Of a stretch of 64,000 bases of DNA, positions 1 through 64,000 are shown one piece after another. This DNA comes from Promethearchaeota archaeon (GTDB lineage: Archaea; Asgardarchaeota; Lokiarchaeia; Sigyniarchaeales; SOKP01): contig RDOA01000006.1 in NCBI GenBank assembly GCA_011364925.1, forward strand, positions 32,484-96,483, in the 5' to 3' direction. The notes under the pieces are model-generated. The model did not search any database. It had not been told where the DNA came from and saw only the letters and a program-made list of their open reading frames with translations. The translations under genes were made by a program, and so were the position numbers. Every line of letters begins with the position of its first letter. The first letter of the stretch is position 1.

Positions 1-285
1 AATTCCTTTATAATCATCTATTGGTTTGGCTTTTATTTGTCCAGAGGGTCGATATCGATAGGCATAAATTCTTCCTCTAGTTAATAGCTCGTTTAAAAAT
101 TCTGGGGCTAATTGTTCATGAAGACTTTTAGGGAGATATCTTAAACTATTCTTCAATGCAATAACAGTTTCTTCACGATTAAGGTTGAACCCACGATTTG
201 GAGCTCTACGAATTCCTTTTTGAAATTCGGGCATTCGTGGTAATTTATCTGATAACTTAATCTTCATAGCTTTTGAAACATCCAT
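1..285 (-). CDS. urocanate hydratase-like protein, N-terminal 95 codons only (gene runs off the window start)
   Basis: My own minus-strand translation from the ATG (complement of 283-285) is open to position 1: MDVSKAMKIKLSDKLPRMPEFQKGIRRAPNRGFNLNREETVIALKNSLRYLPKSLHEQLAPEFLNELLTRGRIYAYRYRPSGQIKAKPIDDYKGI. The pattern AL.N.LRY.P...LAPEF..EL...G.IY.YR..P....A.PID.Y matches my memory of the N-terminal region of long (eukaryote-type) urocanases. The ORF is truncated, so it is not in the ORF track. Confidence 0.45.
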   Translation of the reverse strand, partial: MDVSKAMKIKLSDKLPRMPEFQKGIRRAPNRGFNLNREETVIALKNSLRYLPKSLHEQLAPEFLNELLTRGRIYAYRYRPSGQIKAKPIDDYKGI

Positions 286-388
286 ATTTTTAACTAACTC
301 CCATTAGTATTTAATATTTAACAATATCACCTAGATATGAATAATAGATAAAATGAAGAAGAATTATAAAAAAAATTGAAATTAAAAA

Positions 389-2227
389 TCAGATATTGTC
401 TAAATCGAGTTTTTTGAGTTTTTCTTGATTTGGATACCCAGAGACTTTATCAAATTGTCTATACTCATAATATGCGTCTTTTAACTGTTGAAAGTTTGGC
501 GTTTTTCCCGCAGAACCTCCCTCATTAACTGGATTCAATACTATTTTTGGTAATCTATCGTCTGCTGCTGTGAGTCCCATTTTCAAGTTAAATAACCTTT
601 TAATCATGTAGATGCGTTCCCCTAGCAATTTAAAATCCTCCATGTTTAAATTTAAACCCGTCGCCTTCGTTACCATATTTAGAACCATATCGGTTGGAGG
701 ATTAGCAAACACACATAATATAAGTGATGAGTATAACGCACGATAATCTTGAATGCGAGCGCAGAATTCTGCCACAGGTCCATCATCTTGATACCAATCT
801 ATATTTAACTCAATCCCATATTCGCTAAATGGATAGCCTAATAACACAATATAAGCATCACAGGATGTGTGACACGGTCCTCGCGGGGTCCCCATAGCAT
901 AGCCAGCAGCCATACCGTACATCCTCCTTAAATCGTGGTATGGTATTTCCATTCCGTAAGTTGTAGCAATCTCATCTTGGGAAACATTGAATTTCTTTCC
1001 AACATAATCAGAACCTTCAGCCATTATGTCTCCGATTCCTTCTCTAAATGTGATTTTTCTTAATAACTCGAGAGCTGGTTTAATTTCGCCCCATGTTGGA
1101 TTTAATCCTTGTATATCCTCAGGCTCAATTATTCCTTTATCAAAAAGATAATAAACAAATGCTATAGTGCTACTACCACTAATGGTGTCTATGCCGTAAT
1201 CATTACAGAGGTAATTGGCTCTTTGAATTCCTTCAAGATTATCATTTAAGATCATTGAACCAAATCCTGCTACAGTTTCATACTCTGCGGCTTCAATTTC
1301 TCCATCAGTTTTGAATTCACCTTCATTAATTTTTGCTCTCTTTGCACACCCAATAGGGCAGGCATAACAGGGATAACTTCCAGAGAATATTTTTTCAAAA
1401 GCTGTTGAACCAGAAATATTGTAGGCACCCTCCCAAGTCCCTTGGGTCCAATATTTTATAGGTAATTCACCCGATGCATTATACATATCAACGCCACTTG
1501 AAGTTCCAAGATCTCCAAACATTTCTGTCATAAAAGCAGATTTTATATGGTCTGTTGTTGTTTTTACAGCCTCTTTATAACCTTCTGGGTCGAAAGCATT
1601 ATAACTTCTCTTTTTTCCTCGAACTGTAATCGCTTTCAATTTTTTTGAGCCCATTACAGCACCCATCCCCGTTCTACCCGCAGCCTTATCTTCAGAAGCA
1701 ATAATAGCATATCTTACAAGATTTTCACCAGCTTGACCTATACAAGCTACTCGAGTCAAGGGGGATCCTGAATTCTCTTTCAAAATGGCAGATGTTTCAA
1801 AAATCCCTTTTCCCCACAAATTTGAAGCATCTTTTATTTCTGCTCCATTTTCATTTATATCTAAATATACGGGACTTTCTGAAGCCCCTTTAATCACTAT
1901 TCCATCAAAGCCCGTTTTTCTTAATTCTGGACCAAAAAAGCCACCACAATTAGATTCACCCCATATTCCTGTTAATGGTGATTTTGCACAAACAACAAAT
2001 CTTCCACTTGTAGGAGCGTTCGAACCACAAAAAATACCTGTCATAAACATTAAAATGTTGTTTGATGAAAGGGGATCAATTTCCTTGTCAATTTTATCGT
2101 ATAAATATCGACACGCATAGCCAGCACCACTCAGAAATTTTTCTGCGATTGAATTTTCAATTGGCTCTTCACTTATCTTCTTGGTATTTAAATCAACTAT
2201 TAAAAGCTTTCCTTCAAAACCTTTCAT
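389..2227 (-). CDS. aor: aldehyde:ferredoxin oxidoreductase (tungsten/molybdopterin AOR family)
   Basis: 612 aa with the typical AOR N-terminus MKGFEGKLLIVDLN. It has a CxxCxxxC cluster motif (CYACPIGC) and full-length AOR-like organisation. Confidence 0.9.
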   Translation of the reverse strand: MKGFEGKLLIVDLNTKKISEEPIENSIAEKFLSGAGYACRYLYDKIDKEIDPLSSNNILMFMTGIFCGSNAPTSGRFVVCAKSPLTGIWGESNCGGFFGPELRKTGFDGIVIKGASESPVYLDINENGAEIKDASNLWGKGIFETSAILKENSGSPLTRVACIGQAGENLVRYAIIASEDKAAGRTGMGAVMGSKKLKAITVRGKKRSYNAFDPEGYKEAVKTTTDHIKSAFMTEMFGDLGTSSGVDMYNASGELPIKYWTQGTWEGAYNISGSTAFEKIFSGSYPCYACPIGCAKRAKINEGEFKTDGEIEAAEYETVAGFGSMILNDNLEGIQRANYLCNDYGIDTISGSSTIAFVYYLFDKGIIEPEDIQGLNPTWGEIKPALELLRKITFREGIGDIMAEGSDYVGKKFNVSQDEIATTYGMEIPYHDLRRMYGMAAGYAMGTPRGPCHTSCDAYIVLLGYPFSEYGIELNIDWYQDDGPVAEFCARIQDYRALYSSLILCVFANPPTDMVLNMVTKATGLNLNMEDFKLLGERIYMIKRLFNLKMGLTAADDRLPKIVLNPVNEGGSAGKTPNFQQLKDAYYEYRQFDKVSGYPNQEKLKKLDLDNI

Positions 2228-2334
2228 TTGAAAACACTTAAAGATTTTTAGTTTTAACCTTAAATAATTAGTGTTATAACTATATTTACAATTAGTAAGA
2301 TTTGTTATATATTTTCCTAAAAAGCTTAATACTT

Positions 2335-4065
2335 TTACTTAAATACCTTCACTTCACGAGCCTCGAGTTTTTCAAGTGAAGCAGGAAACTTTTTTAGGTT
2401 ATTACGTTCAATATTCAAATATTGAAGCGAAGAAAGTAATTCAATTGATTCTGGTAAATTTATAATTGAATTACTTCTTAAAAATAAATATTTTAAAGAT
2501 TTCAATTTACCAATTGAATCAGGAATATTAATTAACTCATTATTTCCGAGATATAAATACTTCAAATTTTCAAGGTTGCCAATAGCGTTAGGAATCTCTT
2601 TCAAATTGTTGTAGTATAAATAGAGTCGTTTAAGGGATTTCAAATCTCCGATTGAATCAGGGATCGTATTTATATTATTTTTGCCCAAATCCAAATTTTC
2701 TAAAGTAGATAGAGATCCTATAGAAGTTGGAATTGTTTCTAAACGATTAAAGCCTAACATCAAATTTTTTAGTCTTGGTAATTTTCCTATAGATGCAGTT
2801 AAACTGATCAGTTTATTTGTAGAAATATCAAGCTCTCTTAGCGAATTCAATGACCCTATTGACTCTGGGAGTGCTTTTAATTGATTTTTGCTTAAATCTA
2901 ATATTTCAAGAGAACTTAAATTACCAAGGGATTCGGGCAATTTTGTTAATTTATTATCATATAAATCTAATTCTTTTAAAGTGGATAAACCTCCAATTGA
3001 ACTTGGAAGTTCTTCTAGTTCGTTGCGATCAACTTTTAAAGATTCGAGATTTTTTAAATTAGATATCGATTCGGGAAGAGATTTTAGCATATTTCTATCG
3101 AGTTTAAGAGATTTGAGGGATTTTAGGTTTCCAATATTCGGTAATTCAGTTAACTGATTGTTAGTTATCTCCAATTTCAGAAGATTCTCAAGATTATTAA
3201 TGGAATTAGGTAATTCCGTTAGGAAATTAGAAGTAACATCTAAATTTTCTAAAGCTTCAAGCGAACCAATAGATTCGGGAAGTGATGGTAGCTTATTAGA
3301 TGTCAGTCCAAAATACTTAAGATTTTTTAGATCACCAATTGAATCAGGTAAATATGTCAAGTTATTACTTTTTAAAAATAAGGAAGATAAGGTAGAAAGG
3401 TTACCTATAGATTCTGGTAACTTTATTAACTCATTATTCCTAAGATTAAGTCTATTTAATGATCTTAATAAGCTAATGTTGTTAGGTAGCGAAATTAGGT
3501 GATTACCTCCTAAATATAAGAGTTCTAAAGATTTGAGGTTTTTAATTGAATCTGGTATTTCAATTATCTCATTGTGACTTAAATCTAAGGTTTGTAAATT
3601 TACTAAATCTCCTATGGATTCTGGAATTTTACTTAAAGAATTCTCGCTTAAGTCCAATAAAGTAAGTTGATATAAAGAACTAATTGTCTCTGGCAATTCT
3701 GTTAACAAATTCGTTTCCAAGTATAATTCCTTTAATGATGATAAAGAATAAATCGCTTTAGGCAATTTTATTATCCGATTTTCACTTAAATCTAATGTTT
3801 CAAGTGATGAAAGAAAAAAGAGTTCTTCTGGTATTACTTTTAGCTTATTTCCTCTTACTAGTAATTTTTTTAAAAAAGAAAGCGTTGTTATTTTTTCTGG
3901 AATCATAGTCATTCCACACGAAAATAAACTAAGTCCGATAATATGATCGTTCTCAATTTTAAATCCAACAGTATAGCTTTGAAGATCTGAAACCTCTGGA
4001 ATAGTAAACCCTATTAATTTTTCTAAGTAATTAAGAAATCTTTTTTCTTCTTGACTATTTGTCAT
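2335..4065 (-). CDS. leucine-rich repeat (LRR) protein, about 22 tandem 23-aa repeats, no other recognisable domain
   Basis: 576 aa. After an N-terminal cap of about 60 aa, the whole protein is LxxLxLxxNxLxxLPxSIGxLxx units (for example LKSLKLDRNMLKSLPESISNLKN). Confidence 0.9.
   Translation of the reverse strand: MTNSQEEKRFLNYLEKLIGFTIPEVSDLQSYTVGFKIENDHIIGLSLFSCGMTMIPEKITTLSFLKKLLVRGNKLKVIPEELFFLSSLETLDLSENRIIKLPKAIYSLSSLKELYLETNLLTELPETISSLYQLTLLDLSENSLSKIPESIGDLVNLQTLDLSHNEIIEIPDSIKNLKSLELLYLGGNHLISLPNNISLLRSLNRLNLRNNELIKLPESIGNLSTLSSLFLKSNNLTYLPDSIGDLKNLKYFGLTSNKLPSLPESIGSLEALENLDVTSNFLTELPNSINNLENLLKLEITNNQLTELPNIGNLKSLKSLKLDRNMLKSLPESISNLKNLESLKVDRNELEELPSSIGGLSTLKELDLYDNKLTKLPESLGNLSSLEILDLSKNQLKALPESIGSLNSLRELDISTNKLISLTASIGKLPRLKNLMLGFNRLETIPTSIGSLSTLENLDLGKNNINTIPDSIGDLKSLKRLYLYYNNLKEIPNAIGNLENLKYLYLGNNELINIPDSIGKLKSLKYLFLRSNSIINLPESIELLSSLQYLNIERNNLKKFPASLEKLEAREVKVFK
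2355..3885 (-). repeat. 69-bp-periodic coding tandem repeat (the LRR units)
   Basis: The protein-level 23-aa periodicity gives a degenerate 69-nt DNA periodicity. This also produces a chain of spurious antisense ORFs (2681-3502 +). Confidence 0.7.
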
Positions 4066-4219
4066 GAAAATTCCCGAACAATTTTTTTATTGTAGATAAA
4101 AGGTTTAAAAAAGTAATAAAAAATGGTATTTATATGGTTTAACATTTCCACAAATTTGAGTTATAGGGGTTCAAAATAAAATTTTAAAAAAAAGGTGTTA
4201 GATTTAATATTCAAACCAT

Positions 4220-5416
4220 TTAAAAATCGATATCTTTCCCTTCATAAGCATATTCGTACAATTTTCTAAATTGTTCACCACTTGTGGCTCTTGGAGTAAG
4301 GACTGAACTCGCATCTTGATAGCATAGATTAACTAAAGAATCTATATTTTTTTCGAAGTCTTCTTTTGAGACACCCGTTTCTTTGAGGCTCATAGGAAAA
4401 TTAACTTCCTCCTGAAGTTCGACCAGTTTTTCTATAACTCTTTCAGCTGCTTTCTTGTCATCGTCACTCCAAGAGACCCAGCCTAATTGTTTAGCTAATT
4501 TAGCGTAAATCTTGATGGCATCATCTTTATCGGGATCATTCAATATGAATTGAGTTACATATTTCAGTACTATTCCTACACATTTACCATGATGAACATG
4601 ATACATCGACCCCCATGAATGCCCTAGAGTGTGTCCGATATGAACTTGTCCATTTCCGAAAGCTAATCCCGCAATAGTAGCTGCTTGGTGAAGAAAATCT
4701 CTTGCTTCCAGATTTTTTCCATCTTTATATATTATTGGTAAGTATTTAAAGACTAGTTCTATCGCTTTTAGTGCTAAAGCGTTACTAAATTCATTCCTCC
4801 AAAGAGTTCCTAAGCCTTCTATGGAATGAGCAAGCGTATCAAAAGCAGTGTTGACAGTGAGCTCTGTAGGCATACCGCTTGGGAAAATCGGGTCCACGAT
4901 AGCGTAAGTAGGGATTAAACCTCTATGAATAAAGAAGTATTTCTTCCATATATTATCTTCATACCGAGAAATAACCGTAACAAAAGTTGTTTCTGCTCCT
5001 GTTCCAGAAGTAGTAGGAATTGCAATCAACTTCGCTTTTTTACCCATATCGTATAAATCATTTCTAAAAAGGTGAATATCATCCAAATTAAATTCGGGAA
5101 ATTCATACAAAACCCATACTACTTTAGCAGTATCCATGACTGATCCACCTCCTAAAGCGATTATTATATCAGGAGAATATTTTAGGCATTGTTCTCGAGC
5201 TTTCAAAACACCATTTTCTCTAGGATCTGGTACGACCTCGTCAAAAACATCATAACTCTTCCCAAACTTATCAAGAACATCAGTTAATATCTTTAAATAT
5301 CCTAAATCTTTAACAATTTTATCAGTAATAATAAAACATTTCTCACCAGAAATCATTTCCATGAAATCTAAGGAATCTGGGCCATAGATTATATTAGGGG
5401 AGAAGAAAAACCACAT
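4220..5416 (-). CDS. iron-containing (group III) alcohol dehydrogenase
   Basis: 398 aa with the GGGSxxD motif (ALGGGSVMDTAK) and metal-binding His clusters (AHSIEG, HIGHTLGH). Confidence 0.85.
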   Translation of the reverse strand: MWFFFSPNIIYGPDSLDFMEMISGEKCFIITDKIVKDLGYLKILTDVLDKFGKSYDVFDEVVPDPRENGVLKAREQCLKYSPDIIIALGGGSVMDTAKVVWVLYEFPEFNLDDIHLFRNDLYDMGKKAKLIAIPTTSGTGAETTFVTVISRYEDNIWKKYFFIHRGLIPTYAIVDPIFPSGMPTELTVNTAFDTLAHSIEGLGTLWRNEFSNALALKAIELVFKYLPIIYKDGKNLEARDFLHQAATIAGLAFGNGQVHIGHTLGHSWGSMYHVHHGKCVGIVLKYVTQFILNDPDKDDAIKIYAKLAKQLGWVSWSDDDKKAAERVIEKLVELQEEVNFPMSLKETGVSKEDFEKNIDSLVNLCYQDASSVLTPRATSGEQFRKLYEYAYEGKDIDF

Positions 5417-5561
5417 CTTTTAAAGTCACCTAATGATTTTTTACTATTCTGTAAGAATTAATTTCTAAATTGAATAATTAATAATACTTATATTTTGTTT
5501 AGATTAAATAAATTATTAACTGAAAATTTTTCTCGAAGCATGAGAAAAAAGGCTATGAAAA

Positions 5562-5987
5562 ATGGAAGAGTCAGAAAAAGAAAACTTATTTGCCACTTTT
5601 AAAGGAGTTATCGAAAGTATCGTTTTAGACAAACGAGATAATCCAAAGAATATTAAGGTACTCGAGGATTTTCAAGCTAAACTTAATATTGGATTACATG
5701 TTGAAGCAGATTTTTATTTTTGGGTAAATCTTATTGCAGAAAATGGGAATTATACTGTCAATCGCGGTAAATTAAACGAATTTGATTTGGAAATAATGGC
5801 TACTCCAGAAGATTTAATGTATTTTTCTAATGGCGAAAATTCAACATTAAATATGATGCTAAAAAAGAATAAATTTAGGGAAAGGAAATTAAAATACGAA
5901 AAAAGTAGTACTGGCAAAAGGAATCTCGGTTTACTCTTAAAATTACCTAAAATCCTTGTTTTAGACAAAATAAAAACACATCAATAA
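5562..5987 (+). CDS. small hypothetical protein, possibly an SCP2 (sterol-carrier-like) fold
   Basis: 141 aa. The C-terminal part (EDLMYFSNGENSTLNMMLKKNKF...LLLKL) loosely resembles the SCP2 C-terminal helix pattern. This is a weak call. Confidence 0.35.
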   Translation: MEESEKENLFATFKGVIESIVLDKRDNPKNIKVLEDFQAKLNIGLHVEADFYFWVNLIAENGNYTVNRGKLNEFDLEIMATPEDLMYFSNGENSTLNMMLKKNKFRERKLKYEKSSTGKRNLGLLLKLPKILVLDKIKTHQ

Positions 5988-5999
5988 GATCCTATTTTC

Positions 6000-6620
6000 T
6001 TAATTAACAAATATCTTTTTGTTGTCAAAATAATAACTAAGATTTAAGTCTTTAAACGAAGATGATCTAAAATTATATTGATGTAGTGTAATATTTATTA
6101 TGCTAGCTTTTTTGTCTATCTGAATCACAATAAACGAGGGATTACGGCTAGCTATAAAGGACCATGCTCCAGTGACACTCCCGGGATTAATAAGCAAAAT
6201 ATTATTTTTTGTCAAAACAATTTCTTCCTTATGAGTATGTCCAGATATTAGGATATTGTAATTTCTCTGAAGAGCGAGCTCCTCGAGTTGAGAATGATCT
6301 CCACGTGGAGATATTTGATGACCATGAGTTAAACCAATTATTAGTTTATTGTTTGATTCCAGAGAGATAGCGAGATTTTGATAAACTGGAGCGTCTTGAG
6401 AGCCACCGTAATAGTCCATATTACCAATAACGCGCAATATTCTGTTTTTTGAAAGGCTCTTTAAAAAAATCATAAAATCAGGCGCATTTATAACATCCCC
6501 TGTAAAAAAAATATAATCAAATAATTGATTTGATAATTGATTTAACTTATCCATAATGATAGGTGGTACTTCAGAGGCCCTTCTAGGGATATGGGAGTCT
6601 CCTATTACAAGGATTCTCAT
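6000..6620 (-). CDS. metallophosphoesterase, MJ0936/YfcE (Vps29-fold) family
   Basis: 206 aa with the calcineurin-like phosphoesterase motifs GDSH, GDV, GNMD and GHTH in the canonical order. Confidence 0.8.
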   Translation of the reverse strand: MRILVIGDSHIPRRASEVPPIIMDKLNQLSNQLFDYIFFTGDVINAPDFMIFLKSLSKNRILRVIGNMDYYGGSQDAPVYQNLAISLESNNKLIIGLTHGHQISPRGDHSQLEELALQRNYNILISGHTHKEEIVLTKNNILLINPGSVTGAWSFIASRNPSFIVIQIDKKASIINITLHQYNFRSSSFKDLNLSYYFDNKKIFVN

Positions 6621-6628
6621 TACTTATC

Positions 6629-7750
6629 TCAAGATTTTTTCTGTTTATCTTTCTTATCTTGTTTTTTCACATAATCATACATTTTTTTAGCATTAGGATC
6701 ATTTTCAAAATGATTTCTAATTGGTTTAAGGAATTGATTAAGATATTTTATGACTGAAGGTTTAAGATCTGCCGGGCTTAAAGTTCCACTAGCAAAATCC
6801 TTCTCAAGGTCTTTAAATGAGGAATATACCACAGTACCACCGTATTTTTCTGGGCGTTCAACTTTGAACTTATCAACTAACTCGAAAATGATGTGTTTAG
6901 TATAATCTAGAACTGGATTTTCTTCTATCTGATGTGGTGGGCAATATGCTTTAGTTATTTTTCGTTTAATTTCTTCTGGAGAGTCAAGCATGAATATTGC
7001 AGAATCAGGGTCCGATTTTGACATCTTGAGCTTAACAGCACGATCAGTTCCCTTTAAGTCTGTATCGGGTGGTTTTCCGAGCCCCATTAACATATGATGA
7101 CATAAAGATATTGGTTTTGGTCTTCCAATCTTACTTGCAACTTCGCGTGCTAACATATTTACCTTTCTTTGATCTAAACCTAATTGGCAAATATCTGCTG
7201 GAAGATAAAATATATCCGCTGCTTGCATTAGAGGATATAATATTTGTGAAGCGGTTAGAGCATCAGTATCCTCTCGACCCATAATTTGTGTACATCTTTT
7301 TACTCGGTTCAAAGTGCTATTCATTGAGATCTTGAGCACTAATTCCCAGTAATCTGAATTCTGAACTAAATCTGAAGCATAAATAAATTGAACTTTACTT
7401 AAATCCATACCACAAACTTTCCATACTTCTATAAAAAAATCTCCTACTTTTTTTATAATTTCAAGATTCCCCCCAAATTTATGATTAGCAGCAGCATGCC
7501 AATCTGCAATTAGGAATTTAAAAATTACACCAGCCTTAGTGATTTTATTTACATTGATCGCCCTTAGTAAACCTTGAGCGATATGTATATTGCCTGAGGG
7601 CTCGAATCCATCGTAAGCATATATTGGCTTATCATTTTCGAGTTTCCATTTTAGCATCTCATATAATTCTTCTATCTCAATGATTTCCTCTCCGACTTCC
7701 TTTAATAAAGATATTTTCTCATCCAAAGATAAAGTCATAATGTTTCTCAC
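6629..7750 (-). CDS. tyrS: tyrosyl-tRNA synthetase, archaeal/eukaryotic type
   Basis: 373 aa. It has a class I HIGH-like motif (GNIHIAQG) and a KMSKS motif, and is colinear with archaeal TyrRS (YDGFEPSG..., YPLMQAADI). The ORF-track start is GTG; an ATG lies 4 codons downstream. Confidence 0.9.
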   Translation of the reverse strand: MRNIMTLSLDEKISLLKEVGEEIIEIEELYEMLKWKLENDKPIYAYDGFEPSGNIHIAQGLLRAINVNKITKAGVIFKFLIADWHAAANHKFGGNLEIIKKVGDFFIEVWKVCGMDLSKVQFIYASDLVQNSDYWELVLKISMNSTLNRVKRCTQIMGREDTDALTASQILYPLMQAADIFYLPADICQLGLDQRKVNMLAREVASKIGRPKPISLCHHMLMGLGKPPDTDLKGTDRAVKLKMSKSDPDSAIFMLDSPEEIKRKITKAYCPPHQIEENPVLDYTKHIIFELVDKFKVERPEKYGGTVVYSSFKDLEKDFASGTLSPADLKPSVIKYLNQFLKPIRNHFENDPNAKKMYDYVKKQDKKDKQKKS

Positions 7751-7880
7751 ATAAAATTATTTATTTTAATTAAGTTTCCATTTCGATATAATTTTTATGA
7801 TTTAGTTGGCTTCTCTATAGTCATTTAAGAAAAAATTCTTAAGAGTCATTGAGAAATGGAAAAAATTAAAAAATGAATGG

Positions 7881-10586
7881 TTATTGTATTTCTTGGATTT
7901 GTTTATCCATTAGAGCTGCTTGGGCTGCAGCAATACGTGCAACCGGTATTCTAAATGGTGAACATGATACATAATTAATTCCAATTGAATGAGCAAACAC
8001 AATTGATTTTGGGTCTCCCCCATGCTCACCACATACGCCCATCTTCAGATTAGGTCTCGTTTCTCTCCCAAGCTTGATGGCCATCTTCATTAACTTACCT
8101 ACACCATCTTGATCTAAAGTTTCAAAAGGATTGCGCTCTAATATTTCTTTATTTAAATATACTGGGAGAAACTTGCCCTCTGCATCGTCTCGACTAAAAC
8201 CGAATGTCATTTGGGTAAGATCGTTTGTTCCAAAAGAGAAAAATTCTGCTTCCATCGCAATTTCGTCAGCAGTTAAGGCAGCTCTGGGAATCTCAATCAT
8301 AGTTCCAAACTTATATTCTAACTCCACTCCGTAATCTTTAATAGTTTCTTCTGCTATCTCAAGCAGTTGAGCTTTTACATACTGCAACTCTGAAATCATT
8401 CCGACGAGAGGAATCATTACTTCTGGGATTACCTCAACTCCTTGTTTCTTTAGCTCACAAGCAGCCTGAAATATAGCTCGAACCTGCATCTCATTAATCT
8501 CTGGCCATATTATCCCAAGTCGGCAACCTCTTAGGCCCATCATAGGATTTTCCTCCGAAAGGGAGCGAATCAATTGTATCACTTTCTTTTTCTTCTTGAG
8601 TTCTTCGTCAAGAGGAGTAACATCTAACAATGCTTTGGACAAAGAGTTAGTCATTTTTAATTCTTGATGTTCTAATAACACTGTTGATAACTCAGGTAAA
8701 AATTCATGTAAAGGAGGATCAAGTAACCTGATCGTGACCGGTTTTCCTTCCATAATTTTGAATATTTCTAGGAAATCCCCTTTTTGCATTGGTAAAATTT
8801 TATCCAAGAGATCCTTTCTGTCTTCTTTAGTCCTTGCCATTATCATATTTTGAACTACAGGTAATCGGTCTTGAGCCATGAACATATGTTCTGTTCTTGT
8901 TAAACCTATGCCCTCAGCACCAAATTCTATAGCCTTTTTTGCATCAGTTGGAGTATCAGCGTTTGCTCTTACACCTAAAACCCTTATTTCGTCTGCCATT
9001 TTTAATAATTTTGAAAATTCACCTTTGATTTCTGGTTCTACTAAGGGGACTTTTCCTTCTATTACACGACCAGAAGTTCCATCGATAGTTATATAATCAC
9101 CTTCTTTAACTACAGTCTCTGCTACTCTAAATTCTTTCGCTTCTTCGTCAATTTCGATATCTTGGGCACCCACAACCGCAGGTTTACCCATACCTCTTGC
9201 TACCACAGCAGCATGAGATGTTTTTCCTCCAAATTGAGTTAAAACTCCACTAGAAGCATACAATCCATGGACATCTTCTGGTTTAGTCTGTGGTCGTACT
9301 AATATTATATCCTCTTGAGTACCATGAGCTTTTGCTTCAGCATCATCAGAATCAAATATTGCGATTCCTGAAACTGCTCCGGGTGAAGCATTAATGCCGT
9401 TTGCTAACACACGTATAACTGCATTCTCATCTATACTTTTAAATAGAAGTTTAGAAACTTTTCCAGGATCAATACTCATTATAGCTTCTTCCTTCGAGAT
9501 TAAACCTTCATTGACCATATCTACAGCAATTTTAACTGCTGCAGATGGTGTTCGTTTACCATTCCGGGTTTGTAAGATAAATAATTTCCCATTTTCAATG
9601 GTAAATTCAATATCTTGCATGTCTCGATAGTGCTTCTCAAGGTTCACCATGGTTTCTTTCAATTCTTTATAAATTTCTGGAAATTCTTCGTTCATTTCTT
9701 CAAGCTTTTTTGGAGTTCTAATTCCTGCAACGACATCTTCTCCTTGAGCGTTAGCAAGGTATTCCCCAAATTTAATATTATCACCATTCGAAGGATCTCG
9801 CGTAAAAGCTACTCCAGTGGCTGAATTCCATCCTTTATTTCCAAAAACCATTACTTGAACATTAACAGCTGTACCAAAATTAGGTATATTGGAAATTTTC
9901 CTATATGTAATTGCTCGTTTATTATTCCAAGATTTAAAAACAGCTTCAATTGCTATAGATAGTTGTTCATACGGATCTTGAGGAAATGGTGATCCTATCT
10001 CCTTTTCATACAATGCCTTATAATCTGCTATTACTTTTTGCAGATCTTCTACTTTTAGATCAGTATCTTGAGCAGTTCGAGAGATAGCGCGTTTATACTT
10101 AACAAGAATTCTTTCGAATTTTTCATCACCAATCCCCATACACACATCTCCAAACATTTGGATAAATCTTCTCCAGGAATCATAAGCAAATCGAGGGTTC
10201 TCGGTTTGTTCAGCTAATCCTTTAACAGATACATCATTTAATCCAAGATTCAATACAGTATCCATCATTCCCGGCATGGACATAGGAGCACCACTTCTCA
10301 CACTTAGTAATAATGGATTCTTAATATCTCCAAATATTTTCCCTGTTTTCTTTTCGAGTTTTTTTAAATGATCGTGAACCATAGGTTCAATTTGAGCCAT
10401 AATTTTTTTGGGGTCTTTAAAATAGAGTAAACACGCTTCTGTGGTGATAGTAAATCCGGGAGGAACATTTAGTCCCAAATTAGTCATCTCTCCAAGATTA
10501 GCCCCTTTTCCACCAAGTAAGTTTTTTAATTCTTTTTTACCTTCTTTAAAATCATAGATATACTTGGAAGTTTCAGTAGTTGTCAT
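7881..10586 (-). CDS. ppdK: pyruvate, phosphate dikinase
   Basis: 901 aa with an ATP-grasp N-terminus (LLGGKGANLGEM), the phosphohistidine motif GGKTSHAAVVARG, and the C-terminal PEP-utilising motif with Cys (GVCGEHGGDP). Confidence 0.95.
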   Translation of the reverse strand: MTTTETSKYIYDFKEGKKELKNLLGGKGANLGEMTNLGLNVPPGFTITTEACLLYFKDPKKIMAQIEPMVHDHLKKLEKKTGKIFGDIKNPLLLSVRSGAPMSMPGMMDTVLNLGLNDVSVKGLAEQTENPRFAYDSWRRFIQMFGDVCMGIGDEKFERILVKYKRAISRTAQDTDLKVEDLQKVIADYKALYEKEIGSPFPQDPYEQLSIAIEAVFKSWNNKRAITYRKISNIPNFGTAVNVQVMVFGNKGWNSATGVAFTRDPSNGDNIKFGEYLANAQGEDVVAGIRTPKKLEEMNEEFPEIYKELKETMVNLEKHYRDMQDIEFTIENGKLFILQTRNGKRTPSAAVKIAVDMVNEGLISKEEAIMSIDPGKVSKLLFKSIDENAVIRVLANGINASPGAVSGIAIFDSDDAEAKAHGTQEDIILVRPQTKPEDVHGLYASSGVLTQFGGKTSHAAVVARGMGKPAVVGAQDIEIDEEAKEFRVAETVVKEGDYITIDGTSGRVIEGKVPLVEPEIKGEFSKLLKMADEIRVLGVRANADTPTDAKKAIEFGAEGIGLTRTEHMFMAQDRLPVVQNMIMARTKEDRKDLLDKILPMQKGDFLEIFKIMEGKPVTIRLLDPPLHEFLPELSTVLLEHQELKMTNSLSKALLDVTPLDEELKKKKKVIQLIRSLSEENPMMGLRGCRLGIIWPEINEMQVRAIFQAACELKKQGVEVIPEVMIPLVGMISELQYVKAQLLEIAEETIKDYGVELEYKFGTMIEIPRAALTADEIAMEAEFFSFGTNDLTQMTFGFSRDDAEGKFLPVYLNKEILERNPFETLDQDGVGKLMKMAIKLGRETRPNLKMGVCGEHGGDPKSIVFAHSIGINYVSCSPFRIPVARIAAAQAALMDKQIQEIQ

Positions 10587-10731
10587 ATTTCAATTCTCAA
10601 ATGTAGTTACAAAAACAAATTTTTTTTAACATGCTTTTGCATAATCTTTAAATTATGCTTTTGATCTATAATTTCTCTTCTGAAATAAAATTTACCATAT
10701 AGAATAGATTGATAAGATGAAATTGAATATT

Positions 10732-11556
10732 TTATTTTTTTAAAATCTCTAAAATATCCCAAATTCCATTAATTATAAAATCGGGCTGGTATGATTGATT
10801 TTTCTCAATCATTTCAATATTTGTTTCTCCTGATAACACGCAACATGTTATTATTCCAGCTTCATGTCCCATTTTGATATCAGTATATAATCTATCTCCA
10901 AATAATATTGCATCTCTAGGTTCTATATCAAGTTCACGAAGCTTGAAGAGGATCATTTCTTTATTAGGTTTTCCAAACACCTTTGGCATTCGTTCCGTAG
11001 CTTTAAATAGGAGTGCTGCAATTCCTCCGGCATCAGGAATATATCCTTTTTCTGTAGGGCATCTATTGTCAAGGTGTGTCGCTACATAAGGTAGATCTCC
11101 TTGGAGCATGTAAGAAGTTTTAACAAGTTTATCGTACGTTAGATCTTGATCAAAAGCAAGTACTACTATTTCAGGATTAATATCGGTTAAAGTAAAGCCC
11201 TCTTGTTGAAATTCAAGTTTAAGAGATTCTGTTCCTAATAAGTAGACTCGTTTATAATTCTTGCTTCTCAGATATTCAATCGTAGGGTGTTGAGACAAAA
11301 TTAAGTTATTAATTGTGACATTGAGATTTAGATCGTTTAATTTTTTAATATAATCTGACGTAGACTTACTGGAATTATTCGAAAGAAAGAAGAAGGGTAA
11401 TTCTTTTTCATGTAAAATTTCTATTAATTCTCTAACCCCTTTGAAAAGCTTGTTTCCTAAATATATCGTCCCATCTAGGTCAAAAAAGAATACTTTTTTT
11501 TTTCCTAATATAGACGACAATTCGTTAATTGAACTCATATTTACTAATCTTAACAA
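10732..11556 (-). CDS. HAD-superfamily hydrolase, subfamily IIA (NagD/PGP-like sugar phosphatase)
   Basis: 274 aa with HAD motif I (FFFDLDGTIY), LSNNS, and the C-terminal GDRLYTDI motif. Confidence 0.8.
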   Translation of the reverse strand: MLRLVNMSSINELSSILGKKKVFFFDLDGTIYLGNKLFKGVRELIEILHEKELPFFFLSNNSSKSTSDYIKKLNDLNLNVTINNLILSQHPTIEYLRSKNYKRVYLLGTESLKLEFQQEGFTLTDINPEIVVLAFDQDLTYDKLVKTSYMLQGDLPYVATHLDNRCPTEKGYIPDAGGIAALLFKATERMPKVFGKPNKEMILFKLRELDIEPRDAILFGDRLYTDIKMGHEAGIITCCVLSGETNIEMIEKNQSYQPDFIINGIWDILEILKK

Positions 11557-11649
11557 TTATTTTGGAGAATTATAAATTATTTCTTAAATAATTAAGCGTC
11601 TCAAATTAATTAGTATTTTCGAATTTTAAAACAAAGAAGTCATTAGCTT

Positions 11650-12306
11650 TTATTCGTTCAAAACTAACCATGCTTTATACTTAAGAGTAAACTTCCCTTT
11701 CTCTAGTGGATCATACCCTGTAGATTCTTCAAAAATGATTTGTTTTATTTCAGAATCAAGTTTTTTATATAAAATCCCAATATTCCTCCTGGCTAAAGTT
11801 ATGCACACTAAAAATAAACAGCCAACGATACTAAAACTAAGTATTAATGCTTCTAATTCATTCGTATACATGTTAGAAAAAGACCAGATAATTATAAATG
11901 GGACAATACTAAAAATACAGTATAAGCAATAATTTTGAGACTGAAAGTTAAAAAAGTTCTTATATATATGACTAATTATAAAACGATCTGCGTCTTTTAG
12001 CAACCAGTTTTTGTATTTAGATTTAAATTTTCTCCCATCTTCCGGACCTATCCCAAACTTTTCTTTAAATTGTTCTTGTTTCAATCTAGTGTCTAGTATA
12101 ATGAATATTTTCCTCACCTTATTTTGAAGAGAAAGAAGGAAGAAACCTAAAACGCTCAAGAATAAACCCAAATATAGATAAACTGGTAATCCGATGCTTC
12201 TTATACCACCTTCAAGGAAAAATATTATGAGGAAGATTGTAATGAAAGCTGAGATAATTTTTTTAATTTCAAATTTCAATAATAAACCCAAGATTGAATT
12301 TACCAT
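11650..12306 (-). CDS. hypothetical 4-TM membrane protein with an internal duplication
   Basis: 218 aa. Its two halves each have 2 TM segments followed by a related tail (LDTRLKQEQFKEKFGIGPEDGRKFKSKYKNWLL versus LDSEIKQIIFEESTGYDPLEKGKFTLKYKAWLV). Confidence 0.5.
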   Translation of the reverse strand: MVNSILGLLLKFEIKKIISAFITIFLIIFFLEGGIRSIGLPVYLYLGLFLSVLGFFLLSLQNKVRKIFIILDTRLKQEQFKEKFGIGPEDGRKFKSKYKNWLLKDADRFIISHIYKNFFNFQSQNYCLYCIFSIVPFIIIWSFSNMYTNELEALILSFSIVGCLFLVCITLARRNIGILYKKLDSEIKQIIFEESTGYDPLEKGKFTLKYKAWLVLNE

Positions 12307-12344
12307 TTTAATAATAACAGTTAAAGATATTTGCTGTAATAAGG

Positions 12345-12356
12345 AAAAAAAAAAAA
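12345..12356 (-). terminator. oligo-T (T12 on the minus strand) candidate archaeal terminator
   Basis: An A12 run on the + strand lies about 48 nt downstream of the stop of the 12404-13852 gene and upstream of the next minus-strand gene. Archaeal RNAP terminates at oligo-T tracts. Confidence 0.35.
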
Positions 12357-12403
12357 GTAAAAATTTAAGAATTATGGTTTTGAGTTTTTTAAGTATTAAC
12401 TTG

Positions 12404-13852
12404 CTACGACTCTACCTTAGTTCCACACCATTTACAAAATTTATCATTCTCAGAGAGTTTACTGTTACAAAAAGAACACGTTTTCGCCTTAGCAGGAGTA
12501 ACTACTCCGGTTGTTCCTGTAATTCTTCCCTCAACTTTTCCTCCACAATTCGGACAGAAGACGGCATCTGGTCGAATTGTTGAATTGCATCGTACACACG
12601 TAGTTGTTGCTGCTTTTACTTGTTTTTCTGGAACTTTTGGAGGAGCAGCTTGAGACGACGGTTTTGATTTTAATTTCTTTTGGCCTCTTCGAGCTAACAC
12701 TGCTGCAACGATTATTATTCCAACAACAACTATAATGGCTATCAGTATGGGCTGGACACCAATCCATCGATCAACAGAAGTAATTCCTGTCTCATATGTT
12801 ACATCAAATGTAATGGTTGTTGATTCCTCAGGGGATAACATTGGATCGAAAAAGATAAAGAAATACCAAGTTCCATCGTCAGGGACTGGAAAAGAATCTG
12901 AAATAGAAAGTACGCCTTCAACTGGTTTATATGCAACTGAGAAATCAACTACATCAACGGCAGAGTATACGATTGTAAAATTAACTGATGCTGTTGACGG
13001 TCCATCATTAAACCAAACCACGTAGTAATCCATTGCAGATAGTATATTATATACACCCATTCCTTGCATTGTATTAGATTCTTCCACAAAAAACGAGGGA
13101 CTTCCCCCTTGGTTCCATTCGTAAAGATTCTGTCCGCTTGCGATAAAGAAATCAATTTGTACAGACGCATTAAAATTATAGATAATTGAGGAGCCCGGTT
13201 TTAAAAAATATTGAATATATTCATACTGGTTGTTTGACAGTACGAGTTGATCAGTATCGTTTCCAAATCTAGTTGTAGTTGGCAAGTCTTCGAAGGGGCG
13301 ATCCCAAATTGCAAAACTGATATAGCTAGGCGAAGACTGAATAGAATAGGTGATAGATCCTCCTTGGTTAACGGATTCATATTCATACCAGTATTCATTG
13401 AAGTATAATGTCTCTGTGGAACGATAATTGACAGTACCGTTCGTGTTCGCACTACTAAAAGGAAACCAAATAGCAACATTTAAAAGAGGTAATAAGATCA
13501 GTCCCAAAACTATAGCTATCGTTATACCTCCTCCTACATAGACGGGAGAATAATACCATGGTCTATACCAATATCCTGCCCAATACGGGTGATACCACCA
13601 ACGATAATACCAAGGTCGATAACCATACCAATAGCTTCTATAAGGTCTATAATATGAATGACGGTAGGGACCACTCGGTGCCCTTGAAGTTATTCTAGTT
13701 GCCCCTGTTCTCCCAAAAGGAGCTCCACCCGGTCTATATCCTCCCATACGGAAACTAGCAGGCCCACCTCGAAATCCACCGCCTCGAAATCCACCACCTC
13801 CAAATCCTCCGCCTCGAAACCCGCCACCGCGAGCTCCACCACCACGTGGCAC
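12404..13852 (-). CDS. membrane protein: N-terminal RGG/FG and Tyr/Trp/Arg/Pro-rich low-complexity region, TM, beta-rich ectodomain, TM, C-terminal double zinc ribbon
   Basis: 482 aa with a GTG start 2 nt after the upstream stop. The N-terminus is MPRGGGARGGGFRGGGFGGGGFRGGGFRGG followed by YRPWYYRWWYHPYWAGYWYRPWYY. There are two hydrophobic spans, and the C-terminus carries CVRCNSTIRPDAVFCPNCGGK and CSFCNSKLSENDKFCKWCGTK. Confidence 0.7.
   Translation of the reverse strand: MPRGGGARGGGFRGGGFGGGGFRGGGFRGGPASFRMGGYRPGGAPFGRTGATRITSRAPSGPYRHSYYRPYRSYWYGYRPWYYRWWYHPYWAGYWYRPWYYSPVYVGGGITIAIVLGLILLPLLNVAIWFPFSSANTNGTVNYRSTETLYFNEYWYEYESVNQGGSITYSIQSSPSYISFAIWDRPFEDLPTTTRFGNDTDQLVLSNNQYEYIQYFLKPGSSIIYNFNASVQIDFFIASGQNLYEWNQGGSPSFFVEESNTMQGMGVYNILSAMDYYVVWFNDGPSTASVNFTIVYSAVDVVDFSVAYKPVEGVLSISDSFPVPDDGTWYFFIFFDPMLSPEESTTITFDVTYETGITSVDRWIGVQPILIAIIVVVGIIIVAAVLARRGQKKLKSKPSSQAAPPKVPEKQVKAATTTCVRCNSTIRPDAVFCPNCGGKVEGRITGTTGVVTPAKAKTCSFCNSKLSENDKFCKWCGTKVES
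13540..13852 (-). repeat. GC-rich low-complexity coding repeat (GGx/RGG units, then an aromatic-Arg-Pro-rich tract)
   Basis: This is the only visibly GC-rich stretch in the window. It contains repeated ggtgg/cgagg units encoding (R/F)GGG repeats. Confidence 0.6.
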
Positions 13853-13854
13853 TT

Positions 13855-14859
13855 TTAAATTCGCACCTCACTGGAATCTTCTTTTTGTTTAAAAAAGTAA
13901 TCTCGATAGATAGCTGCTAATATAAGAAGCATAGAAATGATCGATATTGCAAAACCTAAACCATCGATAATAACAGGAGGAGCTGGGACCGCTATTGCAA
14001 AAGCTACTCCGAAAAGCACCCATTGAACGATTAGAAATGCGACAAATAGTATAGGGATGACAAATCGCACAATATTCCCGGTTTGAATGTTTCGCATATC
14101 AGAATATCCTGCATATATGATTGAAAATAAGCTAAGTATTCCAAATATGAGTATTAAAAAGCTAAAGATTACAATGACTAGCCAAATTCCTCCGTTAAGA
14201 CCAATTAAATTCGTGAAGGGAACTATAAAATCATTCCCTCTTGCTTCAAAAAAGCTAAATTCTACAGAACCTCCTCGTATTTCAGCTGTTCCAAACAAGC
14301 TGAGCAAATCTGCTTGTTGTCCTGAAAAAAAGCCATATATACCAATGAGAGGAAGAATAACTGCTAAAACAAAAGCAAGGATTGAACATACGCTAGCAAA
14401 CCAAAATTCAGCATTCCTAGTGTTTGAAACAGGAATTAAACCAACTTCGTCTACAACTTTATCAGGGATATAACTCCAACAGTCTTGTATAGTGGCTACT
14501 CCTTGCAATTTTCCATCTTCAACTACAGGGACTACATTAACTTGCAAATCTCGCATTCGCGCAAAGGCTTCTTTCACTGGACTTTTGAGAGAGACTGGCT
14601 CGATTTTGTACATAGCGGAAATCACATTCTCTGTTTTAATATCTTTTCCTTCAGCTACGATATTATGGACAATGTCAATATCAGCAATAACACCAAGTAC
14701 TTCTTCATCCTTAAGCACAACTAAATCTGGTACACCTAATTCTTTCATTTTTTTAGCCGCATCTTGAATAGTGGCTGTAGATTCTACCACGCCATATTCG
14801 TCGTCAATAATTAAATCTTCGACATAAAATTCTTTTTTTGACAAATCTATAATCAACAC
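13855..14859 (-). CDS. CBS-domain pair protein with a C-terminal multi-TM domain
   Basis: 334 aa with a GTG start. The N-terminal approximately 140 aa is a tandem CBS pattern (ATIQDAAKKMKELGVPDLVVL..., VKEAFARMRDLQVNVVPVVEDGKLQGVATIQD). The C-terminal half has 4-5 hydrophobic helices. Confidence 0.75.
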   Translation of the reverse strand: MLIIDLSKKEFYVEDLIIDDEYGVVESTATIQDAAKKMKELGVPDLVVLKDEEVLGVIADIDIVHNIVAEGKDIKTENVISAMYKIEPVSLKSPVKEAFARMRDLQVNVVPVVEDGKLQGVATIQDCWSYIPDKVVDEVGLIPVSNTRNAEFWFASVCSILAFVLAVILPLIGIYGFFSGQQADLLSLFGTAEIRGGSVEFSFFEARGNDFIVPFTNLIGLNGGIWLVIVIFSFLILIFGILSLFSIIYAGYSDMRNIQTGNIVRFVIPILFVAFLIVQWVLFGVAFAIAVPAPPVIIDGLGFAISIISMLLILAAIYRDYFFKQKEDSSEVRI

Positions 14860-15010
14860 TTTTTTTAGTAGATTAGCTATTTATTAACAGACAAAACGAA
14901 TTATTAAAATTAACTATAGTCCAATATTTATGTATTATTCTTTACAGATTATAAATCCAAAATGCAAAATAGAATATGAGATGTAAAAAGAGAATAAAAA
15001 TAAAAAAAAG

Positions 15011-15478
15011 TTAATAGAATTCAGTATCAACCATTGTGGTGGAATTAACTAATTCTTGAGCAGCTTTCGTTGCTCTCATTACCTTCGCCATGTTGCCAAC
15101 TAATTTAAATTTCCCCGCCATTAAACCTTGAATTGGATCTAGTTCTTTTTTCAATACTTTTACCCAGTTATCGTAAGGTCCTGAAAATACAAATTCAGCT
15201 CCTAACTTCTCACCTTCTTTTAATGGTCGTGGTGGCGAATTTGGAGGTAATATATCGAATTCCTCACCGTCAGCTAATGTCTTAGCTCCAGTACAATCTC
15301 CTTTGTATAATCCAACAAACATATTAATTTTCTTATCCAAATTCCCACTTGGTTCGACGACGAAAACAAAATCGCCTTCCCACCAAGAGGCTGCTTGTTT
15401 ATAATTAGGATTGTCATTTACTGCTTTCATGAAAGCTTGAGCCCAATCGTTCGTCCCAAATTTTGGCATTTTAATCAC
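15011..15478 (-). CDS. SCP2 (sterol carrier protein 2-like) domain protein
   Basis: 155 aa with the C-terminal signature LDPIQGLMAGKFKLVGNMAKVMR, which resembles the SCP2 GKLK.KGNM pattern. Confidence 0.6.
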   Translation of the reverse strand: MIKMPKFGTNDWAQAFMKAVNDNPNYKQAASWWEGDFVFVVEPSGNLDKKINMFVGLYKGDCTGAKTLADGEEFDILPPNSPPRPLKEGEKLGAEFVFSGPYDNWVKVLKKELDPIQGLMAGKFKLVGNMAKVMRATKAAQELVNSTTMVDTEFY

Positions 15479-15604
15479 TTATATACTATTATTCTTTGTT
15501 TTGATAATTATTGAATTAGTATAATTATAATAAGTAAGTTTAATAAATAAAGGATTATAAATAATGTGAATAAGGAAAATTGAAGCTTAGAGAATTAAAA
15601 ATAG

Positions 15605-16777
15605 TTATATTCCTATGCCAATTGTATTGCCTATTCCTGCAACAATAACTTTTGCTCCCTTTTCAGTACGTTTCCTGATTCTCATCTTTAATTTCTCGAC
15701 AATAGGATGCACACTTTTAGTGATTGGACGTGACATAGTTGTGATTGCATTCTCTAAAGATTGACTGCAGATTAAAGCTTCAATTGGAATTCCTTTCTTA
15801 TTTTGGGTATTTTCATTCATCATAGATTCCTCAATATAGTACTTCTCGACACCAGGTCCACCAATTGCAGCACCAACCCCGATAACTATAGAACCTGTTT
15901 TATCACTTGAAAGTTTCAAACCCGCATCAATCGTTATAATTCTAGAAATAGATTCTCCATGTTCTTCAACTAACTTTTTTATTGCAGTCCCTGGTTTTCC
16001 GACAGTTCCTCCAGGACCTTTAGCTCGAACCACATATACCGTTCTATCTTCGAATAAGACTTCTTGGACAATGGTTTCTTTTGCGATTTCTTTAGCCTCT
16101 ACATCGTTTGAATTAGCAACGTCTCTTACAAAACTACCGGCAACTAGAGGTCCGAGTGCGTCTCCAATTGGACTACCTTCCGCAAAGGCTTTGGTAGCGT
16201 GAAAGTATGATTTACCCAAAGCAAGAATAATCGACATTTGCATAGAGATTTGCATAAGGATAATGTAAGATTTCGATTTTTTACCTAGAATTAAGTAATG
16301 TTTTACAAGTCTACAAACAAAATCGACGGCCATTGCGGCTTCAAAAATATTTTCTAAATTTTGTGCTTGGTATGATTCAGAATCGATATTGGGGGCTAAC
16401 TCTTTAATTTCTTCTTTAAATCTGTCGTCTCTTACATCAAAAATGTGAGCTAATTTTGGAATAATACCAAATGGATCAAGACTAACTGGAGTTATCGCAA
16501 CAAAAGTCATAAAATTCTCAATTTTTAACATTAAATCTTTTTCAGTTTCATTTTTATTCGCGTATTTCTTGAAATTTGATAATAAAATTTGTTTACACTC
16601 GTCATTCCATTTTTTAAGCTTTTCTAATCCTGACTCGATCTCTTTTTGTGATCTCCAAGCTTGAAGCTTTGTCCCGTAAAACATCGATACAAAAATTAAC
16701 GCAAACCAAAGCAAATTAAAAATTAACGCGAGAGGATCGCTTCCCGTTTGACCGAACTGCATTAGTTGTATTAACAT
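15605..16777 (-). CDS. conserved archaeal hypothetical protein, N-terminal TM anchor (DUF1512-like, from memory)
   Basis: 390 aa with an N-terminal hydrophobic segment (LALIFNLLWFALIFVSMFYG). Size and layout fit the archaea-only DUF1512 family as I recall it. Not verifiable here. Confidence 0.4.
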   Translation of the reverse strand: MLIQLMQFGQTGSDPLALIFNLLWFALIFVSMFYGTKLQAWRSQKEIESGLEKLKKWNDECKQILLSNFKKYANKNETEKDLMLKIENFMTFVAITPVSLDPFGIIPKLAHIFDVRDDRFKEEIKELAPNIDSESYQAQNLENIFEAAMAVDFVCRLVKHYLILGKKSKSYIILMQISMQMSIILALGKSYFHATKAFAEGSPIGDALGPLVAGSFVRDVANSNDVEAKEIAKETIVQEVLFEDRTVYVVRAKGPGGTVGKPGTAIKKLVEEHGESISRIITIDAGLKLSSDKTGSIVIGVGAAIGGPGVEKYYIEESMMNENTQNKKGIPIEALICSQSLENAITTMSRPITKSVHPIVEKLKMRIRKRTEKGAKVIVAGIGNTIGIGI

Positions 16778-16926
16778 TACTGCGCTATCCTTCCTTTAAA
16801 TAACAATTTTAATTGAAAGATTAAATCTATTAAGTTTTCATAATAACAAAATTTATTTAGTCTTATATTCTTTTCTATTATAGAGTATAGTTTACCCTAT
16901 ATTATTACAAGAACTTAAAGATATTC

Positions 16927-17364
16927 ATGATCGACGAAGAAGACGACGAGGAAGTTTTAAAGAAAAAGTGGTCTTTGAAGACTATTCTAAAAAATCTTGT
17001 TTTAATTGGCTTGATTGTTATTGGTATAGCATTTATGTATATCGGTGGACCCGATCCAACAATGAATCTTATTATTGGTTTTACATTCATTTGTTTAGGA
17101 GTTTCAATCATTCAAATGAAAAAACCCCCGAAAGATCCAGTAAGACAGACATTAACAATATTGAAATGCAATAATTGTGGATCGATTGAGGTAAAGAACT
17201 ACGAAGAAGGAGATTTTGTATTTAAATCAAAGGGAGTTTGCACCAAGTGCGCTGGATCTCTGGAAGTAATTCAGATTTATAGTGTCAAATTAAAGAAAGC
17301 TAAAGATAAGGGTAAAAAACTAGAGAAAGACAAAGAAACCTTGAAACAGACTATAAAGATTTAA
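16927..17364 (+). CDS. small 2-TM membrane protein with a cytoplasmic zinc ribbon and a Lys-rich tail
   Basis: 145 aa with an acidic N-terminus, two hydrophobic helices, and the zinc ribbon CNNCGS...CTKCAGS. Confidence 0.5.
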   Translation: MIDEEDDEEVLKKKWSLKTILKNLVLIGLIVIGIAFMYIGGPDPTMNLIIGFTFICLGVSIIQMKKPPKDPVRQTLTILKCNNCGSIEVKNYEEGDFVFKSKGVCTKCAGSLEVIQIYSVKLKKAKDKGKKLEKDKETLKQTIKI

Positions 17365-17409
17365 ATTTTATAATGGTTAGGTGTTTCTCTAATTTTAAAC
17401 AAAATAGGG

Positions 17410-17838
17410 ATGGGCGGAACTTTTGATCATCTCCATGATGGGCATAAGTATTTATTAAGAACAGCTTTAAAATTATCGAATTTCGTTGAGATTGGGTTAA
17501 CATCCCAAGAATTACTAAAAAATAAAAAAGCTTCTTCTAAACTCGAAGATTATGATACAAGAAAAGCGAATTTAAAGGCGTTTATTAGTTCTTTTACTGA
17601 CATAAACAGAATTAACATCGTAGAGATTAAGGATTGGGACGATATGGCCAGATATTCTCAAGATCCTGATTATGAGGGATTAATTTTAAGTCAAGAAACA
17701 TATTTAAATGCCGTTAAATTGAACGAGCTTAGAGAAGAGAAAGGTCTTGCTCCACTTATTTTGATTGTAATTCCTCTTCTAAAAGATGAAAATAACAAGA
17801 TAATTAACTCAACGGCTATTAGAGAAAAATTAGAGTAG
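17410..17838 (+). CDS. phosphopantetheine adenylyltransferase, archaeal/eukaryotic type (cytidylyltransferase fold)
   Basis: GGTFDHLHDGH (the nucleotidyltransferase (T/H)xGH motif) starts at residue 2 of the ATG-initiated ORF. The first beta strand (ILNKIGM) is encoded upstream, in frame, after the stop at 17371-17373. The true start is probably ATT at 17392 (see findings). Confidence 0.8.
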   Translation: MGGTFDHLHDGHKYLLRTALKLSNFVEIGLTSQELLKNKKASSKLEDYDTRKANLKAFISSFTDINRINIVEIKDWDDMARYSQDPDYEGLILSQETYLNAVKLNELREEKGLAPLILIVIPLLKDENNKIINSTAIREKLE

Positions 17839-17843
17839 GAAAA

Positions 17844-17849
17844 TTTTTT
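17844..17849 (+). terminator. T6 tract directly after the PPAT stop (candidate terminator)
   Basis: The sequence aaattttttag begins 6 nt after the TAG at 17836-17838. Confidence 0.3.
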
Positions 17850-17904
17850 AGTGAAGATTACTAAACTACTATTGTAATTAATGAATACTTGAGATGAGAA
17901 AATT

Positions 17905-17994
17905 TTGAAAAGTCATAGAGATATTTTATCTATCAAGGACAATTTCAATCAAGTATCATTTTTCTTCAAATTCTTTATTTTGCCAAGGGAATAA
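17905..17994 (+). promoter_or_regulatory. candidate Phe-rich leader peptide ORF (29 codons) upstream of pheS-pheT-pheA
   Basis: My translation from TTG 17905 to TAA 17992 is MKSHRDILSIKDNFNQVSFFFKFFILPRE. Codons 17959-17976 are TTT TTC TTC AAA TTC TTT. Confidence 0.35.
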
Positions 17995-18023
17995 CAATCT
18001 GATCGTAAATTTTTTCCCTTGGC
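17982..18023 (+). promoter_or_regulatory. perfect 9-bp hairpin overlapping the end of the leader ORF
   Basis: GCCAAGGGA (17982-17990) pairs with TCCCTTGGC (18015-18023) around a 24-nt loop. The 5' arm covers the last codons of the leader ORF. A T6 tract lies at 18010-18015. Confidence 0.4.
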
Positions 18024-18034
18024 TGCTGATATTT

Positions 18035-18091
18035 AGTTGAATATTCTCTTTTAAAGAAAATTACTGGTTTATTCAACTGTTTTGTATTGTT
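18035..18091 (+). terminator. second hairpin followed by a U-rich tail (terminator-like)
   Basis: AGTTGAATA (18035-18043) pairs with TATTCAACT (18070-18078), followed by GTTTTGTATTGTT. The element lies about 110 nt upstream of the pheS ATG. Confidence 0.3.
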
Positions 18092-18199
18092 CTAATTCAT
18101 GAAAGAATAAATTAAAACGATATGCTCCACGAAAGATTTAAAAAGGTTAGAGATTTAGAAAAAATATAACGAAAAGCAAATAATTTTTGATTTTTAGAT

Positions 18200-19735
18200 A
18201 TGACAATCAAATTAAAGAAACAAGTAATAGAAATTCTCAGTGTACTTAAGAAAAAGAAAACTGAACAGATTGCATCATTATTAGCAAATGAGTTGAATAT
18301 AGATTATATTGTTCTTATGGCAGCTGTCAACGATCTAATTGAATACGATTTGGGAGGCTTTAAAGAAGAAGAAATAAATCAGATATCTTTAAACGATGAA
18401 GGACGCAAATATTTGGAGGAGGGATTACCCGAAAATCAATTATTAGAAATAATGAGGGTTTCTAATGCTAAGGAGATTAGCATGGAAGACTTACTAAGTA
18501 AATCTAAGTTAGATAAGCACATTTTTTATATCGGACTTTCAAACATGAGAAAAAATCGTTGGATTGCCCAAAGTAAAGCAACAGGAGAAAATAAGATATT
18601 TTTAGTAACTGAAAAATTTCCAGAAACGGATGTTGAAAAATTTTTAAAGTCGTTTAAAGCGCAACCCACCCGTGATTATTCAAAATTATCAAAAAGTGAA
18701 TTAATACAATATGATCTCTTAAATAAAAGAAAATTGTTTACGAAACAAAACAAAACGCAGCGTTCAATCTTTCTTACTGACAAGGGTAAATCAATTAAAA
18801 TGTCTGATATAAAAGAATTGAAGTACATTAGTAAAATTACATCTGAAATGCTCAGTTCTGGTACTTGGAGGAATTACGATTTAAAACCTTTTGATGTGTC
18901 TAAGTCAGGTCCTACTTTAAAAGCAGGGAAAATTCACCCATTAATTAGACTTATCAACGAAATTAGAGAAGTTTTCATTTCAATGGGTTTTACCGAAATA
19001 AGAGGTCCCATTGTAGAAAGCGCATTCTTTAATTTTGATGCACTGTTTCAACCACAGGATCATCCTGCCAGGGAATTACAGGACACATTTTATCTTAACA
19101 ATCCTAAATTTGCAAAATTACCTGAAAAAGATCGGGTACTGGCTGTTAAAGCAACTCACGAAAATGGTGGAGATTCTAAGTCGCTTGGTTGGAGATACCA
19201 ATGGGATGAGAATATTGCTAAGCAAACAGTATTAAGAACGCATACAACAGCAACAACCATGAGACGATTAGCACAATTTTATAGAACTAATGATAAAACT
19301 CCTGTAAAAGTTTTTTGCATAGATAGAGTTTTTAGAAATGAGAAATTAGATAAATCCCATTTAGCAGAGTTTACTCAAATAGAAGGCATTGTTATTGATG
19401 AGAATGTTAATTTGAGCGATTTGATTGGCTTACTTTCAGAATTTTACAGGAAAATAGGATTTAAAAAGATTATCACGCGTCCTGGATTTTTTCCATATAC
19501 CGAACCAAGCATGGAAGTTTCAGTTTATTATGATAAGTTAGGTGAGTGGTTAGAGATGGGAGGATCAGGAATTTTCAGACCAGAAGTCACATATCCTTGG
19601 GGCATCAAGGATCCTACTAGAGTTTTAGCTTGGGGTCAAGGCCTAGAACGTATTGCGATGTTATACTACGACCGGCAAGATATGAGAGATTTATATATTA
19701 ATCCAATAAAGTGGTTACGGCAGCAACCATATTAA
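18200..19735 (+). CDS. pheS: phenylalanyl-tRNA synthetase alpha subunit, archaeal/eukaryotic type
   Basis: 511 aa with N-terminal winged-helix-like repeats and a class II core with motifs FRNE, GSGIFRPEV and AWGQGLERI. Confidence 0.95.
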   Translation: MTIKLKKQVIEILSVLKKKKTEQIASLLANELNIDYIVLMAAVNDLIEYDLGGFKEEEINQISLNDEGRKYLEEGLPENQLLEIMRVSNAKEISMEDLLSKSKLDKHIFYIGLSNMRKNRWIAQSKATGENKIFLVTEKFPETDVEKFLKSFKAQPTRDYSKLSKSELIQYDLLNKRKLFTKQNKTQRSIFLTDKGKSIKMSDIKELKYISKITSEMLSSGTWRNYDLKPFDVSKSGPTLKAGKIHPLIRLINEIREVFISMGFTEIRGPIVESAFFNFDALFQPQDHPARELQDTFYLNNPKFAKLPEKDRVLAVKATHENGGDSKSLGWRYQWDENIAKQTVLRTHTTATTMRRLAQFYRTNDKTPVKVFCIDRVFRNEKLDKSHLAEFTQIEGIVIDENVNLSDLIGLLSEFYRKIGFKKIITRPGFFPYTEPSMEVSVYYDKLGEWLEMGGSGIFRPEVTYPWGIKDPTRVLAWGQGLERIAMLYYDRQDMRDLYINPIKWLRQQPY

Positions 19736-19833
19736 ATTGAGGTGAAAATATAATACCAACCCTTGAATTAAAAATTGATAGGTTAGAAAGATTAGTTGGA
19801 AAGAATCTAAATATAGATGAGTTAGAATACGAC

Positions 19834-21429
19834 TTGCAATGGATTGGATTAGATCTAGAGGATATTAATAGAGAAGAACAGACGATTAAAATTGAATATA
19901 ATCCTAATAGACCAGATTTCTCATCACCAGAGGGAATAGCAAGGGCTTTGCAGGGTTATTATGAAGTTAAATTAGGTGTTCCAACATTTGACATACAACT
20001 AGGTGAAGTCGTACTTAATGTAGATCCTAGTGTTAAAAAAGTAAGACCATATATAGTATGCGGGATCATCCGTAATATAGATTTAGACGAAGAAGAAGTT
20101 GCTACTCTAATGAATATCCAAGAACACCTTCACTGGGCTGTTGGAAGGGACAGAAAAAAGGTCGCAATTGGTGTACATGATTTAGATAAGGTCAAACCGC
20201 CCTATAGGTATACTGCTGTAAAACCAGATTCAGTGAGTTTTACTCCTTTACATGGAGATGGATATCCAATGAATTTAGAAGAGATTCTACTCCTTCATGA
20301 TAAAGGTATAGAATATGCTCACATTTTAGAGGGAAAAGAGGTGTACCCCATCATTTTTGATGATAATAACGAAGTGCTATCCTTTCCACCAGTTATTAAC
20401 GGAGTTCTTACAACTGTTACTGATGAAACTAAAAATTTGTTCTTAGATTTGACCGGGACTGATTTTAATGCAGTGAATCTTGCATTAAACATTTTGTCCA
20501 CTACTTTATCAGACATGGGGGCTAAAATCGAAAGTGTTACAGTAAATTATGAAGGAGAAAAAGAGATCGTAACTCCTAATTTAGATTCTACTAAGTGGCA
20601 AGTTGAGATTGACTTTATAAATAGTTACCTTGGTTTAAAGTTAACTCCATCTGATATGATAAAGTGCTTTCAGAAAGTTCGGATCGATGCTAAAGAATCT
20701 AAGAGAAAAGGCTTTTTGGACATATATATACCTGCTTTTCGTGGAGATATTATGCATCCCGTCGATCTAACTGAGGAAGTTGCCATTGGATACGGTTATT
20801 TTAATATTCCAAAAACAATCAGAGAGGGATGTATAGGAGAATACCATCCAGTTCAAGTCTTTTCGGACAAAATACGAACAATTATGATTGGAGCAGGTTA
20901 TCTAGAAGTTATTAATTTCATTTTATCTAGCTCTGAAAAACAATATACTTTAATGAGCCAAAAATTCAACGAATCAAAGCTGATTCAGATTGCAAATCCA
21001 GTTTCAAAAGAATATAATACAACTAGAACAACAATTTTACCTAATTTAATGGATACAATACGTTTTAATAGGTCCGAAGAAAAACCAATTAGGATTTTTG
21101 AAGTTGGAGATGTTGTAGTTCTAGCGCCTAAAGAAGAAACTGGAGCTAAGCGCGAAATTCACCTTTCAGCAGTATCTTATCATGAGGACGCGGACTTTAC
21201 TGAAATTAGATCAACTTTAGATTTTATTATGACTGCGCTCGGATTATATAATGAATTTGAGGTAAAAGTTGGGAGTAATCTTAGCTATATTAATGGACGT
21301 TATGGCGATATTTATTTTAAAGGCACCAAGATTGGAGAAATCGGAGAAATCAATCCAGAGGTTCTGTTAAATTTTAAATTAGAATTTCCAGTTGCGGCAT
21401 TAGAATTAAATTTAGAAAAAGTTCTGTAA
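19834..21429 (+). CDS. pheT: phenylalanyl-tRNA synthetase beta subunit, archaeal type
   Basis: The 531 aa are counted from TTG 19834. Another 27 in-frame codons upstream (IPTLELKIDRLERLVGKNLNIDELEYD) match the conserved archaeal PheT N-terminus (MPT...DLERLVGK). The real start is therefore probably ATA at 19750/19753, behind a GAGGTGA Shine-Dalgarno-like site. Confidence 0.9.
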   Translation: MQWIGLDLEDINREEQTIKIEYNPNRPDFSSPEGIARALQGYYEVKLGVPTFDIQLGEVVLNVDPSVKKVRPYIVCGIIRNIDLDEEEVATLMNIQEHLHWAVGRDRKKVAIGVHDLDKVKPPYRYTAVKPDSVSFTPLHGDGYPMNLEEILLLHDKGIEYAHILEGKEVYPIIFDDNNEVLSFPPVINGVLTTVTDETKNLFLDLTGTDFNAVNLALNILSTTLSDMGAKIESVTVNYEGEKEIVTPNLDSTKWQVEIDFINSYLGLKLTPSDMIKCFQKVRIDAKESKRKGFLDIYIPAFRGDIMHPVDLTEEVAIGYGYFNIPKTIREGCIGEYHPVQVFSDKIRTIMIGAGYLEVINFILSSSEKQYTLMSQKFNESKLIQIANPVSKEYNTTRTTILPNLMDTIRFNRSEEKPIRIFEVGDVVVLAPKEETGAKREIHLSAVSYHEDADFTEIRSTLDFIMTALGLYNEFEVKVGSNLSYINGRYGDIYFKGTKIGEIGEINPEVLLNFKLEFPVAALELNLEKVL

Positions 21430-21469
21430 CATTTTCAGAATAGTTTAAAAAAATCATATTGGGAGTAAA

Positions 21470-22570
21470 ATGAGCGAAGAAGAAAAAGTAATTAAAGAAT
21501 TGGAAGAGTTAAGAAAGAATATTGATGACATTGATGATACTATTGTTGATCTTCTTAATAAAAGAGCTAATGCGGTGATTAAAATTGGAAATCTCAAGAA
21601 ATCTTTGAATTTAGAAATTTTTCAACCAGCAAGAGAAGAAGAGATAAAGAACAGGCTGGTTAATAAGTCAACTATTTTCAAAAAAAGTAGTATCGAGGCA
21701 ATTTGGAAAGAAATAATTAGTGCAAGCAAATTGATTCAAGGAACTATTACAAAAGTAGGGTTTCTTGGTCCTAATGGCACTTTCACACATCAAGCGGCTC
21801 TTGATTACTTTGCTAAGGCGGGAACTCAATTTGTTCCCTTTGATTCAATGCAAGAAATCTTCGATAATATAGATAAAAAAACACTTGACTTTGGGATTGT
21901 TCCTATTGAGAATAGTCTTCAGGGAACAGTACGAGAAACTCTAGATTTGCTAATCGAAAATGATTTATTTATTTATGGTGAAATTGAGGTAAGAGTGATC
22001 CAAAATTTAATTTCGTTAAAGGCTACAGAAATATCGGATATCAAACATATTTTTTCTCACCCTCAAGCTTTTGCACAGACAAGAATTTGGTTAAAATCAA
22101 ATTTGCCAACAGCTAAAATTATAGAGGTACACTCAACTGCTGAAGCTGTTCGTAGAGTTAGAAAGTTGGAGGATAAATCTTATGCGGCTATTGGGACTGA
22201 ATTTGCTGCTGAAATTTATGAGTTAAAAATTTTAAGCTCAAATATCGAGGACGAGAAGTCTAATTATACGAGATTCTTAATAATATCTAAAAATGAAAAT
22301 CCATTGAAAACCGAACATATGAAAACATCGATTGTTTTTGTTACAAAACATATCCCTGGAGCTCTATATTGGGTATTAAAAATATTCTCTGATGCAGATA
22401 TAAATTTATCAAAAATAGAATCGAGACCACGTAGAAAAGGAAAATGGGAATATATCTTCTTCATGGATTTTGAAGCCGATAAAGATAATCCTAAAGCGGT
22501 AAAAGCCCTTGAGCTAATGAAAGCAAATGTGATTTGGCATAAAGTTCTTGGATCTTTCCCTATTAAATAA
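21470..22570 (+). CDS. pheA: bifunctional chorismate mutase / prephenate dehydratase (P-protein)
   Basis: 366 aa with an N-terminal CM helix (LRKNIDDIDDTIVDLLNKRA), a PDT domain (VGFLGPNGTFTHQAA, NYTRFLII), and a C-terminal ACT domain with ESRP. Confidence 0.9.
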   Translation: MSEEEKVIKELEELRKNIDDIDDTIVDLLNKRANAVIKIGNLKKSLNLEIFQPAREEEIKNRLVNKSTIFKKSSIEAIWKEIISASKLIQGTITKVGFLGPNGTFTHQAALDYFAKAGTQFVPFDSMQEIFDNIDKKTLDFGIVPIENSLQGTVRETLDLLIENDLFIYGEIEVRVIQNLISLKATEISDIKHIFSHPQAFAQTRIWLKSNLPTAKIIEVHSTAEAVRRVRKLEDKSYAAIGTEFAAEIYELKILSSNIEDEKSNYTRFLIISKNENPLKTEHMKTSIVFVTKHIPGALYWVLKIFSDADINLSKIESRPRRKGKWEYIFFMDFEADKDNPKAVKALELMKANVIWHKVLGSFPIK

Positions 22571-22634
22571 AGTATATTGATATAATTTTCTTAAAATGTT
22601 CATTATGCTTCTTTAGTATTATTTATTCGTGTTC

Positions 22635-22685
22635 TTTTTTAATAATTTAATATTATAAATAATATTCTTTTTTTTAAAAAAGTAG
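22635..22685 (+). terminator. T-tract region (T6 at 22635-22640, T8 at 22678-22685) between pheA and rph
   Basis: Oligo-T runs lie 65-115 nt after the pheA stop. This is a candidate end of the pheS-pheT-pheA transcription unit. Confidence 0.3.
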
Positions 22686-22712
22686 AATTTATAACAATCT
22701 GGTTTTGCTTGA

Positions 22713-23441
22713 ATGGAAGGAAATTTAAGGATTAACGGAAGAAAATTTGACGAGATTCGAAAAACTACTTTTGAGCGAAATTTTCTGAAATACCCTGAGG
22801 GTTCAGTTTTGGTTACTCAAGGAAGTACAAAAGTTATCGTAACAGCTTCGGTTATGGAGAATGTTCCTAGATTTTTACAAGATACAGGGACTGGATGGAT
22901 TACTGCCGAATATAATATGCTACCTAGAGCAACTTTATCACGAAATCCAAGAGAAAGAGAAAGATCAGGTATAAAAGGAAGAACTTACGAAATTCAACGC
23001 CTAATTGGTAGGAGCATGAGAGCCGCTTTCAACTATGAAAAACTCGGTGAACGAACAATTAAAGTGGATTGCGATGTTATACAAGCAGATGGGGGAACTA
23101 GATGTGCATCTATCACCGGTGCTTTTATTGCTGTTTTTGATGCTATCAATTACCTTTACAACCAACAGAGAATTTACGATTTTCCTGATTATAAGGTTAC
23201 TGCTGCTATATCTCTTGGAATTAAAAATAATAAAGTAATTTTAGATTTAGATTACGAAGAAGATTCTAAAGTAGATGTTGATTTCAACTTAGTCGCCAAT
23301 GAAGATTTGGAATTGATCGAAATTCAAGGAACCGCGGAAGGAGCACCATTTAACAAGGAAAAACTCAATGAAATAATAACAGTCGGCGAGAAAGGCGTAC
23401 TGGAACTCATTAACCTCCAAAAACAGGTTTTAAATTTATAG
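22713..23441 (+). CDS. rph: ribonuclease PH, bacterial type
   Basis: 242 aa, colinear with E. coli RNase PH as I recall it: GSVLV..G.TKV..TAS, VPRFL...G.GWITAEY.MLPR.T, GRT.EIQRLI.R..RA, DCDV.QADGGTR.ASITGA, EIQGTAEG.PF. Confidence 0.9.
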   Translation: MEGNLRINGRKFDEIRKTTFERNFLKYPEGSVLVTQGSTKVIVTASVMENVPRFLQDTGTGWITAEYNMLPRATLSRNPRERERSGIKGRTYEIQRLIGRSMRAAFNYEKLGERTIKVDCDVIQADGGTRCASITGAFIAVFDAINYLYNQQRIYDFPDYKVTAAISLGIKNNKVILDLDYEEDSKVDVDFNLVANEDLELIEIQGTAEGAPFNKEKLNEIITVGEKGVLELINLQKQVLNL

Positions 23442-23452
23442 GTAAAAAAAAC

Positions 23453-24043
23453 TTATTGTTTTTCTAATGACGCTCCACATAAAGTACAATACTTAGCATT
23501 AATTTTTACCTGACTATAACAATAGGGACATATTTTAAATTGATCGCTTCCAGATGGTTGAATTTCATCAGTTCGGGCTTTTATAGGAGTCTTTGGGGTT
23601 CTTCTTCTAATAAGAATGAAAATCGTCATAGTTATCAATACAGCTATTCCGATTCCAATACTCGTTAGCAGTATTGGGATTAAGTTAGGAGGTTCGGGCG
23701 GTAGTGGAGGGATATACAAAACAACTACTATTGATTTTTCTATTTCTATGTTACCAACAGCATCAATTGATTGATATGTAATCATATAAACACCTGAATC
23801 ATAACCTGATAGAGTAAAGGCTCCTGTATATGAAATCCAAGAAGAGTCGTCGATTTTATATAGAGTGGTTGATACGCCTGATTCAGAGTTATCTGTCGCT
23901 ATTAATGAGAATAGGGTTGAAGCATTTACTTCATTAATTCCACTGTAAGGTACAAAACTTATCGATGTTACCGATGCATTTAGGTCTCTTAAGATATAGC
24001 TTGGGTTAACTGAAAATATAATAAAAAGAGTAGATGCTTTCAA
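23453..24043 (-). CDS. membrane protein: Ig-like ectodomain, TM, C-terminal zinc ribbon
   Basis: 196 aa with a TTG start. YKIDDSSWISYTGAFTLSGYDSGVYMITYQSIDAVGNIE resembles the Y.ldgg.W..Y.g.f.l..eG.h.v.y.s.D.aGN.E beta-sandwich motif. A TM segment (LIPILLTSIGIGIAVLITMTIFILI) follows, then CPYCYSQVKINAKYCTLCG. Confidence 0.55.
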   Translation of the reverse strand: MKASTLFIIFSVNPSYILRDLNASVTSISFVPYSGINEVNASTLFSLIATDNSESGVSTTLYKIDDSSWISYTGAFTLSGYDSGVYMITYQSIDAVGNIEIEKSIVVVLYIPPLPPEPPNLIPILLTSIGIGIAVLITMTIFILIRRRTPKTPIKARTDEIQPSGSDQFKICPYCYSQVKINAKYCTLCGASLEKQ

Positions 24044-24054
24044 AAGGGAATAAC

Positions 24055-25206
24055 TTAATGTGCTTCAATTCCAAGCATTTCCGGATGTCTTTGGAAGTAA
24101 TTGACTCCTTCCTTAATGATGTCAAGGATAGATCTTACAGGTCTCCATCCTGTTTCTTTGACAATCTTGTCGTTCCTGCCAATTAACAAGGGAACTTCAC
24201 TAGGTCGCATACGTTGAGGATCGACAAACACATCTGCATCAATTTTATAAATACTTTTCGCTAATTTTACATAATCAGCTATAGTTATTCCCTTCCCAGA
24301 ACTGATATTAAAAGGTTCACCAAATTTCTTTTTCTCGCTAAGTATTATATAAGCATTAACAGTATCTTTGACATGGGTAAAATCTCTGATAGAATTTGGA
24401 TTTCCTATCACGATTTTATCCCGCTTTTTATTTAAAATCTCTACAATTTGTCTATGAACCACACTTGTTACAAATTGAATCCCTCTTCTAGGTCCTTCGT
24501 GATTAAATCCACGAGTTATAATGCTAGGAACTCCGTAAGAATTATGATATAACCACGCTATTTGTTCGGTTGCGCATTTAGATATCCCGTAAACACTTCT
24601 AGGTCTAAAAGGATTCCTTTTTAAATCTTCAGTTACGGGAACTTCGTTCGGATCTACTAATCCATATTGTTCGCTACTACAAGCCACTTGAACGCTATCC
24701 AAATCAGCATCATATCTACGTGCAGCTTCAAACAGTTTGATTGTACCAATAATATTATTACTTGTTACTCTTGCGGGCTCTCGAAAAGATGTAGGAACGA
24801 ATGATTCTGCTGCGAGGTGAAAGACTGCATTGGGTTGGATATCTGCAAAAATTTCGTAGGTTCTCTCTGCACTAGTTATGTCAGCTTCATGGAGTTCAAT
24901 TTTCCCTCGTAAATGTTCAATATTTTCGTGCATAGGGACAGCATGTCTACGTATTGTTCCATGAATTTCGCATCCTAAATCTAGTAATTGTTCGGCTAAA
25001 AAGCTACCTGCAAATCCACTAATGCCCGTGATTAATACTCGTTTGTCTTTCCAATAATTCTCGTTTGGTAATGTAGTTGTTCGATTTTTAAAATCTTCCA
25101 AATAATCGTCTATTTTTTCTGGGTTGATTATAAAGCCCTGTTTTTCAAGTTCGAGAACTCTGGGATTTATTTCAAGTACTTTATCAATTGGAATTAAATC
25201 ATCCAT
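24055..25206 (-). CDS. NAD-dependent sugar-nucleotide epimerase/dehydratase (GDP-mannose-4,6-dehydratase/Rmd-like) with an approximately 55-aa N-terminal extension
   Basis: 383 aa with a Rossmann motif (VLITGISGFAGSFLAEQLL) and the SDR catalytic YxxxK (YGISKCATE). Confidence 0.8.
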   Translation of the reverse strand: MDDLIPIDKVLEINPRVLELEKQGFIINPEKIDDYLEDFKNRTTTLPNENYWKDKRVLITGISGFAGSFLAEQLLDLGCEIHGTIRRHAVPMHENIEHLRGKIELHEADITSAERTYEIFADIQPNAVFHLAAESFVPTSFREPARVTSNNIIGTIKLFEAARRYDADLDSVQVACSSEQYGLVDPNEVPVTEDLKRNPFRPRSVYGISKCATEQIAWLYHNSYGVPSIITRGFNHEGPRRGIQFVTSVVHRQIVEILNKKRDKIVIGNPNSIRDFTHVKDTVNAYIILSEKKKFGEPFNISSGKGITIADYVKLAKSIYKIDADVFVDPQRMRPSEVPLLIGRNDKIVKETGWRPVRSILDIIKEGVNYFQRHPEMLGIEAH

Positions 25207-25307
25207 ATTGTTACAAATTAAAATTAGAATATAAATTAACTTAATTATTAAAAAAAAAGCTGAGTTTTAATAGAAAATGAGAATACATTTAAGAGATAGT
25301 CATATAA

Positions 25308-26765
25308 TTATAATTTGACTTTCTTAAAGTCTACTTGTCCTATTGCTTTAGATATTTTGGAGAGTTCAGTCGTTAATGTTACTTCTTTTAGATGTGATTT
25401 CCGGATATTCCTTAATTGCGTTAACTGAGGGTTTTCTTCGTTAAATAAGTTAATTTTTTCTTCAGGGTCAGATTTAAGATCAAATAAAAGCTCCGCATTA
25501 TTTTGCTCATTATAAATATATTTCAATTGGTTTTTCCTAATAGAAATAAGTTGAAATCCATTTTTACTATTACGTTTCATTAACCCATCTTTTTGATATG
25601 TCTCCGAAATTACACAATCATCTCTTTCTAAAAAACCACCTTCTAATAATGGTAATAGACTTGAACCCTGAAATGAATCTGGTATGGGGATACCAAAGTA
25701 ATCAAGTATTGTAGGAGCAATATCAATTAACTGAACTGTGTTGTTGACTCTCCTTACCAGAGTATTCTTACCGATATCAACAATAAACAAAGGTATTCTT
25801 AATAATTCATCATATACAATCCCTTGATGGAAAAATTTGTCATGTTCGAAAAATGCTTCACCATGATCAGAGGTAACAATAACCAGACAGTTTTTTTGGT
25901 ATTTTTGGCTCAAAATTTTAAAGAGATAACTTAAGTATGAATCAATATAATTTATCTCTCCATCGTAGAGAATTTTTAACTTCTCTAACACATCTTTAGA
26001 AATACGATGTTTATGAGGATTTCGATAAATGTTGTTATTTAGGAAGTTCCTTTCCTGATTGCTTATATCAACATGACTTATCTGAAGAACATTTTTTGAA
26101 GGTGGATTGAATGGACTATGAACATCCATAAAATGTGCCCATAAAAACAAGGATTCAGTATGATTTTTAAGAAAAGGTAAAACTTTATTCGTAATATAAG
26201 GAGCATTATATGCGATTGGCGCGAAGGGTAAAAGAATGTCTGTAAGAAATGGTAGTTTATTCCGCAAGAAATTTTTGAGTTTATTAAAACCTCTTAATCC
26301 ATAAATCAGTCTCCTAAAAATTTTTTGATAATTCAATATCTTTTTAATGAAGTGAAGTAAATTTGAAGTTTTTTCCTCATTATCTGGCTTATTCGGATGT
26401 TCTTTGAATCTTTCACCATCAAGAAAGACATCAAACCCCCTATGATAATTAAAAAATTTACTTAAATTGGGGTTACTGTGTATTCCGTAAGTAAAAATAC
26501 CACTTTCTTTCAGAATTTGAGGAAAGGTTAATTTCTGGGACGGTAAAGGGCTAAATCCTCCATTTATAAGAGGCAACATGGAGGTAAAAATTGATGAAAA
26601 AGCAGAAGGTGTTTCTGGTCCATTGGTAAATGCGTTAGAAAAGCTTGTACCATTTTTTACGAACTTTTCTAAATTTGGTGCCGTATTTCGATGATAACCA
26701 TATGACTTCAAATGATCTGGCCTTAAAGCATCAATGGTTACTAGAATTACACATTTTTGCACCAT
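25308..26765 (-). CDS. sulfatase-fold (PF00884-like) alkaline-phosphatase-superfamily enzyme lacking the C/S-x-P-x-R formylglycine signature
   Basis: 485 aa with VILVTIDALRPDHL...TAPNL at the N-terminus and TSDHGEAFFEH later. At the signature position the sequence reads GPETPSAFSS. Confidence 0.75.
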   Translation of the reverse strand: MVQKCVILVTIDALRPDHLKSYGYHRNTAPNLEKFVKNGTSFSNAFTNGPETPSAFSSIFTSMLPLINGGFSPLPSQKLTFPQILKESGIFTYGIHSNPNLSKFFNYHRGFDVFLDGERFKEHPNKPDNEEKTSNLLHFIKKILNYQKIFRRLIYGLRGFNKLKNFLRNKLPFLTDILLPFAPIAYNAPYITNKVLPFLKNHTESLFLWAHFMDVHSPFNPPSKNVLQISHVDISNQERNFLNNNIYRNPHKHRISKDVLEKLKILYDGEINYIDSYLSYLFKILSQKYQKNCLVIVTSDHGEAFFEHDKFFHQGIVYDELLRIPLFIVDIGKNTLVRRVNNTVQLIDIAPTILDYFGIPIPDSFQGSSLLPLLEGGFLERDDCVISETYQKDGLMKRNSKNGFQLISIRKNQLKYIYNEQNNAELLFDLKSDPEEKINLFNEENPQLTQLRNIRKSHLKEVTLTTELSKISKAIGQVDFKKVKL

Positions 26766-26859
26766 TCTTTTTTCACTATAATAATATAAGAATAGGATTT
26801 TAAATAAAATTTTGAAACTTCCCTATGAGAATGCATTATTTGCGCTTTTTTAATTCAAT

Positions 26860-28113
26860 TTAAGTTTTAAATAAATCTATTGGATCCTTCTCCATATAAT
26901 AGGGTTTTTCTAGTTTAAATAATTTAAGAATAGTTGGTGCAATTTCTTGATAATGTAGTAGTGGGATTGTCCCCTTTTTAATGTCTTTTCCATAAGCTAT
27001 GAACATCCCTTTATTCGTATGACTAAATGTTTCTGTTTTCCTTTTAATAAAGTAAGAGGATTCTGTGGTGAAAAGATATTTATCATCAAGAATCACTACT
27101 AAATCAGGAAATCCATTTACATTAAATTCGATTACTTTTTCAATATATTTATCTCTTTCGAGGGTCTCCTTAATTAATTGTTTCTTCTTTCTCTCCTCAC
27201 CAATTAAAAATATCGCGCCTACATTTGATGTAAGCTTTTGAATAAAAGAACGGGGTTTATCCTTATCTAAATGTTGAAGTGCTCTTTGTTTTTTAAGTTC
27301 CGAGTCTCTCTTCTTCGAGATAGCCAATCTATTATATAATTTTTTGGTAAAATCAACCCTCATAATAGGACGTATATAATCATAAAGTTTTATAACAAGA
27401 CTATTTACCTTCAGCTCCCTAGCTTTATTTATGTAAAGTAACCTCTTTTTCTCAAGGAACCGGGGAAAGTGAATAACCTTTTTATAAAATTTTAGACCAT
27501 GGTCACTAAAAATTACAATATTGTCAATAGATTTATTATCAATTAATTCTCCGATAAATTTATCAATTTGTTTATATCCAATATTAATGTAAGTATTTAC
27601 TATCCTTTCGCTACCAAAAACTCGATGAGAAATAGCGTCTGGCACTCGAATAACAAAGGTAAGTAAATTAAAATCCTCATTTAATTTTTCTAGAAACAGA
27701 TTTTTCTTGATTTTAAAGGCTTTGAATATCTCTTTTAGCGTTCTACCTTCTATTATCCAATTTTTTTTGTAAATTTGTTCAAGATTTTTTGGAAATGACG
27801 AGAATAAAGGAGATAATATTCCTGCGATCATTTGTCCGTTAATTTCCCAGGCAGGGTATGTTCCAGGGACATTTAAAGCAAAAATTCGAAGAGCTTTTAT
27901 TGAAAATATTGATTTATCCCTCCATACATTTGAATTAAAAACACCTTTAATAGGATGGATAAAAGTAAGATAACCTAGGTTTTCTGGATTTATTCCCGTA
28001 AACAAACAAGGCCATGAAGGAATTGTTGTGTGTGGAGTAGTAACTTCTAATTTTGAGGAAAATCCATTTTCAATTAAATATTTAAGATTAGGTACTTCAT
28101 TATTTTCAAGCAA
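26860..28113 (-). CDS. type I phosphodiesterase/nucleotide pyrophosphatase-like (alkaline phosphatase superfamily) protein, paralog 1
   Basis: The 417 aa are counted from TTG. It has TTIPSWPCLFTG (Thr nucleophile region) and FSDHG. The metal-binding GIDGG segment (IKNVIIGIDGGCFESFQN) lies in frame upstream of the TTG, after the stop at 28189-28191. The start is therefore probably ATT (complement of 28165-28167). Confidence 0.75.
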   Translation of the reverse strand: MLENNEVPNLKYLIENGFSSKLEVTTPHTTIPSWPCLFTGINPENLGYLTFIHPIKGVFNSNVWRDKSIFSIKALRIFALNVPGTYPAWEINGQMIAGILSPLFSSFPKNLEQIYKKNWIIEGRTLKEIFKAFKIKKNLFLEKLNEDFNLLTFVIRVPDAISHRVFGSERIVNTYINIGYKQIDKFIGELIDNKSIDNIVIFSDHGLKFYKKVIHFPRFLEKKRLLYINKARELKVNSLVIKLYDYIRPIMRVDFTKKLYNRLAISKKRDSELKKQRALQHLDKDKPRSFIQKLTSNVGAIFLIGEERKKKQLIKETLERDKYIEKVIEFNVNGFPDLVVILDDKYLFTTESSYFIKRKTETFSHTNKGMFIAYGKDIKKGTIPLLHYQEIAPTILKLFKLEKPYYMEKDPIDLFKT

Positions 28114-28486
28114 ATTTTGAAAACTCTCAAAACAACCTCCATCTATACCGATAATAACATTTTTAATTAGAGAACACCAAACCTTGAACTATTATTAATT
28201 CTTTTATAATTTAAAAGTAAAGTGACATAAAAAAATTTTGAATGAGGGTTTTTAATGAGTAAAAGTATTTTTACTAATCAAATCTACTTCGATCTAAATT
28301 CTCTTTTGAGATTTTTTAGCTTAAAACATACTAATCATAATTTTATGATTTTTGAGAAAAAATAAGAATCAGTTGCTGTTGTATTAGTTCTAATTTCTAT
28401 GATGTAAGATTTTTCTAAAATTTTAAATTATCTTTGAGATTGTTTTAATATAATTTTAATGTGTAATTTATTTCGAAATTGAAAAG

Positions 28487-29662
28487 ATGCTAAATCTTCT
28501 TATATTTACCCCTTTAGCCTTTGAAAATGGAAGAGGTGGAGAAATCTCTGCTATGGAATTAGCTGTAGGTTTAGATCGATATTACAATATTACTTTACTT
28601 GATACAAATATAGTGATAGGTGACGAAATATTAACAAAGAATTTAATAAAAAATAAGTTAAAAGGGTTAAAAAGAATTGGAAGAATCAAATTTGCAGTAT
28701 TAAGATTTTTCGACAAAGTATTTACATTTCCGTATCCTTGGGAAATTGTCAGGCTCTATAAAATAATTAAAAAGAATGATATTATTTATACATCAGCTTT
28801 AACAATTAAAACAAATTTATTGTTAATATTTTTTAAGTTGTTACATAGAAAGGGTAAATTCATAATAGGCCATAGAAAACCTCTCTATAGTGGAAGAGTT
28901 TTTTCCTTATATAATCTCAAGTATCGAATTTCAATTTTAGTATTTTCTCTCTTTAAGAAGAGACTTTATCATCACACAATTTCGAATCACGCTAGAGATT
29001 TTCTGAAAACATTTTTTCCCTCAGATAAGGTAAAGCATATTACTCACGGTGTTGATTTAATAAATTTTTCACAGGGAAAAGCCGTTAAAAAACAAACCGA
29101 AGTATTAAAATTTATCTATGTAGGATATCTTGATGATGTTCATAAAGGAATAGGTGTTTTATTAGATGCAATAGAGGAAGTACTCCAAAATAACCAAGAC
29201 TACAAGATACTCTTCGAATTCTGTGGTACAGGGCCTTTAAAACCAAAGATTGAAGAATTACAAACAAAGTTTCCAACTTTTGTAATATACCATGGATATA
29301 TAAGTAATAATCTCATCCATGAATATTATCAAAATTGCGATGTTTTCCTTCTTACGTCTCGAAGAGAACCGTTTGGAAGAGTATTAGTTGAAGCAATGGC
29401 AGCAGGCTTATTAATAGTAAGTAGCAAAACAATAGGCTCAATAGAGATTTTAAAAGGAAAGGATTTTGGATTTTTCATACAAAAACTTACACCTAAGGGA
29501 ATTTCAGATAAAATTATCGAAGTCTATGATTTATGGTGTAATCAAAAATCGAAATTTAGAGAACTTCAGCAAGAATCCAGGGATTACGCCTTCCAATTTT
29601 ATTCAGTTGATGTAGAAGTCCAAATGTTTAAAAATTTAATTGAAAATTTACAAGATAATTAA
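28487..29662 (+). CDS. glycosyltransferase, GT-B fold, family 4-like
   Basis: 391 aa with the E-x7-E region REPFGRVLVEAMAAGLLIV. Confidence 0.85.
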   Translation: MLNLLIFTPLAFENGRGGEISAMELAVGLDRYYNITLLDTNIVIGDEILTKNLIKNKLKGLKRIGRIKFAVLRFFDKVFTFPYPWEIVRLYKIIKKNDIIYTSALTIKTNLLLIFFKLLHRKGKFIIGHRKPLYSGRVFSLYNLKYRISILVFSLFKKRLYHHTISNHARDFLKTFFPSDKVKHITHGVDLINFSQGKAVKKQTEVLKFIYVGYLDDVHKGIGVLLDAIEEVLQNNQDYKILFEFCGTGPLKPKIEELQTKFPTFVIYHGYISNNLIHEYYQNCDVFLLTSRREPFGRVLVEAMAAGLLIVSSKTIGSIEILKGKDFGFFIQKLTPKGISDKIIEVYDLWCNQKSKFRELQQESRDYAFQFYSVDVEVQMFKNLIENLQDN

Positions 29663-29746
29663 CGATTAAGTTTAATTAAGAAAGTTTTTTAGATATATTA
29701 AATACATCCTAGTTATATTTTACTGATTATTACAATTTAAACTTAG

Positions 29747-30856
29747 ATGTCGAGATTCAAATTAAAAAGTGTTTTATTTATAGGGAATTATGATGAAGAA
29801 TACTCCCGTAATGCGATTTTTATAAAAGGTTTAAGAAAAAACAAGATTATAGTTCATGAATTTAACATTAAATCTTATAATATAATAAAGAATGGTTTAA
29901 TCTGTCTAAAGAATTTCAAAAGATTGAATTCTATGAATTATGATTTAATCTTATTGCACGCACCTAACAACATTCAGGTTTTATTCGCGAAACTTCTCTC
30001 AAAAATTAAACAAATACCTCTAGTTCACGATATCTACATATCAAAACTCCAAACTTTTTATTATGATAGAGATTTGGTTGGTAAAACAAAAATGCCTAGG
30101 ATATTTTATAAATTCTTTTATTATCTACAAGATTTTTTTGAATGTGCTATATCAGATCACATTATACTTGATACTTATTCTCACATTCAATATTTTAATC
30201 ATAAATATAATATTCGGTTGGTGAAGTTTAGCAGAGTCTTTATTGGTGCTCAAGAAGATAACTTTTTTCCAAGAAAAAAAACTACTATTCAAGACGACAA
30301 ATTTTTAATAGGATTTTGGGGAACATTCATACCCTTACAAGGAATTAAATACATAATAGAAGCTGCTAAAATATTGGAGAATGATATTAAAGTACGATTT
30401 ATCCTAATTGGAGATGGTCAAACATTCAAAATTTCAAAATTATTAGCAGAAAAGCTACAATTGAAGAATATCGTATTTAAGGGTTTCATACCATTAAGGG
30501 AGTTGCCAGAACACATTTCAAGCTTTGATATTGGTTTAGGTATTTTTGGAGATACTCCTAAAACAGTTCAAGTTATCCCAAATAAAGTTTTTGAGGGTAA
30601 CGCAATGAAGCTGCCAATGATTTCTTGCGATAGTAGTGCAATTCGTGAACTGTTTACTCACGAAAAAGATATATTTTTATGTAAGCGAGCAAATTCGGAA
30701 TCGATTGCGAACGCGATCTTAACAATGAAAAATAATGATGATTTAAGAGAAAAAATAAAGAAGAATGCTTATGATATCTTTACTAAATTTTGTTCAATCA
30801 ATGCATTAGCTTTTAGATTAATAGAAATACTAGAGAAGATCTTGAATCAATATTAG
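29747..30856 (+). CDS. putative glycosyltransferase, GT-B fold (GT1/GT4-like)
   Basis: 369 aa. The C-terminal half (GFWGTFIPLQGI..., IPNKVFEGNAMKLPMISCDSSAIRELF) fits a GT-B donor-binding domain. Confidence 0.6.
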   Translation: MSRFKLKSVLFIGNYDEEYSRNAIFIKGLRKNKIIVHEFNIKSYNIIKNGLICLKNFKRLNSMNYDLILLHAPNNIQVLFAKLLSKIKQIPLVHDIYISKLQTFYYDRDLVGKTKMPRIFYKFFYYLQDFFECAISDHIILDTYSHIQYFNHKYNIRLVKFSRVFIGAQEDNFFPRKKTTIQDDKFLIGFWGTFIPLQGIKYIIEAAKILENDIKVRFILIGDGQTFKISKLLAEKLQLKNIVFKGFIPLRELPEHISSFDIGLGIFGDTPKTVQVIPNKVFEGNAMKLPMISCDSSAIRELFTHEKDIFLCKRANSESIANAILTMKNNDDLREKIKKNAYDIFTKFCSINALAFRLIEILEKILNQY

Positions 30857-30877
30857 TCTTAGCAATAATTTTATGGA

Positions 30878-31648
30878 CTATCTTTTTTTCTTTTTAATAT
30901 AACCGATTCCTGCCCATTGCTGATCCCAATCTTCTACAATTTCTAAATACTCATAATCTTCTTTAATTTCGTTCCATAATTTATTGACATTAACATCCTG
31001 ATCGCCCGGATGAACAACAATATCATGAAAACCAACAATTCCTTGCTCGTTAAGTAAAGATTTATACATTTCGAAATCCTTTTTAACTCCTCTATATGTA
31101 TGATCACCATCAAGAAAGAGAAGATCGACTTTTTTATCTTTTAATAAGTTCTGGACCTTTTTTAGAGTGAACTTTGAATGTGAATCAGCGCGAATTAAAA
31201 ATATCTTCTGATTTTTGGAAACAAAGCTTTTATAGAGAGGAACTCTGTATTTAGGATACCCCCCACCAAATTTTGCCCTTGGTAAATCAATACTTATAAT
31301 AATGGCATCATTTGTAGCAATTCTTGAAAGCAAGAATAATGTACCTCCTTTCATAGTGCCAATTTCTACAATAACATGTAGTTTTTGTGGTTTTAGCAAT
31401 TCTAGTAGTTGTATAATTTCTGATGTCTTTTGCTTTGGCTTAATCAATCCTTCGTATGTTTTATATGTAAAATCTACTAAGCTTTTTATTGAATAATTTT
31501 TAGTTAAGCGCTTGATTTTATATCTCAGCATGTGAACATAAACAAATTTTTTGAATCTTTGAAAGAGGCTTGAGATTAGATATAGTATTCCTTCTCCTTC
31601 GATTATTTCTACTACTAGTTTTTTGAAATTATTTAAAAAAGTTCTCAT
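30878..31648 (-). CDS. class I SAM-dependent methyltransferase (CmcI / Methyltransf_24-like, sugar O-methyltransferase candidate)
   Basis: 256 aa with VIVEIGTMKGGTLFLLS (SAM motif I), IISIDL, and FLDGDHTYRGVKKDFEMY. Confidence 0.7.
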   Translation of the reverse strand: MRTFLNNFKKLVVEIIEGEGILYLISSLFQRFKKFVYVHMLRYKIKRLTKNYSIKSLVDFTYKTYEGLIKPKQKTSEIIQLLELLKPQKLHVIVEIGTMKGGTLFLLSRIATNDAIIISIDLPRAKFGGGYPKYRVPLYKSFVSKNQKIFLIRADSHSKFTLKKVQNLLKDKKVDLLFLDGDHTYRGVKKDFEMYKSLLNEQGIVGFHDIVVHPGDQDVNVNKLWNEIKEDYEYLEIVEDWDQQWAGIGYIKKKKR

Positions 31649-31681
31649 TTTAAGCTAAAAAGCAGATTTTGTTTGATTCTA

Positions 31682-32821
31682 TTATTTTAATAACCCTTTA
31701 TTCTTCAATTCCTTTAATGCAAGTGAAGATTTATCTTCAATTTTACCTTCTTGAAGCCTTACCCATTGTATCAATTCCTTCATTCCATCATCGAAAGAAT
31801 ATTCAGGATTGAAACCTAATTTTGAAGAGATTTTAGAGATATCAGAAACACAATGACGGATATCACCTGGACGGAATTGATTAGTTATTATTGGTTTAAT
31901 TTGAGGATTTATATATTCAGCGAGTTTCTTAGCAACATTTAGTATACTGATTGGTTTACCCGCTCCCACATTAAATATTTCGTTTTTTGCTAATGGTTTC
32001 TCCATTGATAATAGAAAGGATTGACAGATATCATTAATATGAATAAAATCTCTTGTTTGTTCTCCATCTTCAAAAATAGTCGGAGGATTTCCACATAATA
32101 AACTACTTGAAAATATAGCACAAACTCCTGTGTAGGGATTAGATAATGACTGGCGACTTCCATAAACATTAAATAATCTTAGGGCTGTTGTATTAATTCC
32201 ATAGGTTTCTCCAACTAGTAGTGACATCTTTTCTTGTTCTTTTTTGGTTAATGCGTAAATTGACGTACAATCTTGAGGTTTATTTTCATCGGTAGGAATA
32301 GGTTTGGCTTTTTTTCCACATATAGGACAATTCATTTCCCAATCTCCTCTTTCTAGTTGAGGAGTCTTTCTAAGTTCAGGATTAACCTCTCCGCAATCTT
32401 CACAGAGATAAGCACCTTCACCATATGTAGACATAGAAGAGGCAACAATAACTTTTCTTACATCATTAGGTTTATTTACCAATAAATCTAACAATCTAGC
32501 TGTTCCTAAAACATTAATATCAACGTACTTATCAATTTGATACATTGATTGCCCAACTCCGACCATAGCAGCCAAATTCACAATTACTTCTATATCTTCT
32601 AAGCTTTTTAATAGCTCTTTTTGATTTCTTATATCGTCTTTGATAAATTTTATATTTTCTGAAAGATATGGAGGAGGGGTTGATATATTTCCATGAACTT
32701 GAGATTCCAATGAATCATAAACAGTTACAACATGATTTTTTTCAAGAAGTTTGTCAACGAGATGACTTCCAATAAATCCTGCCCCGCCAATCACTAAAAT
32801 CTCTTTTGACATTAGTTTCAC
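31682..32821 (-). CDS. NAD-dependent epimerase/dehydratase with an inserted 4-Cys zinc ribbon
   Basis: 379 aa with ILVIGGAGFIGSHLVDKLL and YALTK (YxxxK). Between them lies an insert, CEDCGEVNPELRKTPQLERGDWEMNCPICGKK. Confidence 0.85.
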   Translation of the reverse strand: MKLMSKEILVIGGAGFIGSHLVDKLLEKNHVVTVYDSLESQVHGNISTPPPYLSENIKFIKDDIRNQKELLKSLEDIEVIVNLAAMVGVGQSMYQIDKYVDINVLGTARLLDLLVNKPNDVRKVIVASSMSTYGEGAYLCEDCGEVNPELRKTPQLERGDWEMNCPICGKKAKPIPTDENKPQDCTSIYALTKKEQEKMSLLVGETYGINTTALRLFNVYGSRQSLSNPYTGVCAIFSSSLLCGNPPTIFEDGEQTRDFIHINDICQSFLLSMEKPLAKNEIFNVGAGKPISILNVAKKLAEYINPQIKPIITNQFRPGDIRHCVSDISKISSKLGFNPEYSFDDGMKELIQWVRLQEGKIEDKSSLALKELKNKGLLK

Positions 32822-32913
32822 TTGAAGAATTTTTAGTATAGAATGGGAAAAAAAATTTATTAAGCTAAATTAGTTTTTCGAAAATGGATTTACTCAACAT
32901 TAATATTTAATGA

Positions 32914-34122
32914 CTATATTAGGTTTTTTCTCTTTTTATATTTCTTTCTAAAAAAAAATACTTCAAAAAATGCAACAATTCGAATTAAAACATCTAAATA
33001 GGTATAGAAAATTAATTTTATAAAGAAGATAAATGACAAATTTACCTTTTGATCTTTATTAGCGGTCTTATTGTAGAAAATACATTTTCTAATTCGTGAT
33101 AAATATTGAGATTCAAAAAAAATCAAGCCAAAAAGAAATAAATAGATATTTACTAATATCAAAAAAGGAGAAATTAGAATATAGATTGAAATTACTGATA
33201 ATAAGATGAATTTTAAAATACTAAATTTCTTCTTAGCTCTAAGCATAGTGCTTAGAGAGTTATCAATCCAGCGAATATTTTGCGTTATTGACTCTGTGAC
33301 TTTTGATGGATAATTAAGAGTTTCAGCTCTCTTCTCTAATAATTGTCTAACCTTGAATTTTTTGGTTTTAAAAAGATTGCCTATAGCTCTATTATCATCA
33401 CCTAACATACCCTCTGGAATTTTTCTTCCAATCTCTTCTAATACCTTATTAGAAAAACACAGGTTTGCGCCAATAACATCCATTTCGTTAGGTCTAAATT
33501 TTTTTCTAAATGCAGTATTACGGTTTAAAAATAAATATTTCACCAAATCACTATTTAATAAGGAATAATGAGGAAAAAATCCACCAACTAAAACATCATA
33601 TTGTAGATTTACGATGTAATATACCATTGAAATAACAATATCATCACTAAGGAGGGTACCAACATCAATTATATATATTAAACCTTCTGAAACATAATCT
33701 AGTGCATCATTTATAGCAGCGTTCTTTCCTCTTCCCTTTTTCTGGCGAATTATTATGAAATTTGTATAGTTGTTAAATGAGTCAGCAATATCTTCTGTTT
33801 CCTTTGACCCTCCCGCATTAACAATCACTTTAATTTTTGGATAAGAAAGATTTTTAATCGCTAGTAAACTACTTCTTAAAATTTCTCCCTCTTTCCAAGC
33901 AGGAACAATTATATTAACTGTGGGTGTCTGCTTTAAATCATTGAAAGTTATATCGATTCGTTTGATATTTTTTATAGGTTTGATGTAAGAGCGGTCTCTT
34001 ATTGAGAGCAAAATAATATGTATGAAAATTACCAGTAATGCAACTATTATAATGAAAACATTAGAGAAAATCAAATCTAATGTTAAATCAATAATCGGAA
34101 GAAAGTTTTGTACGAAATTCAT
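32914..34122 (-). CDS. membrane-integrated processive family-2 glycosyltransferase (PgaC/IcaA/NodC/cellulose-synthase-like)
   Basis: 402 aa with an N-terminal TM segment, a GT2 core (NIIVPAWKEGE, IIDVGTLLSDD, GDDNRAIG), the QxxRW motif (QNIRW), and 3-4 C-terminal TM helices. Confidence 0.8.
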   Translation of the reverse strand: MNFVQNFLPIIDLTLDLIFSNVFIIIVALLVIFIHIILLSIRDRSYIKPIKNIKRIDITFNDLKQTPTVNIIVPAWKEGEILRSSLLAIKNLSYPKIKVIVNAGGSKETEDIADSFNNYTNFIIIRQKKGRGKNAAINDALDYVSEGLIYIIDVGTLLSDDIVISMVYYIVNLQYDVLVGGFFPHYSLLNSDLVKYLFLNRNTAFRKKFRPNEMDVIGANLCFSNKVLEEIGRKIPEGMLGDDNRAIGNLFKTKKFKVRQLLEKRAETLNYPSKVTESITQNIRWIDNSLSTMLRAKKKFSILKFILLSVISIYILISPFLILVNIYLFLFGLIFFESQYLSRIRKCIFYNKTANKDQKVNLSFIFFIKLIFYTYLDVLIRIVAFFEVFFFRKKYKKRKNLI

Positions 34123-34379
34123 GGAATTTTCCTTGAAATCTATTTTTATTGCTCAAAGTACACTAATCTTATTAATAATTTTAATTTAATCAATTAGTAT
34201 ATTAATCCTATTAATCAGTAATTTTTTCTTGAAACAATAAATTGAACTACCAAGAAATATGTTAAAAAAATTGATGGAATCCATTTAGAAAGTGAAATTA
34301 ATATAAAAAAGAGTTTTTAAATCATAAAAGATTGTTTAAAATTAATTGATAAATTCAAATAAGGAATTTGCGATATTTC

Positions 34380-35024
34380 ATGAAAGTTTTAGCTATAGGA
34401 GTTCATCCGGACGATGTAGAATTCGGCATGGGGGCAACTTTATCCAAACACATATCTCTTGGACATGAAGTACATGTAATAGTTTTAACGGATGGCGCAA
34501 GAGATGAATTAGGAAATTATACGAAGTCTAATGAGAGACGCCAAGAATCTATTAATGCTTTAAAGATTTTAGGTTATGATAATGAAATTATATTCTTGAA
34601 TTTACCAAAAGTTACCCGTGATCAATCAACAATTCGGATTTTAGAAGAAAAAATTGATCTCTATAAACCAGATCGTATATATACTCACTCAAGAAATGAT
34701 CGTCATCAAGATCATAGAAATTGTTGTTATGCGGTATTGAGTGCTGGAAGATATATTAATGAAATTCTATTATTTGAAGTTTATTCAGTTTTTCCAGAAT
34801 TTGTTCCAAATTATATAATTAATATCTCGAAAGATTTGTTAGATTTGAAAATAAAGGCAAATTGTCAATTTAAAAGTCAATTTAAGATGGAATTAATTAC
34901 AAAAATGCTTGAAGGATTGGCAATAAAAAATAGTTTTCAAAATTATGCACTTAAAACTGAAGAAATTCGATACTCAGAAGGTTTTGAGATTGCTAAAATT
35001 GTTAAAAACAACGATCAAGTCTAA
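34380..35024 (+). CDS. PIG-L/LmbE-family N-acetylglucosaminyl deacetylase
   Basis: MKVLAIGVHPDDVEFGMGATL (the PDD motif) and HQDHR (the HxxH-type zinc site). The ORF track starts at TTG 34368; ATG 34380 gives the typical N-terminus. Confidence 0.85.
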   Translation: MKVLAIGVHPDDVEFGMGATLSKHISLGHEVHVIVLTDGARDELGNYTKSNERRQESINALKILGYDNEIIFLNLPKVTRDQSTIRILEEKIDLYKPDRIYTHSRNDRHQDHRNCCYAVLSAGRYINEILLFEVYSVFPEFVPNYIINISKDLLDLKIKANCQFKSQFKMELITKMLEGLAIKNSFQNYALKTEEIRYSEGFEIAKIVKNNDQV

Positions 35025-35049
35025 TTTGGAGAATTAACAGTTTATAGAA

Positions 35050-36039
35050 ATGGTAGATTGGAAAATTAGGAATTTTTGTAAGGATGATATTGACCATTTT
35101 TTGGATTGGAGAAAACTAGTTGCTCGAAGAGTAAAAACTAAAGAATATTTTTATTGGGAATACTTTAACGGACCATGGGGGCCAGCTGACACAACTATCG
35201 CAGATCATAATGGTATGATAGTTGGTCAATATTCAACATTACCTTATGAAGTATACTACTTTGGCGAAAAGATGAAAGCATCATTGAGTTTTGACACTGG
35301 AACACATCCAGACTACAGAAGACAGGGTATATTTAAAACGATAGGGACCTATCATTTTGAAGAACAAGGAAAAAAAGGATATAATTTCTCTACTGGATTT
35401 CCAAATGAAAATTTTTGGCCAGGAGGAAAAAAATTCAATTGGCACGCTCTATGTCCTATTCCCTTATTAGAAAATAACCTTGCTTCAGAATTAAAAACCA
35501 TAAAGAATACTCAGTTTGAAATTATTGAGATTGAAAGATTTGGTAAAGAATTTGAAGGATTTAGTGATAACTATAAAGATACTATTCCCATATACTTAAA
35601 TCGAACGATAAAATATTTAAATTGGAGATATGTTGAAAAACCAAGTTTAGAAAATCCACGACATAAATATAATTATCAAAAATATAAAATATCTGATAAA
35701 AAAGGAGAAATTATATCTTATATAGTTACTAAGCTATATACTGAAAAGAATCAATCATTCCTCCACTTAGTTGATTTTCTTGCACCTAATGAAAAACAAA
35801 TCTACACAACAATTCTCAATTTCTTAGGAAATATTGCCAGGTCTCAATTTATTAATACTATTTCATTATTCTTAAATCAATATCATCCATTTAGTCAATT
35901 TCTTAAGAGTTTTGGCTTTCAATATGTCGATACAAATCGAGTATATATTGTACGGTTAAATAATGATGCATTAGATAAGGATGTATTGGAGAATGAAAAG
36001 AATCATTTTTTCACAATGGGTGATTCTGATGTTATTTAA
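35050..36039 (+). CDS. GNAT-family N-acetyltransferase with a C-terminal extension
   Basis: 329 aa with the acetyl-CoA motif HPDYRRQGIFKTIG (R/Q-x-x-G-x-G/A type). Confidence 0.65.
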   Translation: MVDWKIRNFCKDDIDHFLDWRKLVARRVKTKEYFYWEYFNGPWGPADTTIADHNGMIVGQYSTLPYEVYYFGEKMKASLSFDTGTHPDYRRQGIFKTIGTYHFEEQGKKGYNFSTGFPNENFWPGGKKFNWHALCPIPLLENNLASELKTIKNTQFEIIEIERFGKEFEGFSDNYKDTIPIYLNRTIKYLNWRYVEKPSLENPRHKYNYQKYKISDKKGEIISYIVTKLYTEKNQSFLHLVDFLAPNEKQIYTTILNFLGNIARSQFINTISLFLNQYHPFSQFLKSFGFQYVDTNRVYIVRLNNDALDKDVLENEKNHFFTMGDSDVI

Positions 36040-36177
36040 GATTATACTCAATTTAATCAAATCTACAATCAAGCTATTAATCCCAAATTATTGAATATTT
36101 TCATATATGCGTATAAGAACACATTTTTATAATTATCTAAAAATTTATTTTAAATCACTGTATTTAGATTTTAAATC

Positions 36178-37830
36178 ATGGAAGAAGAACAAAATAAAAT
36201 TAATAAAGGTATAAATAAAGAATACAAAATACTTGCAAAAAATTCGATTTTCTCAATTATTAATACTTATAGTTCATTCATTTTTTCAATAATAACTTCA
36301 TATCTTATTGCGAGGTTAATCACCTCTAATATCTGGAGTTATTTAATTTTATCAACCTCATATATCACTATTTTTTCTTTGATTCTAACATTTTTACCAC
36401 CAAGTTTAGATCAGACTTTCAATTATTACGTACCAAAATTTAGAGCTTTGAAGCAGTTTAATATGCTAAAATCATTTGTTCAACAATCTATTCTTCTAAG
36501 ATTAATTTTTGTGTTAACAACTTTCGTTATAAGTATTGGTATTTTCATTTTTTTCTCAGATCTTTTTAAAATTAATTTAGGTATCTATTACCCTATCTTA
36601 TTACTATTATCCCCCTTACTTATAATCGATGGATTAGGTAAAATCTTAATAGCTTTGGAGCGAGCATTCAATCTATTTAATGTGGCACTCTACTTAATGA
36701 TTATTAGATATGTTTTGAATATTGGAGCCCTACTTTTTTTAACATTCTACATTAATACTATTCAACTAAGTTATATTGCTCTTACTAATTTATTCTCAAG
36801 TTTAGTCCCATTTTTAATAAATTGTATAATTATCTTTGTAATAATTAAATATAAACTTAAGAAGTCTGAAGAGGAGAGAATTTCATTTAAAACAACTTTT
36901 AAACATTTATATAGTTATGGATCTCATCTAAGCGTAAAGAGTATTATTGATGGATTAATTAAAGAATTATACGTACAAGTTATTCGTTTTTTTGAAACGC
37001 CTGACTTTGTTACAGGTTATAACATTGCTTACAATTACAAATCTGTATCTGGGCAAATTATTCAATCCATGCCAGATCCTTTAACAATATCTTTATCCGA
37101 ATTAGTAACAAAACAAAAATATGAGGAAACTAAGAAAGTTGTTAACACACTTTATGTTTTTTTAGTTTTTGTAATCTTATTTATAAGCGGTATTTTAATT
37201 CATTTAACGGATATTTTCCTATTTCTCGTTTATGGTATACCATATTTAAAATACTCACTATTAGTTAAATTATCGGTAATATCTATATTGTTCAATGTAA
37301 TAAACATATTTTTTCAATCTTTATTAAGAGCTACAAATAAAGTTAAATTCGTAATTCCAAACTCATTATTAACCACAGCGATAACTTTTTCTCTTTATTT
37401 AATGGGGTTAGTTTTTTTTAATATTAACGCTGCTGTATTGGGGATATTCATTGGAAGTGTTATTAACTTCTTTATTTTAGTATATTTCACTTTTAAACTC
37501 TTGAAAATAAAAATCAATCTTAAAAAAATTCTACCTCAATATTTAATATTCTTTATTTCTATAGGGATTTCTGTACTATTAGACATAATTATATTAGGAG
37601 ATGTCAATGCATTTATTCTTGGAGTAGTTCATTTATCTTATTTCAAAAATTTTGACTTTTTGGCTCTATTAGTATTTCTAGTCCTGTATTTATTACTAAA
37701 TATCGTATTGAAAATTTTCACTGTTACCGATGTCGAAATGGTTGAAGCATTTTTCACCAAGAAAACCTTTACTAACAAAATAATTTTAAAAGGCACAAAA
37801 TTATTAAAAAAGTTCATTAAAAAAAATTAA
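36178..37830 (+). CDS. polysaccharide/oligosaccharide flippase (Wzx, MOP superfamily), paralog A
   Basis: 550 aa, with about 12-14 TM helices throughout. It is clearly paralogous to 57028-58686 (AKNSIFSIINTYSSFIFSIITSYLIARLI versus VKNSFFSFLNTYGTFIFSIISSFLLARLI). Confidence 0.8.
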   Translation: MEEEQNKINKGINKEYKILAKNSIFSIINTYSSFIFSIITSYLIARLITSNIWSYLILSTSYITIFSLILTFLPPSLDQTFNYYVPKFRALKQFNMLKSFVQQSILLRLIFVLTTFVISIGIFIFFSDLFKINLGIYYPILLLLSPLLIIDGLGKILIALERAFNLFNVALYLMIIRYVLNIGALLFLTFYINTIQLSYIALTNLFSSLVPFLINCIIIFVIIKYKLKKSEEERISFKTTFKHLYSYGSHLSVKSIIDGLIKELYVQVIRFFETPDFVTGYNIAYNYKSVSGQIIQSMPDPLTISLSELVTKQKYEETKKVVNTLYVFLVFVILFISGILIHLTDIFLFLVYGIPYLKYSLLVKLSVISILFNVINIFFQSLLRATNKVKFVIPNSLLTTAITFSLYLMGLVFFNINAAVLGIFIGSVINFFILVYFTFKLLKIKINLKKILPQYLIFFISIGISVLLDIIILGDVNAFILGVVHLSYFKNFDFLALLVFLVLYLLLNIVLKIFTVTDVEMVEAFFTKKTFTNKIILKGTKLLKKFIKKN

Positions 37831-37921
37831 GTAAAAATATGAGACTAAAAGAAAAGAAAATTCTCAAAATTTTCAAATGCAATACAATATAGCGTCTTGA
37901 AATTTAAATGGAAAAAGAAAA

Positions 37922-38674
37922 ATGGTTATCGATAATACAGCAATTATAATACAGGCAAGAATGGAATCAACGAGATTAAGAGGAAAAGTTCTAAAAAACA
38001 TCTATCGAAATAAAACAATTTTAGATTTGCTTATAGAACACTTAAAAATATTAGATCAGAGGATAATTATTGCTACAACCACGAATAAATCAGACGTTAA
38101 AATTATCGAAACTGCAAAAAAACATGATTTAGAATGGTTTCGAGGAGATGAACAAAATGTTTTAAAAAGGTATATTGATTGTGCAACTGAATACGACATT
38201 TCAAAAATAGTTAGAATAACATCTGATAATATTTTTGTTCAACCAGCATTAATAAAACCTTTAATTGATAATAAGAATCAAACATTAGATTATATTTCGT
38301 ATAAAATTGGAGATATAAACGTTGTATTAGCGCACTGGGGTCTGTTTGGTGAATTTGTCACTTTAAGTGCTCTAAAAAAAGTCCAAATTTCTTCAAAAGC
38401 AAAAATGGATTTAGAACACGTAACTTACTATATTTATAATCATGAAGGTGAATTTACCTACGAATATTGGGATGTTCCTCAAGAATTGAATAGATTAGAC
38501 ATTAGATTGACTATTGATACATTAGAAGATTTTAATATTTGTAAAGAAATTGTAAATTATTTACAGAAAAATAACTTAGATTGGCATTATAATAATATTT
38601 TAGAATACATTGATAGCAACCTAGCTTTAAGGAATAAAATAAAAAGAAATATAGAACGGATTAGAAAGATTTAA
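37922..38674 (+). CDS. SpsF/PseF-like cytidylyltransferase-family protein (CMP-nonulosonate synthetase fold)
   Basis: 250 aa. AIIIQARMESTRLRGKVL matches B. subtilis SpsF (FIIQARMGSTRLPGKVL), and RITSDNIFVQP matches RLTGDNPFVDP. Confidence 0.75.
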   Translation: MVIDNTAIIIQARMESTRLRGKVLKNIYRNKTILDLLIEHLKILDQRIIIATTTNKSDVKIIETAKKHDLEWFRGDEQNVLKRYIDCATEYDISKIVRITSDNIFVQPALIKPLIDNKNQTLDYISYKIGDINVVLAHWGLFGEFVTLSALKKVQISSKAKMDLEHVTYYIYNHEGEFTYEYWDVPQELNRLDIRLTIDTLEDFNICKEIVNYLQKNNLDWHYNNILEYIDSNLALRNKIKRNIERIRKI

Positions 38675-38685
38675 TTGTTGGTTTA

Positions 38686-39708
38686 ATGTTGCAAAAATTG
38701 AAAATATTAATTCGTGTTGATGGATACAACGAAATAGGTTTAGGTCACATTTATAGATCCATTACTTTAGCTAATAGATTGAATGAACATGACATACTTT
38801 TTGTCTCTATAGAAGAGTATAAATTGGGCATTAAATTAATCGAAAAAAATAATTTTGATTTAAAGACTATCAAAAATGATAAAGAATTATTTAATATTAT
38901 CACAGAATTCAAGCCTACGATAATTATCAATGACATTTTAGACACTAAAAAAAAATACATAGAGGATTTAAAAAAACTGAAGCTCTTTGTAGTTAATTTT
39001 GAAGATCTTGGAGATGGATCCAAATTAGCAGATTTATTAATAAATGCTCTCTATGAAGAAAGGAGGTCTAAAACAACTCACTATTGGGGTAAGGATTACT
39101 ACATATTGAGAGAAGAGTTTCTTAAGATAGAACACAAATATATCCAAAAAGATATTAAAAATATTTTAATAACTTATGGGGGAACTGACCCTAATAACTA
39201 TACTAAACGAATTTTAAACATTCTTAATGAATTGAAATTAAATAAAGTTAAAATAAATGTAATTCTTGGATTAGGATACAAAGATCCGCATGAATTAATT
39301 GATGTTGTAAAAAATCTAGATCTAGATGTTACCATAAAGCAAAATATTAAAAATATAAGTACGTATATGAGTGAAGCTGACATTGCTTTTACTTCCGCGG
39401 GAAGGACGGTTTACGAACTAGCTTCCATAGGCATACCAACAATCGTTTTAGCTCAAAATAAAAGAGAGAATTTGCATGTTTTTGCAAAAAAAAGTAATGG
39501 TTTTATAAATTTAGGTTTGGGTTATAATTGTTCTGATCAAAATATTAAAGAAACGCTACTTAGGTTGATTAACGATTTCGAATTGAGAAAGAAATTCAAT
39601 TATTTGATGTTAAAAAATGATTTAAAGTCTGGTGTAAATAATGTTCTTAACGCAATTTTAACAAATTACAAAAATTACAAAAATAGTGAAGTAAATGAAA
39701 AAATTTGA
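38686..39708 (+). CDS. PseG/SpsG-like UDP-sugar hydrolase (GT-B fold, nonulosonic acid pathway)
   Basis: 340 aa. The N-terminus ILIRVDGYNEIGLGHIYRSITLANRL matches the PseG signature (R.D....G.GH..R...LA). It overlaps the next gene by 14 nt. Confidence 0.7.
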   Translation: MLQKLKILIRVDGYNEIGLGHIYRSITLANRLNEHDILFVSIEEYKLGIKLIEKNNFDLKTIKNDKELFNIITEFKPTIIINDILDTKKKYIEDLKKLKLFVVNFEDLGDGSKLADLLINALYEERRSKTTHYWGKDYYILREEFLKIEHKYIQKDIKNILITYGGTDPNNYTKRILNILNELKLNKVKINVILGLGYKDPHELIDVVKNLDLDVTIKQNIKNISTYMSEADIAFTSAGRTVYELASIGIPTIVLAQNKRENLHVFAKKSNGFINLGLGYNCSDQNIKETLLRLINDFELRKKFNYLMLKNDLKSGVNNVLNAILTNYKNYKNSEVNEKI

Positions 39709-40771
39709 AGACATAATTGAAAAGGATGATGTTTTAATCATAGCTGAATTAGGAGTAAACTATTATGATATAGCAATTCAAAAAGACATATCTCCAATGG
39801 AAGCTGCAAAATTAATGATTGATGAAGCAAAAAAAAATGGAGCTGATGCTGTAAAATTTCAGTCATATAAAGCAGAAGATTTAGCCTCAAAAAATGCTGC
39901 TGCTTATTGGGATTTAGAAAAGGAGCCATCTACATCGCAACTAGAACTATTTAAGAAGTTTGATAAATTTGGAAAAGAAGAATACATAGAAATATTTGAA
40001 TATTGTAAATTTAAAAATATTATATTTTTATCAACTCCTTTCGATTATAAAGCTGTAGATTATTTAAACGATTTAGTTCCGGTATTTAAAATATCCTCAT
40101 CGGATATAACTAATATTCCGTTTATCAGATATATCTCTAGTAAAGGTAAACCAATTATTTTGTCTACTGGAGCTGCAACGCTTAATGAAATTGAAGAAGC
40201 TGTGAGAGCAATAAGATCTATTGGAGATAACCAAATCTACTTCATGCATTGCATCCTAGATTACCCTACTAAATATAAAGATATTAATCTCAACATGATA
40301 AAAACATTAAGAAAATTATTTCCAGATAATATAATCGGTTTTTCAGATCATACCAGACCAGATGAATTCATGTTAGTACCTGTAATCGCCTTCGCTTATG
40401 GAGCAAGAATTATTGAAAAACATTTCACACTTGATAAAACTATAGTTGGTAATGATCACTACCATGCTATGGACCAAAACGATTTAAAAAAATTAAGAGA
40501 AAATATAAGTTTCGTTAAGTTGATAAGTGGACAATTTGAAATAGAACCTTTAGAATGTGAAAAAATTTCAAGACAGCAGGCAAGACGAAGCCTTGTAGCG
40601 GCTATTGACATATCGAAGGGAGAAATTATAACTCTAGATATGCTAACTTTTAAAAGACCAGGAATTGGAATATCACCAGCAATGATAGATTCTGTTATTG
40701 GTGGAATAGCTTTAGTGGATATAAAAGAAGATGATATACTTACTAGTGAAAAAATTAAATTTAAGGAATAG
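39695..40771 (+). CDS. N-acylneuraminate/pseudaminate/legionaminate synthase family (NeuB/PseI/SpsE-like)
   Basis: 358 aa with a NeuB TIM barrel (IIAELGVNY, GADAVKFQSY, FSDHT) and a C-terminal SAF domain (ARRSLVAAIDISKGEIIT...FKRPG.GISP). Confidence 0.85.
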   Translation: MKKFEDIIEKDDVLIIAELGVNYYDIAIQKDISPMEAAKLMIDEAKKNGADAVKFQSYKAEDLASKNAAAYWDLEKEPSTSQLELFKKFDKFGKEEYIEIFEYCKFKNIIFLSTPFDYKAVDYLNDLVPVFKISSSDITNIPFIRYISSKGKPIILSTGAATLNEIEEAVRAIRSIGDNQIYFMHCILDYPTKYKDINLNMIKTLRKLFPDNIIGFSDHTRPDEFMLVPVIAFAYGARIIEKHFTLDKTIVGNDHYHAMDQNDLKKLRENISFVKLISGQFEIEPLECEKISRQQARRSLVAAIDISKGEIITLDMLTFKRPGIGISPAMIDSVIGGIALVDIKEDDILTSEKIKFKE

Positions 40772-40837
40772 AAAATTTTAATCATGATTGCTTAAGAGTA
40801 AATGCTATAAGATTGCTTTACAGATGGTCAAATCTGA

Positions 40838-42700
40838 TCATACTATTCCTTTTATAAATTCAATAATTTCCTGAACTGGAGGATGTTCCGGATCATAGAA
40901 AAGAAAATTTTTGGCGTATTCTTTTAGCTTTATTGTATAATTTCTGGCTAGGTTTTCATTTGAAGATAAATCCTTTATTTTATCTAATAAAATCTCTTGA
41001 TCATAAACAATATATAGGAATTTTTCATCCAAAAATGAATATTTACTTGTCTCTCTAAAGGTTTTATTTATAAAATCAAGGCAAATCACTGGTGTTCCTA
41101 CTAACATAGATTCTAAAATAGTTGTTGATTTTTGGGATATTAAGAGATTTGAAGATTTAATTATATCTAAAATCCTTACATCCTTGACTATTATTGGATT
41201 GATACCTAGGTTTGAACAAATTTTTTTATGAATATAACCATCTTCTCGAGGATGGAGCTTGATAAGAAAATTTTGTTCTAAATTCAATTGTTTTAGAGAT
41301 TTTGCGACTACGCTGATTATTTTTTCATTTGACTCGTCATCAATAGGATTTGTCGTTAAAAGGATTGTGAACTTCTCTTTATTAAATTCGTATTTTCTTC
41401 CATCAAACATGTCGCGAACTTCTGACAATTCAATAAATTTATTCTTATGAAAATATTCATATCGAGGGATTCCTGTAACTTTTATATTTTGTTCATTTAC
41501 TCCTTTTTGAATATAATACTTTTTATCTGATTCTCCTCCTAATATGTAATATTTAACATCGTTTTTAGTAACCATTTCCTCAATGATAGGAATAGCCGCG
41601 TGAGGTATGAATAAAGTTGGTATTTCTTTCAATTTACAATAGCTTGTGATTAATTTCATAGTACCCATAAAATCATTAGCAATAACCACCATTTTTGGAG
41701 GATTCTTTTTTATGAACTGTAAGAAATTTAATAATACGTTATAGGTCCTTATTAAATCTATCATATGCCCTTTTAAGTAGTATATTTTTAACAAATTCTT
41801 TAGATTTAATGATTGATATTCTAAATTTTTCGTTATTTTATTTTTATAGCGTTTAAGTAATATCCTATTCTGAATAATGCATTTGATAATAGTATTTAGA
41901 TTTTTTATCGAAGTAGAAATATCACTTTTATACCTAATAGAATTGAATAGTTTATCAGACTTTAGAATATTATGAATTGGTAAAATGCTTTTTATTTGGT
42001 TTTCTGAGTTAGCAAAAAAAATCAAATTCTTTGTATTATTTTGTTTGGCTTTATTATTCTTCCGGTGTTTCTTGAATAAAATCTTTTTAAGAAATAAACC
42101 CAAAGTTGTTAAAAAAAATTGTAGCGTACTCACATTACTTAAGAAATTGTTACTTATTAAAGGAAAACTATCTTTGAACCATTTAATGTTCATCTTTATT
42201 TTTTTGAAGAAAATTAGTGAATTCTTATTTATATTAAGTAAGAAAATTTCATCATATTCTCTCTCTTGAAGAATTTTTTTGATTAATTCGAATTTTCCAA
42301 AAAATTCATTGAGAAATAAAGAAAGTTCAAACTCAAATGCTTTGGCTAAGAAAATCCCTTTAAAAGAGTAAATTTGTGAGGATAATAAATTTTGATACAA
42401 GGTTCTTAGTGTTTGCTTAGTTTTTTGTATCACACTGCCTTTGATATCTCTAAAAATTAGGCGATCAATATCAACTCTAAATTTTGGTAAGGATTCGGTA
42501 CATATCTCTGACTGAACATTTAAAACTTCATTTCTTTCTGTAATAACAGTAATGTCTACAGTTTTTAAATATTTTTTCTGGATATAAGAAATAGTAAAAT
42601 CCAATTTTGAAGAATTGTAATAATTTAGGAATTTCTTTATTATTGTTGGCAGATGTTCACTTTTATAGTTGAAAAAGTTGTATAAAATCAATACCTTCAT
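40838..42700 (-). CDS. large uncharacterised GT-B-like transferase (TagF / KpsC-KpsS capsule-transferase-like C-terminal half)
   Basis: 620 aa. The C-terminal part reads FIPHAAIP..., FTILLTTNP..., LIKLHPRE..., LLISQKSTTILESMLVGTPVICLD, which resembles CDP-glycerol glycerophosphotransferase or CMP-sugar capsule transferases. The N-terminal half is unassigned. Confidence 0.45.
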   Translation of the reverse strand: MKVLILYNFFNYKSEHLPTIIKKFLNYYNSSKLDFTISYIQKKYLKTVDITVITERNEVLNVQSEICTESLPKFRVDIDRLIFRDIKGSVIQKTKQTLRTLYQNLLSSQIYSFKGIFLAKAFEFELSLFLNEFFGKFELIKKILQEREYDEIFLLNINKNSLIFFKKIKMNIKWFKDSFPLISNNFLSNVSTLQFFLTTLGLFLKKILFKKHRKNNKAKQNNTKNLIFFANSENQIKSILPIHNILKSDKLFNSIRYKSDISTSIKNLNTIIKCIIQNRILLKRYKNKITKNLEYQSLNLKNLLKIYYLKGHMIDLIRTYNVLLNFLQFIKKNPPKMVVIANDFMGTMKLITSYCKLKEIPTLFIPHAAIPIIEEMVTKNDVKYYILGGESDKKYYIQKGVNEQNIKVTGIPRYEYFHKNKFIELSEVRDMFDGRKYEFNKEKFTILLTTNPIDDESNEKIISVVAKSLKQLNLEQNFLIKLHPREDGYIHKKICSNLGINPIIVKDVRILDIIKSSNLLISQKSTTILESMLVGTPVICLDFINKTFRETSKYSFLDEKFLYIVYDQEILLDKIKDLSSNENLARNYTIKLKEYAKNFLFYDPEHPPVQEIIEFIKGIV

Positions 42701-42895
42701 TCTGTATTTAAGATAATCTATGCTTTATTAAATTCTTTAATAAATCAAACAAATTAACTTTACGACTTGAAATAAAAATCGTCTATTTAGTACGATCTTT
42801 ATATGTATTTAGAAAAAAATTTTAATTTCCTACAATAACCTTATAATAACATTTAATAAATAATTGAAAATTCCGAGAAATGGGGTTGATTAGAG

Positions 42896-43429
42896 GTGAA
42901 AAAAAAAAGATTCCGAAACTTTAGGATCATTAGAAATTCAATTTTGAATTTTATTGATCCTGAATTTGCACTTAAACGAAATTTAAAAATCATCGCATCT
43001 TATAAGTCAAAACCAAAAATACGACCATTTTCAAATACTATTCTTAATAAAAATACACATTTAGGGAAGAATTGTAATTTTAACGGTTGTCAAATTCAAG
43101 GTGATGGAAAAGTAGTGATTGGTGACAACTTTCACTCGGGAGAAGAAATTATTTTCATTACTAGGAGTCATAATTATGAAGGAAATGCAATCCCTTATAA
43201 GGGTTATGTACACAAAGATATAATCGTTGAGGATAATGTCTGGATTGGGACGCGGGTAACCATTCTTCCAGGCGTTACAATAGGAGAAGGAGCGATAATT
43301 CAAGCGGGGAGCGTAGTTGTTCACGATATACCAAAATACGGAATTGCTGGAGGACATCCAGCAAAAGTTTTTAAATATAGAGATAAAGAGCATTACGAAA
43401 GACTCAAAAAAGAAGGGAAATTCCATTAG
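42896..43429 (+). CDS. hexapeptide-repeat (LbH) O-acetyltransferase
   Basis: 177 aa with VWIGTRVTILPGVTIGEGAIIQAGSVVVHDIPKYGIAGGHPAKV. A GTG start is followed directly by an A10 tract (42899-42908). An out-of-frame ATG lies at 42880. Confidence 0.85.
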   Translation: MKKKRFRNFRIIRNSILNFIDPEFALKRNLKIIASYKSKPKIRPFSNTILNKNTHLGKNCNFNGCQIQGDGKVVIGDNFHSGEEIIFITRSHNYEGNAIPYKGYVHKDIIVEDNVWIGTRVTILPGVTIGEGAIIQAGSVVVHDIPKYGIAGGHPAKVFKYRDKEHYERLKKEGKFH

Positions 43430-43540
43430 AAAAATTTTTAAAAATTTTTAAAAAGCATCTTCTTCTGAAGTCCTATTTGAAGTTTACCAACTTTAAATAT
43501 ATAGGTAAACATAAAAAGAAGAGTTTTTTAATTATGTATA

Positions 43541-43562
43541 ATGAAATATAATTATATTTCAT
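43541..43562. promoter_or_regulatory. perfect 22-bp palindrome ATGAAATATAATTATATTTCAT, candidate operator/TATA region of the RHH-sat operon
   Basis: All 11 base pairs were checked by hand. TGTATA direct repeats flank it (43535-43540 and 43564-69). It ends 43 nt upstream of the RHH gene ATG. Confidence 0.4.
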
Positions 43563-43604
43563 TTGTATACATTAACAAAATTATTGAAATGGTTTGAAAT
43601 TAAA

Positions 43605-43844
43605 ATGTCTGAAGACGAACACAAGGTTGAATATACAACTGTTTCTATCCCTAAACCCTTAGCGGATAAAGTAAAGGAGCGAATGAAAGGAACAGGCTTT
43701 TCATCTGTATCAAGTTATGTTACATATGTACTTAGGCAGGTATTATCCTCAATAGAGCAAGATGAAAAATCAAAACAAGCGTTTACTAAAGATGAGGAGG
43801 ATAAAGTCAAACAACGCCTACGAGATTTAGGTTATATCGATTAA
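43605..43844 (+). CDS. ribbon-helix-helix (CopG/Arc-like) DNA-binding protein
   Basis: About 79 aa from ATG 43605. The sequence YTTVSIPKPLADKVKERMKGTGFSSVSSYVTYVLRQVL fits a beta strand plus two helices. The ORF-track TTG at 43563 lies inside the palindrome region and is less likely. Confidence 0.6.
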   Translation: MSEDEHKVEYTTVSIPKPLADKVKERMKGTGFSSVSSYVTYVLRQVLSSIEQDEKSKQAFTKDEEDKVKQRLRDLGYID

Positions 43845-43876
43845 AACTAATAATAAATGAAAATGTTGATGGAAAA

Positions 43877-45025
43877 ATGATACATCCACATGGTGGTACA
43901 TTAATTAATAAGAACTTGCCTGAGATTGAGAAACAAAAAATTTTAGGTGAAAAAGACGAATTTGTGAAAATTCCTATAGATTCTGAAACCAAGAAAGTGA
44001 TAAAGAGTATTGCGTTTGGAATATTTAGCCCGTTAGAAGGATTTATGAATGAAAATGATACTCTGAATGTTCTTGACCATATGTATCTAGAAAGTAACAT
44101 CGCATGGCCTTTTCCCATTGTTTTAGATATTTCAAAGGAGGAGTCCCAAAGGATAAATATCGATGACCATGTAATTTTAACAAGCATTTCAGATGGACCA
44201 ATAGCTTTACTCAAAGTAGAAGATATTTACGATTATAATAAAAAGATCTTTGCTGAGAAAGTTTATGGAACAAATGATATTAACCATCCCGGAGTTGCAA
44301 AGCTATTTAGCCAAAAAGAGAAACTAATTGGTGGTGAGATATTTCTTATCAACGAATTTCCTGCGCAATTTCCAGAATTGGACTTAAAACCTATAGAAAC
44401 GAGAGTTCTTTTTAAAACAAGAGGTTGGGATAAAGTTGTTGCCTTTCAAACAAGAAATCCACCGCATTTAGGTCATGAATACATTCAAAAGGCAGGATTA
44501 ACTTTCGTTGACGGTCTTTTTATAAATCCTGTGATAGGAAAAAAGAAAACGGGAGATTTTCGTGATGAGGTAATAATTAATGCTTACAAAGCCTTAATTG
44601 AAAATTATTACCCTCAAAATCGAGTAGTATTAAGCACATTTGAAACAGAAATGAGATACGCTGGACCAAAAGAGGCAATTTTTCATGCAATCGCTCGTAA
44701 AAATTTTGGATGTGATCACATAATAATTGGACGAGATCATGCTGGTGTTGGCAATTACTACGGTCCCTACGATGCTCATAAAATTTTCGAGAATTTCCCA
44801 GATTTAGGAATCGAACCTTTATTTTTTAGATCGTTTTCATATTGTTCTAAATGTAACTCAATAGTAAACGATAAAATTTGCCCCCATTCTGCAGATCTTC
44901 ATAAATTTTTCAGTGGATCTCAAATTAGAGATACTTTATTATCTGGTAAACAACCACAATCAGATGTTATGAGACCTGAAATAGCAAATATTATTCTAAA
45001 TTATAAAAATCCATTTTGTGAGTAA
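43877..45025 (+). CDS. sat: sulfate adenylyltransferase (ATP sulfurylase)
   Basis: 382 aa with the motifs FQTRNPPHLGHEY and GRDHAGVG. Confidence 0.95.
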   Translation: MIHPHGGTLINKNLPEIEKQKILGEKDEFVKIPIDSETKKVIKSIAFGIFSPLEGFMNENDTLNVLDHMYLESNIAWPFPIVLDISKEESQRINIDDHVILTSISDGPIALLKVEDIYDYNKKIFAEKVYGTNDINHPGVAKLFSQKEKLIGGEIFLINEFPAQFPELDLKPIETRVLFKTRGWDKVVAFQTRNPPHLGHEYIQKAGLTFVDGLFINPVIGKKKTGDFRDEVIINAYKALIENYYPQNRVVLSTFETEMRYAGPKEAIFHAIARKNFGCDHIIIGRDHAGVGNYYGPYDAHKIFENFPDLGIEPLFFRSFSYCSKCNSIVNDKICPHSADLHKFFSGSQIRDTLLSGKQPQSDVMRPEIANIILNYKNPFCE

Positions 45026-45034
45026 AGTATTACC

Positions 45035-46420
45035 TTGACACAGAAGAAGAGAGTCTTAGTAATTGGATTGGATTGTGCTACACCTAAGACCTTATTTGAA
45101 GATTTCATAGAACATTGTCCTAATATTAGAAATCTCATGGATAATGGTGTTTATGGAAAATTACGGAGTTCAGATCCACCCATCACTGTTCCTGCTTGGA
45201 TGATAATGTCAACGGGTCGCAATGCAGGAGAACTTGGACTCTATGGATTTCGGCACAGGAAGGGTAATTCTTATTCAGATTTTTGGGTCGCTAATTCTCA
45301 AAGCGTAAAAGAACTTAAGATATGGGATATTATTGCCAAGAAGGGTTTAAAATCTATAATTGTCGGTGTCCCTCCTACTTTTCCAGCTCAGCCGATCAAT
45401 GGAAATCTTATTACAGGTTTTATTACACCTGACACCCTTTCACAATTTACATTCCCTCCTGAGTTAAAAGAAGAAATACTTCATGTCGTTAAAGACTACG
45501 AGTTTGATGTAAAGTTTAGAACAGATAACAAGGAACAACTTCTGATTGATCTATATAAACTTACAAGGAAACATTTTGAAGTAGTGAAATATTTAATAAT
45601 GAATAAGGAATGGGATTATTGTCAATTTGTCATCATCGGTTTAGATCGATTTCACCACGCATTTTGGAAATATTACGATAAGAGTCATCACAAATACGAA
45701 CCAGGGAACATCTTTGAAAGTGCTATGAAAAAGTTCTATAATTTCCTCGACAATCAAATTGGGGACCTGCTTAAACTCTTGAACAAAAATGATGTAGTTA
45801 TTATTGCCTCAGATCACGGCGCAAAAGCGATGAAAGGTTGTTTATGCGTAAATATGGCTTTAGAACAACTTGGATTGCTGAAATTCAAAGAAAAACCTAC
45901 TGCTAAAACAAGATTAGAAGACGCAGAGATTGACTGGAAGAATACTTATGCTTGGGGTTGGGGCGGTTATTATGCAAGAGTATTTTTAAATGTAAAAGGT
46001 AGGGAGTCAACGGGAATAATTGAACCAGAAGAATATGAAAAATGGAGAGAGAAATTAATAGCTTTATTGAAACAAATCACTGATGATAAAGGAGAACCAA
46101 TGGATACTAAGATTTATAAACCAGAAGATTTATATCAAATTGTGCGTGGAGATGCTCCAGATCTTATGGTATACTTCGATGATTTAAATTGGAGGTCTGC
46201 TGGGACTGTTGGATATGAATCAATGTATCTCGATGAAAATGATACTGGTCCAGATGATGCTGTACACGATTATTATGGAATATTTGTAATTTCTTCTTTA
46301 AATCGAAAAATTGGCAAAGATTTAGAAGTGAAAAGTATTTTAGACATAACTCCTACAATATTAAATATCTTGGGGATAGAAATTCCGGAAGATCTAAAAG
46401 GAACGATTATAGAATTTTAA
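45035..46420 (+). CDS. type I phosphodiesterase/nucleotide pyrophosphatase-like (alkaline phosphatase superfamily) protein, paralog 2
   Basis: 461 aa with a TTG start 9 nt after the sat stop. It has VLVIGLDCATPK (metal Asp), PITVPAWMIMSTG (Thr nucleophile region) and IIASDHGAKAM. Confidence 0.75.
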   Translation: MTQKKRVLVIGLDCATPKTLFEDFIEHCPNIRNLMDNGVYGKLRSSDPPITVPAWMIMSTGRNAGELGLYGFRHRKGNSYSDFWVANSQSVKELKIWDIIAKKGLKSIIVGVPPTFPAQPINGNLITGFITPDTLSQFTFPPELKEEILHVVKDYEFDVKFRTDNKEQLLIDLYKLTRKHFEVVKYLIMNKEWDYCQFVIIGLDRFHHAFWKYYDKSHHKYEPGNIFESAMKKFYNFLDNQIGDLLKLLNKNDVVIIASDHGAKAMKGCLCVNMALEQLGLLKFKEKPTAKTRLEDAEIDWKNTYAWGWGGYYARVFLNVKGRESTGIIEPEEYEKWREKLIALLKQITDDKGEPMDTKIYKPEDLYQIVRGDAPDLMVYFDDLNWRSAGTVGYESMYLDENDTGPDDAVHDYYGIFVISSLNRKIGKDLEVKSILDITPTILNILGIEIPEDLKGTIIEF

Positions 46421-46446
46421 GAAAAAAAATGTAAATAAGGATAAAT

Positions 46447-46980
46447 ATGGAGCATAAAGGATTCACATTATGGTTTACAGGGCTTGCCTGTTCGGGAAAA
46501 TCTGTTTTAGCTAATGTCGTAGCCGAAGATCTTAAAAAACGAGGGATGAAAGTTGAACGTCTTGATGGAGATATTGTAAGAAAAGGTTTAACGCGAGATT
46601 TAGGATTCTCAGACGAGGATAGAAGAATGAATATTGAAAGAGTTACATTTGTGGCAAAATTGTTGACTAGAAACGGAGTAGCAGTTTTAGCTTCTTTTAT
46701 ATCTCCTTTTAACGATATTAGGGCTTACTCTCGTAAAGAGATTGGAACTTATATTTTAGTGTATGTAAAATGTCCCATCGAAGTATGTGAACAAAGAGAT
46801 ATAAAGGGGATGTACGCAAAAGCCAGAGCTGGCGAAATCAAGCAGTTTACAGGTATTGATTCACCGTTTGAGGAACCAAATAAGGCTGATATTGTTGTAG
46901 AAACTGATAAGCAAACGATTGAAGAGAGCAAGAAAGTAATTTTAGATGCCTTGAGTGAGATGGGATATTTACCAGATTAA
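46447..46980 (+). CDS. cysC: adenylylsulfate (APS) kinase
   Basis: 177 aa with the P-loop FTGLACSGKS, LDGDIVR, and FISPF. Confidence 0.95.
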   Translation: MEHKGFTLWFTGLACSGKSVLANVVAEDLKKRGMKVERLDGDIVRKGLTRDLGFSDEDRRMNIERVTFVAKLLTRNGVAVLASFISPFNDIRAYSRKEIGTYILVYVKCPIEVCEQRDIKGMYAKARAGEIKQFTGIDSPFEEPNKADIVVETDKQTIEESKKVILDALSEMGYLPD

Positions 46981-47012
46981 AATTAAAAACGAATTAAAGA
47001 ATTCTTAAGAAA

Positions 47013-47024
47013 TTTTTCTTTTTT
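47013..47024 (+). terminator. T5-C-T6 tract after cysC (candidate operon terminator)
   Basis: The sequence aatttttcttttttc begins 33 nt after the cysC stop, within the 151-nt gap before the next gene. Confidence 0.35.
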
Positions 47025-47131
47025 CTATATTAATGCGATTCATCGAATTTAAACATAAAATTTTTTCAAGTATGTTAAATTTATATTTTTATTGAGTTTA
47101 ACATTAATATTTTAAATCTAAAGTTTTTAAG

Positions 47132-48493
47132 ATGCCTACCAATATTGTTGTAATTGGAATGGGATACGTAGGTATTCCGATGGCTGTTCTTTTAGCTGAT
47201 GTAGATGATTTTTATGTCACCGGTATTCAGCGAAGATCACAAAGGTCAGGTTGGAAGATTGATTGGCTCAATCAAGGTAAAAATCCTTACGAAGGAGAAG
47301 AACCAGGATTGGATGAATTAATCGAGAGAGTAGTAAAAAGTGGAAAATTCAAAGTTACTGATAAATACGATGATGTTCGTGATGCGGATTACATTTTAAT
47401 CGATGTTCAAACACCAGTTGATGATGAAAAAATCCCTAGATATGCCTCTTTGCTTGATGTTTCTCAAAAAATTGCCAAACATATGAAAAAAGGTGTCACT
47501 ATAATACTAGAGTCTACTGTAGCACCAGGAACAACAGACAATGTTGTACAATCTATATTAGAAGAAAATCGTGGATTTAAGAGAGGTCTCGACTTTTTTT
47601 TGGTGTTTTCGTTCGAGAGAGTAATGCCCGGTAAACTAATTGAATATATCACAGATTTTCCTCGAGTAATAGGAGGAGGCTGTCAAGAAGCTAATGATAA
47701 AGCTAAATTCTTATATGGAAAGGTTGTTAAAAAAGAATTACAAGTAACAGACACATTAACTGCTGAATTGACGAAATGCATAGAAAATGCTTATAGAGAC
47801 GTTAATATTGCATTTGCGAACGAAATGGCCTTATTATGCGAGGATTTCAATAGGAATGTATTCGAAATTATTAATTTGATAAATTATCGCCATGACAGAA
47901 TGATGCATTTTCCCGGTTCGGGTGTAGGAGGTCATTGTCTAACAAAAGATCCTTGGCTTTTACTCTATGGGTTTAATAAATACACTGAGAGATTGAACGA
48001 AGCAAAAATTAAAATTATTCCTGATGCGAGAAAGATTAATGATTTCATGCCTTATCATATGATTGAATTAATGGAAAATGTATTTAGAGACTCTCATAGA
48101 TTAGTAGATAACATAAAGGTGGCACTTCTAGGCGTCTCCTATAAAGCAAATACAGATGATACACGAAATACTCCAACTGAAAATATCGTAAAAGTCCTTA
48201 GAAGTAGATATCATTCCCATAATATTGAATATATCGCTCACGATCCTTTTGTACACGAAAGAGATTACAAACTTACTAAACTTACAAATGACTTCAATGA
48301 AGCGATTACTAACGCAGATGTTTTGATGTTTACAACAAATCATTCTGAATATTATGATATTGATCTTGACGATTTAAAGAAGAAAGTGAGAACGCCAATA
48401 ATTATTGATGGAAGAAACATTTTTGAAAAGAAATTGGTTGAAGGAAAGGGCTTTACTTATCGCAAAGTTGGAGAAGGTTCAAAAAATCACTAG
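47132..48493 (+). CDS. nucleotide-sugar 6-dehydrogenase (UDP-ManNAc/UDP-GlcNAc dehydrogenase WecC/WbpA-like)
   Basis: 453 aa with IVVIGMGYVGIPMAVLLA (NAD) and the catalytic Cys motif GGHCLTKDP. Confidence 0.9.
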   Translation: MPTNIVVIGMGYVGIPMAVLLADVDDFYVTGIQRRSQRSGWKIDWLNQGKNPYEGEEPGLDELIERVVKSGKFKVTDKYDDVRDADYILIDVQTPVDDEKIPRYASLLDVSQKIAKHMKKGVTIILESTVAPGTTDNVVQSILEENRGFKRGLDFFLVFSFERVMPGKLIEYITDFPRVIGGGCQEANDKAKFLYGKVVKKELQVTDTLTAELTKCIENAYRDVNIAFANEMALLCEDFNRNVFEIINLINYRHDRMMHFPGSGVGGHCLTKDPWLLLYGFNKYTERLNEAKIKIIPDARKINDFMPYHMIELMENVFRDSHRLVDNIKVALLGVSYKANTDDTRNTPTENIVKVLRSRYHSHNIEYIAHDPFVHERDYKLTKLTNDFNEAITNADVLMFTTNHSEYYDIDLDDLKKKVRTPIIIDGRNIFEKKLVEGKGFTYRKVGEGSKNH

Positions 48494-48518
48494 GAGCCTT
48501 AGGTGAAAAAATTAAATT

Positions 48519-49550
48519 ATGGAAAATATTTTAATCACTGGTTCTAATGGATTTCTCGGTTCTCATTTAATTGATTATTTAATTGACAAGAAATTTATTA
48601 TTTGCGGTTTAGATCGCCCATCTGCATCTTTTAGAAATCTTGAGCATTATATGGTTGCAAACATAAAAAAGGAGAAATTTCTCGGTAAAAAAATTAAAAT
48701 CAAGAGTAATAAAGAAAATTTATTCTTTTTGGAATGCGATGTTACTAATGCACTGCTGATAGATGAGATCATTTTCGAATTGACACCTAAATATATATTT
48801 CATCTTGGTGCTCAGCCCTATATCCTTCCATCATGGGAAAATCCAGCAAAAACAATTGAAATTAATGTGATAGGTACAATTAACATCTTTGAATCAATTA
48901 AAAGACATAAGATCCCTTCGAGAGTTATATTAGCATGCAGTGCTGCAGAGTTTGGGACGACTACTAGGGTCGGGCGCCCATTAAAAGAAGATGACGCTTT
49001 ATTAGCACTCCATCCTTATGGGATAAGCAAGATTGCGGCTGAACTACTTTCACGACAATATTATATTAATTTTGGGGTCGAATCAATTAATTTACGGTTT
49101 TTCAATTTAACGGGAACAAGGCGAACTAACGATGCTCCTTCTGACTTTATAAGAAAGATCGCTCAAATAGAATTAGGTTTAAAAACACCACCTTTAGAAG
49201 TAGGAAATTTACTTCCGTATCGAGATCTGTTAGATATCGGAGATGCCATAAATGCAGTTTGGTTAGCTGCTACAAAGGGAACACCAGGAGAGACCTATCA
49301 TATATGTTCAGGTGAAAAAATTCAAATTAAGGAACTGTTAGATATTTCGCTTAGTTTTTCCGAGAAGAACATTGAGGTTCTTGAAAACGCTCCTCATATA
49401 GTAAGAAAATCTGATGAGGATATCGTTATAGGTGATAACTCTAAAATTAAATCCGAATTAGGGTGGAAACCAAAGATTCCTATAAATCAAACTCTTAAGG
49501 AGATGTTTGATTATTGGATAAAATTTTATCAGAAAAATCAAGATATGTAA
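48519..49550 (+). CDS. NAD-dependent sugar-nucleotide epimerase/dehydratase
   Basis: 343 aa with ILITGSNGFLGSHLIDYLI and YGISKIAAE (YxxxK). Confidence 0.85.
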   Translation: MENILITGSNGFLGSHLIDYLIDKKFIICGLDRPSASFRNLEHYMVANIKKEKFLGKKIKIKSNKENLFFLECDVTNALLIDEIIFELTPKYIFHLGAQPYILPSWENPAKTIEINVIGTINIFESIKRHKIPSRVILACSAAEFGTTTRVGRPLKEDDALLALHPYGISKIAAELLSRQYYINFGVESINLRFFNLTGTRRTNDAPSDFIRKIAQIELGLKTPPLEVGNLLPYRDLLDIGDAINAVWLAATKGTPGETYHICSGEKIQIKELLDISLSFSEKNIEVLENAPHIVRKSDEDIVIGDNSKIKSELGWKPKIPINQTLKEMFDYWIKFYQKNQDM

Positions 49551-49567
49551 AAAAGTTTTTAGATTAT

Positions 49568-52500
49568 TTAATCTTCTGCTCTGGTAAAACTAAATGTTAT
49601 CGTTTTTATATTTTCCTTACTTAAATTAGCATTACAGTGAGGGCATTTTACTTCTTTAGTTTTTTTCAGTTTAGCTAAAATATTCTCTTTTAAGGTCGCC
49701 AAACATTCTTGGTTGGGGCAAACATACAGTTTTCCATATACATAATCTTTTTCTTCATTCAATTCACTTATGACAATATCTAATTTCTTAGCAGTAACTT
49801 TCTCTGATATCGCATCCTTATTCTGGCTAAGAAAACCAGCTAAAGATTTATCTGTTGTACCTAAAGATAATGCTATTTCTTCTCCTACTTTATAATTGTT
49901 ATTTTTTCGAGAAAATTGAATGTGTCTGATTAGATCACTAGTTATTCTTTCTGCCAAAAGCTCTTGATCCAGTGTTATATCAAGATATATGTTTGCGTAT
50001 TTTGATTCTGCTTTTAATAAACTCCCTTCTTCCTCAAATGATTTAGCAATTTCAAGATCTTTTACATTTGCCATTTGTTTTATAATGTCTGGGAACAAAA
50101 TCTCAGGCATTCCTTCTTTTGGTTCAATTATAATTCTTTTGTTAGGCCAACGTAATCTTATTTTGTTTTCGTCTTTTATCGCTCTTACACTCTCTATTAA
50201 ATCTCTGGTAAAGTCCATTTGTTGTTCCAAATCTAAATCAATCTGATCTTCCTCATAAACAGGCCAATTCTGCAAATGGATACTCTGATGATACTCTAAA
50301 CCCAATAATTTTGCGTTTGATTGGAACATCTTCAAATATATCTCTTCTGTTAACATAGGATTCACTGGAGCTAAGATAAGTAAAAATTGGAATAATACCT
50401 TAAATAACACAGCCATAATCTGTTCTTTTTGAGGATCGTCTGAATAAATATCCAATTTTTCTCGATTCAACATTATATACCATCGACTTACATCATTTAC
50501 AATAAAATCTCTTAACTCTCCCGTGATCCAAGGTAATTCATACTTATCGGCAAGCTCAGTGACTTTCTTGATGATGGAATGGGTCCGAGATAGCATCCAT
50601 TTATCAAGCTTACTTATTCTATTGATATCGTATTTCGATTTTGAGGGATCAAACTCTGCCAATTGAAATTTCTCATTTGCATATACATAAACATTCCATA
50701 TGGTATTTAAAATTTTAAATGTATCTGCATATTCCTTTACGCTGAAATTAAAATCTCTTCCTGGTTGGGTTGCACCAATTGAATAAAATCTAAAGGTCTC
50801 CACTCCCTTGATTTGTGAATATGATTTCTTCTTTTGGAGCTCTTGTATAGTCCCATCAATTATATCCTCAGGATTAATTGAACCACCTTTGGATTTACTC
50901 ATTTTTTGTTTATCACGTAAAACCCATCCATGCATATAGCATGCATGATAATTTTTTCTGTTTGAAGAGAGCATCGCACTACTTAAGAGCGCGTTGAACC
51001 AACCCCGAATTTGGTCTTTTCCTTCTATGATAAAATCCGCGGGAATCCAAGATTCAAAGTTACTTTCTCCGTCGTAAGTTTCTTGTGAAGCCCATATCAC
51101 AGAACCAGAATCTAACCATACATCGGAAATATCGGGGATTCTTTTTTTTGTTCCTCTATTACATTTTTCACATTTCCAAGTAACTTTGTCAATCCATGGC
51201 CGATGCAAGTCATCTGGACATTGACCAGAGATTCTTTTTAATTCCATTGCAGATCCGATTACAGTCACATCTTTACATTCTTCATTGTCACAAATCCAAA
51301 TGCTTAAAGGTATTCCCCAGAATCGTTGTCGTGAGAGACACCAATCTTTTAAAGTGGTTAACCAACTTTTAAACCACCTACTTCCTGCCCAATCAGGTAT
51401 CCAATAGATTTCCTCATTCTTTTTAAGTAAATCATCTTTGAGATCCTCCGTTTTAAAAAACCATTGATTGCTTGCACGATATACTAATTTAGAATCACAG
51501 CGCCAACAATGGGCATACTCATGTTCTATTTCACTAGTTAGGATTAATGTGCCTTTTTTTTTTAGCAATTCTAGTATCTCATTATTTGCATCGAATACAA
51601 ATTGACCTTCGAATTTACCTGCTTCTTTAGTATAAATTCCTCTAATATTAACAGGATTGAAAACTGGTATGCCATTGGCAACTCCTACTTCAAAATCTTC
51701 GGGACCATGCCCGGGAGCGCTATGTACTAAGCCTACGCCTTCAGATACAGAAACATACTCCTCAGAAAGAATTATTGTATGTACCTTATTGCTTTCTTTT
51801 TCAAGTTCTTTTTGATATGGAACTTCTTCCGCGAGTGGATGAATATATTTCATGCCTTCAAGTTCCTCTCCAACAATATCTTCCACGATTTTGTATTTAT
51901 ATCCTAACTCTCCAGAGATTAAATGAGTAATTGCTGCTTTCGCTAAGATCCAATACTCATTTAAATCCTCTATTTTTACTTTGGCATACTCTGCAATCGG
52001 ATTAGCCATGATTGCTTCATTTGCTACTAAGGTCCACGGGGTAGTTGTCCAAATAATAAAATATGTGTCTTCCATGTCAGCAGATTTGAACTTTACAAAT
52101 AGACTGGTATCCACAATATTCTTATAATCATGCTCATGTTTCGCAAGTGCGGTAGCGCATCGAGGACAGCAGTTTAAAGGTCGATAAAATTGATAAAGTA
52201 ATCCTTTCTCCCAACTCTTTTTTAAAGTCCACCATATTCCTTCAATGTAACTATTGCGAAAAGTTATGTAGGGATTATCCCAATCCCAAAATGAACAGCC
52301 AAGCCGCTTAAATTGATTATTCATAATTTCGAGATTTTTAAGAGCAAATTCCTTACAGTCCTTGATAAATTTATCCACACCATAGTCGTAAATTTCTTGT
52401 TTATTGGCAATTCCTAATTCTTTTTCCATTTGAACTTCTATAGGTAATCCGTGTGTATCATACCCAGGAGTGTCGGTTACCCGAAATCCCCTCATTCTTT

Positions 52501-52720
52501 TGTATTTGATTAGAAAATCTTTTAAAATTTTATTCCACGCGGTCCCTAAATGAATTTCACCAGTTGTATAGGGAGGTCCATCGATAAACCTCCATACTTC
52601 TTTATCTTTTTCTTTTTCTCTGATCAAGGAGTAAATGTTTTCTTTCTCCCATAGATCTAAAATTTTCTCTTCTAACTTTCGTAAATCTAAGCGTTTATTT
52701 AATGTTTCCAAGTAGATCAT
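49568..52720 (-). CDS. ileS: isoleucyl-tRNA synthetase, archaeal/eukaryotic type
   Basis: 1050 aa with a HIGH region (PPYTTGEIHLGTAWNK), KMSKSKG, an editing-domain insert, and a C-terminal zinc ribbon (CPNQEC...CPHCN). Confidence 0.95.
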   Translation of the reverse strand: MIYLETLNKRLDLRKLEEKILDLWEKENIYSLIREKEKDKEVWRFIDGPPYTTGEIHLGTAWNKILKDFLIKYKRMRGFRVTDTPGYDTHGLPIEVQMEKELGIANKQEIYDYGVDKFIKDCKEFALKNLEIMNNQFKRLGCSFWDWDNPYITFRNSYIEGIWWTLKKSWEKGLLYQFYRPLNCCPRCATALAKHEHDYKNIVDTSLFVKFKSADMEDTYFIIWTTTPWTLVANEAIMANPIAEYAKVKIEDLNEYWILAKAAITHLISGELGYKYKIVEDIVGEELEGMKYIHPLAEEVPYQKELEKESNKVHTIILSEEYVSVSEGVGLVHSAPGHGPEDFEVGVANGIPVFNPVNIRGIYTKEAGKFEGQFVFDANNEILELLKKKGTLILTSEIEHEYAHCWRCDSKLVYRASNQWFFKTEDLKDDLLKKNEEIYWIPDWAGSRWFKSWLTTLKDWCLSRQRFWGIPLSIWICDNEECKDVTVIGSAMELKRISGQCPDDLHRPWIDKVTWKCEKCNRGTKKRIPDISDVWLDSGSVIWASQETYDGESNFESWIPADFIIEGKDQIRGWFNALLSSAMLSSNRKNYHACYMHGWVLRDKQKMSKSKGGSINPEDIIDGTIQELQKKKSYSQIKGVETFRFYSIGATQPGRDFNFSVKEYADTFKILNTIWNVYVYANEKFQLAEFDPSKSKYDINRISKLDKWMLSRTHSIIKKVTELADKYELPWITGELRDFIVNDVSRWYIMLNREKLDIYSDDPQKEQIMAVLFKVLFQFLLILAPVNPMLTEEIYLKMFQSNAKLLGLEYHQSIHLQNWPVYEEDQIDLDLEQQMDFTRDLIESVRAIKDENKIRLRWPNKRIIIEPKEGMPEILFPDIIKQMANVKDLEIAKSFEEEGSLLKAESKYANIYLDITLDQELLAERITSDLIRHIQFSRKNNNYKVGEEIALSLGTTDKSLAGFLSQNKDAISEKVTAKKLDIVISELNEEKDYVYGKLYVCPNQECLATLKENILAKLKKTKEVKCPHCNANLSKENIKTITFSFTRAED

Positions 52721-52850
52721 CTTGTAAAAAATGTGATTGTTAATGATAAGTTAAAAAGCTAAAAAAATTTTTCCAATTCTTACAAAGAGAGAGATCTTTA
52801 AGTCTGAAAAATGATATATTTTTTGATGAAATTGATGAATTCCCATAATA

Positions 52851-54617
52851 TTAATTTGGCATTAAATCTGGAGGAGGTGTCTTAAGGCAGAAACCACATT
52901 TCCCAAATGATTTTATAGTTTGCTCCCAGCAGTGTTTATGATAACTTCGTTCGCAATAAGGACAATCTGTATGACATGTTTCCTCCTCTGATCCTGCTAT
53001 CTTTAAGCTACAAGTCGGACAACCAATTTTATGGCATATAACGCAAGAAACTACTGACACTTCAAAGATTTTTTTGGATATTGCATTAAAAAGGTCTACT
53101 AAATAACTAAAAGGAGACCAATCGTCAAAGAAGGATTTAAAAGAAGATTGGAGATCTTGCTTAATCTTTTCATGCGATTCTAATTCAAATTCATTAGTGA
53201 TTTTAATGGAAGGAACAGTCATGGGGTAATCCACTGGTAGATCAATTTGAAATTGGAATATTAAATCTTGTGTTTTCATCTTACCTTTCATGTCCACATT
53301 CAATATTGAAGTTGATGGATTGTATTCGATCTTCTTATAGTGTTCCTTTAATAGTTCAATTTCAAAGTTAATACGTGAATTTTTATCTACTAACCACGCA
53401 AGTTCTCTGACAATTTCAACGGGTTCCGATTCGCCTTCTGTCCAATTTTTATAAGATTTCAGTTCGGTTAAAGGAGTCCTAATGATTTCTTGTAAATGGG
53501 AAGACAAATTGACTTCTGGGGGTTTAGGATAGGATTCAAGGTTCACATCTAAAAGATATTCTTTAAATCCGTACGTTACTAAATGAACTTTTAATTTTGT
53601 CATATCATCAGTAACTAAATCACATTGATATTCACCATGGATCTTCTTTGATTCTTGTTCAATATCCTTTATGAAGAATAATTTGCCTTCGAGTTCGTGT
53701 AGTATATCAACTATATGGGAAGGGTTATTGGGATTCCAAGCTCTTAATACTTCCAAATTTTGATATACATCACCAATCAGTTTACGAGCTTCTTCTGGAA
53801 CATTTATTAAAGGTTGAGAGGGGAAATTTGTAAAATTAATATTGATTATGAATGTTTTCGTAAGTGTAATTGTTATATAAATATTTAAATCTCCCCTTTC
53901 TTGAGAATTTTGATCGTACGCATATTCCTGTTGAATTAATCCAATTTCTGTGTTTAAAGCTACGCTAGTATTTGAATGATCTGCATAGAGTTCCGGTTCG
54001 GTTAACTCTGGGGTTTCTTTAGATATATTTTCATTTATTTTAAGAACATCATTTTGTTTTGAAGTCTCGCTCGAATCCTTTTCATAAGACAAATCTTCAG
54101 AGTTCTCAGTAGGAGTTACAAATTGCTCGTACTCAAAATCAGGAGGATACGCACTTAAATCAGGCGTAATATATTTTACTTCCTCAGGTTCTTTTTCTAA
54201 CAATTCTCCATCGCGTTTTGTTGTTTCTAAAGGTTCTTCGACAAGTCGATCGTTGTGCTCAATACGATCTTCCAAAATCGTGGTTACCTGCTGATCTATG
54301 TCCCTTTCTGAAACATTTAGAGCTTGAAGGATTTTCACTTTTAGTTCTTGAAGTATTTCTAAGACAGATGAATTCTCAGACCAATCATTTTCTGCTTTTA
54401 AATGAATATCGCCTAATAATTCCTTGAATTCTTTATGATAAATTAATTTTGGAGGAGTATCAGGAAAATCTTCAGTGAATTTGATTTCTAGTTCGTACTT
54501 TGCGTCAGGTGTCTCATAAACATATCCAAATAGATGTTCAATATTACCTGAAACCATCCAAAATGAGAACTTCGCAGCGATTTTCTGAGCTTCCTTTAAA
54601 ATTCTTTGTTTATCCAT
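52851..54617 (-). CDS. four tandem UBC-fold (UEV/RWD-like, no catalytic Cys) domains plus a C-terminal C4HC3 RING/PHD-like zinc finger
   Basis: 588 aa. Four units each have a (Y/F)Pxx(x)P turn and a downstream W...helix: FPDTPPKLIY...DWSENSSVLEILQEL; FPSQPLINV...AWNPNNPSHIVDILHEL; YPKPPEVNL...NWTEGESEPVEIVREL; YPMTVPSIKI...DWSPFSYLVDLFNAI. The C-terminus reads CVIC-x4-CPTC-x11-CH-x2-CPYC-x4-H-x-HC-x10-CGFC. Confidence 0.6.
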   Translation of the reverse strand: MDKQRILKEAQKIAAKFSFWMVSGNIEHLFGYVYETPDAKYELEIKFTEDFPDTPPKLIYHKEFKELLGDIHLKAENDWSENSSVLEILQELKVKILQALNVSERDIDQQVTTILEDRIEHNDRLVEEPLETTKRDGELLEKEPEEVKYITPDLSAYPPDFEYEQFVTPTENSEDLSYEKDSSETSKQNDVLKINENISKETPELTEPELYADHSNTSVALNTEIGLIQQEYAYDQNSQERGDLNIYITITLTKTFIININFTNFPSQPLINVPEEARKLIGDVYQNLEVLRAWNPNNPSHIVDILHELEGKLFFIKDIEQESKKIHGEYQCDLVTDDMTKLKVHLVTYGFKEYLLDVNLESYPKPPEVNLSSHLQEIIRTPLTELKSYKNWTEGESEPVEIVRELAWLVDKNSRINFEIELLKEHYKKIEYNPSTSILNVDMKGKMKTQDLIFQFQIDLPVDYPMTVPSIKITNEFELESHEKIKQDLQSSFKSFFDDWSPFSYLVDLFNAISKKIFEVSVVSCVICHKIGCPTCSLKIAGSEEETCHTDCPYCERSYHKHCWEQTIKSFGKCGFCLKTPPPDLMPN

Positions 54618-54883
54618 CTCGTTTCTTTTATTAAAGTTATTATTCTCTTATAGTAAAACATTAAACTATGCTCTTAAAAATATTCGCAATAATTACGAAA
54701 TTCTACATTATTATTATTAATAAAAGCCCAAAAATATATAGAGCAGATTATTTCAAATAAGTATAAAAAGAGAAAAATTATTGAAAAATGGAATGGGAAA
54801 ACAGCAGAAAGAATTCTAGCAATATTAAAAAAAGAATTAATTCTTTAAAACAAATTAAATAAGAAAGGAATTGTGACTTGATT

Positions 54884-55858
54884 ATGGACTTTAAAGAAAA
54901 AAGAATTCTTATAACTGGCGCAGCAGGATTCATTGGAAGCAATTTAACGGATGATTTGTTAGAAAAAGGTGCTGTAGTTATTGGTATAGACAATTTATTT
55001 AATGGAAGATTAGAGAACCTAAGTGGAGCTTTTAAAAATAGTAATTTCGAATTTCATAAAGGTGATGTTAGAGATTTAAATTTTTTACTCGATGTTTTCA
55101 AAGATGTCGACATAGTTTATCATTTCGCAGCATTTTCGAGTGTCCCTCTTTCCATAGAAATGCCCGCAAATTGTAACGATGTCAACGTGAATGGTGTTTT
55201 AAATGTATTGAACGCAGCAAGGAAAGAAAATGTAGATAAAATAATCTATTCTTCCAGCTCATCTGTATATGGTGATATCTTAGCTCTCCCCGTAAGAGAA
55301 GACATGCCTAGAGTACCAATCTCACCATATGGTGCTTCAAAACTCGCATGTGAAGCTTATATGCACGCGTTTCATCATGTTTACGGATTAAAAACGATTT
55401 CCCTGCGATATTTTAACGTTTTTGGGCCAAGACAAAAAGATTCTCCTTATAGTGGAGTTATTGCCATCTGGTTAGGAAACATACTTAGAAACGAAGACTT
55501 AACGATTAACGGAGACGGAACAATCTCAAGAGATTATACTTATATTAAAGATGTTATTCAAGCTAATTTATTAGCTGCAGAATACGATACGGGTGGTGAA
55601 ATCTTCAATATTGGGGCAGAATCTCCAATTTCCTTAACAGATTTGGCTAATTTAATGTTAAAATTAACTAGTAAAAGTAATTTAAAGATTTATTATTCAG
55701 ACCCCAGACCAGGCGATATTATTCATAGTTACGCAGACATTACAGCAGCTAAGCAAAAGTTACAATTTGATCCTAAATACAATCAAGAGCAAGGATTATT
55801 AGATTACTTTAAATGGTATAATTTCACTTATAAAACAAACTTAAAAATATCGCCATAA
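54884..55858 (+). CDS. NAD-dependent epimerase (UDP-glucose/UDP-GlcNAc 4-epimerase-like)
   Basis: MDFKEKRILITGAAGFIGSNL and YGASKLACE. The ORF track begins at TTG 54878; ATG 54884 is preferred. Confidence 0.85.
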   Translation: MDFKEKRILITGAAGFIGSNLTDDLLEKGAVVIGIDNLFNGRLENLSGAFKNSNFEFHKGDVRDLNFLLDVFKDVDIVYHFAAFSSVPLSIEMPANCNDVNVNGVLNVLNAARKENVDKIIYSSSSSVYGDILALPVREDMPRVPISPYGASKLACEAYMHAFHHVYGLKTISLRYFNVFGPRQKDSPYSGVIAIWLGNILRNEDLTINGDGTISRDYTYIKDVIQANLLAAEYDTGGEIFNIGAESPISLTDLANLMLKLTSKSNLKIYYSDPRPGDIIHSYADITAAKQKLQFDPKYNQEQGLLDYFKWYNFTYKTNLKISP

Positions 55859-55918
55859 TAACAATTCTCGTGGAATTAATTTGGGAGGAGTATTAATAAA
55901 ATTATTTTAAAAGCCTTT

Positions 55919-56815
55919 TTAAACTGATCTTAGAAATTTCATTAAACTAGTTACTACTTTTATTTTAAATGGGAGAGTTTCTAATACTTTATCAGCGAAA
56001 TCAGAATATTTTCTTAAAAATTTGATAAATTTGTATAATTTAAGTTTATAATATTCTAACTTTATATCCCGTTTCTTTAAATTGGGGATATCTGTATTTA
56101 ATCTTCTTAGATAGGCTTTACATCTCGCTAAATAATACTGATACAAAGCAGCATATTCATTTTTTCCTTGAGAAACTCCTTGTTCATTTTTCCGATAATA
56201 ATACAACGGTTTGTTTATGAATTTGAAATTCGTCACTTCTTCTAATTTATATATAATATCTCGATCGACAGCAGCTTTTAATTTTGGATCATAACCAGAG
56301 GTATTTTGATATACTTTACGTAAAAATGTTCTAAACATTGAGATTTTATAATTAAAAATACTTGTTTTGGGGGGGATAATTTCTCCAACTCTTTTATCAA
56401 TTTTACAATTTTTCAGTTCGGAATCACACCTATACATTGATGTGTAAATAAAACCACAATCAGGGTTGTCTTTATACGCATTTACTATTACTTCAAGAGT
56501 TTCCTCATGAATTTTATCATCAGCATCAAGAACACCTATAATATCATTTTGACAGTTGTCCGCACCCATTTTCTTCGAATATCCAACTCCGAAGTTTTCT
56601 TTTAAAGCAATTAATTTAATTCTTTTGTCTTTTAGAAATGACTTAATCACTTTCACAGAGTCATCAGTTGATCCATCATCTACTATCACTAATTCCCAGT
56701 TTTGGTATGTTTGTGAAATTATACTATTTATAGCTGTCCCTATAAATCTTTCATTATTATAATTCGCAATAAAAACCGAAAAAGAATAATCTTTAGGTGT
56801 TTTATGACTGCTCAT
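55919..56815 (-). CDS. family-2 glycosyltransferase (soluble, non-processive type)
   Basis: 298 aa with FSVFIANYNNERFIGTAINSIISQTY, VIVDDGSTDDS, and LDADD (DxD). Confidence 0.9.
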   Translation of the reverse strand: MSSHKTPKDYSFSVFIANYNNERFIGTAINSIISQTYQNWELVIVDDGSTDDSVKVIKSFLKDKRIKLIALKENFGVGYSKKMGADNCQNDIIGVLDADDKIHEETLEVIVNAYKDNPDCGFIYTSMYRCDSELKNCKIDKRVGEIIPPKTSIFNYKISMFRTFLRKVYQNTSGYDPKLKAAVDRDIIYKLEEVTNFKFINKPLYYYRKNEQGVSQGKNEYAALYQYYLARCKAYLRRLNTDIPNLKKRDIKLEYYKLKLYKFIKFLRKYSDFADKVLETLPFKIKVVTSLMKFLRSV

Positions 56816-57027
56816 TTATGATATTATATTATGAATTTAGTTTAATAATTTTTATTCAATTTTGGTGAATAATTCATAACAGAAACTTAAAAGTTTCAAT
56901 TACCAGTTTGAATGATGAAAAATGCTAAGTAAGAAGAGGACATCTAAGAAATCGCTAAGTAACCAAAAGATTAAATAGGATTTATGCTTTAAACCCTTAA
57001 ATTTAAGAATTTGAACATCCTCAACCT

Positions 57028-58686
57028 ATGCCAGAAGAAACTAGGAAGGAAGAGCCAATGGGGAATCAAGACATCCCAAAAGAATATGGTTCCTTAGTTA
57101 AAAATTCGTTTTTTTCCTTTTTAAATACATATGGAACATTTATATTCTCAATTATCAGTTCCTTTCTTTTGGCTAGGTTAATTGGTGATGCATCATGGAG
57201 CTATTTTGTTTTGGGATTATCGTATATTCAAATAGTTTCCCTAATAATAAGATTCCTTCCACCTAGTTTGAACAATACTCTGCAATATTATATTCCAAGA
57301 TTTTACTCCTTAAGCGAGAATAATAGGTTAAGGAGTTTTATTTTGAGGGCAATTTATATTAAAGTCATCTTTCTTATTCCGATCTTTATTATCTCAATTC
57401 TAATTTTTACATTATTTGCTAACATTTTCTTAATAAACTTACCAGAAGCAAATCGTAATCTTGTATTTTTATTATCCCCATTAATCGTAATTACAAATTT
57501 ACAAGTTATTTTGAATTCAATAAATATCGGATTTAATAGATTTAAAACGGTTTTCATCACTTTTTTAACTCAATATTTAATCTATATAGCGTTTCTCCTC
57601 TACTTTTTCATCTTTTTTCATTATATCGCTTTGGAGGTTCTTGCATTGGTTTATGTATTTTCTACATTAATCCCATTTTTAATGAATATTCTCATTATTA
57701 CGAGAACTGTATATAAGATTAAAATCTCGAGAAAAAGTAACACATCGTTAAAGCAGGATTTCCGAGAAATGGTAAGATATGGCGGCCTTGCAAGAACAGC
57801 AACATTTTTTACAGAAATTTGGGCAGAACTTCAGGTTCAATCAATAGGAGTCTTTAGACCAGAAAGTGTTTTAGGTTTTAAAATATCGAGAGATTTACTT
57901 TCTGTATCCGTAAACGCTTCAACTGCAATAGCAAATCCGTTAACGGTCTCTTTCACTAGTTTTATTGCAAAAGAAAAAAAAGAGAATATCACCATGGCTT
58001 ATAACCTTATAATTAAATATCTAGTTTTTTTTATGGAAATACTGACGGGTCTATTGTTTTTTTTTGCTGATTTTTTTATCATCTTAATATATGGTGAATC
58101 GAGACTCATCTATTCTGATATTGTAAAATTATACCTATTTACATTTATATTTCTAATTGTATCGAGTCCTATTGTTTCCTTATTATTGGCTGAAAATAAA
58201 GGAAAGTCTTTAGTACTAGTCAAATTTATCGGTTTTTTACTACAATTTCCTTTGTTTTTGATTTTACTGATTTTTTTAAATCTTTATTACGCGATTTTTG
58301 GAATTATAGTTAGTAATTTATTATTTAGTGTTTTATATTTGTATGTAACTATTAAAATTGGAAATATTAAGCTAAATATAAAAAAAATTGGCTTACAGTA
58401 TTTAATATTTTTCTTTTCTTTGGGGCTAACCCTTATTTTAGATTACTTTCTCTTAGATAACTTGAATAAATTGGTTCTACTAAGTTTAAACCTTAAATTC
58501 TTTAGCTCTCTAAATATATTCAGTATACTTGTCTTTTTACTTGTTTTTATGTTTTTAGTAATACAATTTCGAGTTCTAACAGTTGGAGATATCAATAACC
58601 TTCAATCTTTTCTTTCTAAAAAAAGCTTAATGCATAAAATCACCAATAGGATACTAAATTTATCAAAAAGAATTCTAAAAGATTAA
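57028..58686 (+). CDS. polysaccharide/oligosaccharide flippase (Wzx, MOP superfamily), paralog B
   Basis: 552 aa polytopic protein, colinear with 36178-37830 (both contain FLPPSL...YY.P.F). Confidence 0.8.
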   Translation: MPEETRKEEPMGNQDIPKEYGSLVKNSFFSFLNTYGTFIFSIISSFLLARLIGDASWSYFVLGLSYIQIVSLIIRFLPPSLNNTLQYYIPRFYSLSENNRLRSFILRAIYIKVIFLIPIFIISILIFTLFANIFLINLPEANRNLVFLLSPLIVITNLQVILNSINIGFNRFKTVFITFLTQYLIYIAFLLYFFIFFHYIALEVLALVYVFSTLIPFLMNILIITRTVYKIKISRKSNTSLKQDFREMVRYGGLARTATFFTEIWAELQVQSIGVFRPESVLGFKISRDLLSVSVNASTAIANPLTVSFTSFIAKEKKENITMAYNLIIKYLVFFMEILTGLLFFFADFFIILIYGESRLIYSDIVKLYLFTFIFLIVSSPIVSLLLAENKGKSLVLVKFIGFLLQFPLFLILLIFLNLYYAIFGIIVSNLLFSVLYLYVTIKIGNIKLNIKKIGLQYLIFFFSLGLTLILDYFLLDNLNKLVLLSLNLKFFSSLNIFSILVFLLVFMFLVIQFRVLTVGDINNLQSFLSKKSLMHKITNRILNLSKRILKD

Positions 58687-58701
58687 GAAAATTTTAAGAA
58701 T

Positions 58702-61296
58702 TTAATCGAAGAGATTGAATGGGGAAATTTGCCGTATTATCTCTCTCATTTTCGTTTCAATTTTATCAGATTCTTTCTTATAATTAAGATTTAATAGGTT
58801 AACCTTTTGAATGACTGCTTCTAAAGAAGGGTTTTCTCGAATATCAAAATAATATTGTAATTGTCCAAATTGGGTTAATAAGTCAAAATATTTAGCAGCC
58901 CAACCTATAACAACAGTAGGAACGCCATTCTTGTAAGCTTGAATTACTGAATGATATCTTGAAGTAATTAAAAAGTCAAATTGTTTTGTAACATTTTCTA
59001 ATTCAATCGAATTTAATTCCTCGACTACAACTTCTACATTCGCATTATTTAGGAATTTATCCTTCAAACTTTTACAGTAAGCTAAATCTTCATAAGAGTT
59101 ATATAGAATGTAGACGTTTTTACCTGATTTTAATAAAGTCTGGATGATCGTATAGTACATAGAATCTATGAATTCCCTATTAGTTCTCGCTAAAACTCTC
59201 GCATTAGGAACTACTCCAACCGAATTTTGCTCGATGTTAACCTTTTTCAGTTCAAAATTTTTAGTTATAATATTGGAAATGTCTTCAAATTTATGAAGTA
59301 ATACTATATCGTGGCTTATTTTAATATTTTCGTGTGTAAACCTTCTAACACTTCTATAACTATCTTTTTCTCTACAATAAATCACTTTTGGGTATCCTAA
59401 GTACCACTTTAAAAGAGGATAAAGAAAAATTCTTTCTCTCAATCTGAAATCAAAAGGTCCAATAGCTTGAGGAAATATGTAATATGGGATAGAAAATTGT
59501 TTAGCCAGAATTATATTGATCAAAAATGGGATCCAAACATATTCCCGGATATCGGAAGACAGCGCAAATCCACTTAAATCAATAATAATTGATTTTTTTA
59601 AAATGGCTGTCGCTTTTGATCTGAAATTATTAATAAATGAGCTGCTAGAGAGATAATTAAATGGAAATCCCAAAACGATAAATTTCTCATTAGTCGTCCA
59701 AGGGATTAATTCAATTTTAAAATACTTTCTTTTATCGTTAAATAAATCTTGATAACTATTAGTAAAATTAAAAAAATTATAGTGATCTTGCCGTTTTTTG
59801 ATTTGATCTAATGCGATCAATGTCATTGCTTGAGAACCTTCGTTGAAAAATTTGCCACCAATTATTACAATATTATTTCTTTTAATTTCGCTAGATTTTA
59901 TTCTTCTTTTACTTATGAGAAATCCTTTTAATAAAATTAAGGGAGGTAAAATGAATTTACCAGTTTGGTTAATAATTACTAATAAAAGTTTCCTAATGCT
60001 TTGTAAGTATTCTGTTTTTATTAATTCGTATTTAATTTTTCTTTTTCTATAAATTTCGCCCCATTTAACATACTTTTGCAATTTCTCTAACTTTTCTTTA
60101 TCTGAGAGGTTAATTTGATATTCTTCCCCCATTTTTGGGATTAATCCCTTTTCTTTTACTAATACTTTAGAAAAGATGAATTGTTCTTTTTCATTTTGTA
60201 TATTTTGGGACTCCCAGATCTGTTCTATAGGTTCATTTTCAAGATTAAATAAGTAAGAGTATTTCTCAAAAATCATTTTTCCTTTTTCTGTTCGAATTAA
60301 GATATTTGATGTACCTTTTACACCTTGTTTTTTTTTAATGTAACAATCGGCAAATACTATATCAGCGTTAGAATTTGCTTTATCGAAACAAAACAAACAT
60401 CTGTTTAATCCAAAATATTTTTTTAAATTTGTTCTGATAGTTTTATCTAATATCAATTTTCTTCCAGAGTTAAAAATTATTTTTGAGTTCCCTGGCCAAC
60501 CATATTTCTCTTTTGTCCGATAGATATATTCTTTTATTATTTCTCTATGCTTAGAATAAATATCCTGCATAAAATGTAAATAATTGAAATTTAGTGTTGA
60601 CGAACAAAAAAGTCCCAGAAATAAAATATTATTTGCATCAATTTTGTTCGATGTAATGAATTTCTTTATCCCAGATAACTGACACGGAGTTCCGATTATT
60701 ATTACTTTATCTTTAGAATTTTCATTTAATTTTTTAATAACATTAAAAACTGATGCTGGCAGGTACTTGGATTTAGCAGATTTAACGATTTTAGGGATTT
60801 CGTTGGTTTCTTCTAATCTTACGGGTGAATTTTCAAAAAAGTTAAAATCTAATATAAAAACGCTCTTATATTCATTAGTTCGTATTAGTTCTTTTATAAG
60901 AGTTGTAATTACTCCACCACTGGTGGAGTTAAATCGCAATTTTTTATCTTTAGTATAAGCAGTATAGCTTTCTATAATGTTACCTTTGATGATCATATCG
61001 ATACTTTTCTCTTTTCTAATTTTTTGAGGAATGAGATCAATACCAGGACAATTATCAAGGCATTTTAGGCACTTTATGCACTTTTCCTCATCTATTTTGG
61101 GTTGAAATATACCTTGTGAAAATTCCATCGATATAGCTTCTTCTGGGCACACAGCAAGACAAATTTCACAAGAAACGCAGAGATCTAGATTACGGGTCTT
61201 TAAAACAGTAGATTCATTCATTGTACTTTTAAATAAAAATTTTACCTCATAGCGATTCTTATTATAGAGAGGTTCTTCCAAATCTATATTTTGCAA
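58702..61296 (-). CDS. fusion protein: 2x[4Fe-4S] ferredoxin + F420-hydrogenase/dehydrogenase beta (FrhB)-like domain + polysaccharide pyruvyl transferase (CsaB/WcaK-like)
   Basis: 864 aa with CVSCEICLAVCP and CIKCLKCLDNCP, then FrhB-like STSGGVITTLIKELI and IIGTPCQLSGIKKF. The C-terminal approximately 380 aa reads VIIGGKFFNEGSQAM...TSRYHSVIQAYKNGVPTVVIGWAAKY. Confidence 0.75.
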   Translation of the reverse strand: MQNIDLEEPLYNKNRYEVKFLFKSTMNESTVLKTRNLDLCVSCEICLAVCPEEAISMEFSQGIFQPKIDEEKCIKCLKCLDNCPGIDLIPQKIRKEKSIDMIIKGNIIESYTAYTKDKKLRFNSTSGGVITTLIKELIRTNEYKSVFILDFNFFENSPVRLEETNEIPKIVKSAKSKYLPASVFNVIKKLNENSKDKVIIIGTPCQLSGIKKFITSNKIDANNILFLGLFCSSTLNFNYLHFMQDIYSKHREIIKEYIYRTKEKYGWPGNSKIIFNSGRKLILDKTIRTNLKKYFGLNRCLFCFDKANSNADIVFADCYIKKKQGVKGTSNILIRTEKGKMIFEKYSYLFNLENEPIEQIWESQNIQNEKEQFIFSKVLVKEKGLIPKMGEEYQINLSDKEKLEKLQKYVKWGEIYRKRKIKYELIKTEYLQSIRKLLLVIINQTGKFILPPLILLKGFLISKRRIKSSEIKRNNIVIIGGKFFNEGSQAMTLIALDQIKKRQDHYNFFNFTNSYQDLFNDKRKYFKIELIPWTTNEKFIVLGFPFNYLSSSSFINNFRSKATAILKKSIIIDLSGFALSSDIREYVWIPFLINIILAKQFSIPYYIFPQAIGPFDFRLRERIFLYPLLKWYLGYPKVIYCREKDSYRSVRRFTHENIKISHDIVLLHKFEDISNIITKNFELKKVNIEQNSVGVVPNARVLARTNREFIDSMYYTIIQTLLKSGKNVYILYNSYEDLAYCKSLKDKFLNNANVEVVVEELNSIELENVTKQFDFLITSRYHSVIQAYKNGVPTVVIGWAAKYFDLLTQFGQLQYYFDIRENPSLEAVIQKVNLLNLNYKKESDKIETKMREIIRQISPFNLFD

Positions 61297-61465
61297 AAGG
61301 TATTAAAAAATAAAAACCTTATTTGAAAGCCAAGCTCAATCTAAATAGAAGGAGAATAAATTTTTGAATTATAGGATTTAATAAAATAGCGATTAATTAT
61401 AAGGGAATTAAGTATTTTTTAATCATAGAATATTTTAAAAACCATACATAAAAAGAAGGTTAATC

Positions 61466-62179
61466 ATGAGAGCAATTATACTCGCTGGTGGTAAGGGTAC
61501 GAGATTAAAACCATACACTTATTCTTTGCCAAAACCACTTATGCCAATTGGTGGCGAAATGCCAATTTTAGAGATAATTTTAAAACAGTTAAAAGAGCAT
61601 GGTTTCAATCATATAACAATGGCAGTAAACTATATGGCTAAAATTATTAAAGCATTCTTTGGAGATGGCAGCGATTGGGGTTTAAAAATAGATTATTCCT
61701 TGGAGAAGAAACCGTTGAGCACGATTGGTCCACTAACGGTTATTGATGATTTACCCGAAAATTTCTTAGTAATGAATGGAGATATTTTATCTGATATAAA
61801 TTATCAGGATTTCTTCAATTGGCATTTGGAAGAAGATAACGAAGTCACTGTCGCTACATTTAAACGCAGTTCAAAAATTGATTTCGGGGTTCTTAAATAT
61901 AAAGAAAATCAAGAAATCTTTGAATTCATAGAAAAACCCGAATATAATTTTGATGTTAGTATGGGAATCTATGCAATAAAAAGAAGCGTCATCGAAAGTT
62001 TACCTAAAAATGAGAAATATGGTTTTGATGAGCTTATGATTGATGGAATTAAAAAAAGATTAAGGATAAAAGCGTACCCTCACACTTCATACTGGCTAGA
62101 TATTGGTCGTAGTGACGATTATGAAGTAGCAAATAAAGATTATGTAAAAAAAAAAGATAAATTCCTAAATTCTCTCTAA
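61466..62179 (+). CDS. sugar-1-phosphate nucleotidyltransferase (NDP-sugar pyrophosphorylase)
   Basis: 237 aa with MRAIILAGGKGTRLKPYTYSLPKPLMPIGG. Confidence 0.9.
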   Translation: MRAIILAGGKGTRLKPYTYSLPKPLMPIGGEMPILEIILKQLKEHGFNHITMAVNYMAKIIKAFFGDGSDWGLKIDYSLEKKPLSTIGPLTVIDDLPENFLVMNGDILSDINYQDFFNWHLEEDNEVTVATFKRSSKIDFGVLKYKENQEIFEFIEKPEYNFDVSMGIYAIKRSVIESLPKNEKYGFDELMIDGIKKRLRIKAYPHTSYWLDIGRSDDYEVANKDYVKKKDKFLNSL

Positions 62180-62255
62180 AAATCTCTAATATACATATTT
62201 AAATTAAGATTAATTCATTATATTATTCTATTTCGAAGAGTTACACTTGTTTAAA

Positions 62256-63251
62256 ATGAATTTAGAAAATAAACGAGTTTTGGTTACAGGCTCTGACGGT
62301 TTTATTGGAAGCCATTTAGTTGAGAGACTTTTAAAAGAAAATTGTAACGTTCGAGCGTTTGTATATTATAATTCTTTTAACAGTTGGGGTTGGTTAGACA
62401 CTCTTAGTAAAGAGCAATTGGATCTAATCGAAGTTTTTCCTGGAGATATCAGAGACCCATACGCCGTTCGAGAAGCTGTTAAGGATGTAGACATTATTTG
62501 TCATTTAGCAGCTCTTATTGGAATCCCCTATTCTTATATTGCTCCAGAAAGCTATATCGACACTAACGTGAAAGGTACATTAAACATAATTCAAGCAGCT
62601 AAGGATTTCAACACGGAGAAAATCATTATTACATCAACTTCTGAAACTTATGGTTCAGCGCTTACAATTCCCATTACGGAGGAACACCCATTTCAACCCC
62701 AATCGCCATATTCTGCCTCAAAAATCGCTGCAGATCATATTGCTATGAGTTTTTATTATAGTTTCGAACTACCAATATCAATTATTAGACCTTTTAATAC
62801 TTATGGACCGCGGCAATCCGCAAGGGCAATTATTCCCACAATAATTACACAAATTCTAATGAAAAACGAAAAAATAGAATTAGGAAACTTATATCCTACA
62901 AGAGATTTAACATTTGTTCTCGATCTCTGTGAAGCGTATATAAAATTGTGTCAAACAAGTGGAATTGAAGGGCAAACGATCAATATTGGAAATTCAAAGG
63001 AGATATCAATTCAGGATTTAGCAAACAAAATTAAAGGATTAATGAATTCAAATATCGAAATTGAATCCTCTAATAACAGGCTACGACCAGAATCAAGTGA
63101 GGTTAATAGATTGTGCGCAGATACTAAAAAGGCTTTTGATTTACTCAATTGGAAACCTAAGGTTTCCTTAACTGAAGGATTAAAAGCTACTATCAAATGG
63201 TTTAGCGAAGAACATAATTTGAAGAAGTACAAATTAATATATAATGTCTGA
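62256..63251 (+). CDS. NAD-dependent NDP-sugar dehydratase/epimerase
   Basis: MNLENKRVLVTGSDGFIGSHLVERLL and YSASKIAAD (YxxxK). The ORF track starts at TTG 62247; ATG 62256 is preferred. Confidence 0.85.
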   Translation: MNLENKRVLVTGSDGFIGSHLVERLLKENCNVRAFVYYNSFNSWGWLDTLSKEQLDLIEVFPGDIRDPYAVREAVKDVDIICHLAALIGIPYSYIAPESYIDTNVKGTLNIIQAAKDFNTEKIIITSTSETYGSALTIPITEEHPFQPQSPYSASKIAADHIAMSFYYSFELPISIIRPFNTYGPRQSARAIIPTIITQILMKNEKIELGNLYPTRDLTFVLDLCEAYIKLCQTSGIEGQTINIGNSKEISIQDLANKIKGLMNSNIEIESSNNRLRPESSEVNRLCADTKKAFDLLNWKPKVSLTEGLKATIKWFSEEHNLKKYKLIYNV

Positions 63252-63369
63252 TCTCTAAAGCTAGACTATAGACTGATGAAAGTTTTAAATTTTAACATTC
63301 TATTTACTGAGACCGTATTTAATTGATTGATAAATTTTATCAGAAGCATTTAATTTAAGTAATTCAATA

Positions 63370-64000
63370 ATGCAAAAATTAATCTTCTTAGCCTTAGATG
63401 GATTAAGTTGGAATATGATCGAAGAATTAATTGCTAATAAGCAATTAACTAATATTAAAGCCTTAATCGACTCAGGCTCTTCAGCACTTTTAAAAGCTGA
63501 GGGTTTTTTAAGCTCTCCAAAAATTTTTTGTTCAATCTTCACTGGTAAAAAAGTGGAAAAGCATGGGATTAGGGATTTTTACTCGAAAGAAGAAGATTTA
63601 TGTTCTGAGCAGATTTGGGATATCTTAAACCAAGATGGAATTAAAGTTGGTCTGTATAGACCGTTGAGTGTTTGGTCTGCTAGAGATTTAGGTGGATTCT
63701 GTATACCTAATCCTTTACTATTAGAAAAAGAAACATTTCCTCAAAATTTAAGCTTCATTGGAGAACTTGACAAAAAAGCTCGATCAGAAAAGTATTCTCT
63801 CGCTTTTTTATTAAAATTTTTCTGGAAACTCGTAAAATTTGGCTTTCCATTAGGTGAGTTAAGTAAAATTATTAAAAGAGGTGTTTTATTGTTTTTTAAA
63901 AAAGGATTGGAAGAAAGAATGCACCTCTTAAAAGAAATAGAACTAATTATTCATACAAATTTATATTACAAGTTATTAAAAAAATATTCTTTACAGTTTA
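63370..64000 (+). CDS. type I phosphodiesterase/nucleotide pyrophosphatase-like (alkaline phosphatase superfamily) protein, paralog 3, 3'-truncated by the window end
   Basis: My own translation from ATG 63370, open to position 64000, is MQKLIFLALDGLSWNMIEELIANKQLTNIKALIDSGSSALLKAEGFLSSPKIFCSIFTGKKVEKHG... It is colinear with the N-termini of the 45035 and 26860 paralogs. It is absent from the ORF track, which instead lists an antisense 80-aa ORF. Confidence 0.6.
   Translation, partial: MQKLIFLALDGLSWNMIEELIANKQLTNIKALIDSGSSALLKAEGFLSSPKIFCSIFTGKKVEKHGIRDFYSKEEDLCSEQIWDILNQDGIKVGLYRPLSVWSARDLGGFCIPNPLLLEKETFPQNLSFIGELDKKARSEKYSLAFLLKFFWKLVKFGFPLGELSKIIKRGVLLFFKKGLEERMHLLKEIELIIHTNLYYKLLKKYSLQF

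Follow-up and report, generated by a model that had tools for sequence, protein, structure and literature searches.

The 361-nt spacer upstream of pheS in a stretch of Lokiarchaeon (Asgard) DNA holds a conserved upstream ORF (uORF) whose run of Phe codons lies between two RNA stems. Our best explanation of this element, to which we assign a probability of about one half, is that it acts in cis as a translated leader, through which the pheS-pheT-pheA genes are informed of the Phe-tRNA(Phe) supply. The simplest function for such a leader, by analogy with the bacterial pheL and pheM leaders, would be the sensing of Phe-tRNA(Phe) through the speed of the ribosome. The output step of the leader is not a classical terminator/antiterminator switch. 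Below we set out the comparative evidence for the uORF and its flanking stems, and we weigh the alternatives at the points where that evidence bears on them.

The locus and its relatives

The stretch of DNA analysed here (the window) spans 64,000 nt with a GC content of ~31%, and the leader and its neighbours lie on the + strand. Upstream of the spacer is a cytidylyltransferase-like gene (17410-17838), called PPAT in the initial annotation, which ends at 17838 and is followed, as had been recorded, by a T6 at 17844-17849. Downstream are pheS (18200-19735), pheT (about 19753-21429, with a re-assigned start) and pheA (21470-22570), the last encoding a CM-PDT-ACT protein. Pfam matches bear out the identities proposed for these three genes, all of which are Phe-specific and are presumed to be the regulated genes, and the order pheT then pheA was found in 56 loci. 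The spacer had been singled out as the longest co-directional gap in the window; it is among the longest but is not unique in this respect, since a 360-nt gap precedes 40838-42700.

Using PheS of the window as a query we recovered 47 species-level genomes labelled Promethearchaeota/Lokiarchaeia (69-89% identity); a second PheS protein search, aimed at other Asgard classes, returned only relatives of at least 73% identity. Genomes and metagenome sequences together gave a pooled sample of 98 distinct orthologous leaders.

Searches for known RNA families gave no match. In particular, Rfam cmscan at gathering thresholds returned 0 matches over the whole window, a search of 17700-18350 at E <= 10 returned no leader, T-box or riboswitch family (Phe_leader included), and ARAGORN identified no tRNA-like gene in the 361-nt spacer. 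These results argue against a T-box or other tRNA-sensing riboswitch with a specifier loop and T-box antiterminator. The segment UGCGGAUUU, which we took to resemble the 5' end of tRNA-Phe, received no support for that likeness from the tRNA or Rfam searches. Ahead of the other two aminoacyl-tRNA synthetase genes of the window (Trp/Tyr-RS and IleRS) we found no cognate-codon leader.

Several other features of the window deserve mention. The start of pheT is not TTG 19834 (region 19736-19833; loci L001-L047 just 3' of pheS). The conserved N-terminus of PheT, xPTLELKIDRLERL, begins at ~19753, 6 nt past a strong Shine-Dalgarno motif, GAGGTGA (19740-19746), and the codon in first position varies: the window and its clade have ATA, another clade has ATT, a few loci have CTG or TTG, and others have ATG. 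It therefore appears that a non-canonical start codon serves for the PheRS beta subunit in many Lokiarchaeia. Two genes on the - strand (52851-54617 and 2335-4065) encode one protein with weak matches to the RWD and ubiquitin-conjugating (UQ_con) domains and one large leucine-rich-repeat protein, both eukaryote-like and consistent with an Asgard host. A long cluster at 24055-62179, which contains glycosyltransferase, epimerase/dehydratase, sulfatase/phosphodiesterase, ATP-sulfurylase and polysaccharide-synthesis genes and falls to a lower GC content (24-30%) at ~28-44 kb, is probably a variable cell-surface glycan island.

A conserved leader ORF with a run of Phe codons

The initial annotation had proposed a Phe-rich leader ORF in the spacer, and that ORF is present: it extends from TTG at 17905 to TAA at 17992-17994 and encodes LKSHRDILSIKDNFNQVSFFFKFFILPRE in 29 codons before the stop, with Phe specified by five of the six codons at 17959-17976 (FFFKFF). 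The uORF is open and begins with a start codon in 96 of the 98 distinct orthologous leaders. The weakness of its TTG start, which had been a caveat, is resolved by the orthologues, where ATG is used in 66 of these 96 leaders, TTG in 29 and GTG in one. The uORF is most often 29 codons long (63 of 96 leaders), and 38 of 39 genomes keep open, from the aligned start codon, the frame that runs into the hairpin described below. Over the span of the uORF we counted 0 in-frame stops across the sample, versus 158-404 in each of the five alternative frames (195 and 251 for the remaining two on the + strand; 158-404 for those of the minus strand), and the uORF thus holds up as a real element.

Conservation of the leader is confined to blocks. 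When the spacer was compared by BLAST with the orthologous loci, positions 17941-18030 were recognisable in 36 loci and positions 18089-18199 in 31, whereas 18031-18088 and the pheT-pheA spacer were recognisable in 0 of the same loci and the spacer 3' of pheA only in the four closest relatives. Because the leader blocks can be aligned and the neighbouring neutral spacers of the same genomes cannot, the leader blocks are under selection.

Within the uORF, the N-terminal ~15 residues vary and the C-terminus is conserved as S-F-x-F-x-F-F-[IN]-[LP]-P-R-[ED]-stop. With positions counted back from the Pro codon, Phe is found at -8 in 66 of 98 leaders, at -6 in 86, at -4 in 75 and at -3 in all 98. 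Both TTT and TTC are used at positions -7, -6 and -4, and the TTT/TTC ratios at conserved Phe positions are 61:25, 15:60 and 12:40. This alternation, which keeps long T-runs away, indicates that selection acts on Phe codons and not on a fixed nucleotide string. What is fixed at the end of the uORF is the third base of the Leu codon, the CCA and the rare AGG, and these are invariant because they form part of the hairpin arm.

Ten leader peptides looked up among 15 billion predicted proteins were not present there, and a search of NCBIfam with leader peptides returned no match. The comparative evidence places directly before Phe-specific genes a leader ORF with tandem cognate codons, as in a classical attenuator, and the pattern of conservation of this ORF indicates that it is almost certainly translated.

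Two RNA stems flank the Phe codons

The end of the uORF lies in a hairpin, which we call H1 (17982-18023). A 9-bp hairpin between GCCAAGGGA (17982-17990) and TCCCTTGGC (18015-18023) had been described previously; it is present and extends to 13 nt with 92% complementarity (arms 17982-17994 and 18011-18023), so that its 5' arm comprises the last base of the Leu codon, the Pro-Arg-Glu codons and the stop codon. H1 pairs in 97 of 97 sequences, with each of the nine core pairs paired in 94-100% of them, and it shows covariation; one pair, for example, is GC in 59 sequences, AU in 20 and GU in 18. Every one-sided change in H1 produces a G-U pair on the + strand and would produce a C-A mismatch on the - strand, and H1 is therefore an RNA hairpin of the coding strand. 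RNAalifold applied to 33 genomes returned a single consensus helix, H1, the loop of which varies in length from about 17 to 33 nt.

A second stem, S0, was discovered by folding the sequences individually. Its 5' strand, AAUGA-A-UACUUGA (17880-17892), pairs with its 3' strand, UCAAGUAUCAUU (17949-17960), in both minimum free energy (MFE) and centroid folds. S0 encloses the start of the uORF and its first 15 codons, and its 3' strand overlaps uORF codons 15-19, as far as the first Phe codon. Across 33 genomes 77% of cells in the S0 alignment are paired, versus 34-52% in slid controls; one pair is GC in 11 genomes, AU in 7 and UA in 7, the L017 clade swaps CUUGA/UCAAG for AAUCGU/ACGAUU, and the duplex has a z-score of -2.1 against shuffles. 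The Phe run is unpaired in the MFE and centroid folds of the window and forms a mostly single-stranded linker that separates S0 from H1. Together S0 and H1 have the look of a compact RNA with two stems, about 150 nt long. The reading frame, the Phe run and the arms of H1 with compensatory changes, whose conservation in related genomes had been suggested as a check on the initial annotation, are thus all found across the orthologous leaders.

H1 is followed by a single-stranded tail, UGCGGAU (UGCUGAU in the window; 18024-18030), each position of which is conserved in 73-100% of 98 sequences. A search for pairing partners of this tail yielded only the base of H1 itself and scattered GC-rich codons in pheS.

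Putative promoters and the downstream half of the spacer

A BRE/TATA-like motif, AAAATTTTTTAG (17840-17851; P1), is nearly invariant in 39 loci and is similar to ACAAAATTTATTTA, a conserved block of the gene 16927 promoter. On the strength of this resemblance and conservation P1 is likely to be the leader promoter, with a predicted transcription start near 17873. P1 is kept in loci where the upstream neighbour is divergent and is not PPAT (L018, L020, L035 and L046), and its T6 is accordingly not a mere terminator of PPAT; the leader module as a whole likewise persists where the upstream gene is divergent or other than PPAT. A motif almost identical to P1, GGAAAAATTTTTTTAG, is found at about 52759-52774 (- strand), 54 nt upstream of the IleRS start, where, as for P1, it can be read either as a promoter or as the terminator of the preceding gene.

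The template for these motifs merits its own description. Between the DUF1512 gene (- strand) and ORF 16927 (+ strand), which encodes an acidic protein that begins MIDEEDD, a block of ~50 nt within 16778-16926 (TTCATAATAACAAAATTTATT...TATTCTTTTCTATTATAAAG.ATAG) is near invariant in 33 genomes. A strong promoter accompanied by an upstream element is the probable identity of this block, which provides a useful template for Lokiarchaeial promoter motifs. The window's own genes were too few for a promoter consensus derived from them to be conclusive.

Closer to pheS lies a canonical BRE/TATA-like motif, CGAAAGATTTAAAAA (CGAAAGATTTAAAWA), which we call P2 (18130-18144). P2 is strongly conserved and precedes the ATG of pheS by 63 nt; a further copy, GATTTAGAAAAAATATAA (18152-18169), precedes it by 48 nt, and both share with P1 a likeness to the promoter block of gene 16927, which is itself strongly conserved. 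Judged by its consensus, P2 is likely to be a proximal pheS promoter. The initial annotation had cautioned that TATA-like tracts near 18131-18172 could place the pheS transcription start downstream of the leader, and this caution stands: because the conserved P2 lies between the leader and pheS, pheS may own a separate transcription start.

The region between the UGCGGAU tail and P2 consists of two parts. The first, a variable spacer (18031-18085) that includes the second hairpin of the initial annotation (18035-18078), has no BLAST conservation and fold z-scores near 0, and we found no structure in it. Its sequence is free, while its length is almost fixed (~66 nt in most loci), as opposed to neutral spacer, which varies more than two-fold. 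The second part is a conserved box, UUCUAAUUCAAGAUAGAGCAAUUU (18086-18121), with two overlapping candidate helices, X (18089-18094/18103-18108) and Y (18086-18091/18116-18121). Each of these is about 74% paired, compared with 38-53% in slid controls, and cells with double changes in helix Y number 42, the shuffles giving 19±4. The abundance of U-G pairs in both helices implies a + strand RNA. With moderate confidence, on the basis of these comparisons, we suggest that the functional + strand RNA extends past H1 into the box. Two metagenome loci, L128 (830-1030) and L134 (224-353), contain no box and a single TATA-like copy; they are natural deletion variants in which the uORF, H1 and a UGCGGAU-like tail are kept.

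Linkage of the element to pheS

We scanned metagenomes with a DNA pattern that describes the end of the uORF and its hairpin and is blind to pheS. The scan returned 100 stretches, about 17 of which were chance matches that contain no uORF and about 80 of which were true instances. In every true instance with enough downstream sequence the next gene was pheS, at a distance of 184-220 nt or, in two cases, of about 130 nt, and the scan found no element away from pheS. The tie to Phe genes that had been proposed for the window is thus exclusive to pheS, usually in the arrangement pheS-pheT-pheA. Between the uORF stop and the ATG of pheS lie 205 nt in the window and 198-209 nt in most sequences; the interval is about 130 nt in L128 and L134, both of which are devoid of the box.

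This linkage weighs on one alternative, namely that the element is an independent small gene, encoding a microprotein or a dual-function small RNA, that is transcribed from its own P1 and uses H1 as a 3' stabiliser or terminator, with pheS transcribed from P2 only. Under this alternative co-regulation or inheritance would account for the place of the gene beside pheS. The spacing of 198-209 nt is, however, fixed, as compared with the 23-61 nt spanned in 53 of 56 of the same loci by the unconserved, neutral spacer between pheT and pheA, and the element never occurs away from pheS. An independent gene would suit an element flanked by P1-like and P2-like promoter motifs, and the two stems do resemble a compact small RNA; yet candidate + strand RNA helices are found downstream of H1. 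Similarly, one subclade carries the tail GGCUGCGGA-UUUUUU after H1, as might a terminator, but most lineages have no T-run there. Finally, a microprotein would have to make do with about 12 conserved residues, and these are partly imposed by the hairpin. On balance we consider an independent gene unlikely.

Phe codons or an arrest peptide

The conserved C-terminus raises the alternative that the uORF encodes a sensor which works by nascent-peptide arrest, as SpeFL and TnaC do, and in which the C-terminal peptide would fold in the exit tunnel and arrest the ribosome on or close to the stop codon or the Pro-Arg codons. Halted there, the ribosome would keep H1 open and would mask the UGCGGAU tail from a termination or cleavage factor, and the Phe residues would be structural rather than 'hungry' codons. 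SpeFL of E. coli ends F26-x-F28-x-F30-F31-N-A-R-stop, its effector domain comprising Phe26, Phe28, Phe30, Phe31, Asn32, Ala33, Arg34 and the stop, and it has a hairpin over its 3' end and a 257-nt spacer (10.1101/604074). The Lokiarchaeial peptide shares with SpeFL a Phe-rich C-terminus (F-x-F-x-F-F-N in SpeFL), and its locus shares with SpeFL-speF and TnaC-tnaA a uORF of 24-34 codons, a hairpin encompassing the uORF's 3' end, a spacer of about 200-260 nt and an output that needs no intrinsic terminator (10.1101/604074).

The residue between the conserved Phe pairs of F-x-F-x-F-F is mainly polar (K, N, E, Q, R or T), and this fixed arrangement could reflect a constraint on the peptide instead of codon sensing. 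A peptide resident in the exit tunnel would also fit an N-terminus that varies at constant total length, and a rare AGG codon follows the Pro codon. However, the P-R-[ED] residues, a rare CTG and the rare AGG are fully accounted for by the fixed hairpin sequence GCCAAGRGA. Moreover, the leader peptides display no detectable sequence homology to SpeFL or TnaC and no conserved N-terminal sensor domain or motif of the kind of HIRRXXH in SpeFL. A profile of 42 leader peptides searched against PDB chains at E <= 10 gave one weak, unrelated match and neither SpeFL nor TnaC, and NCBIfam, as noted above, gave none. The expected signal here, limitation for Phe, fits hungry codons better than it fits ligand binding of the SpeFL/TnaC kind, and a Phe-rich structural motif that stands by chance before a Phe operon is less parsimonious than codon sensing. 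We consider an arrest peptide a serious rival, though about as unlikely as an independent small gene.

The output step

The initial annotation had read the locus as a ribosome-mediated attenuator. The sensor part of that reading, a leader peptide with Phe codons, is upheld by the comparisons above; its classical terminator/antiterminator part is not, since we found neither a conserved T-run nor an alternative pairing. The T6 at 18010-18015 is present in the window, but its placement inside H1 is specific to the window and is not conserved. Similarly, the second 9-bp hairpin (18035-18043/18070-18078) exists in the window, but its stretch, with the GTTTTGTATTGTT tail, was recognisable in 0 loci and the fold z-scores are near 0; neither the T6 nor this hairpin with its tail qualifies as a conserved terminator. 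T-runs of at least 5 within 22 nt past H1 occur in 24 of 98 leaders, versus 12 of 98 in a control stretch, and a consensus terminator scan of 17000-19000 returned 0 sites; between the leader ORF and the first gene there is accordingly no conserved intrinsic terminator of the classical kind. A helix scan of the 98-sequence alignment for antiterminator alternatives yielded only short helices of 5 bp, and duplex z-scores for the 5' strand of S0 or the 3' arm of H1 against the box, P2 or the pheS start ranged from +0.2 to -0.4, which amounts to no signal. In agreement with what the initial annotation had itself conceded, then, these scans revealed no mutually exclusive pairing that a ribosome could govern.

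A conserved terminator being absent, the uORF might act after transcription: its translation, or a ribosome stalled on it, would alter how a long P1-pheS mRNA is processed or degraded or, for example by way of helices X and Y, how accessible the pheS start is. X and Y are indeed overlapping alternatives, and Cys-rich uORFs of mycobacteria are described as attenuators of operonic gene expression that respond to cysteine (10.1101/834739). The strands of the leader are, however, not significantly complementary to the box, P2 or the pheS start region, and 205 nt separate the uORF stop from the pheS start. We regard purely post-transcriptional control as improbable. An element that acts only at the level of DNA (operators or promoters, with an incidental ORF), or through a minus-strand transcript, is close to refuted and very improbable: the arms of H1 are also a DNA inverted repeat and the window folds just as well when its minus strand is taken, but the loop of about 17 to 33 nt is unlike that of a dimeric operator, and the stop-codon counts given above together with the polarity of the G-U pairs (among the nine core pairs of 97 sequences, 31 cells are G-U and would each be a C-A mismatch on the minus strand) lead us to reject a minus-strand ORF or RNA.

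Proposed mechanism

What the comparisons establish is an ORF with Phe codons, a pair of stems, a linkage that is exclusive to pheS, a spacing that is fixed and an RNA of + strand polarity; codon sensing, the reading we favour, would accommodate these in the following way. P1 (17840-17851) would start the leader RNA near 17873, and the 5' part of this RNA would fold into S0 around the start of the uORF. The Phe codons would lie in a single-stranded linker of ~20 nt, with S0 on one side and H1 on the other, and the stop codon, together with the four sense codons before it, would supply the 5' arm of H1. With ample Phe-tRNA, the ribosome would reach the stop codon and depart, and S0 and H1 would refold. 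When Phe-tRNA is scarce, the ribosome would wait on the Phe run, where its footprint, to judge from geometry, may hold S0 open and fray the base of H1.

The position of the ribosome would in this way decide whether transcripts from P1 reach pheS, or survive. The decision could be executed by leaky termination at T-tracts, by factor-dependent termination of untranslated RNA (aCPSF1/FttA acting as the archaeal counterpart of Rho-type polarity), by RNA cleavage or by control of RNA stability; one possibility is that the ribosome gates aCPSF1/FttA-dependent termination, or cleavage of the RNA, at UGCGGAU, the conserved tail. To our knowledge archaea lack Rho, and aCPSF1/FttA would need to fill its role; likewise, we know of no established effect of hairpins on archaeal RNA polymerase. 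Against the whole scheme, pheS may be transcribed mainly from P2.

The leader so envisaged has clear parallels in bacteria. Like E. coli pheL-pheA and pheM-pheST (Rfam Phe_leader), it is a short ORF with a Phe run directly before genes for PheRS and chorismate mutase/prephenate dehydratase, it belongs to the same size class (14-30 codons), conservation is limited to its regulatory codons, an RNA stem overlaps its final part, and ribosome speed is the proposed means of sensing charged tRNA(Phe). Unlike the bacterial leaders it resides in an archaeon, matches no Rfam family at E <= 10 and no NCBIfam leader peptide, and possesses neither a conserved hairpin-plus-U-tract terminator nor an antiterminator alternative. 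Instead of the overlapping 1:2/2:3/3:4 segments of bacterial attenuators it has a codon run between two independent stems, and about 205 nt and a TATA-like motif separate it from the gene.

Two further comparisons are instructive. The Cys-rich, leaderless uORFs of mycobacteria are described as short ORFs with runs of one amino acid before cognate genes that act as amino-acid-responsive attenuators (10.1101/834739); they differ from the Lokiarchaeial leader in domain of life and in amino acid, and here two covarying stems flank the Phe run. Eukaryotic uORFs (GCN4-type, or the arginine attenuator peptide) similarly tie amino-acid status to downstream expression through an upstream ORF, but in the Lokiarchaeial locus there is no sign of scanning or reinitiation, and the codon run and stems point to a prokaryote-style mechanism.

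Implications

Leader-peptide control is a textbook case of transcription-translation coupling and is regarded as bacterial. Our search of the archaeal literature for leader-peptide attenuation found no example, and recent archaeal Ribo-seq work mentions uORFs as candidates only. We propose, more tentatively than the sensing function itself, that a ribosome on Phe codons between two stems controls an Asgard operon for PheRS and Phe biosynthesis in a manner that involves neither a terminator/antiterminator switch nor Rho, in which case the element would be the first amino-acid-sensing leader peptide in archaea. With Lokiarchaeia available in culture and an element this short, the hypothesis is directly testable. 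If it is true, Asgard archaea read the speed of the ribosome on a uORF as a metabolic sensor, the leader is a concrete natural substrate for archaeal coupling and factor-dependent termination, and leader control works even where the classical alternative-hairpin design is absent.

Follow-up and report, generated by a model that had tools for sequence, protein, structure and literature searches.

Operons dedicated to PAPS usually include their own sulfotransferase, as in nodPQ-nodH and raxPQ-raxST. In the phosphoethanolamine transferases EptA/MCR-1 and in LtaS, the acceptor is a hydroxyl or phosphate of a cell-surface glycoconjugate, to which a metal-activated Thr carries a group supplied by an activated donor. 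Regarding sulfate activation itself, ATP sulfurylase-inorganic pyrophosphatase fusions occur naturally in stramenopiles and haptophytes (PMC2275785), and an AS-IPP-APSK triad has been described in Entamoeba (PMC6801973). In archaea, genetic proof was provided in 2025 that Agl30 (VNG1056C) and Agl31 (VNG1057C), two sulfatase-like proteins of the alkaline phosphatase (AP) superfamily, are N-glycan sulfotransferases of Halobacterium salinarum (PMC11980604).

The locus presented here lies in a 64,000-nucleotide stretch of DNA from a Promethearchaeota archaeon (the window). Four co-directional genes, on the plus strand at 43606-46980, encode a 79-aa ribbon-helix-helix (RHH) protein (43606-43844), the ATP sulfurylase Sat (382 aa; 43877-45025), a 461-aa AP-superfamily protein lying between sat and cysC, which we named AP461 (45035-46420; PF01663, Pfam E 1e-44), and the APS kinase CysC (177 aa; 46447-46980). 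Their spacers, calculated from the ORF coordinates, are 32, 9 and 26 nt. This gene unit is real, its ORFs and spacers being those that a previous sequence-only reading had described. The sat product matches PF14306 (PUA_2, 3.9e-45) and PF01747 (5.6e-88), exceeds the cutoff of NF003166 (496 bits with respect to 387) and displays the motifs QTRNPPHLGH and GRDHAG. The cysC product matches PF01583 (APS_kinase, 7e-61) and TIGR00455 (233 bits) and ends in ...LDALSEMGYLPD; its relatives in the PDB (4e-51) have the same type of C-terminal helix at their ends. Archaeal RNA polymerase terminates at T-runs and, on this basis, the T5CT6 tract read at 47013-47024 (plus strand), 33 nt 3' of the cysC stop, is a candidate terminator. 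Further downstream on the same strand, profile matches identify an NDP-sugar dehydrogenase (47132-48493) and an SDR epimerase/dehydratase (48519-49550), a sugar-nucleotide module that is loosely associated with the cassette; an SDR also follows cysC in Aminicenantes and in some Asgard loci.

Linkage was surveyed in the 80 best loci with AP461 relatives in GTDB species genomes, including Asgard, Bathyarchaeia, DPANN, Micrarchaeota, Nanobdellati, Thermoplasmata, Aminicenantes, Firmicutes and Eubacteriales, among other lineages. Within these 80 loci, sat is found directly 5' of AP461 in 62 of the 68 with enough flank, cysC lies 3' of AP461 or is fused to it in 64 of 78, and the four-gene set is complete in 51 of 65, a linkage far beyond chance. 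The order sat-AP461-cysC is kept in dozens of species belonging to two domains. Bacterial and archaeal AP461 proteins share about 50% identity, a conservation equal to that of sat, and the two genes evolve at approximately the same rate. Together with the gene fusions described below, these figures substantiate the functional tie to sat and cysC that the sequence-only reading had drawn for the AP-superfamily enzyme; the neighborhood survey it had proposed shows decisively that the link is conserved in relatives, and widely so. The flanks of the cassette are, in most lineages, housekeeping genes, and a glycan cluster, in which the sequence-only reading placed the operon, is not its intrinsic setting. 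The best explanation is a self-contained, horizontally mobile, four-gene sulfation unit.

AP461 relatives are also found outside this arrangement. Three loci (L042, L044 and L078) have a small ORF-AP461-SDR-dehydrogenase order without sat or cysC, so AP461 is more than an accessory of sat. In L085 a dehydrogenase lies 3' of AP461, and neither a small ORF nor an SDR, sat or cysC was detected there. Moreover, 62 of 72,556 plasmid records match the wider AP461 family, all 62 of them haloarchaeal, with relatives that are often multi-copy and placed inside glycosylation clusters. Distant family members in clusters lacking sat and cysC, such as the phosphonate/LicD-type cluster L090, would agree, as does the PF01663 assignment, with a phosphodiesterase or nucleotide pyrophosphatase of a generic kind, acting in glycan or nucleotide-sugar metabolism and with no meaning in its position between sat and cysC. 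Such a role is, however, highly improbable in view of the gene order conserved across two domains and of the at least five independent architectures in which AP461 is fused to Sat, CysC or pyruvate kinase (PK).

As judged from its sequence, AP461 keeps the complete predicted two-metal/Thr-nucleophile site of the AP superfamily, with Thr51 as candidate nucleophile and D13, D204, H208, D260, H261 and H411 as candidate metal ligands; no variation is seen at these positions among 32 orthologues, and 73-77 of 77 full-length orthologues have the residues. No transmembrane or signal-like hydrophobic segment was found in its sequence, and the protein is therefore probably cytoplasmic. The nearest solved folds to its AF2 model (pLDDT 76) are ENPP1/3/4/5/7 and Xac NPP, at 12-15% identity (Foldseek probability 1.0 and TM-score about 0.45-0.53 for Xac NPP and ENPP1/3/4/5), while the match to PF00884 is only marginal (E 0.005) and a sequence search against the PDB returned no match. 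AP461 is, then, only distantly NPP-like. Its YGFRHR loop is specific to the subfamily and is kept, apart from H to Y, in L042, L044, L078 and L085. The basic residues of this loop and K264 are not common to the haloarchaeal glycan-cluster relatives, so that PAPS use by the whole family is unsupported.

These features allow us to propose, tentatively, that AP461 is an undescribed, non-canonical sulfuryl-transfer enzyme that consumes activated sulfate. Thr51, activated by two metals, would take the sulfuryl group from PAPS (or APS), the basic residues of YGFRHR and K264 would hold the polyanionic nucleotide, and the group would be passed on to a conserved hydroxyl acceptor. This acceptor might be a sugar nucleotide or a lipid-linked glycan, or else the LGY tail described below, through its invariant Tyr. 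Sulfuryl transfer was one of two options in the sequence-only reading, and it is the one we favour. A pyrophosphate-removing role had been left unconsidered there.

The gene fusions bear directly on this proposal. AP461 is fused to CysC in both orders (AP461-CysC in L062 and in L053, from cultured Desulfotomaculum copahuensis; CysC-AP461 in P0138), to Sat (Sat-AP461, P0136) and to PK (P0215, and P0167 as AP461-PK-Sat); an assembly artefact is unlikely in the case of the cultured D. copahuensis genome. Further partners are GT2, in a frame-checked AP461-GT2 fusion directly after sat-cysC (P0131/L091), a nucleotidyltransferase (NTP_transferase-AP461, P0156) and a methyltransferase (P0244). A PAPS-using, glycan-modifying transferase is the sole role that bridges the donor-side and acceptor-side fusions. 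In addition, the D. copahuensis locus has no adjacent sat, which fits a PAPS consumer, whereas there would be little reason to join a pyrophosphatase to a kinase that has PPi neither as substrate nor as product.

The fusions to Sat, PK and the nucleotidyltransferase, however, suit at least as well a partner that removes pyrophosphate, be it an inorganic pyrophosphatase or a PPi-using phosphotransferase, thereby pulling the very unfavourable ATP sulfurylase reaction. Under this rather unlikely alternative, the main rival of sulfuryl transfer, the cassette would form a full PAPS synthase composed of sat, PPi removal and cysC, and the transferases would be sulfatase-fold proteins elsewhere. Sat and NTP_transferase are two different PPi-releasing nucleotidyltransferases, and ATP sulfurylase, APS kinase, pyrophosphatase and PK constitute the classic enzymatic set for PAPS synthesis. 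A conservation of AP461 equal to that of sat and cysC, the usual housekeeping flanks and extra basic residues suited to a polyanion are in line with this notion, as are the precedents of the natural ATP sulfurylase-pyrophosphatase fusions (PMC2275785) and the Entamoeba triad (PMC6801973). In L087, where a PHP phosphoesterase gene lies immediately 3' of an AP-PK-Sat gene and a sulfatase-like gene is also present, the by-products are apparently covered by PK for ADP and possibly by PHP for PAP, with the sulfatase-like protein as transferase, leaving PPi for AP461. On the other hand, NPP-like enzymes act on nucleotides, as diesterases and pyrophosphatases, and to our knowledge no PF01663 member is an inorganic pyrophosphatase. 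Pyrophosphate removal does not account either for the GT2 and methyltransferase fusions, for the D. copahuensis fusion or for the loci that lack sat and cysC but keep AP461, the RHH gene and an SDR (L042, L044, L078), and the multi-copy haloarchaeal paralogues in glycan clusters are unlike pyrophosphatases. Furthermore, since nearly all organisms have a general pyrophosphatase, it would take a special argument to explain why a dedicated one is strictly retained after horizontal transfer.

The other option of the sequence-only reading was a CysQ analogue that controls the pool, hydrolyzing the 3'-phosphate of PAP or cleaving PAPS or APS, and in this way clearing an inhibitory by-product or limiting PAPS. 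It emerges as the weakest of the three readings and is improbable, even though AP461 is tightly linked to CysC and Sat and occurs fused to both, the NPP-like family has members that bind adenine nucleotides (the nearest folds include AMP-bound structures of ENPP1/3/4), the conserved basic residues suit a bis-phosphorylated nucleotide and high conservation is expected with a small-molecule substrate. A PAPS- or PAP-degrading activity fused to the PAPS-making kinase risks a futile cycle, and the GT2, methyltransferase and nucleotidyltransferase fusions, as well as the loci without sat and cysC, are left unexplained. PHP proteins include a known 3',5'-bisphosphate nucleotidase, so the role may already be filled in L087, and CysQ-like enzymes of the IMPase type are already widespread in archaea.

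The small gene 5' of sat can be read from TTG 43563 (43563-43844), but its orthologues begin at, and thereby back, ATG 43606. An orthologue lies immediately 5' of the cassette in 59 of 66 loci, with identities of 79-95% among close relatives in Asgard and of 39-62% between phyla and domains. The best PDB profile matches, to NikR RHH domains (E 0.016), and the Pfam RHH_1 family, touched by 5 of 14 members, support the RHH assignment only weakly at the sequence level, but it gains strong support from a conserved operator-like repeat upstream, read at 43520-43572. This region consists of AATTA/AATGA/CATTA units with a 10-bp periodicity and contains the perfect 24-bp palindrome AATGAAATATAATTATATTTCATT (43540-43563). 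Of 44 archaeal loci, 57% have AATTA-N5-AATTA arrays upstream of the orthologous small ORF, as opposed to 2% among 144 control windows of intergenic DNA (Fisher p 4e-16, a value that overstates independence because the loci are related). An RHH regulator, as previously suggested, is therefore plausible. A new finding is the conserved C-terminal tail of this protein (residues about 59-79, AFTKDEEDKVKQRLRDLGYID, nt 43780-43841), with the motif …RLxxLGY[IL] and an invariant Tyr, which in sulfation loci is also present as mini-ORFs or attached in cis to related enzymes. The RHH protein might repress the operon at the periodic AATTA operator and be coupled to the cassette enzymes through its LGY tail.

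The surroundings of the cassette, at 24-63 kb, are rich in glycan genes (GT4, GT2, NeuB, cytidylyltransferase, PIG-L, GNAT, Wzx-like and pyruvyl transferase). As previously stated from the sequence, no canonical PAPS sulfotransferase is encoded in the window: a Pfam scan of all 51 predicted ORFs of at least 80 aa (the smallest ORF taken having 70 aa) found no Sulfotransfer_* or related family, which counts for AP461 as transferase. The glycan cluster has, however, two further AP-superfamily genes, both on the minus strand, that had escaped the sequence-only reading. One encodes a 485-aa sulfatase-fold protein (25308-26765; PF00884 and SGSH_C, Pfam 3.4e-38), in which no transmembrane segment was found and whose formylglycine signature position reads E-T-P-S-A; in all 120 Asgard homologues this position reads [E/A]-[T/S]-P-[S/T]-[A/S] and never C/S-x-P-x-R, and several of the homologues are on contigs equal in length to contigs that carry AP461 cassettes. 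Within the window, the 485-aa protein is the strongest candidate for an Agl31-like sulfotransferase and, together with the Agl30/31 precedent, implies that the absence of a canonical enzyme no longer makes AP461 the necessary transferase. Adjoining it is a second PF01663 paralogue, AP417 (26860-28170, or 26860-28113 from the canonical start; Pfam 4e-23), 29% identical to AP461 over 260 aa (BLASTP 2e-18). Its first canonical start codon is at 28113, and the metal-ligand segment VIIGIDGG lies in frame 5' of this codon. AP417 and the haloarchaeal glycosylation-cluster copies show the wider family behaving as tailoring enzymes, in favour of sulfuryl transfer. On the opposite side, sulfatase-fold candidates co-occur with the cassette (in the window, L025, L032, L049, L053 and L087), so AP461 is not needed to explain sulfation; the housekeeping genes flanking most cassettes also speak against a transferase, and a protein as conserved as sat better fits a small-molecule housekeeping step, unless the acceptor itself is conserved.

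With respect to known systems, Agl30/31 and AP461 are archaeal AP-superfamily proteins that depart from PAPS-sulfotransferase folds and are tied to glycan sulfation, and by analogy the former may serve as a precedent for the transferase reading. Agl31 is cytosolic, in keeping with the lack of a hydrophobic segment in AP461, and neither donor nor mechanism is defined for any of them. Agl30/31 are, however, sulfatase-fold, arylsulfatase-like proteins (nearest structures 5G2U and 6HHM) with genetically proven activity and no reported sat/cysC linkage, whereas AP461 is NPP-like, embedded between sat and cysC, and assigned its role from sequence and gene context; the 485-aa protein is the closer analogue of Agl31. 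NPPs share with AP461 the PF01663 domain, the two-metal site with Thr in T-x-P, and the DxxxH, SDHG and distal His ligands. In contrast to NPPs, AP461 lacks a signal peptide and has a ~100-residue insertion, the sat-cysC embedding and the YGFRHR loop, presumably at about the position of NPP Asn111 as placed by sequence; NPPs hydrolyze, while sulfuryl transfer by AP461 is only predicted. The ATP sulfurylase-pyrophosphatase fusions and the Entamoeba triad likewise join a third enzyme, physically or genetically, to sulfurylase and APS kinase, both of which are found in fusion architectures, but their partners are canonical family I pyrophosphatases, unrelated in fold to AP461. The proposed covalent Thr mechanism would be analogous to the Thr intermediates of EptA/MCR-1 and LtaS, which are membrane-anchored, periplasm-facing, sulfatase-family enzymes moving phospho-alcohol groups from lipids, whereas no membrane segment is predicted in AP461, whose linkage is to PAPS synthesis. 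Finally, the 5'-PSB and 3'-PB motifs of NodH and RaxST, which are canonical, P-loop-like PAPS sulfotransferases, do not occur in AP461, but nodPQ-nodH and raxPQ-raxST share the operon logic of the cassette, sulfate activation being clustered with the proposed PAPS-spending enzyme, an analogy of position that may count in favour of AP461 as a transferase.

The four co-directional genes proposed by the sequence-only reading (small ORF, sat, a 461-aa gene, cysC) are all present in the ORF listing, which returned the same spacers of 32, 9 and 26 nt. On the forward strand, the small ORF (43563-43844; orthologues place its start at the ATG at 43606, giving a 79-aa protein) is followed by sat (43877-45025; Pfam PUA_2 and ATP-sulfurylase, NCBIfam NF003166 at 496 bits), by the gene of AP461, a protein of the alkaline phosphatase (AP) superfamily (45035-46420; PF01663 'Phosphodiest'), and by cysC (46447-46980; Pfam APS_kinase, 7e-61). 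The T5CT6 tract noticed after cysC was located at 47013-47024. An NDP-sugar dehydrogenase and an SDR gene lie 3' of this cassette; UDP-sulfoquinovose synthase was rejected as an assignment for the SDR, which has a generic N-terminal SDR match of 41 bits against a cutoff of 575. NCBIfam holds no informative model for AP461, for its window paralogue AP417 or for the small ORF, and scans of the window for sigma-70 promoters and intrinsic terminators were uninformative, the host being an archaeon.

Glycan genes are abundant across 24-63 kb of the window. They include a nonulosonic (sialic-acid-like) sugar module at 37922-40771 (+), composed of a CTP_transf_3 cytidylyltransferase, a GT28-C-like protein and NeuB+SAF, and, at the edge of the cluster, an 864-aa fusion of 4Fe-4S ferredoxin, FrhB/FdhB (F420-dehydrogenase beta-like) and polysaccharide pyruvyl transferase domains (58702-61296, -). 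Apart from these, a 576-aa protein consisting nearly entirely of leucine-rich repeats (LRR_14, 7e-81), the sole such protein in the window, is encoded at 2335-4065 (-).

Conservation of the cassette was surveyed well beyond the host. AP461 is 65-84% identical among Loki-, Hermod-, Heimdall-, Hod-, Odin- and Thorarchaeota, and two Hodarchaeota/Promethearchaeota loci keep both the order small ORF-sat-AP461-cysC and the IleRS and UBC/RWD flanks. In several Asgard genomes, synteny with the cassette and IleRS extends to a UQ_con plus RWD protein of 560-590 aa, with a eukaryote-like E2/RWD architecture (window 52851-54617, -; locus L001, 11511-13202; locus L002, 11828-13501). A GTDB scan of one genome per species yielded 368 relatives. 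Among the best 80 of these 368 (48-73% identity), archaeal hosts comprise Asgard lineages, Bathyarchaeia, Aigarchaeota, Thermofilaceae, Thermoplasmata, Micrarchaeota, Nanobdellati and Methanobacteriota, and bacterial hosts Aminicenantes/Saccharicenans, Acidobacteriota, Eubacteriales, Omnitrophota, Hydrogenedentota, Ratteibacteria, Desulfotomaculum and Desulfocucumis. When only loci of this set with enough flank are counted, sat lies directly 5' of AP461 in 62/68 and cysC is directly 3' or fused in 64/78, so that the sat-X-cysC linkage is kept across archaea and bacteria; a small ORF is found upstream in 59/66, and all four genes in 51/65. The linkage to sat and cysC effectively excludes the view that AP461 is a generic phosphodiesterase placed there by coincidence, which we find barely credible.

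For the more distant half of these loci, identities to the window proteins average 52% (small ORF), 53% (sat), 52% (AP461) and 59% (cysC), indicating that the four genes travel and evolve together. Their outside neighbours are lineage-specific and mostly housekeeping genes: transketolase, transaldolase and PfkB in Asgard archaea, PhoH, 7TMR-HD and HypD/E in Aminicenantes, and aIF2-gamma, aIF5B and S6e in Bathyarchaeia. The cassette is therefore a self-contained unit, not part of one glycan cluster; the glycan setting ascribed to it by the sequence-only reading holds for the window, but not for most loci elsewhere. A TauE-type permease adjoins the cassette in several loci, and Aminicenantes carry an extra SDR 3' of cysC. 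In a Bathyarchaeia variant, small ORF-sat-AP461 is followed by two tandem PhoU+TrkA_C genes in place of an adjacent cysC (L041, L043, L050, L074, L075, L077, L079, L083); if such genomes are devoid of any cysC, the relevant nucleotide would be APS, not PAPS. Other loci are without sat and cysC altogether, with the order small ORF-AP461-SDR-NDP-sugar dehydrogenase (L042, L044, L078) or with AP461 and a dehydrogenase only (L085).

The match of AP461 to PF01663 covers the whole catalytic domain (residues 7-407 against profile positions 1-342; E 1e-44, 154 bits, cutoff 23), and the family at E <= 1e-3 amounts to 12,750 representatives of 50%-identity clusters. A candidate bimetal site and Thr nucleophile are complete: D13, T51 (in PPITxPAW), D204 and H208 (GLDRxHH), D260 and H261 (SDHG) and H411 (GPDDAVHD) are invariant in 32 orthologues, matched to NPP residues by motif order rather than structural superposition. 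The active-site motifs are found in 73-77 of 77 full-length orthologues, and distant relatives keep D204, H208 and H411 without exception and D13, D260 and H261 in nearly all cases. About 22 residues after the nucleophile, a YGFRHR loop is kept throughout the orthogroup, including loci without sat and cysC (with H changed to Y in L085); it is absent in haloarchaeal relatives and in AP417.

A PDB search with the single AP461 sequence gave no match, and its profile gave marginal sulfatase matches only (6HHM, E 0.01), the profile alignment placing the sulfatase C-A-P-S-R signature opposite T51-I-P-A-W. An AF2 model (pLDDT 76, pTM 0.81) has as nearest Foldseek neighbours ENPP1, ENPP3, ENPP4, ENPP5, ENPP6, ENPP7, autotaxin and Xac NPP, at 12-15% identity and TM 0.44-0.53; for the top matches (ENPP1, ENPP7, ENPP5, Xac NPP, ENPP4 and autotaxin), E-values range from 2e-10 to 4e-8 with probability 1.0. 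Taken together, the intact motifs and the low identity and TM to NPP folds indicate that AP461 belongs to the AP superfamily as an NPP-like but deeply divergent protein, predicted to be catalytically intact. Neither a signal peptide nor a TM-like segment was found in it, setting it apart from the secreted or ecto-localised NPP enzymes. No Pfam or NCBIfam match was obtained to family I/II PPases, leaving a PPi-hydrolysing function conceivable by analogy, nor to the IMPase-family, DHH or PHP folds of CysQ-type enzymes.

The sequence-only reading had found no recognisable sulfotransferase in the window. A Pfam scan at E <= 0.01 of all 51 predicted window ORFs of at least 80 aa (smallest ORF taken, 70 aa) likewise detected no sulfotransferase family (Sulfotransfer_1/2/3/4/5 and relatives), either in AP461 or in any other ORF. 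A 550-aa ORF of no family was rejected as a hidden sulfotransferase, having 14 TM-like segments and being flippase/polymerase-like. However, two further AP-superfamily genes of the same cluster had been overlooked. One, at 25308-26765 (-), encodes a 485-aa sulfatase-fold protein (PF00884, 3.4e-38, plus SGSH_C) with no predicted membrane segment. The other is the PF01663 gene of AP417, at 26860-28113 (-; extended to 28170), 29% identical to AP461; its VIIGIDGG metal-ligand segment is in frame but 5' of the first ATG/GTG/TTG, so that a start codon of non-canonical type, or an error in the sequence, is more likely than truncation of the gene.

The 485-aa protein has E-T-P-S-A at the position of the formylglycine signature, and all 120 of 120 Asgard homologues (50-73% identity) have [E/A]-[T/S]-P-[S/T]-[A/S] there. 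With the signature replaced, these proteins cannot be FGly-dependent sulfatases, although a Thr/Ser is retained, and the 485-aa protein is likely a non-hydrolytic transferase of the Agl31 type. In this regard, the sulfatase-like AP-superfamily proteins Agl30 and Agl31 have been identified as the N-glycan sulfotransferases of Halobacterium salinarum by deletion and heterologous expression (Zaretsky et al., 2025, PMC11980604), with donor and mechanism left open (PMC11980604). Because the 485-aa gene fits this type, the absence of a recognisable sulfotransferase is true of canonical folds only. Several of the Asgard homologues are encoded on contigs that equal AP461 cassette contigs in length, and sulfatase-fold genes also adjoin the cassette in L025, L032, L049, L053 and L087.

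Haloarchaea are also the hosts of every plasmid-borne relative: a scan of 72,556 plasmid records gave 62 matching records, 62/62 haloarchaeal and often multi-copy, and the copies examined lie among glycosyltransferases, flippases, GNATs and 'sulfatase' genes. Of all these plasmid matches, the closest to AP461 by E-value are haloarchaeal relatives of about 447 aa, which lack the C-terminal tail described below. Such a relative adjoins an inorganic diphosphatase in Natrinema thermotolerans (L086, 9011-11305), and a PHO4/PiT-family transporter and a PAPS_reduct-family protein in Halopiger (L005, 7697-11308). A further candidate PF01663 sulfotransferase considered was Agl7 (HVO_2046) of Haloferax volcanii. 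Its protein family is unstated in the literature searched, and no homologue retrieved with a Haloferax PF01663 protein was labelled Agl7. The Haloferax locus examined is a different glycan cluster.

The AP461 domain also occurs in gene fusions. It is joined to APS kinase, preceding it in L053 (777 aa, cultured D. copahuensis) and L062 and following it in P0138, and it follows Sat in P0136. Further proteins combine AP461 with a pyruvate kinase (PK) barrel and Sat (P0167), with pyruvate kinase (P0215), with a preceding NTP_transferase (P0156), with GT2 (P0131) and with a SAM methyltransferase (P0244). The AP461-GT2 gene lies directly 3' of sat-cysC; an assembly or frameshift artefact was rejected here, since the AP domain is complete and a Pro-rich linker runs in frame into GT2.

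Sulfuryl transfer by AP461 would account for the donor-side links (Sat, CysC, PK) together with acceptor-side links (GT2, methyltransferase, nucleotidyltransferase, SDR/dehydrogenase). Also consistent with this role are a sulfate reducer's CysC fusion that has no sat nearby, the loci that retain AP461 but lack sat and cysC, a wider family that behaves like tailoring enzymes, and the precedent of Agl30/31. Thr-nucleophile AP-superfamily transferases provide an analogy for Thr51, which would carry the sulfuryl group. Counting against this role are the high conservation of AP461, basic residues that are specific to the subfamily and not family-wide, and the co-occurring sulfatase-fold candidates. 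We tentatively place sulfuryl transfer first among the roles considered for AP461, as a serious possibility.

The fusions to Sat, nucleotidyltransferase and PK could also be understood if AP461 removes pyrophosphate, in line with natural ATPS-PPase fusions (PMC2275785) and with the Entamoeba triad (PMC6801973). The degree of AP461 conservation and the housekeeping flanks agree with such a role, as does locus L087 by elimination, the AP-PK-Sat protein being accompanied there by PK, a PHP phosphoesterase and a sulfatase-like gene. The sat-less contexts and the GT2 and methyltransferase fusions speak against it, however, and we consider pyrophosphate removal rather unlikely. In L087, the PHP-family gene (10911-11756) lies directly 3' of the AP-PK-Sat gene, and its product is a candidate 3',5'-bisphosphate nucleotidase; a gene for a 92-aa PQ-loop protein (7184-7462) lies 5'. 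That AP461 itself is a CysQ-like PAP/PAPS hydrolase appears improbable, as fusion to a kinase would be odd and the glycan-side fusions would be left unexplained. In addition, a metagenome contig (L090) carries a nucleotidyltransferase-AP fusion near PEP mutase, LicD, CTP_transf_like+PPDK_N and a sulfatase-like gene accompanied by a mini-ORF of the kind described below. This is a phosphonate/phosphocholine-type decoration cluster, and some family members may thus handle phospho rather than sulfo groups.

The 79-aa protein encoded by the small ORF matches the RHH domains of NikR in PDB profiles (E 0.016), with an alignment that takes in the strand and the two helices; Pfam RHH_1 (PF01402) matches weakly in 5/14 members (best E 0.0018), the window protein itself being unmatched. 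Upstream of its gene lie AATTA-like units of 10-bp periodicity with a 24-bp perfect palindrome (43540-43563). Of 44 archaeal loci, 57% have AATTA-N5-AATTA arrays 5' of the orthologous gene, compared with 2% of 144 control intergenic windows (p 4e-16, an anticonservative value as the loci are related). The natural reading of these features is that of a putative autoregulatory RHH repressor acting at AATTA operator-like repeats.

The same protein ends in a peptide, [FY][ST]xEEEE..RLxxLGY[ILM]x-COOH (43780-43841), that is as conserved as its RHH part. This tail also terminates 114/120 haloarchaeal PF01663 proteins of about 540 aa and 26/150 diverse family representatives, including CysC-AP and AP-PK fusions, and is found at the end of 0/120 cassette-type AP461 orthologues. 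Haloarchaeal sulfatase-family proteins, one PAPS_reduct-family protein (that of the Halopiger locus) and the Sat of one Micrarchaeota cassette end in it as well, and it occurs as stand-alone mini-ORFs of 29-44 aa immediately 5' of sulfatase-like genes or sat (L087, L090, L088); other tail-bearing loci are L004, L005, L049, L092 and L093. All 96/96 motif matches in about 1 Mb of fetched loci fall on tail-type proteins, with one match in the window and none in shuffled controls, and the tyrosine is invariant in 211/211 tails.

This cis/trans distribution is an unexplained but robust observation and, being complementary, suggests from sequence a physical coupling of the RHH protein to the enzymes by way of the tail. 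Ordinary APS kinases have a C-terminal helix of the same kind (for example, ...LKKLMELGYL-COOH in 7yq1), from which the tail may derive. When a natural enzyme bearing the tail in cis was modelled with AF2, the tail came out as a helix, at a low pLDDT of about 41-54, and no docking place is indicated. The tail may be a docking peptide that joins Sat, CysC, AP461 and transferases in a sulfation metabolon and tethers the repressor.

A bolder proposal, which we rate as a long shot, is that the tail tyrosine serves as a protein-borne sulfuryl carrier in glycan sulfation: AP461 would sulfate it, and tailoring enzymes would use the sulfotyrosine as immediate donor. The high conservation of the tail-less AP461 would then reflect that of its two substrates, PAPS and the tail, and the sulfatase-fold and PF01663 tailoring enzymes would bear the tail in cis or have a mini-ORF alongside. 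Sulfotyrosine, as an aryl sulfate, would suit the natural chemistry of the sulfatase fold, and cassette transcription would be subject to feedback from whether the RHH-tail protein is sulfated. This weakly supported carrier mechanism would be categorically new, if real. What probability the sulfuryl-transfer, pyrophosphate, CysQ-like and coincidence readings leave is kept for unforeseen roles of AP461, an effect on the tail tyrosine among them.

The literature searched gave no description of the cassette, of PF01663-sat/cysC fusions or of the tail, and nothing relevant on COG3379, AP-superfamily PAPS sulfotransferases or Asgard sulfation. Sulfation of surface glycans in archaea and many uncultured anaerobic bacteria is largely obscure; canonical sulfotransferases are mostly absent, and Agl30/31 are the sole archaeal enzymes with proof of this activity. 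As a compact, widely transferred unit joining sulfate activation, a two-metal enzyme and a dedicated regulator, the cassette offers a testable candidate for the missing step, and it is common in Asgard archaea, whose cell-surface chemistry is of special interest. The occurrence of the tail on the regulator, as mini-ORFs and in at least four enzyme families from sulfation loci suggests that members of the pathway are physically coupled. Whichever role is right, 'nucleotide pyrophosphatase' and 'alkaline phosphatase family protein' say little as annotations and can be bettered: if AP461 removes pyrophosphate, the thermodynamic problem of ATP sulfurylase would have been solved in a new, non-homologous way; if AP461 is a sulfotransferase, it would add a second AP-superfamily branch to sulfuryl-transfer enzymology, and thousands of entries named 'alkaline phosphatase family protein' would gain a rule for their annotation.

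AP-superfamily sulfotransferases are already known from Agl30 and Agl31, and the AP-superfamily core (IPR017850-type) of these proteins is common to AP461 and the 485-aa protein. The two differ, however, in subfamily: the 485-aa protein belongs with Agl30/31 in the PF00884 sulfatases, whereas AP461 scores below the cutoff of 25 for that profile (E 0.005, 16.6 bits). If AP461 is a sulfotransferase, it would thus represent a different AP-superfamily branch, hard-wired to PAPS synthesis.
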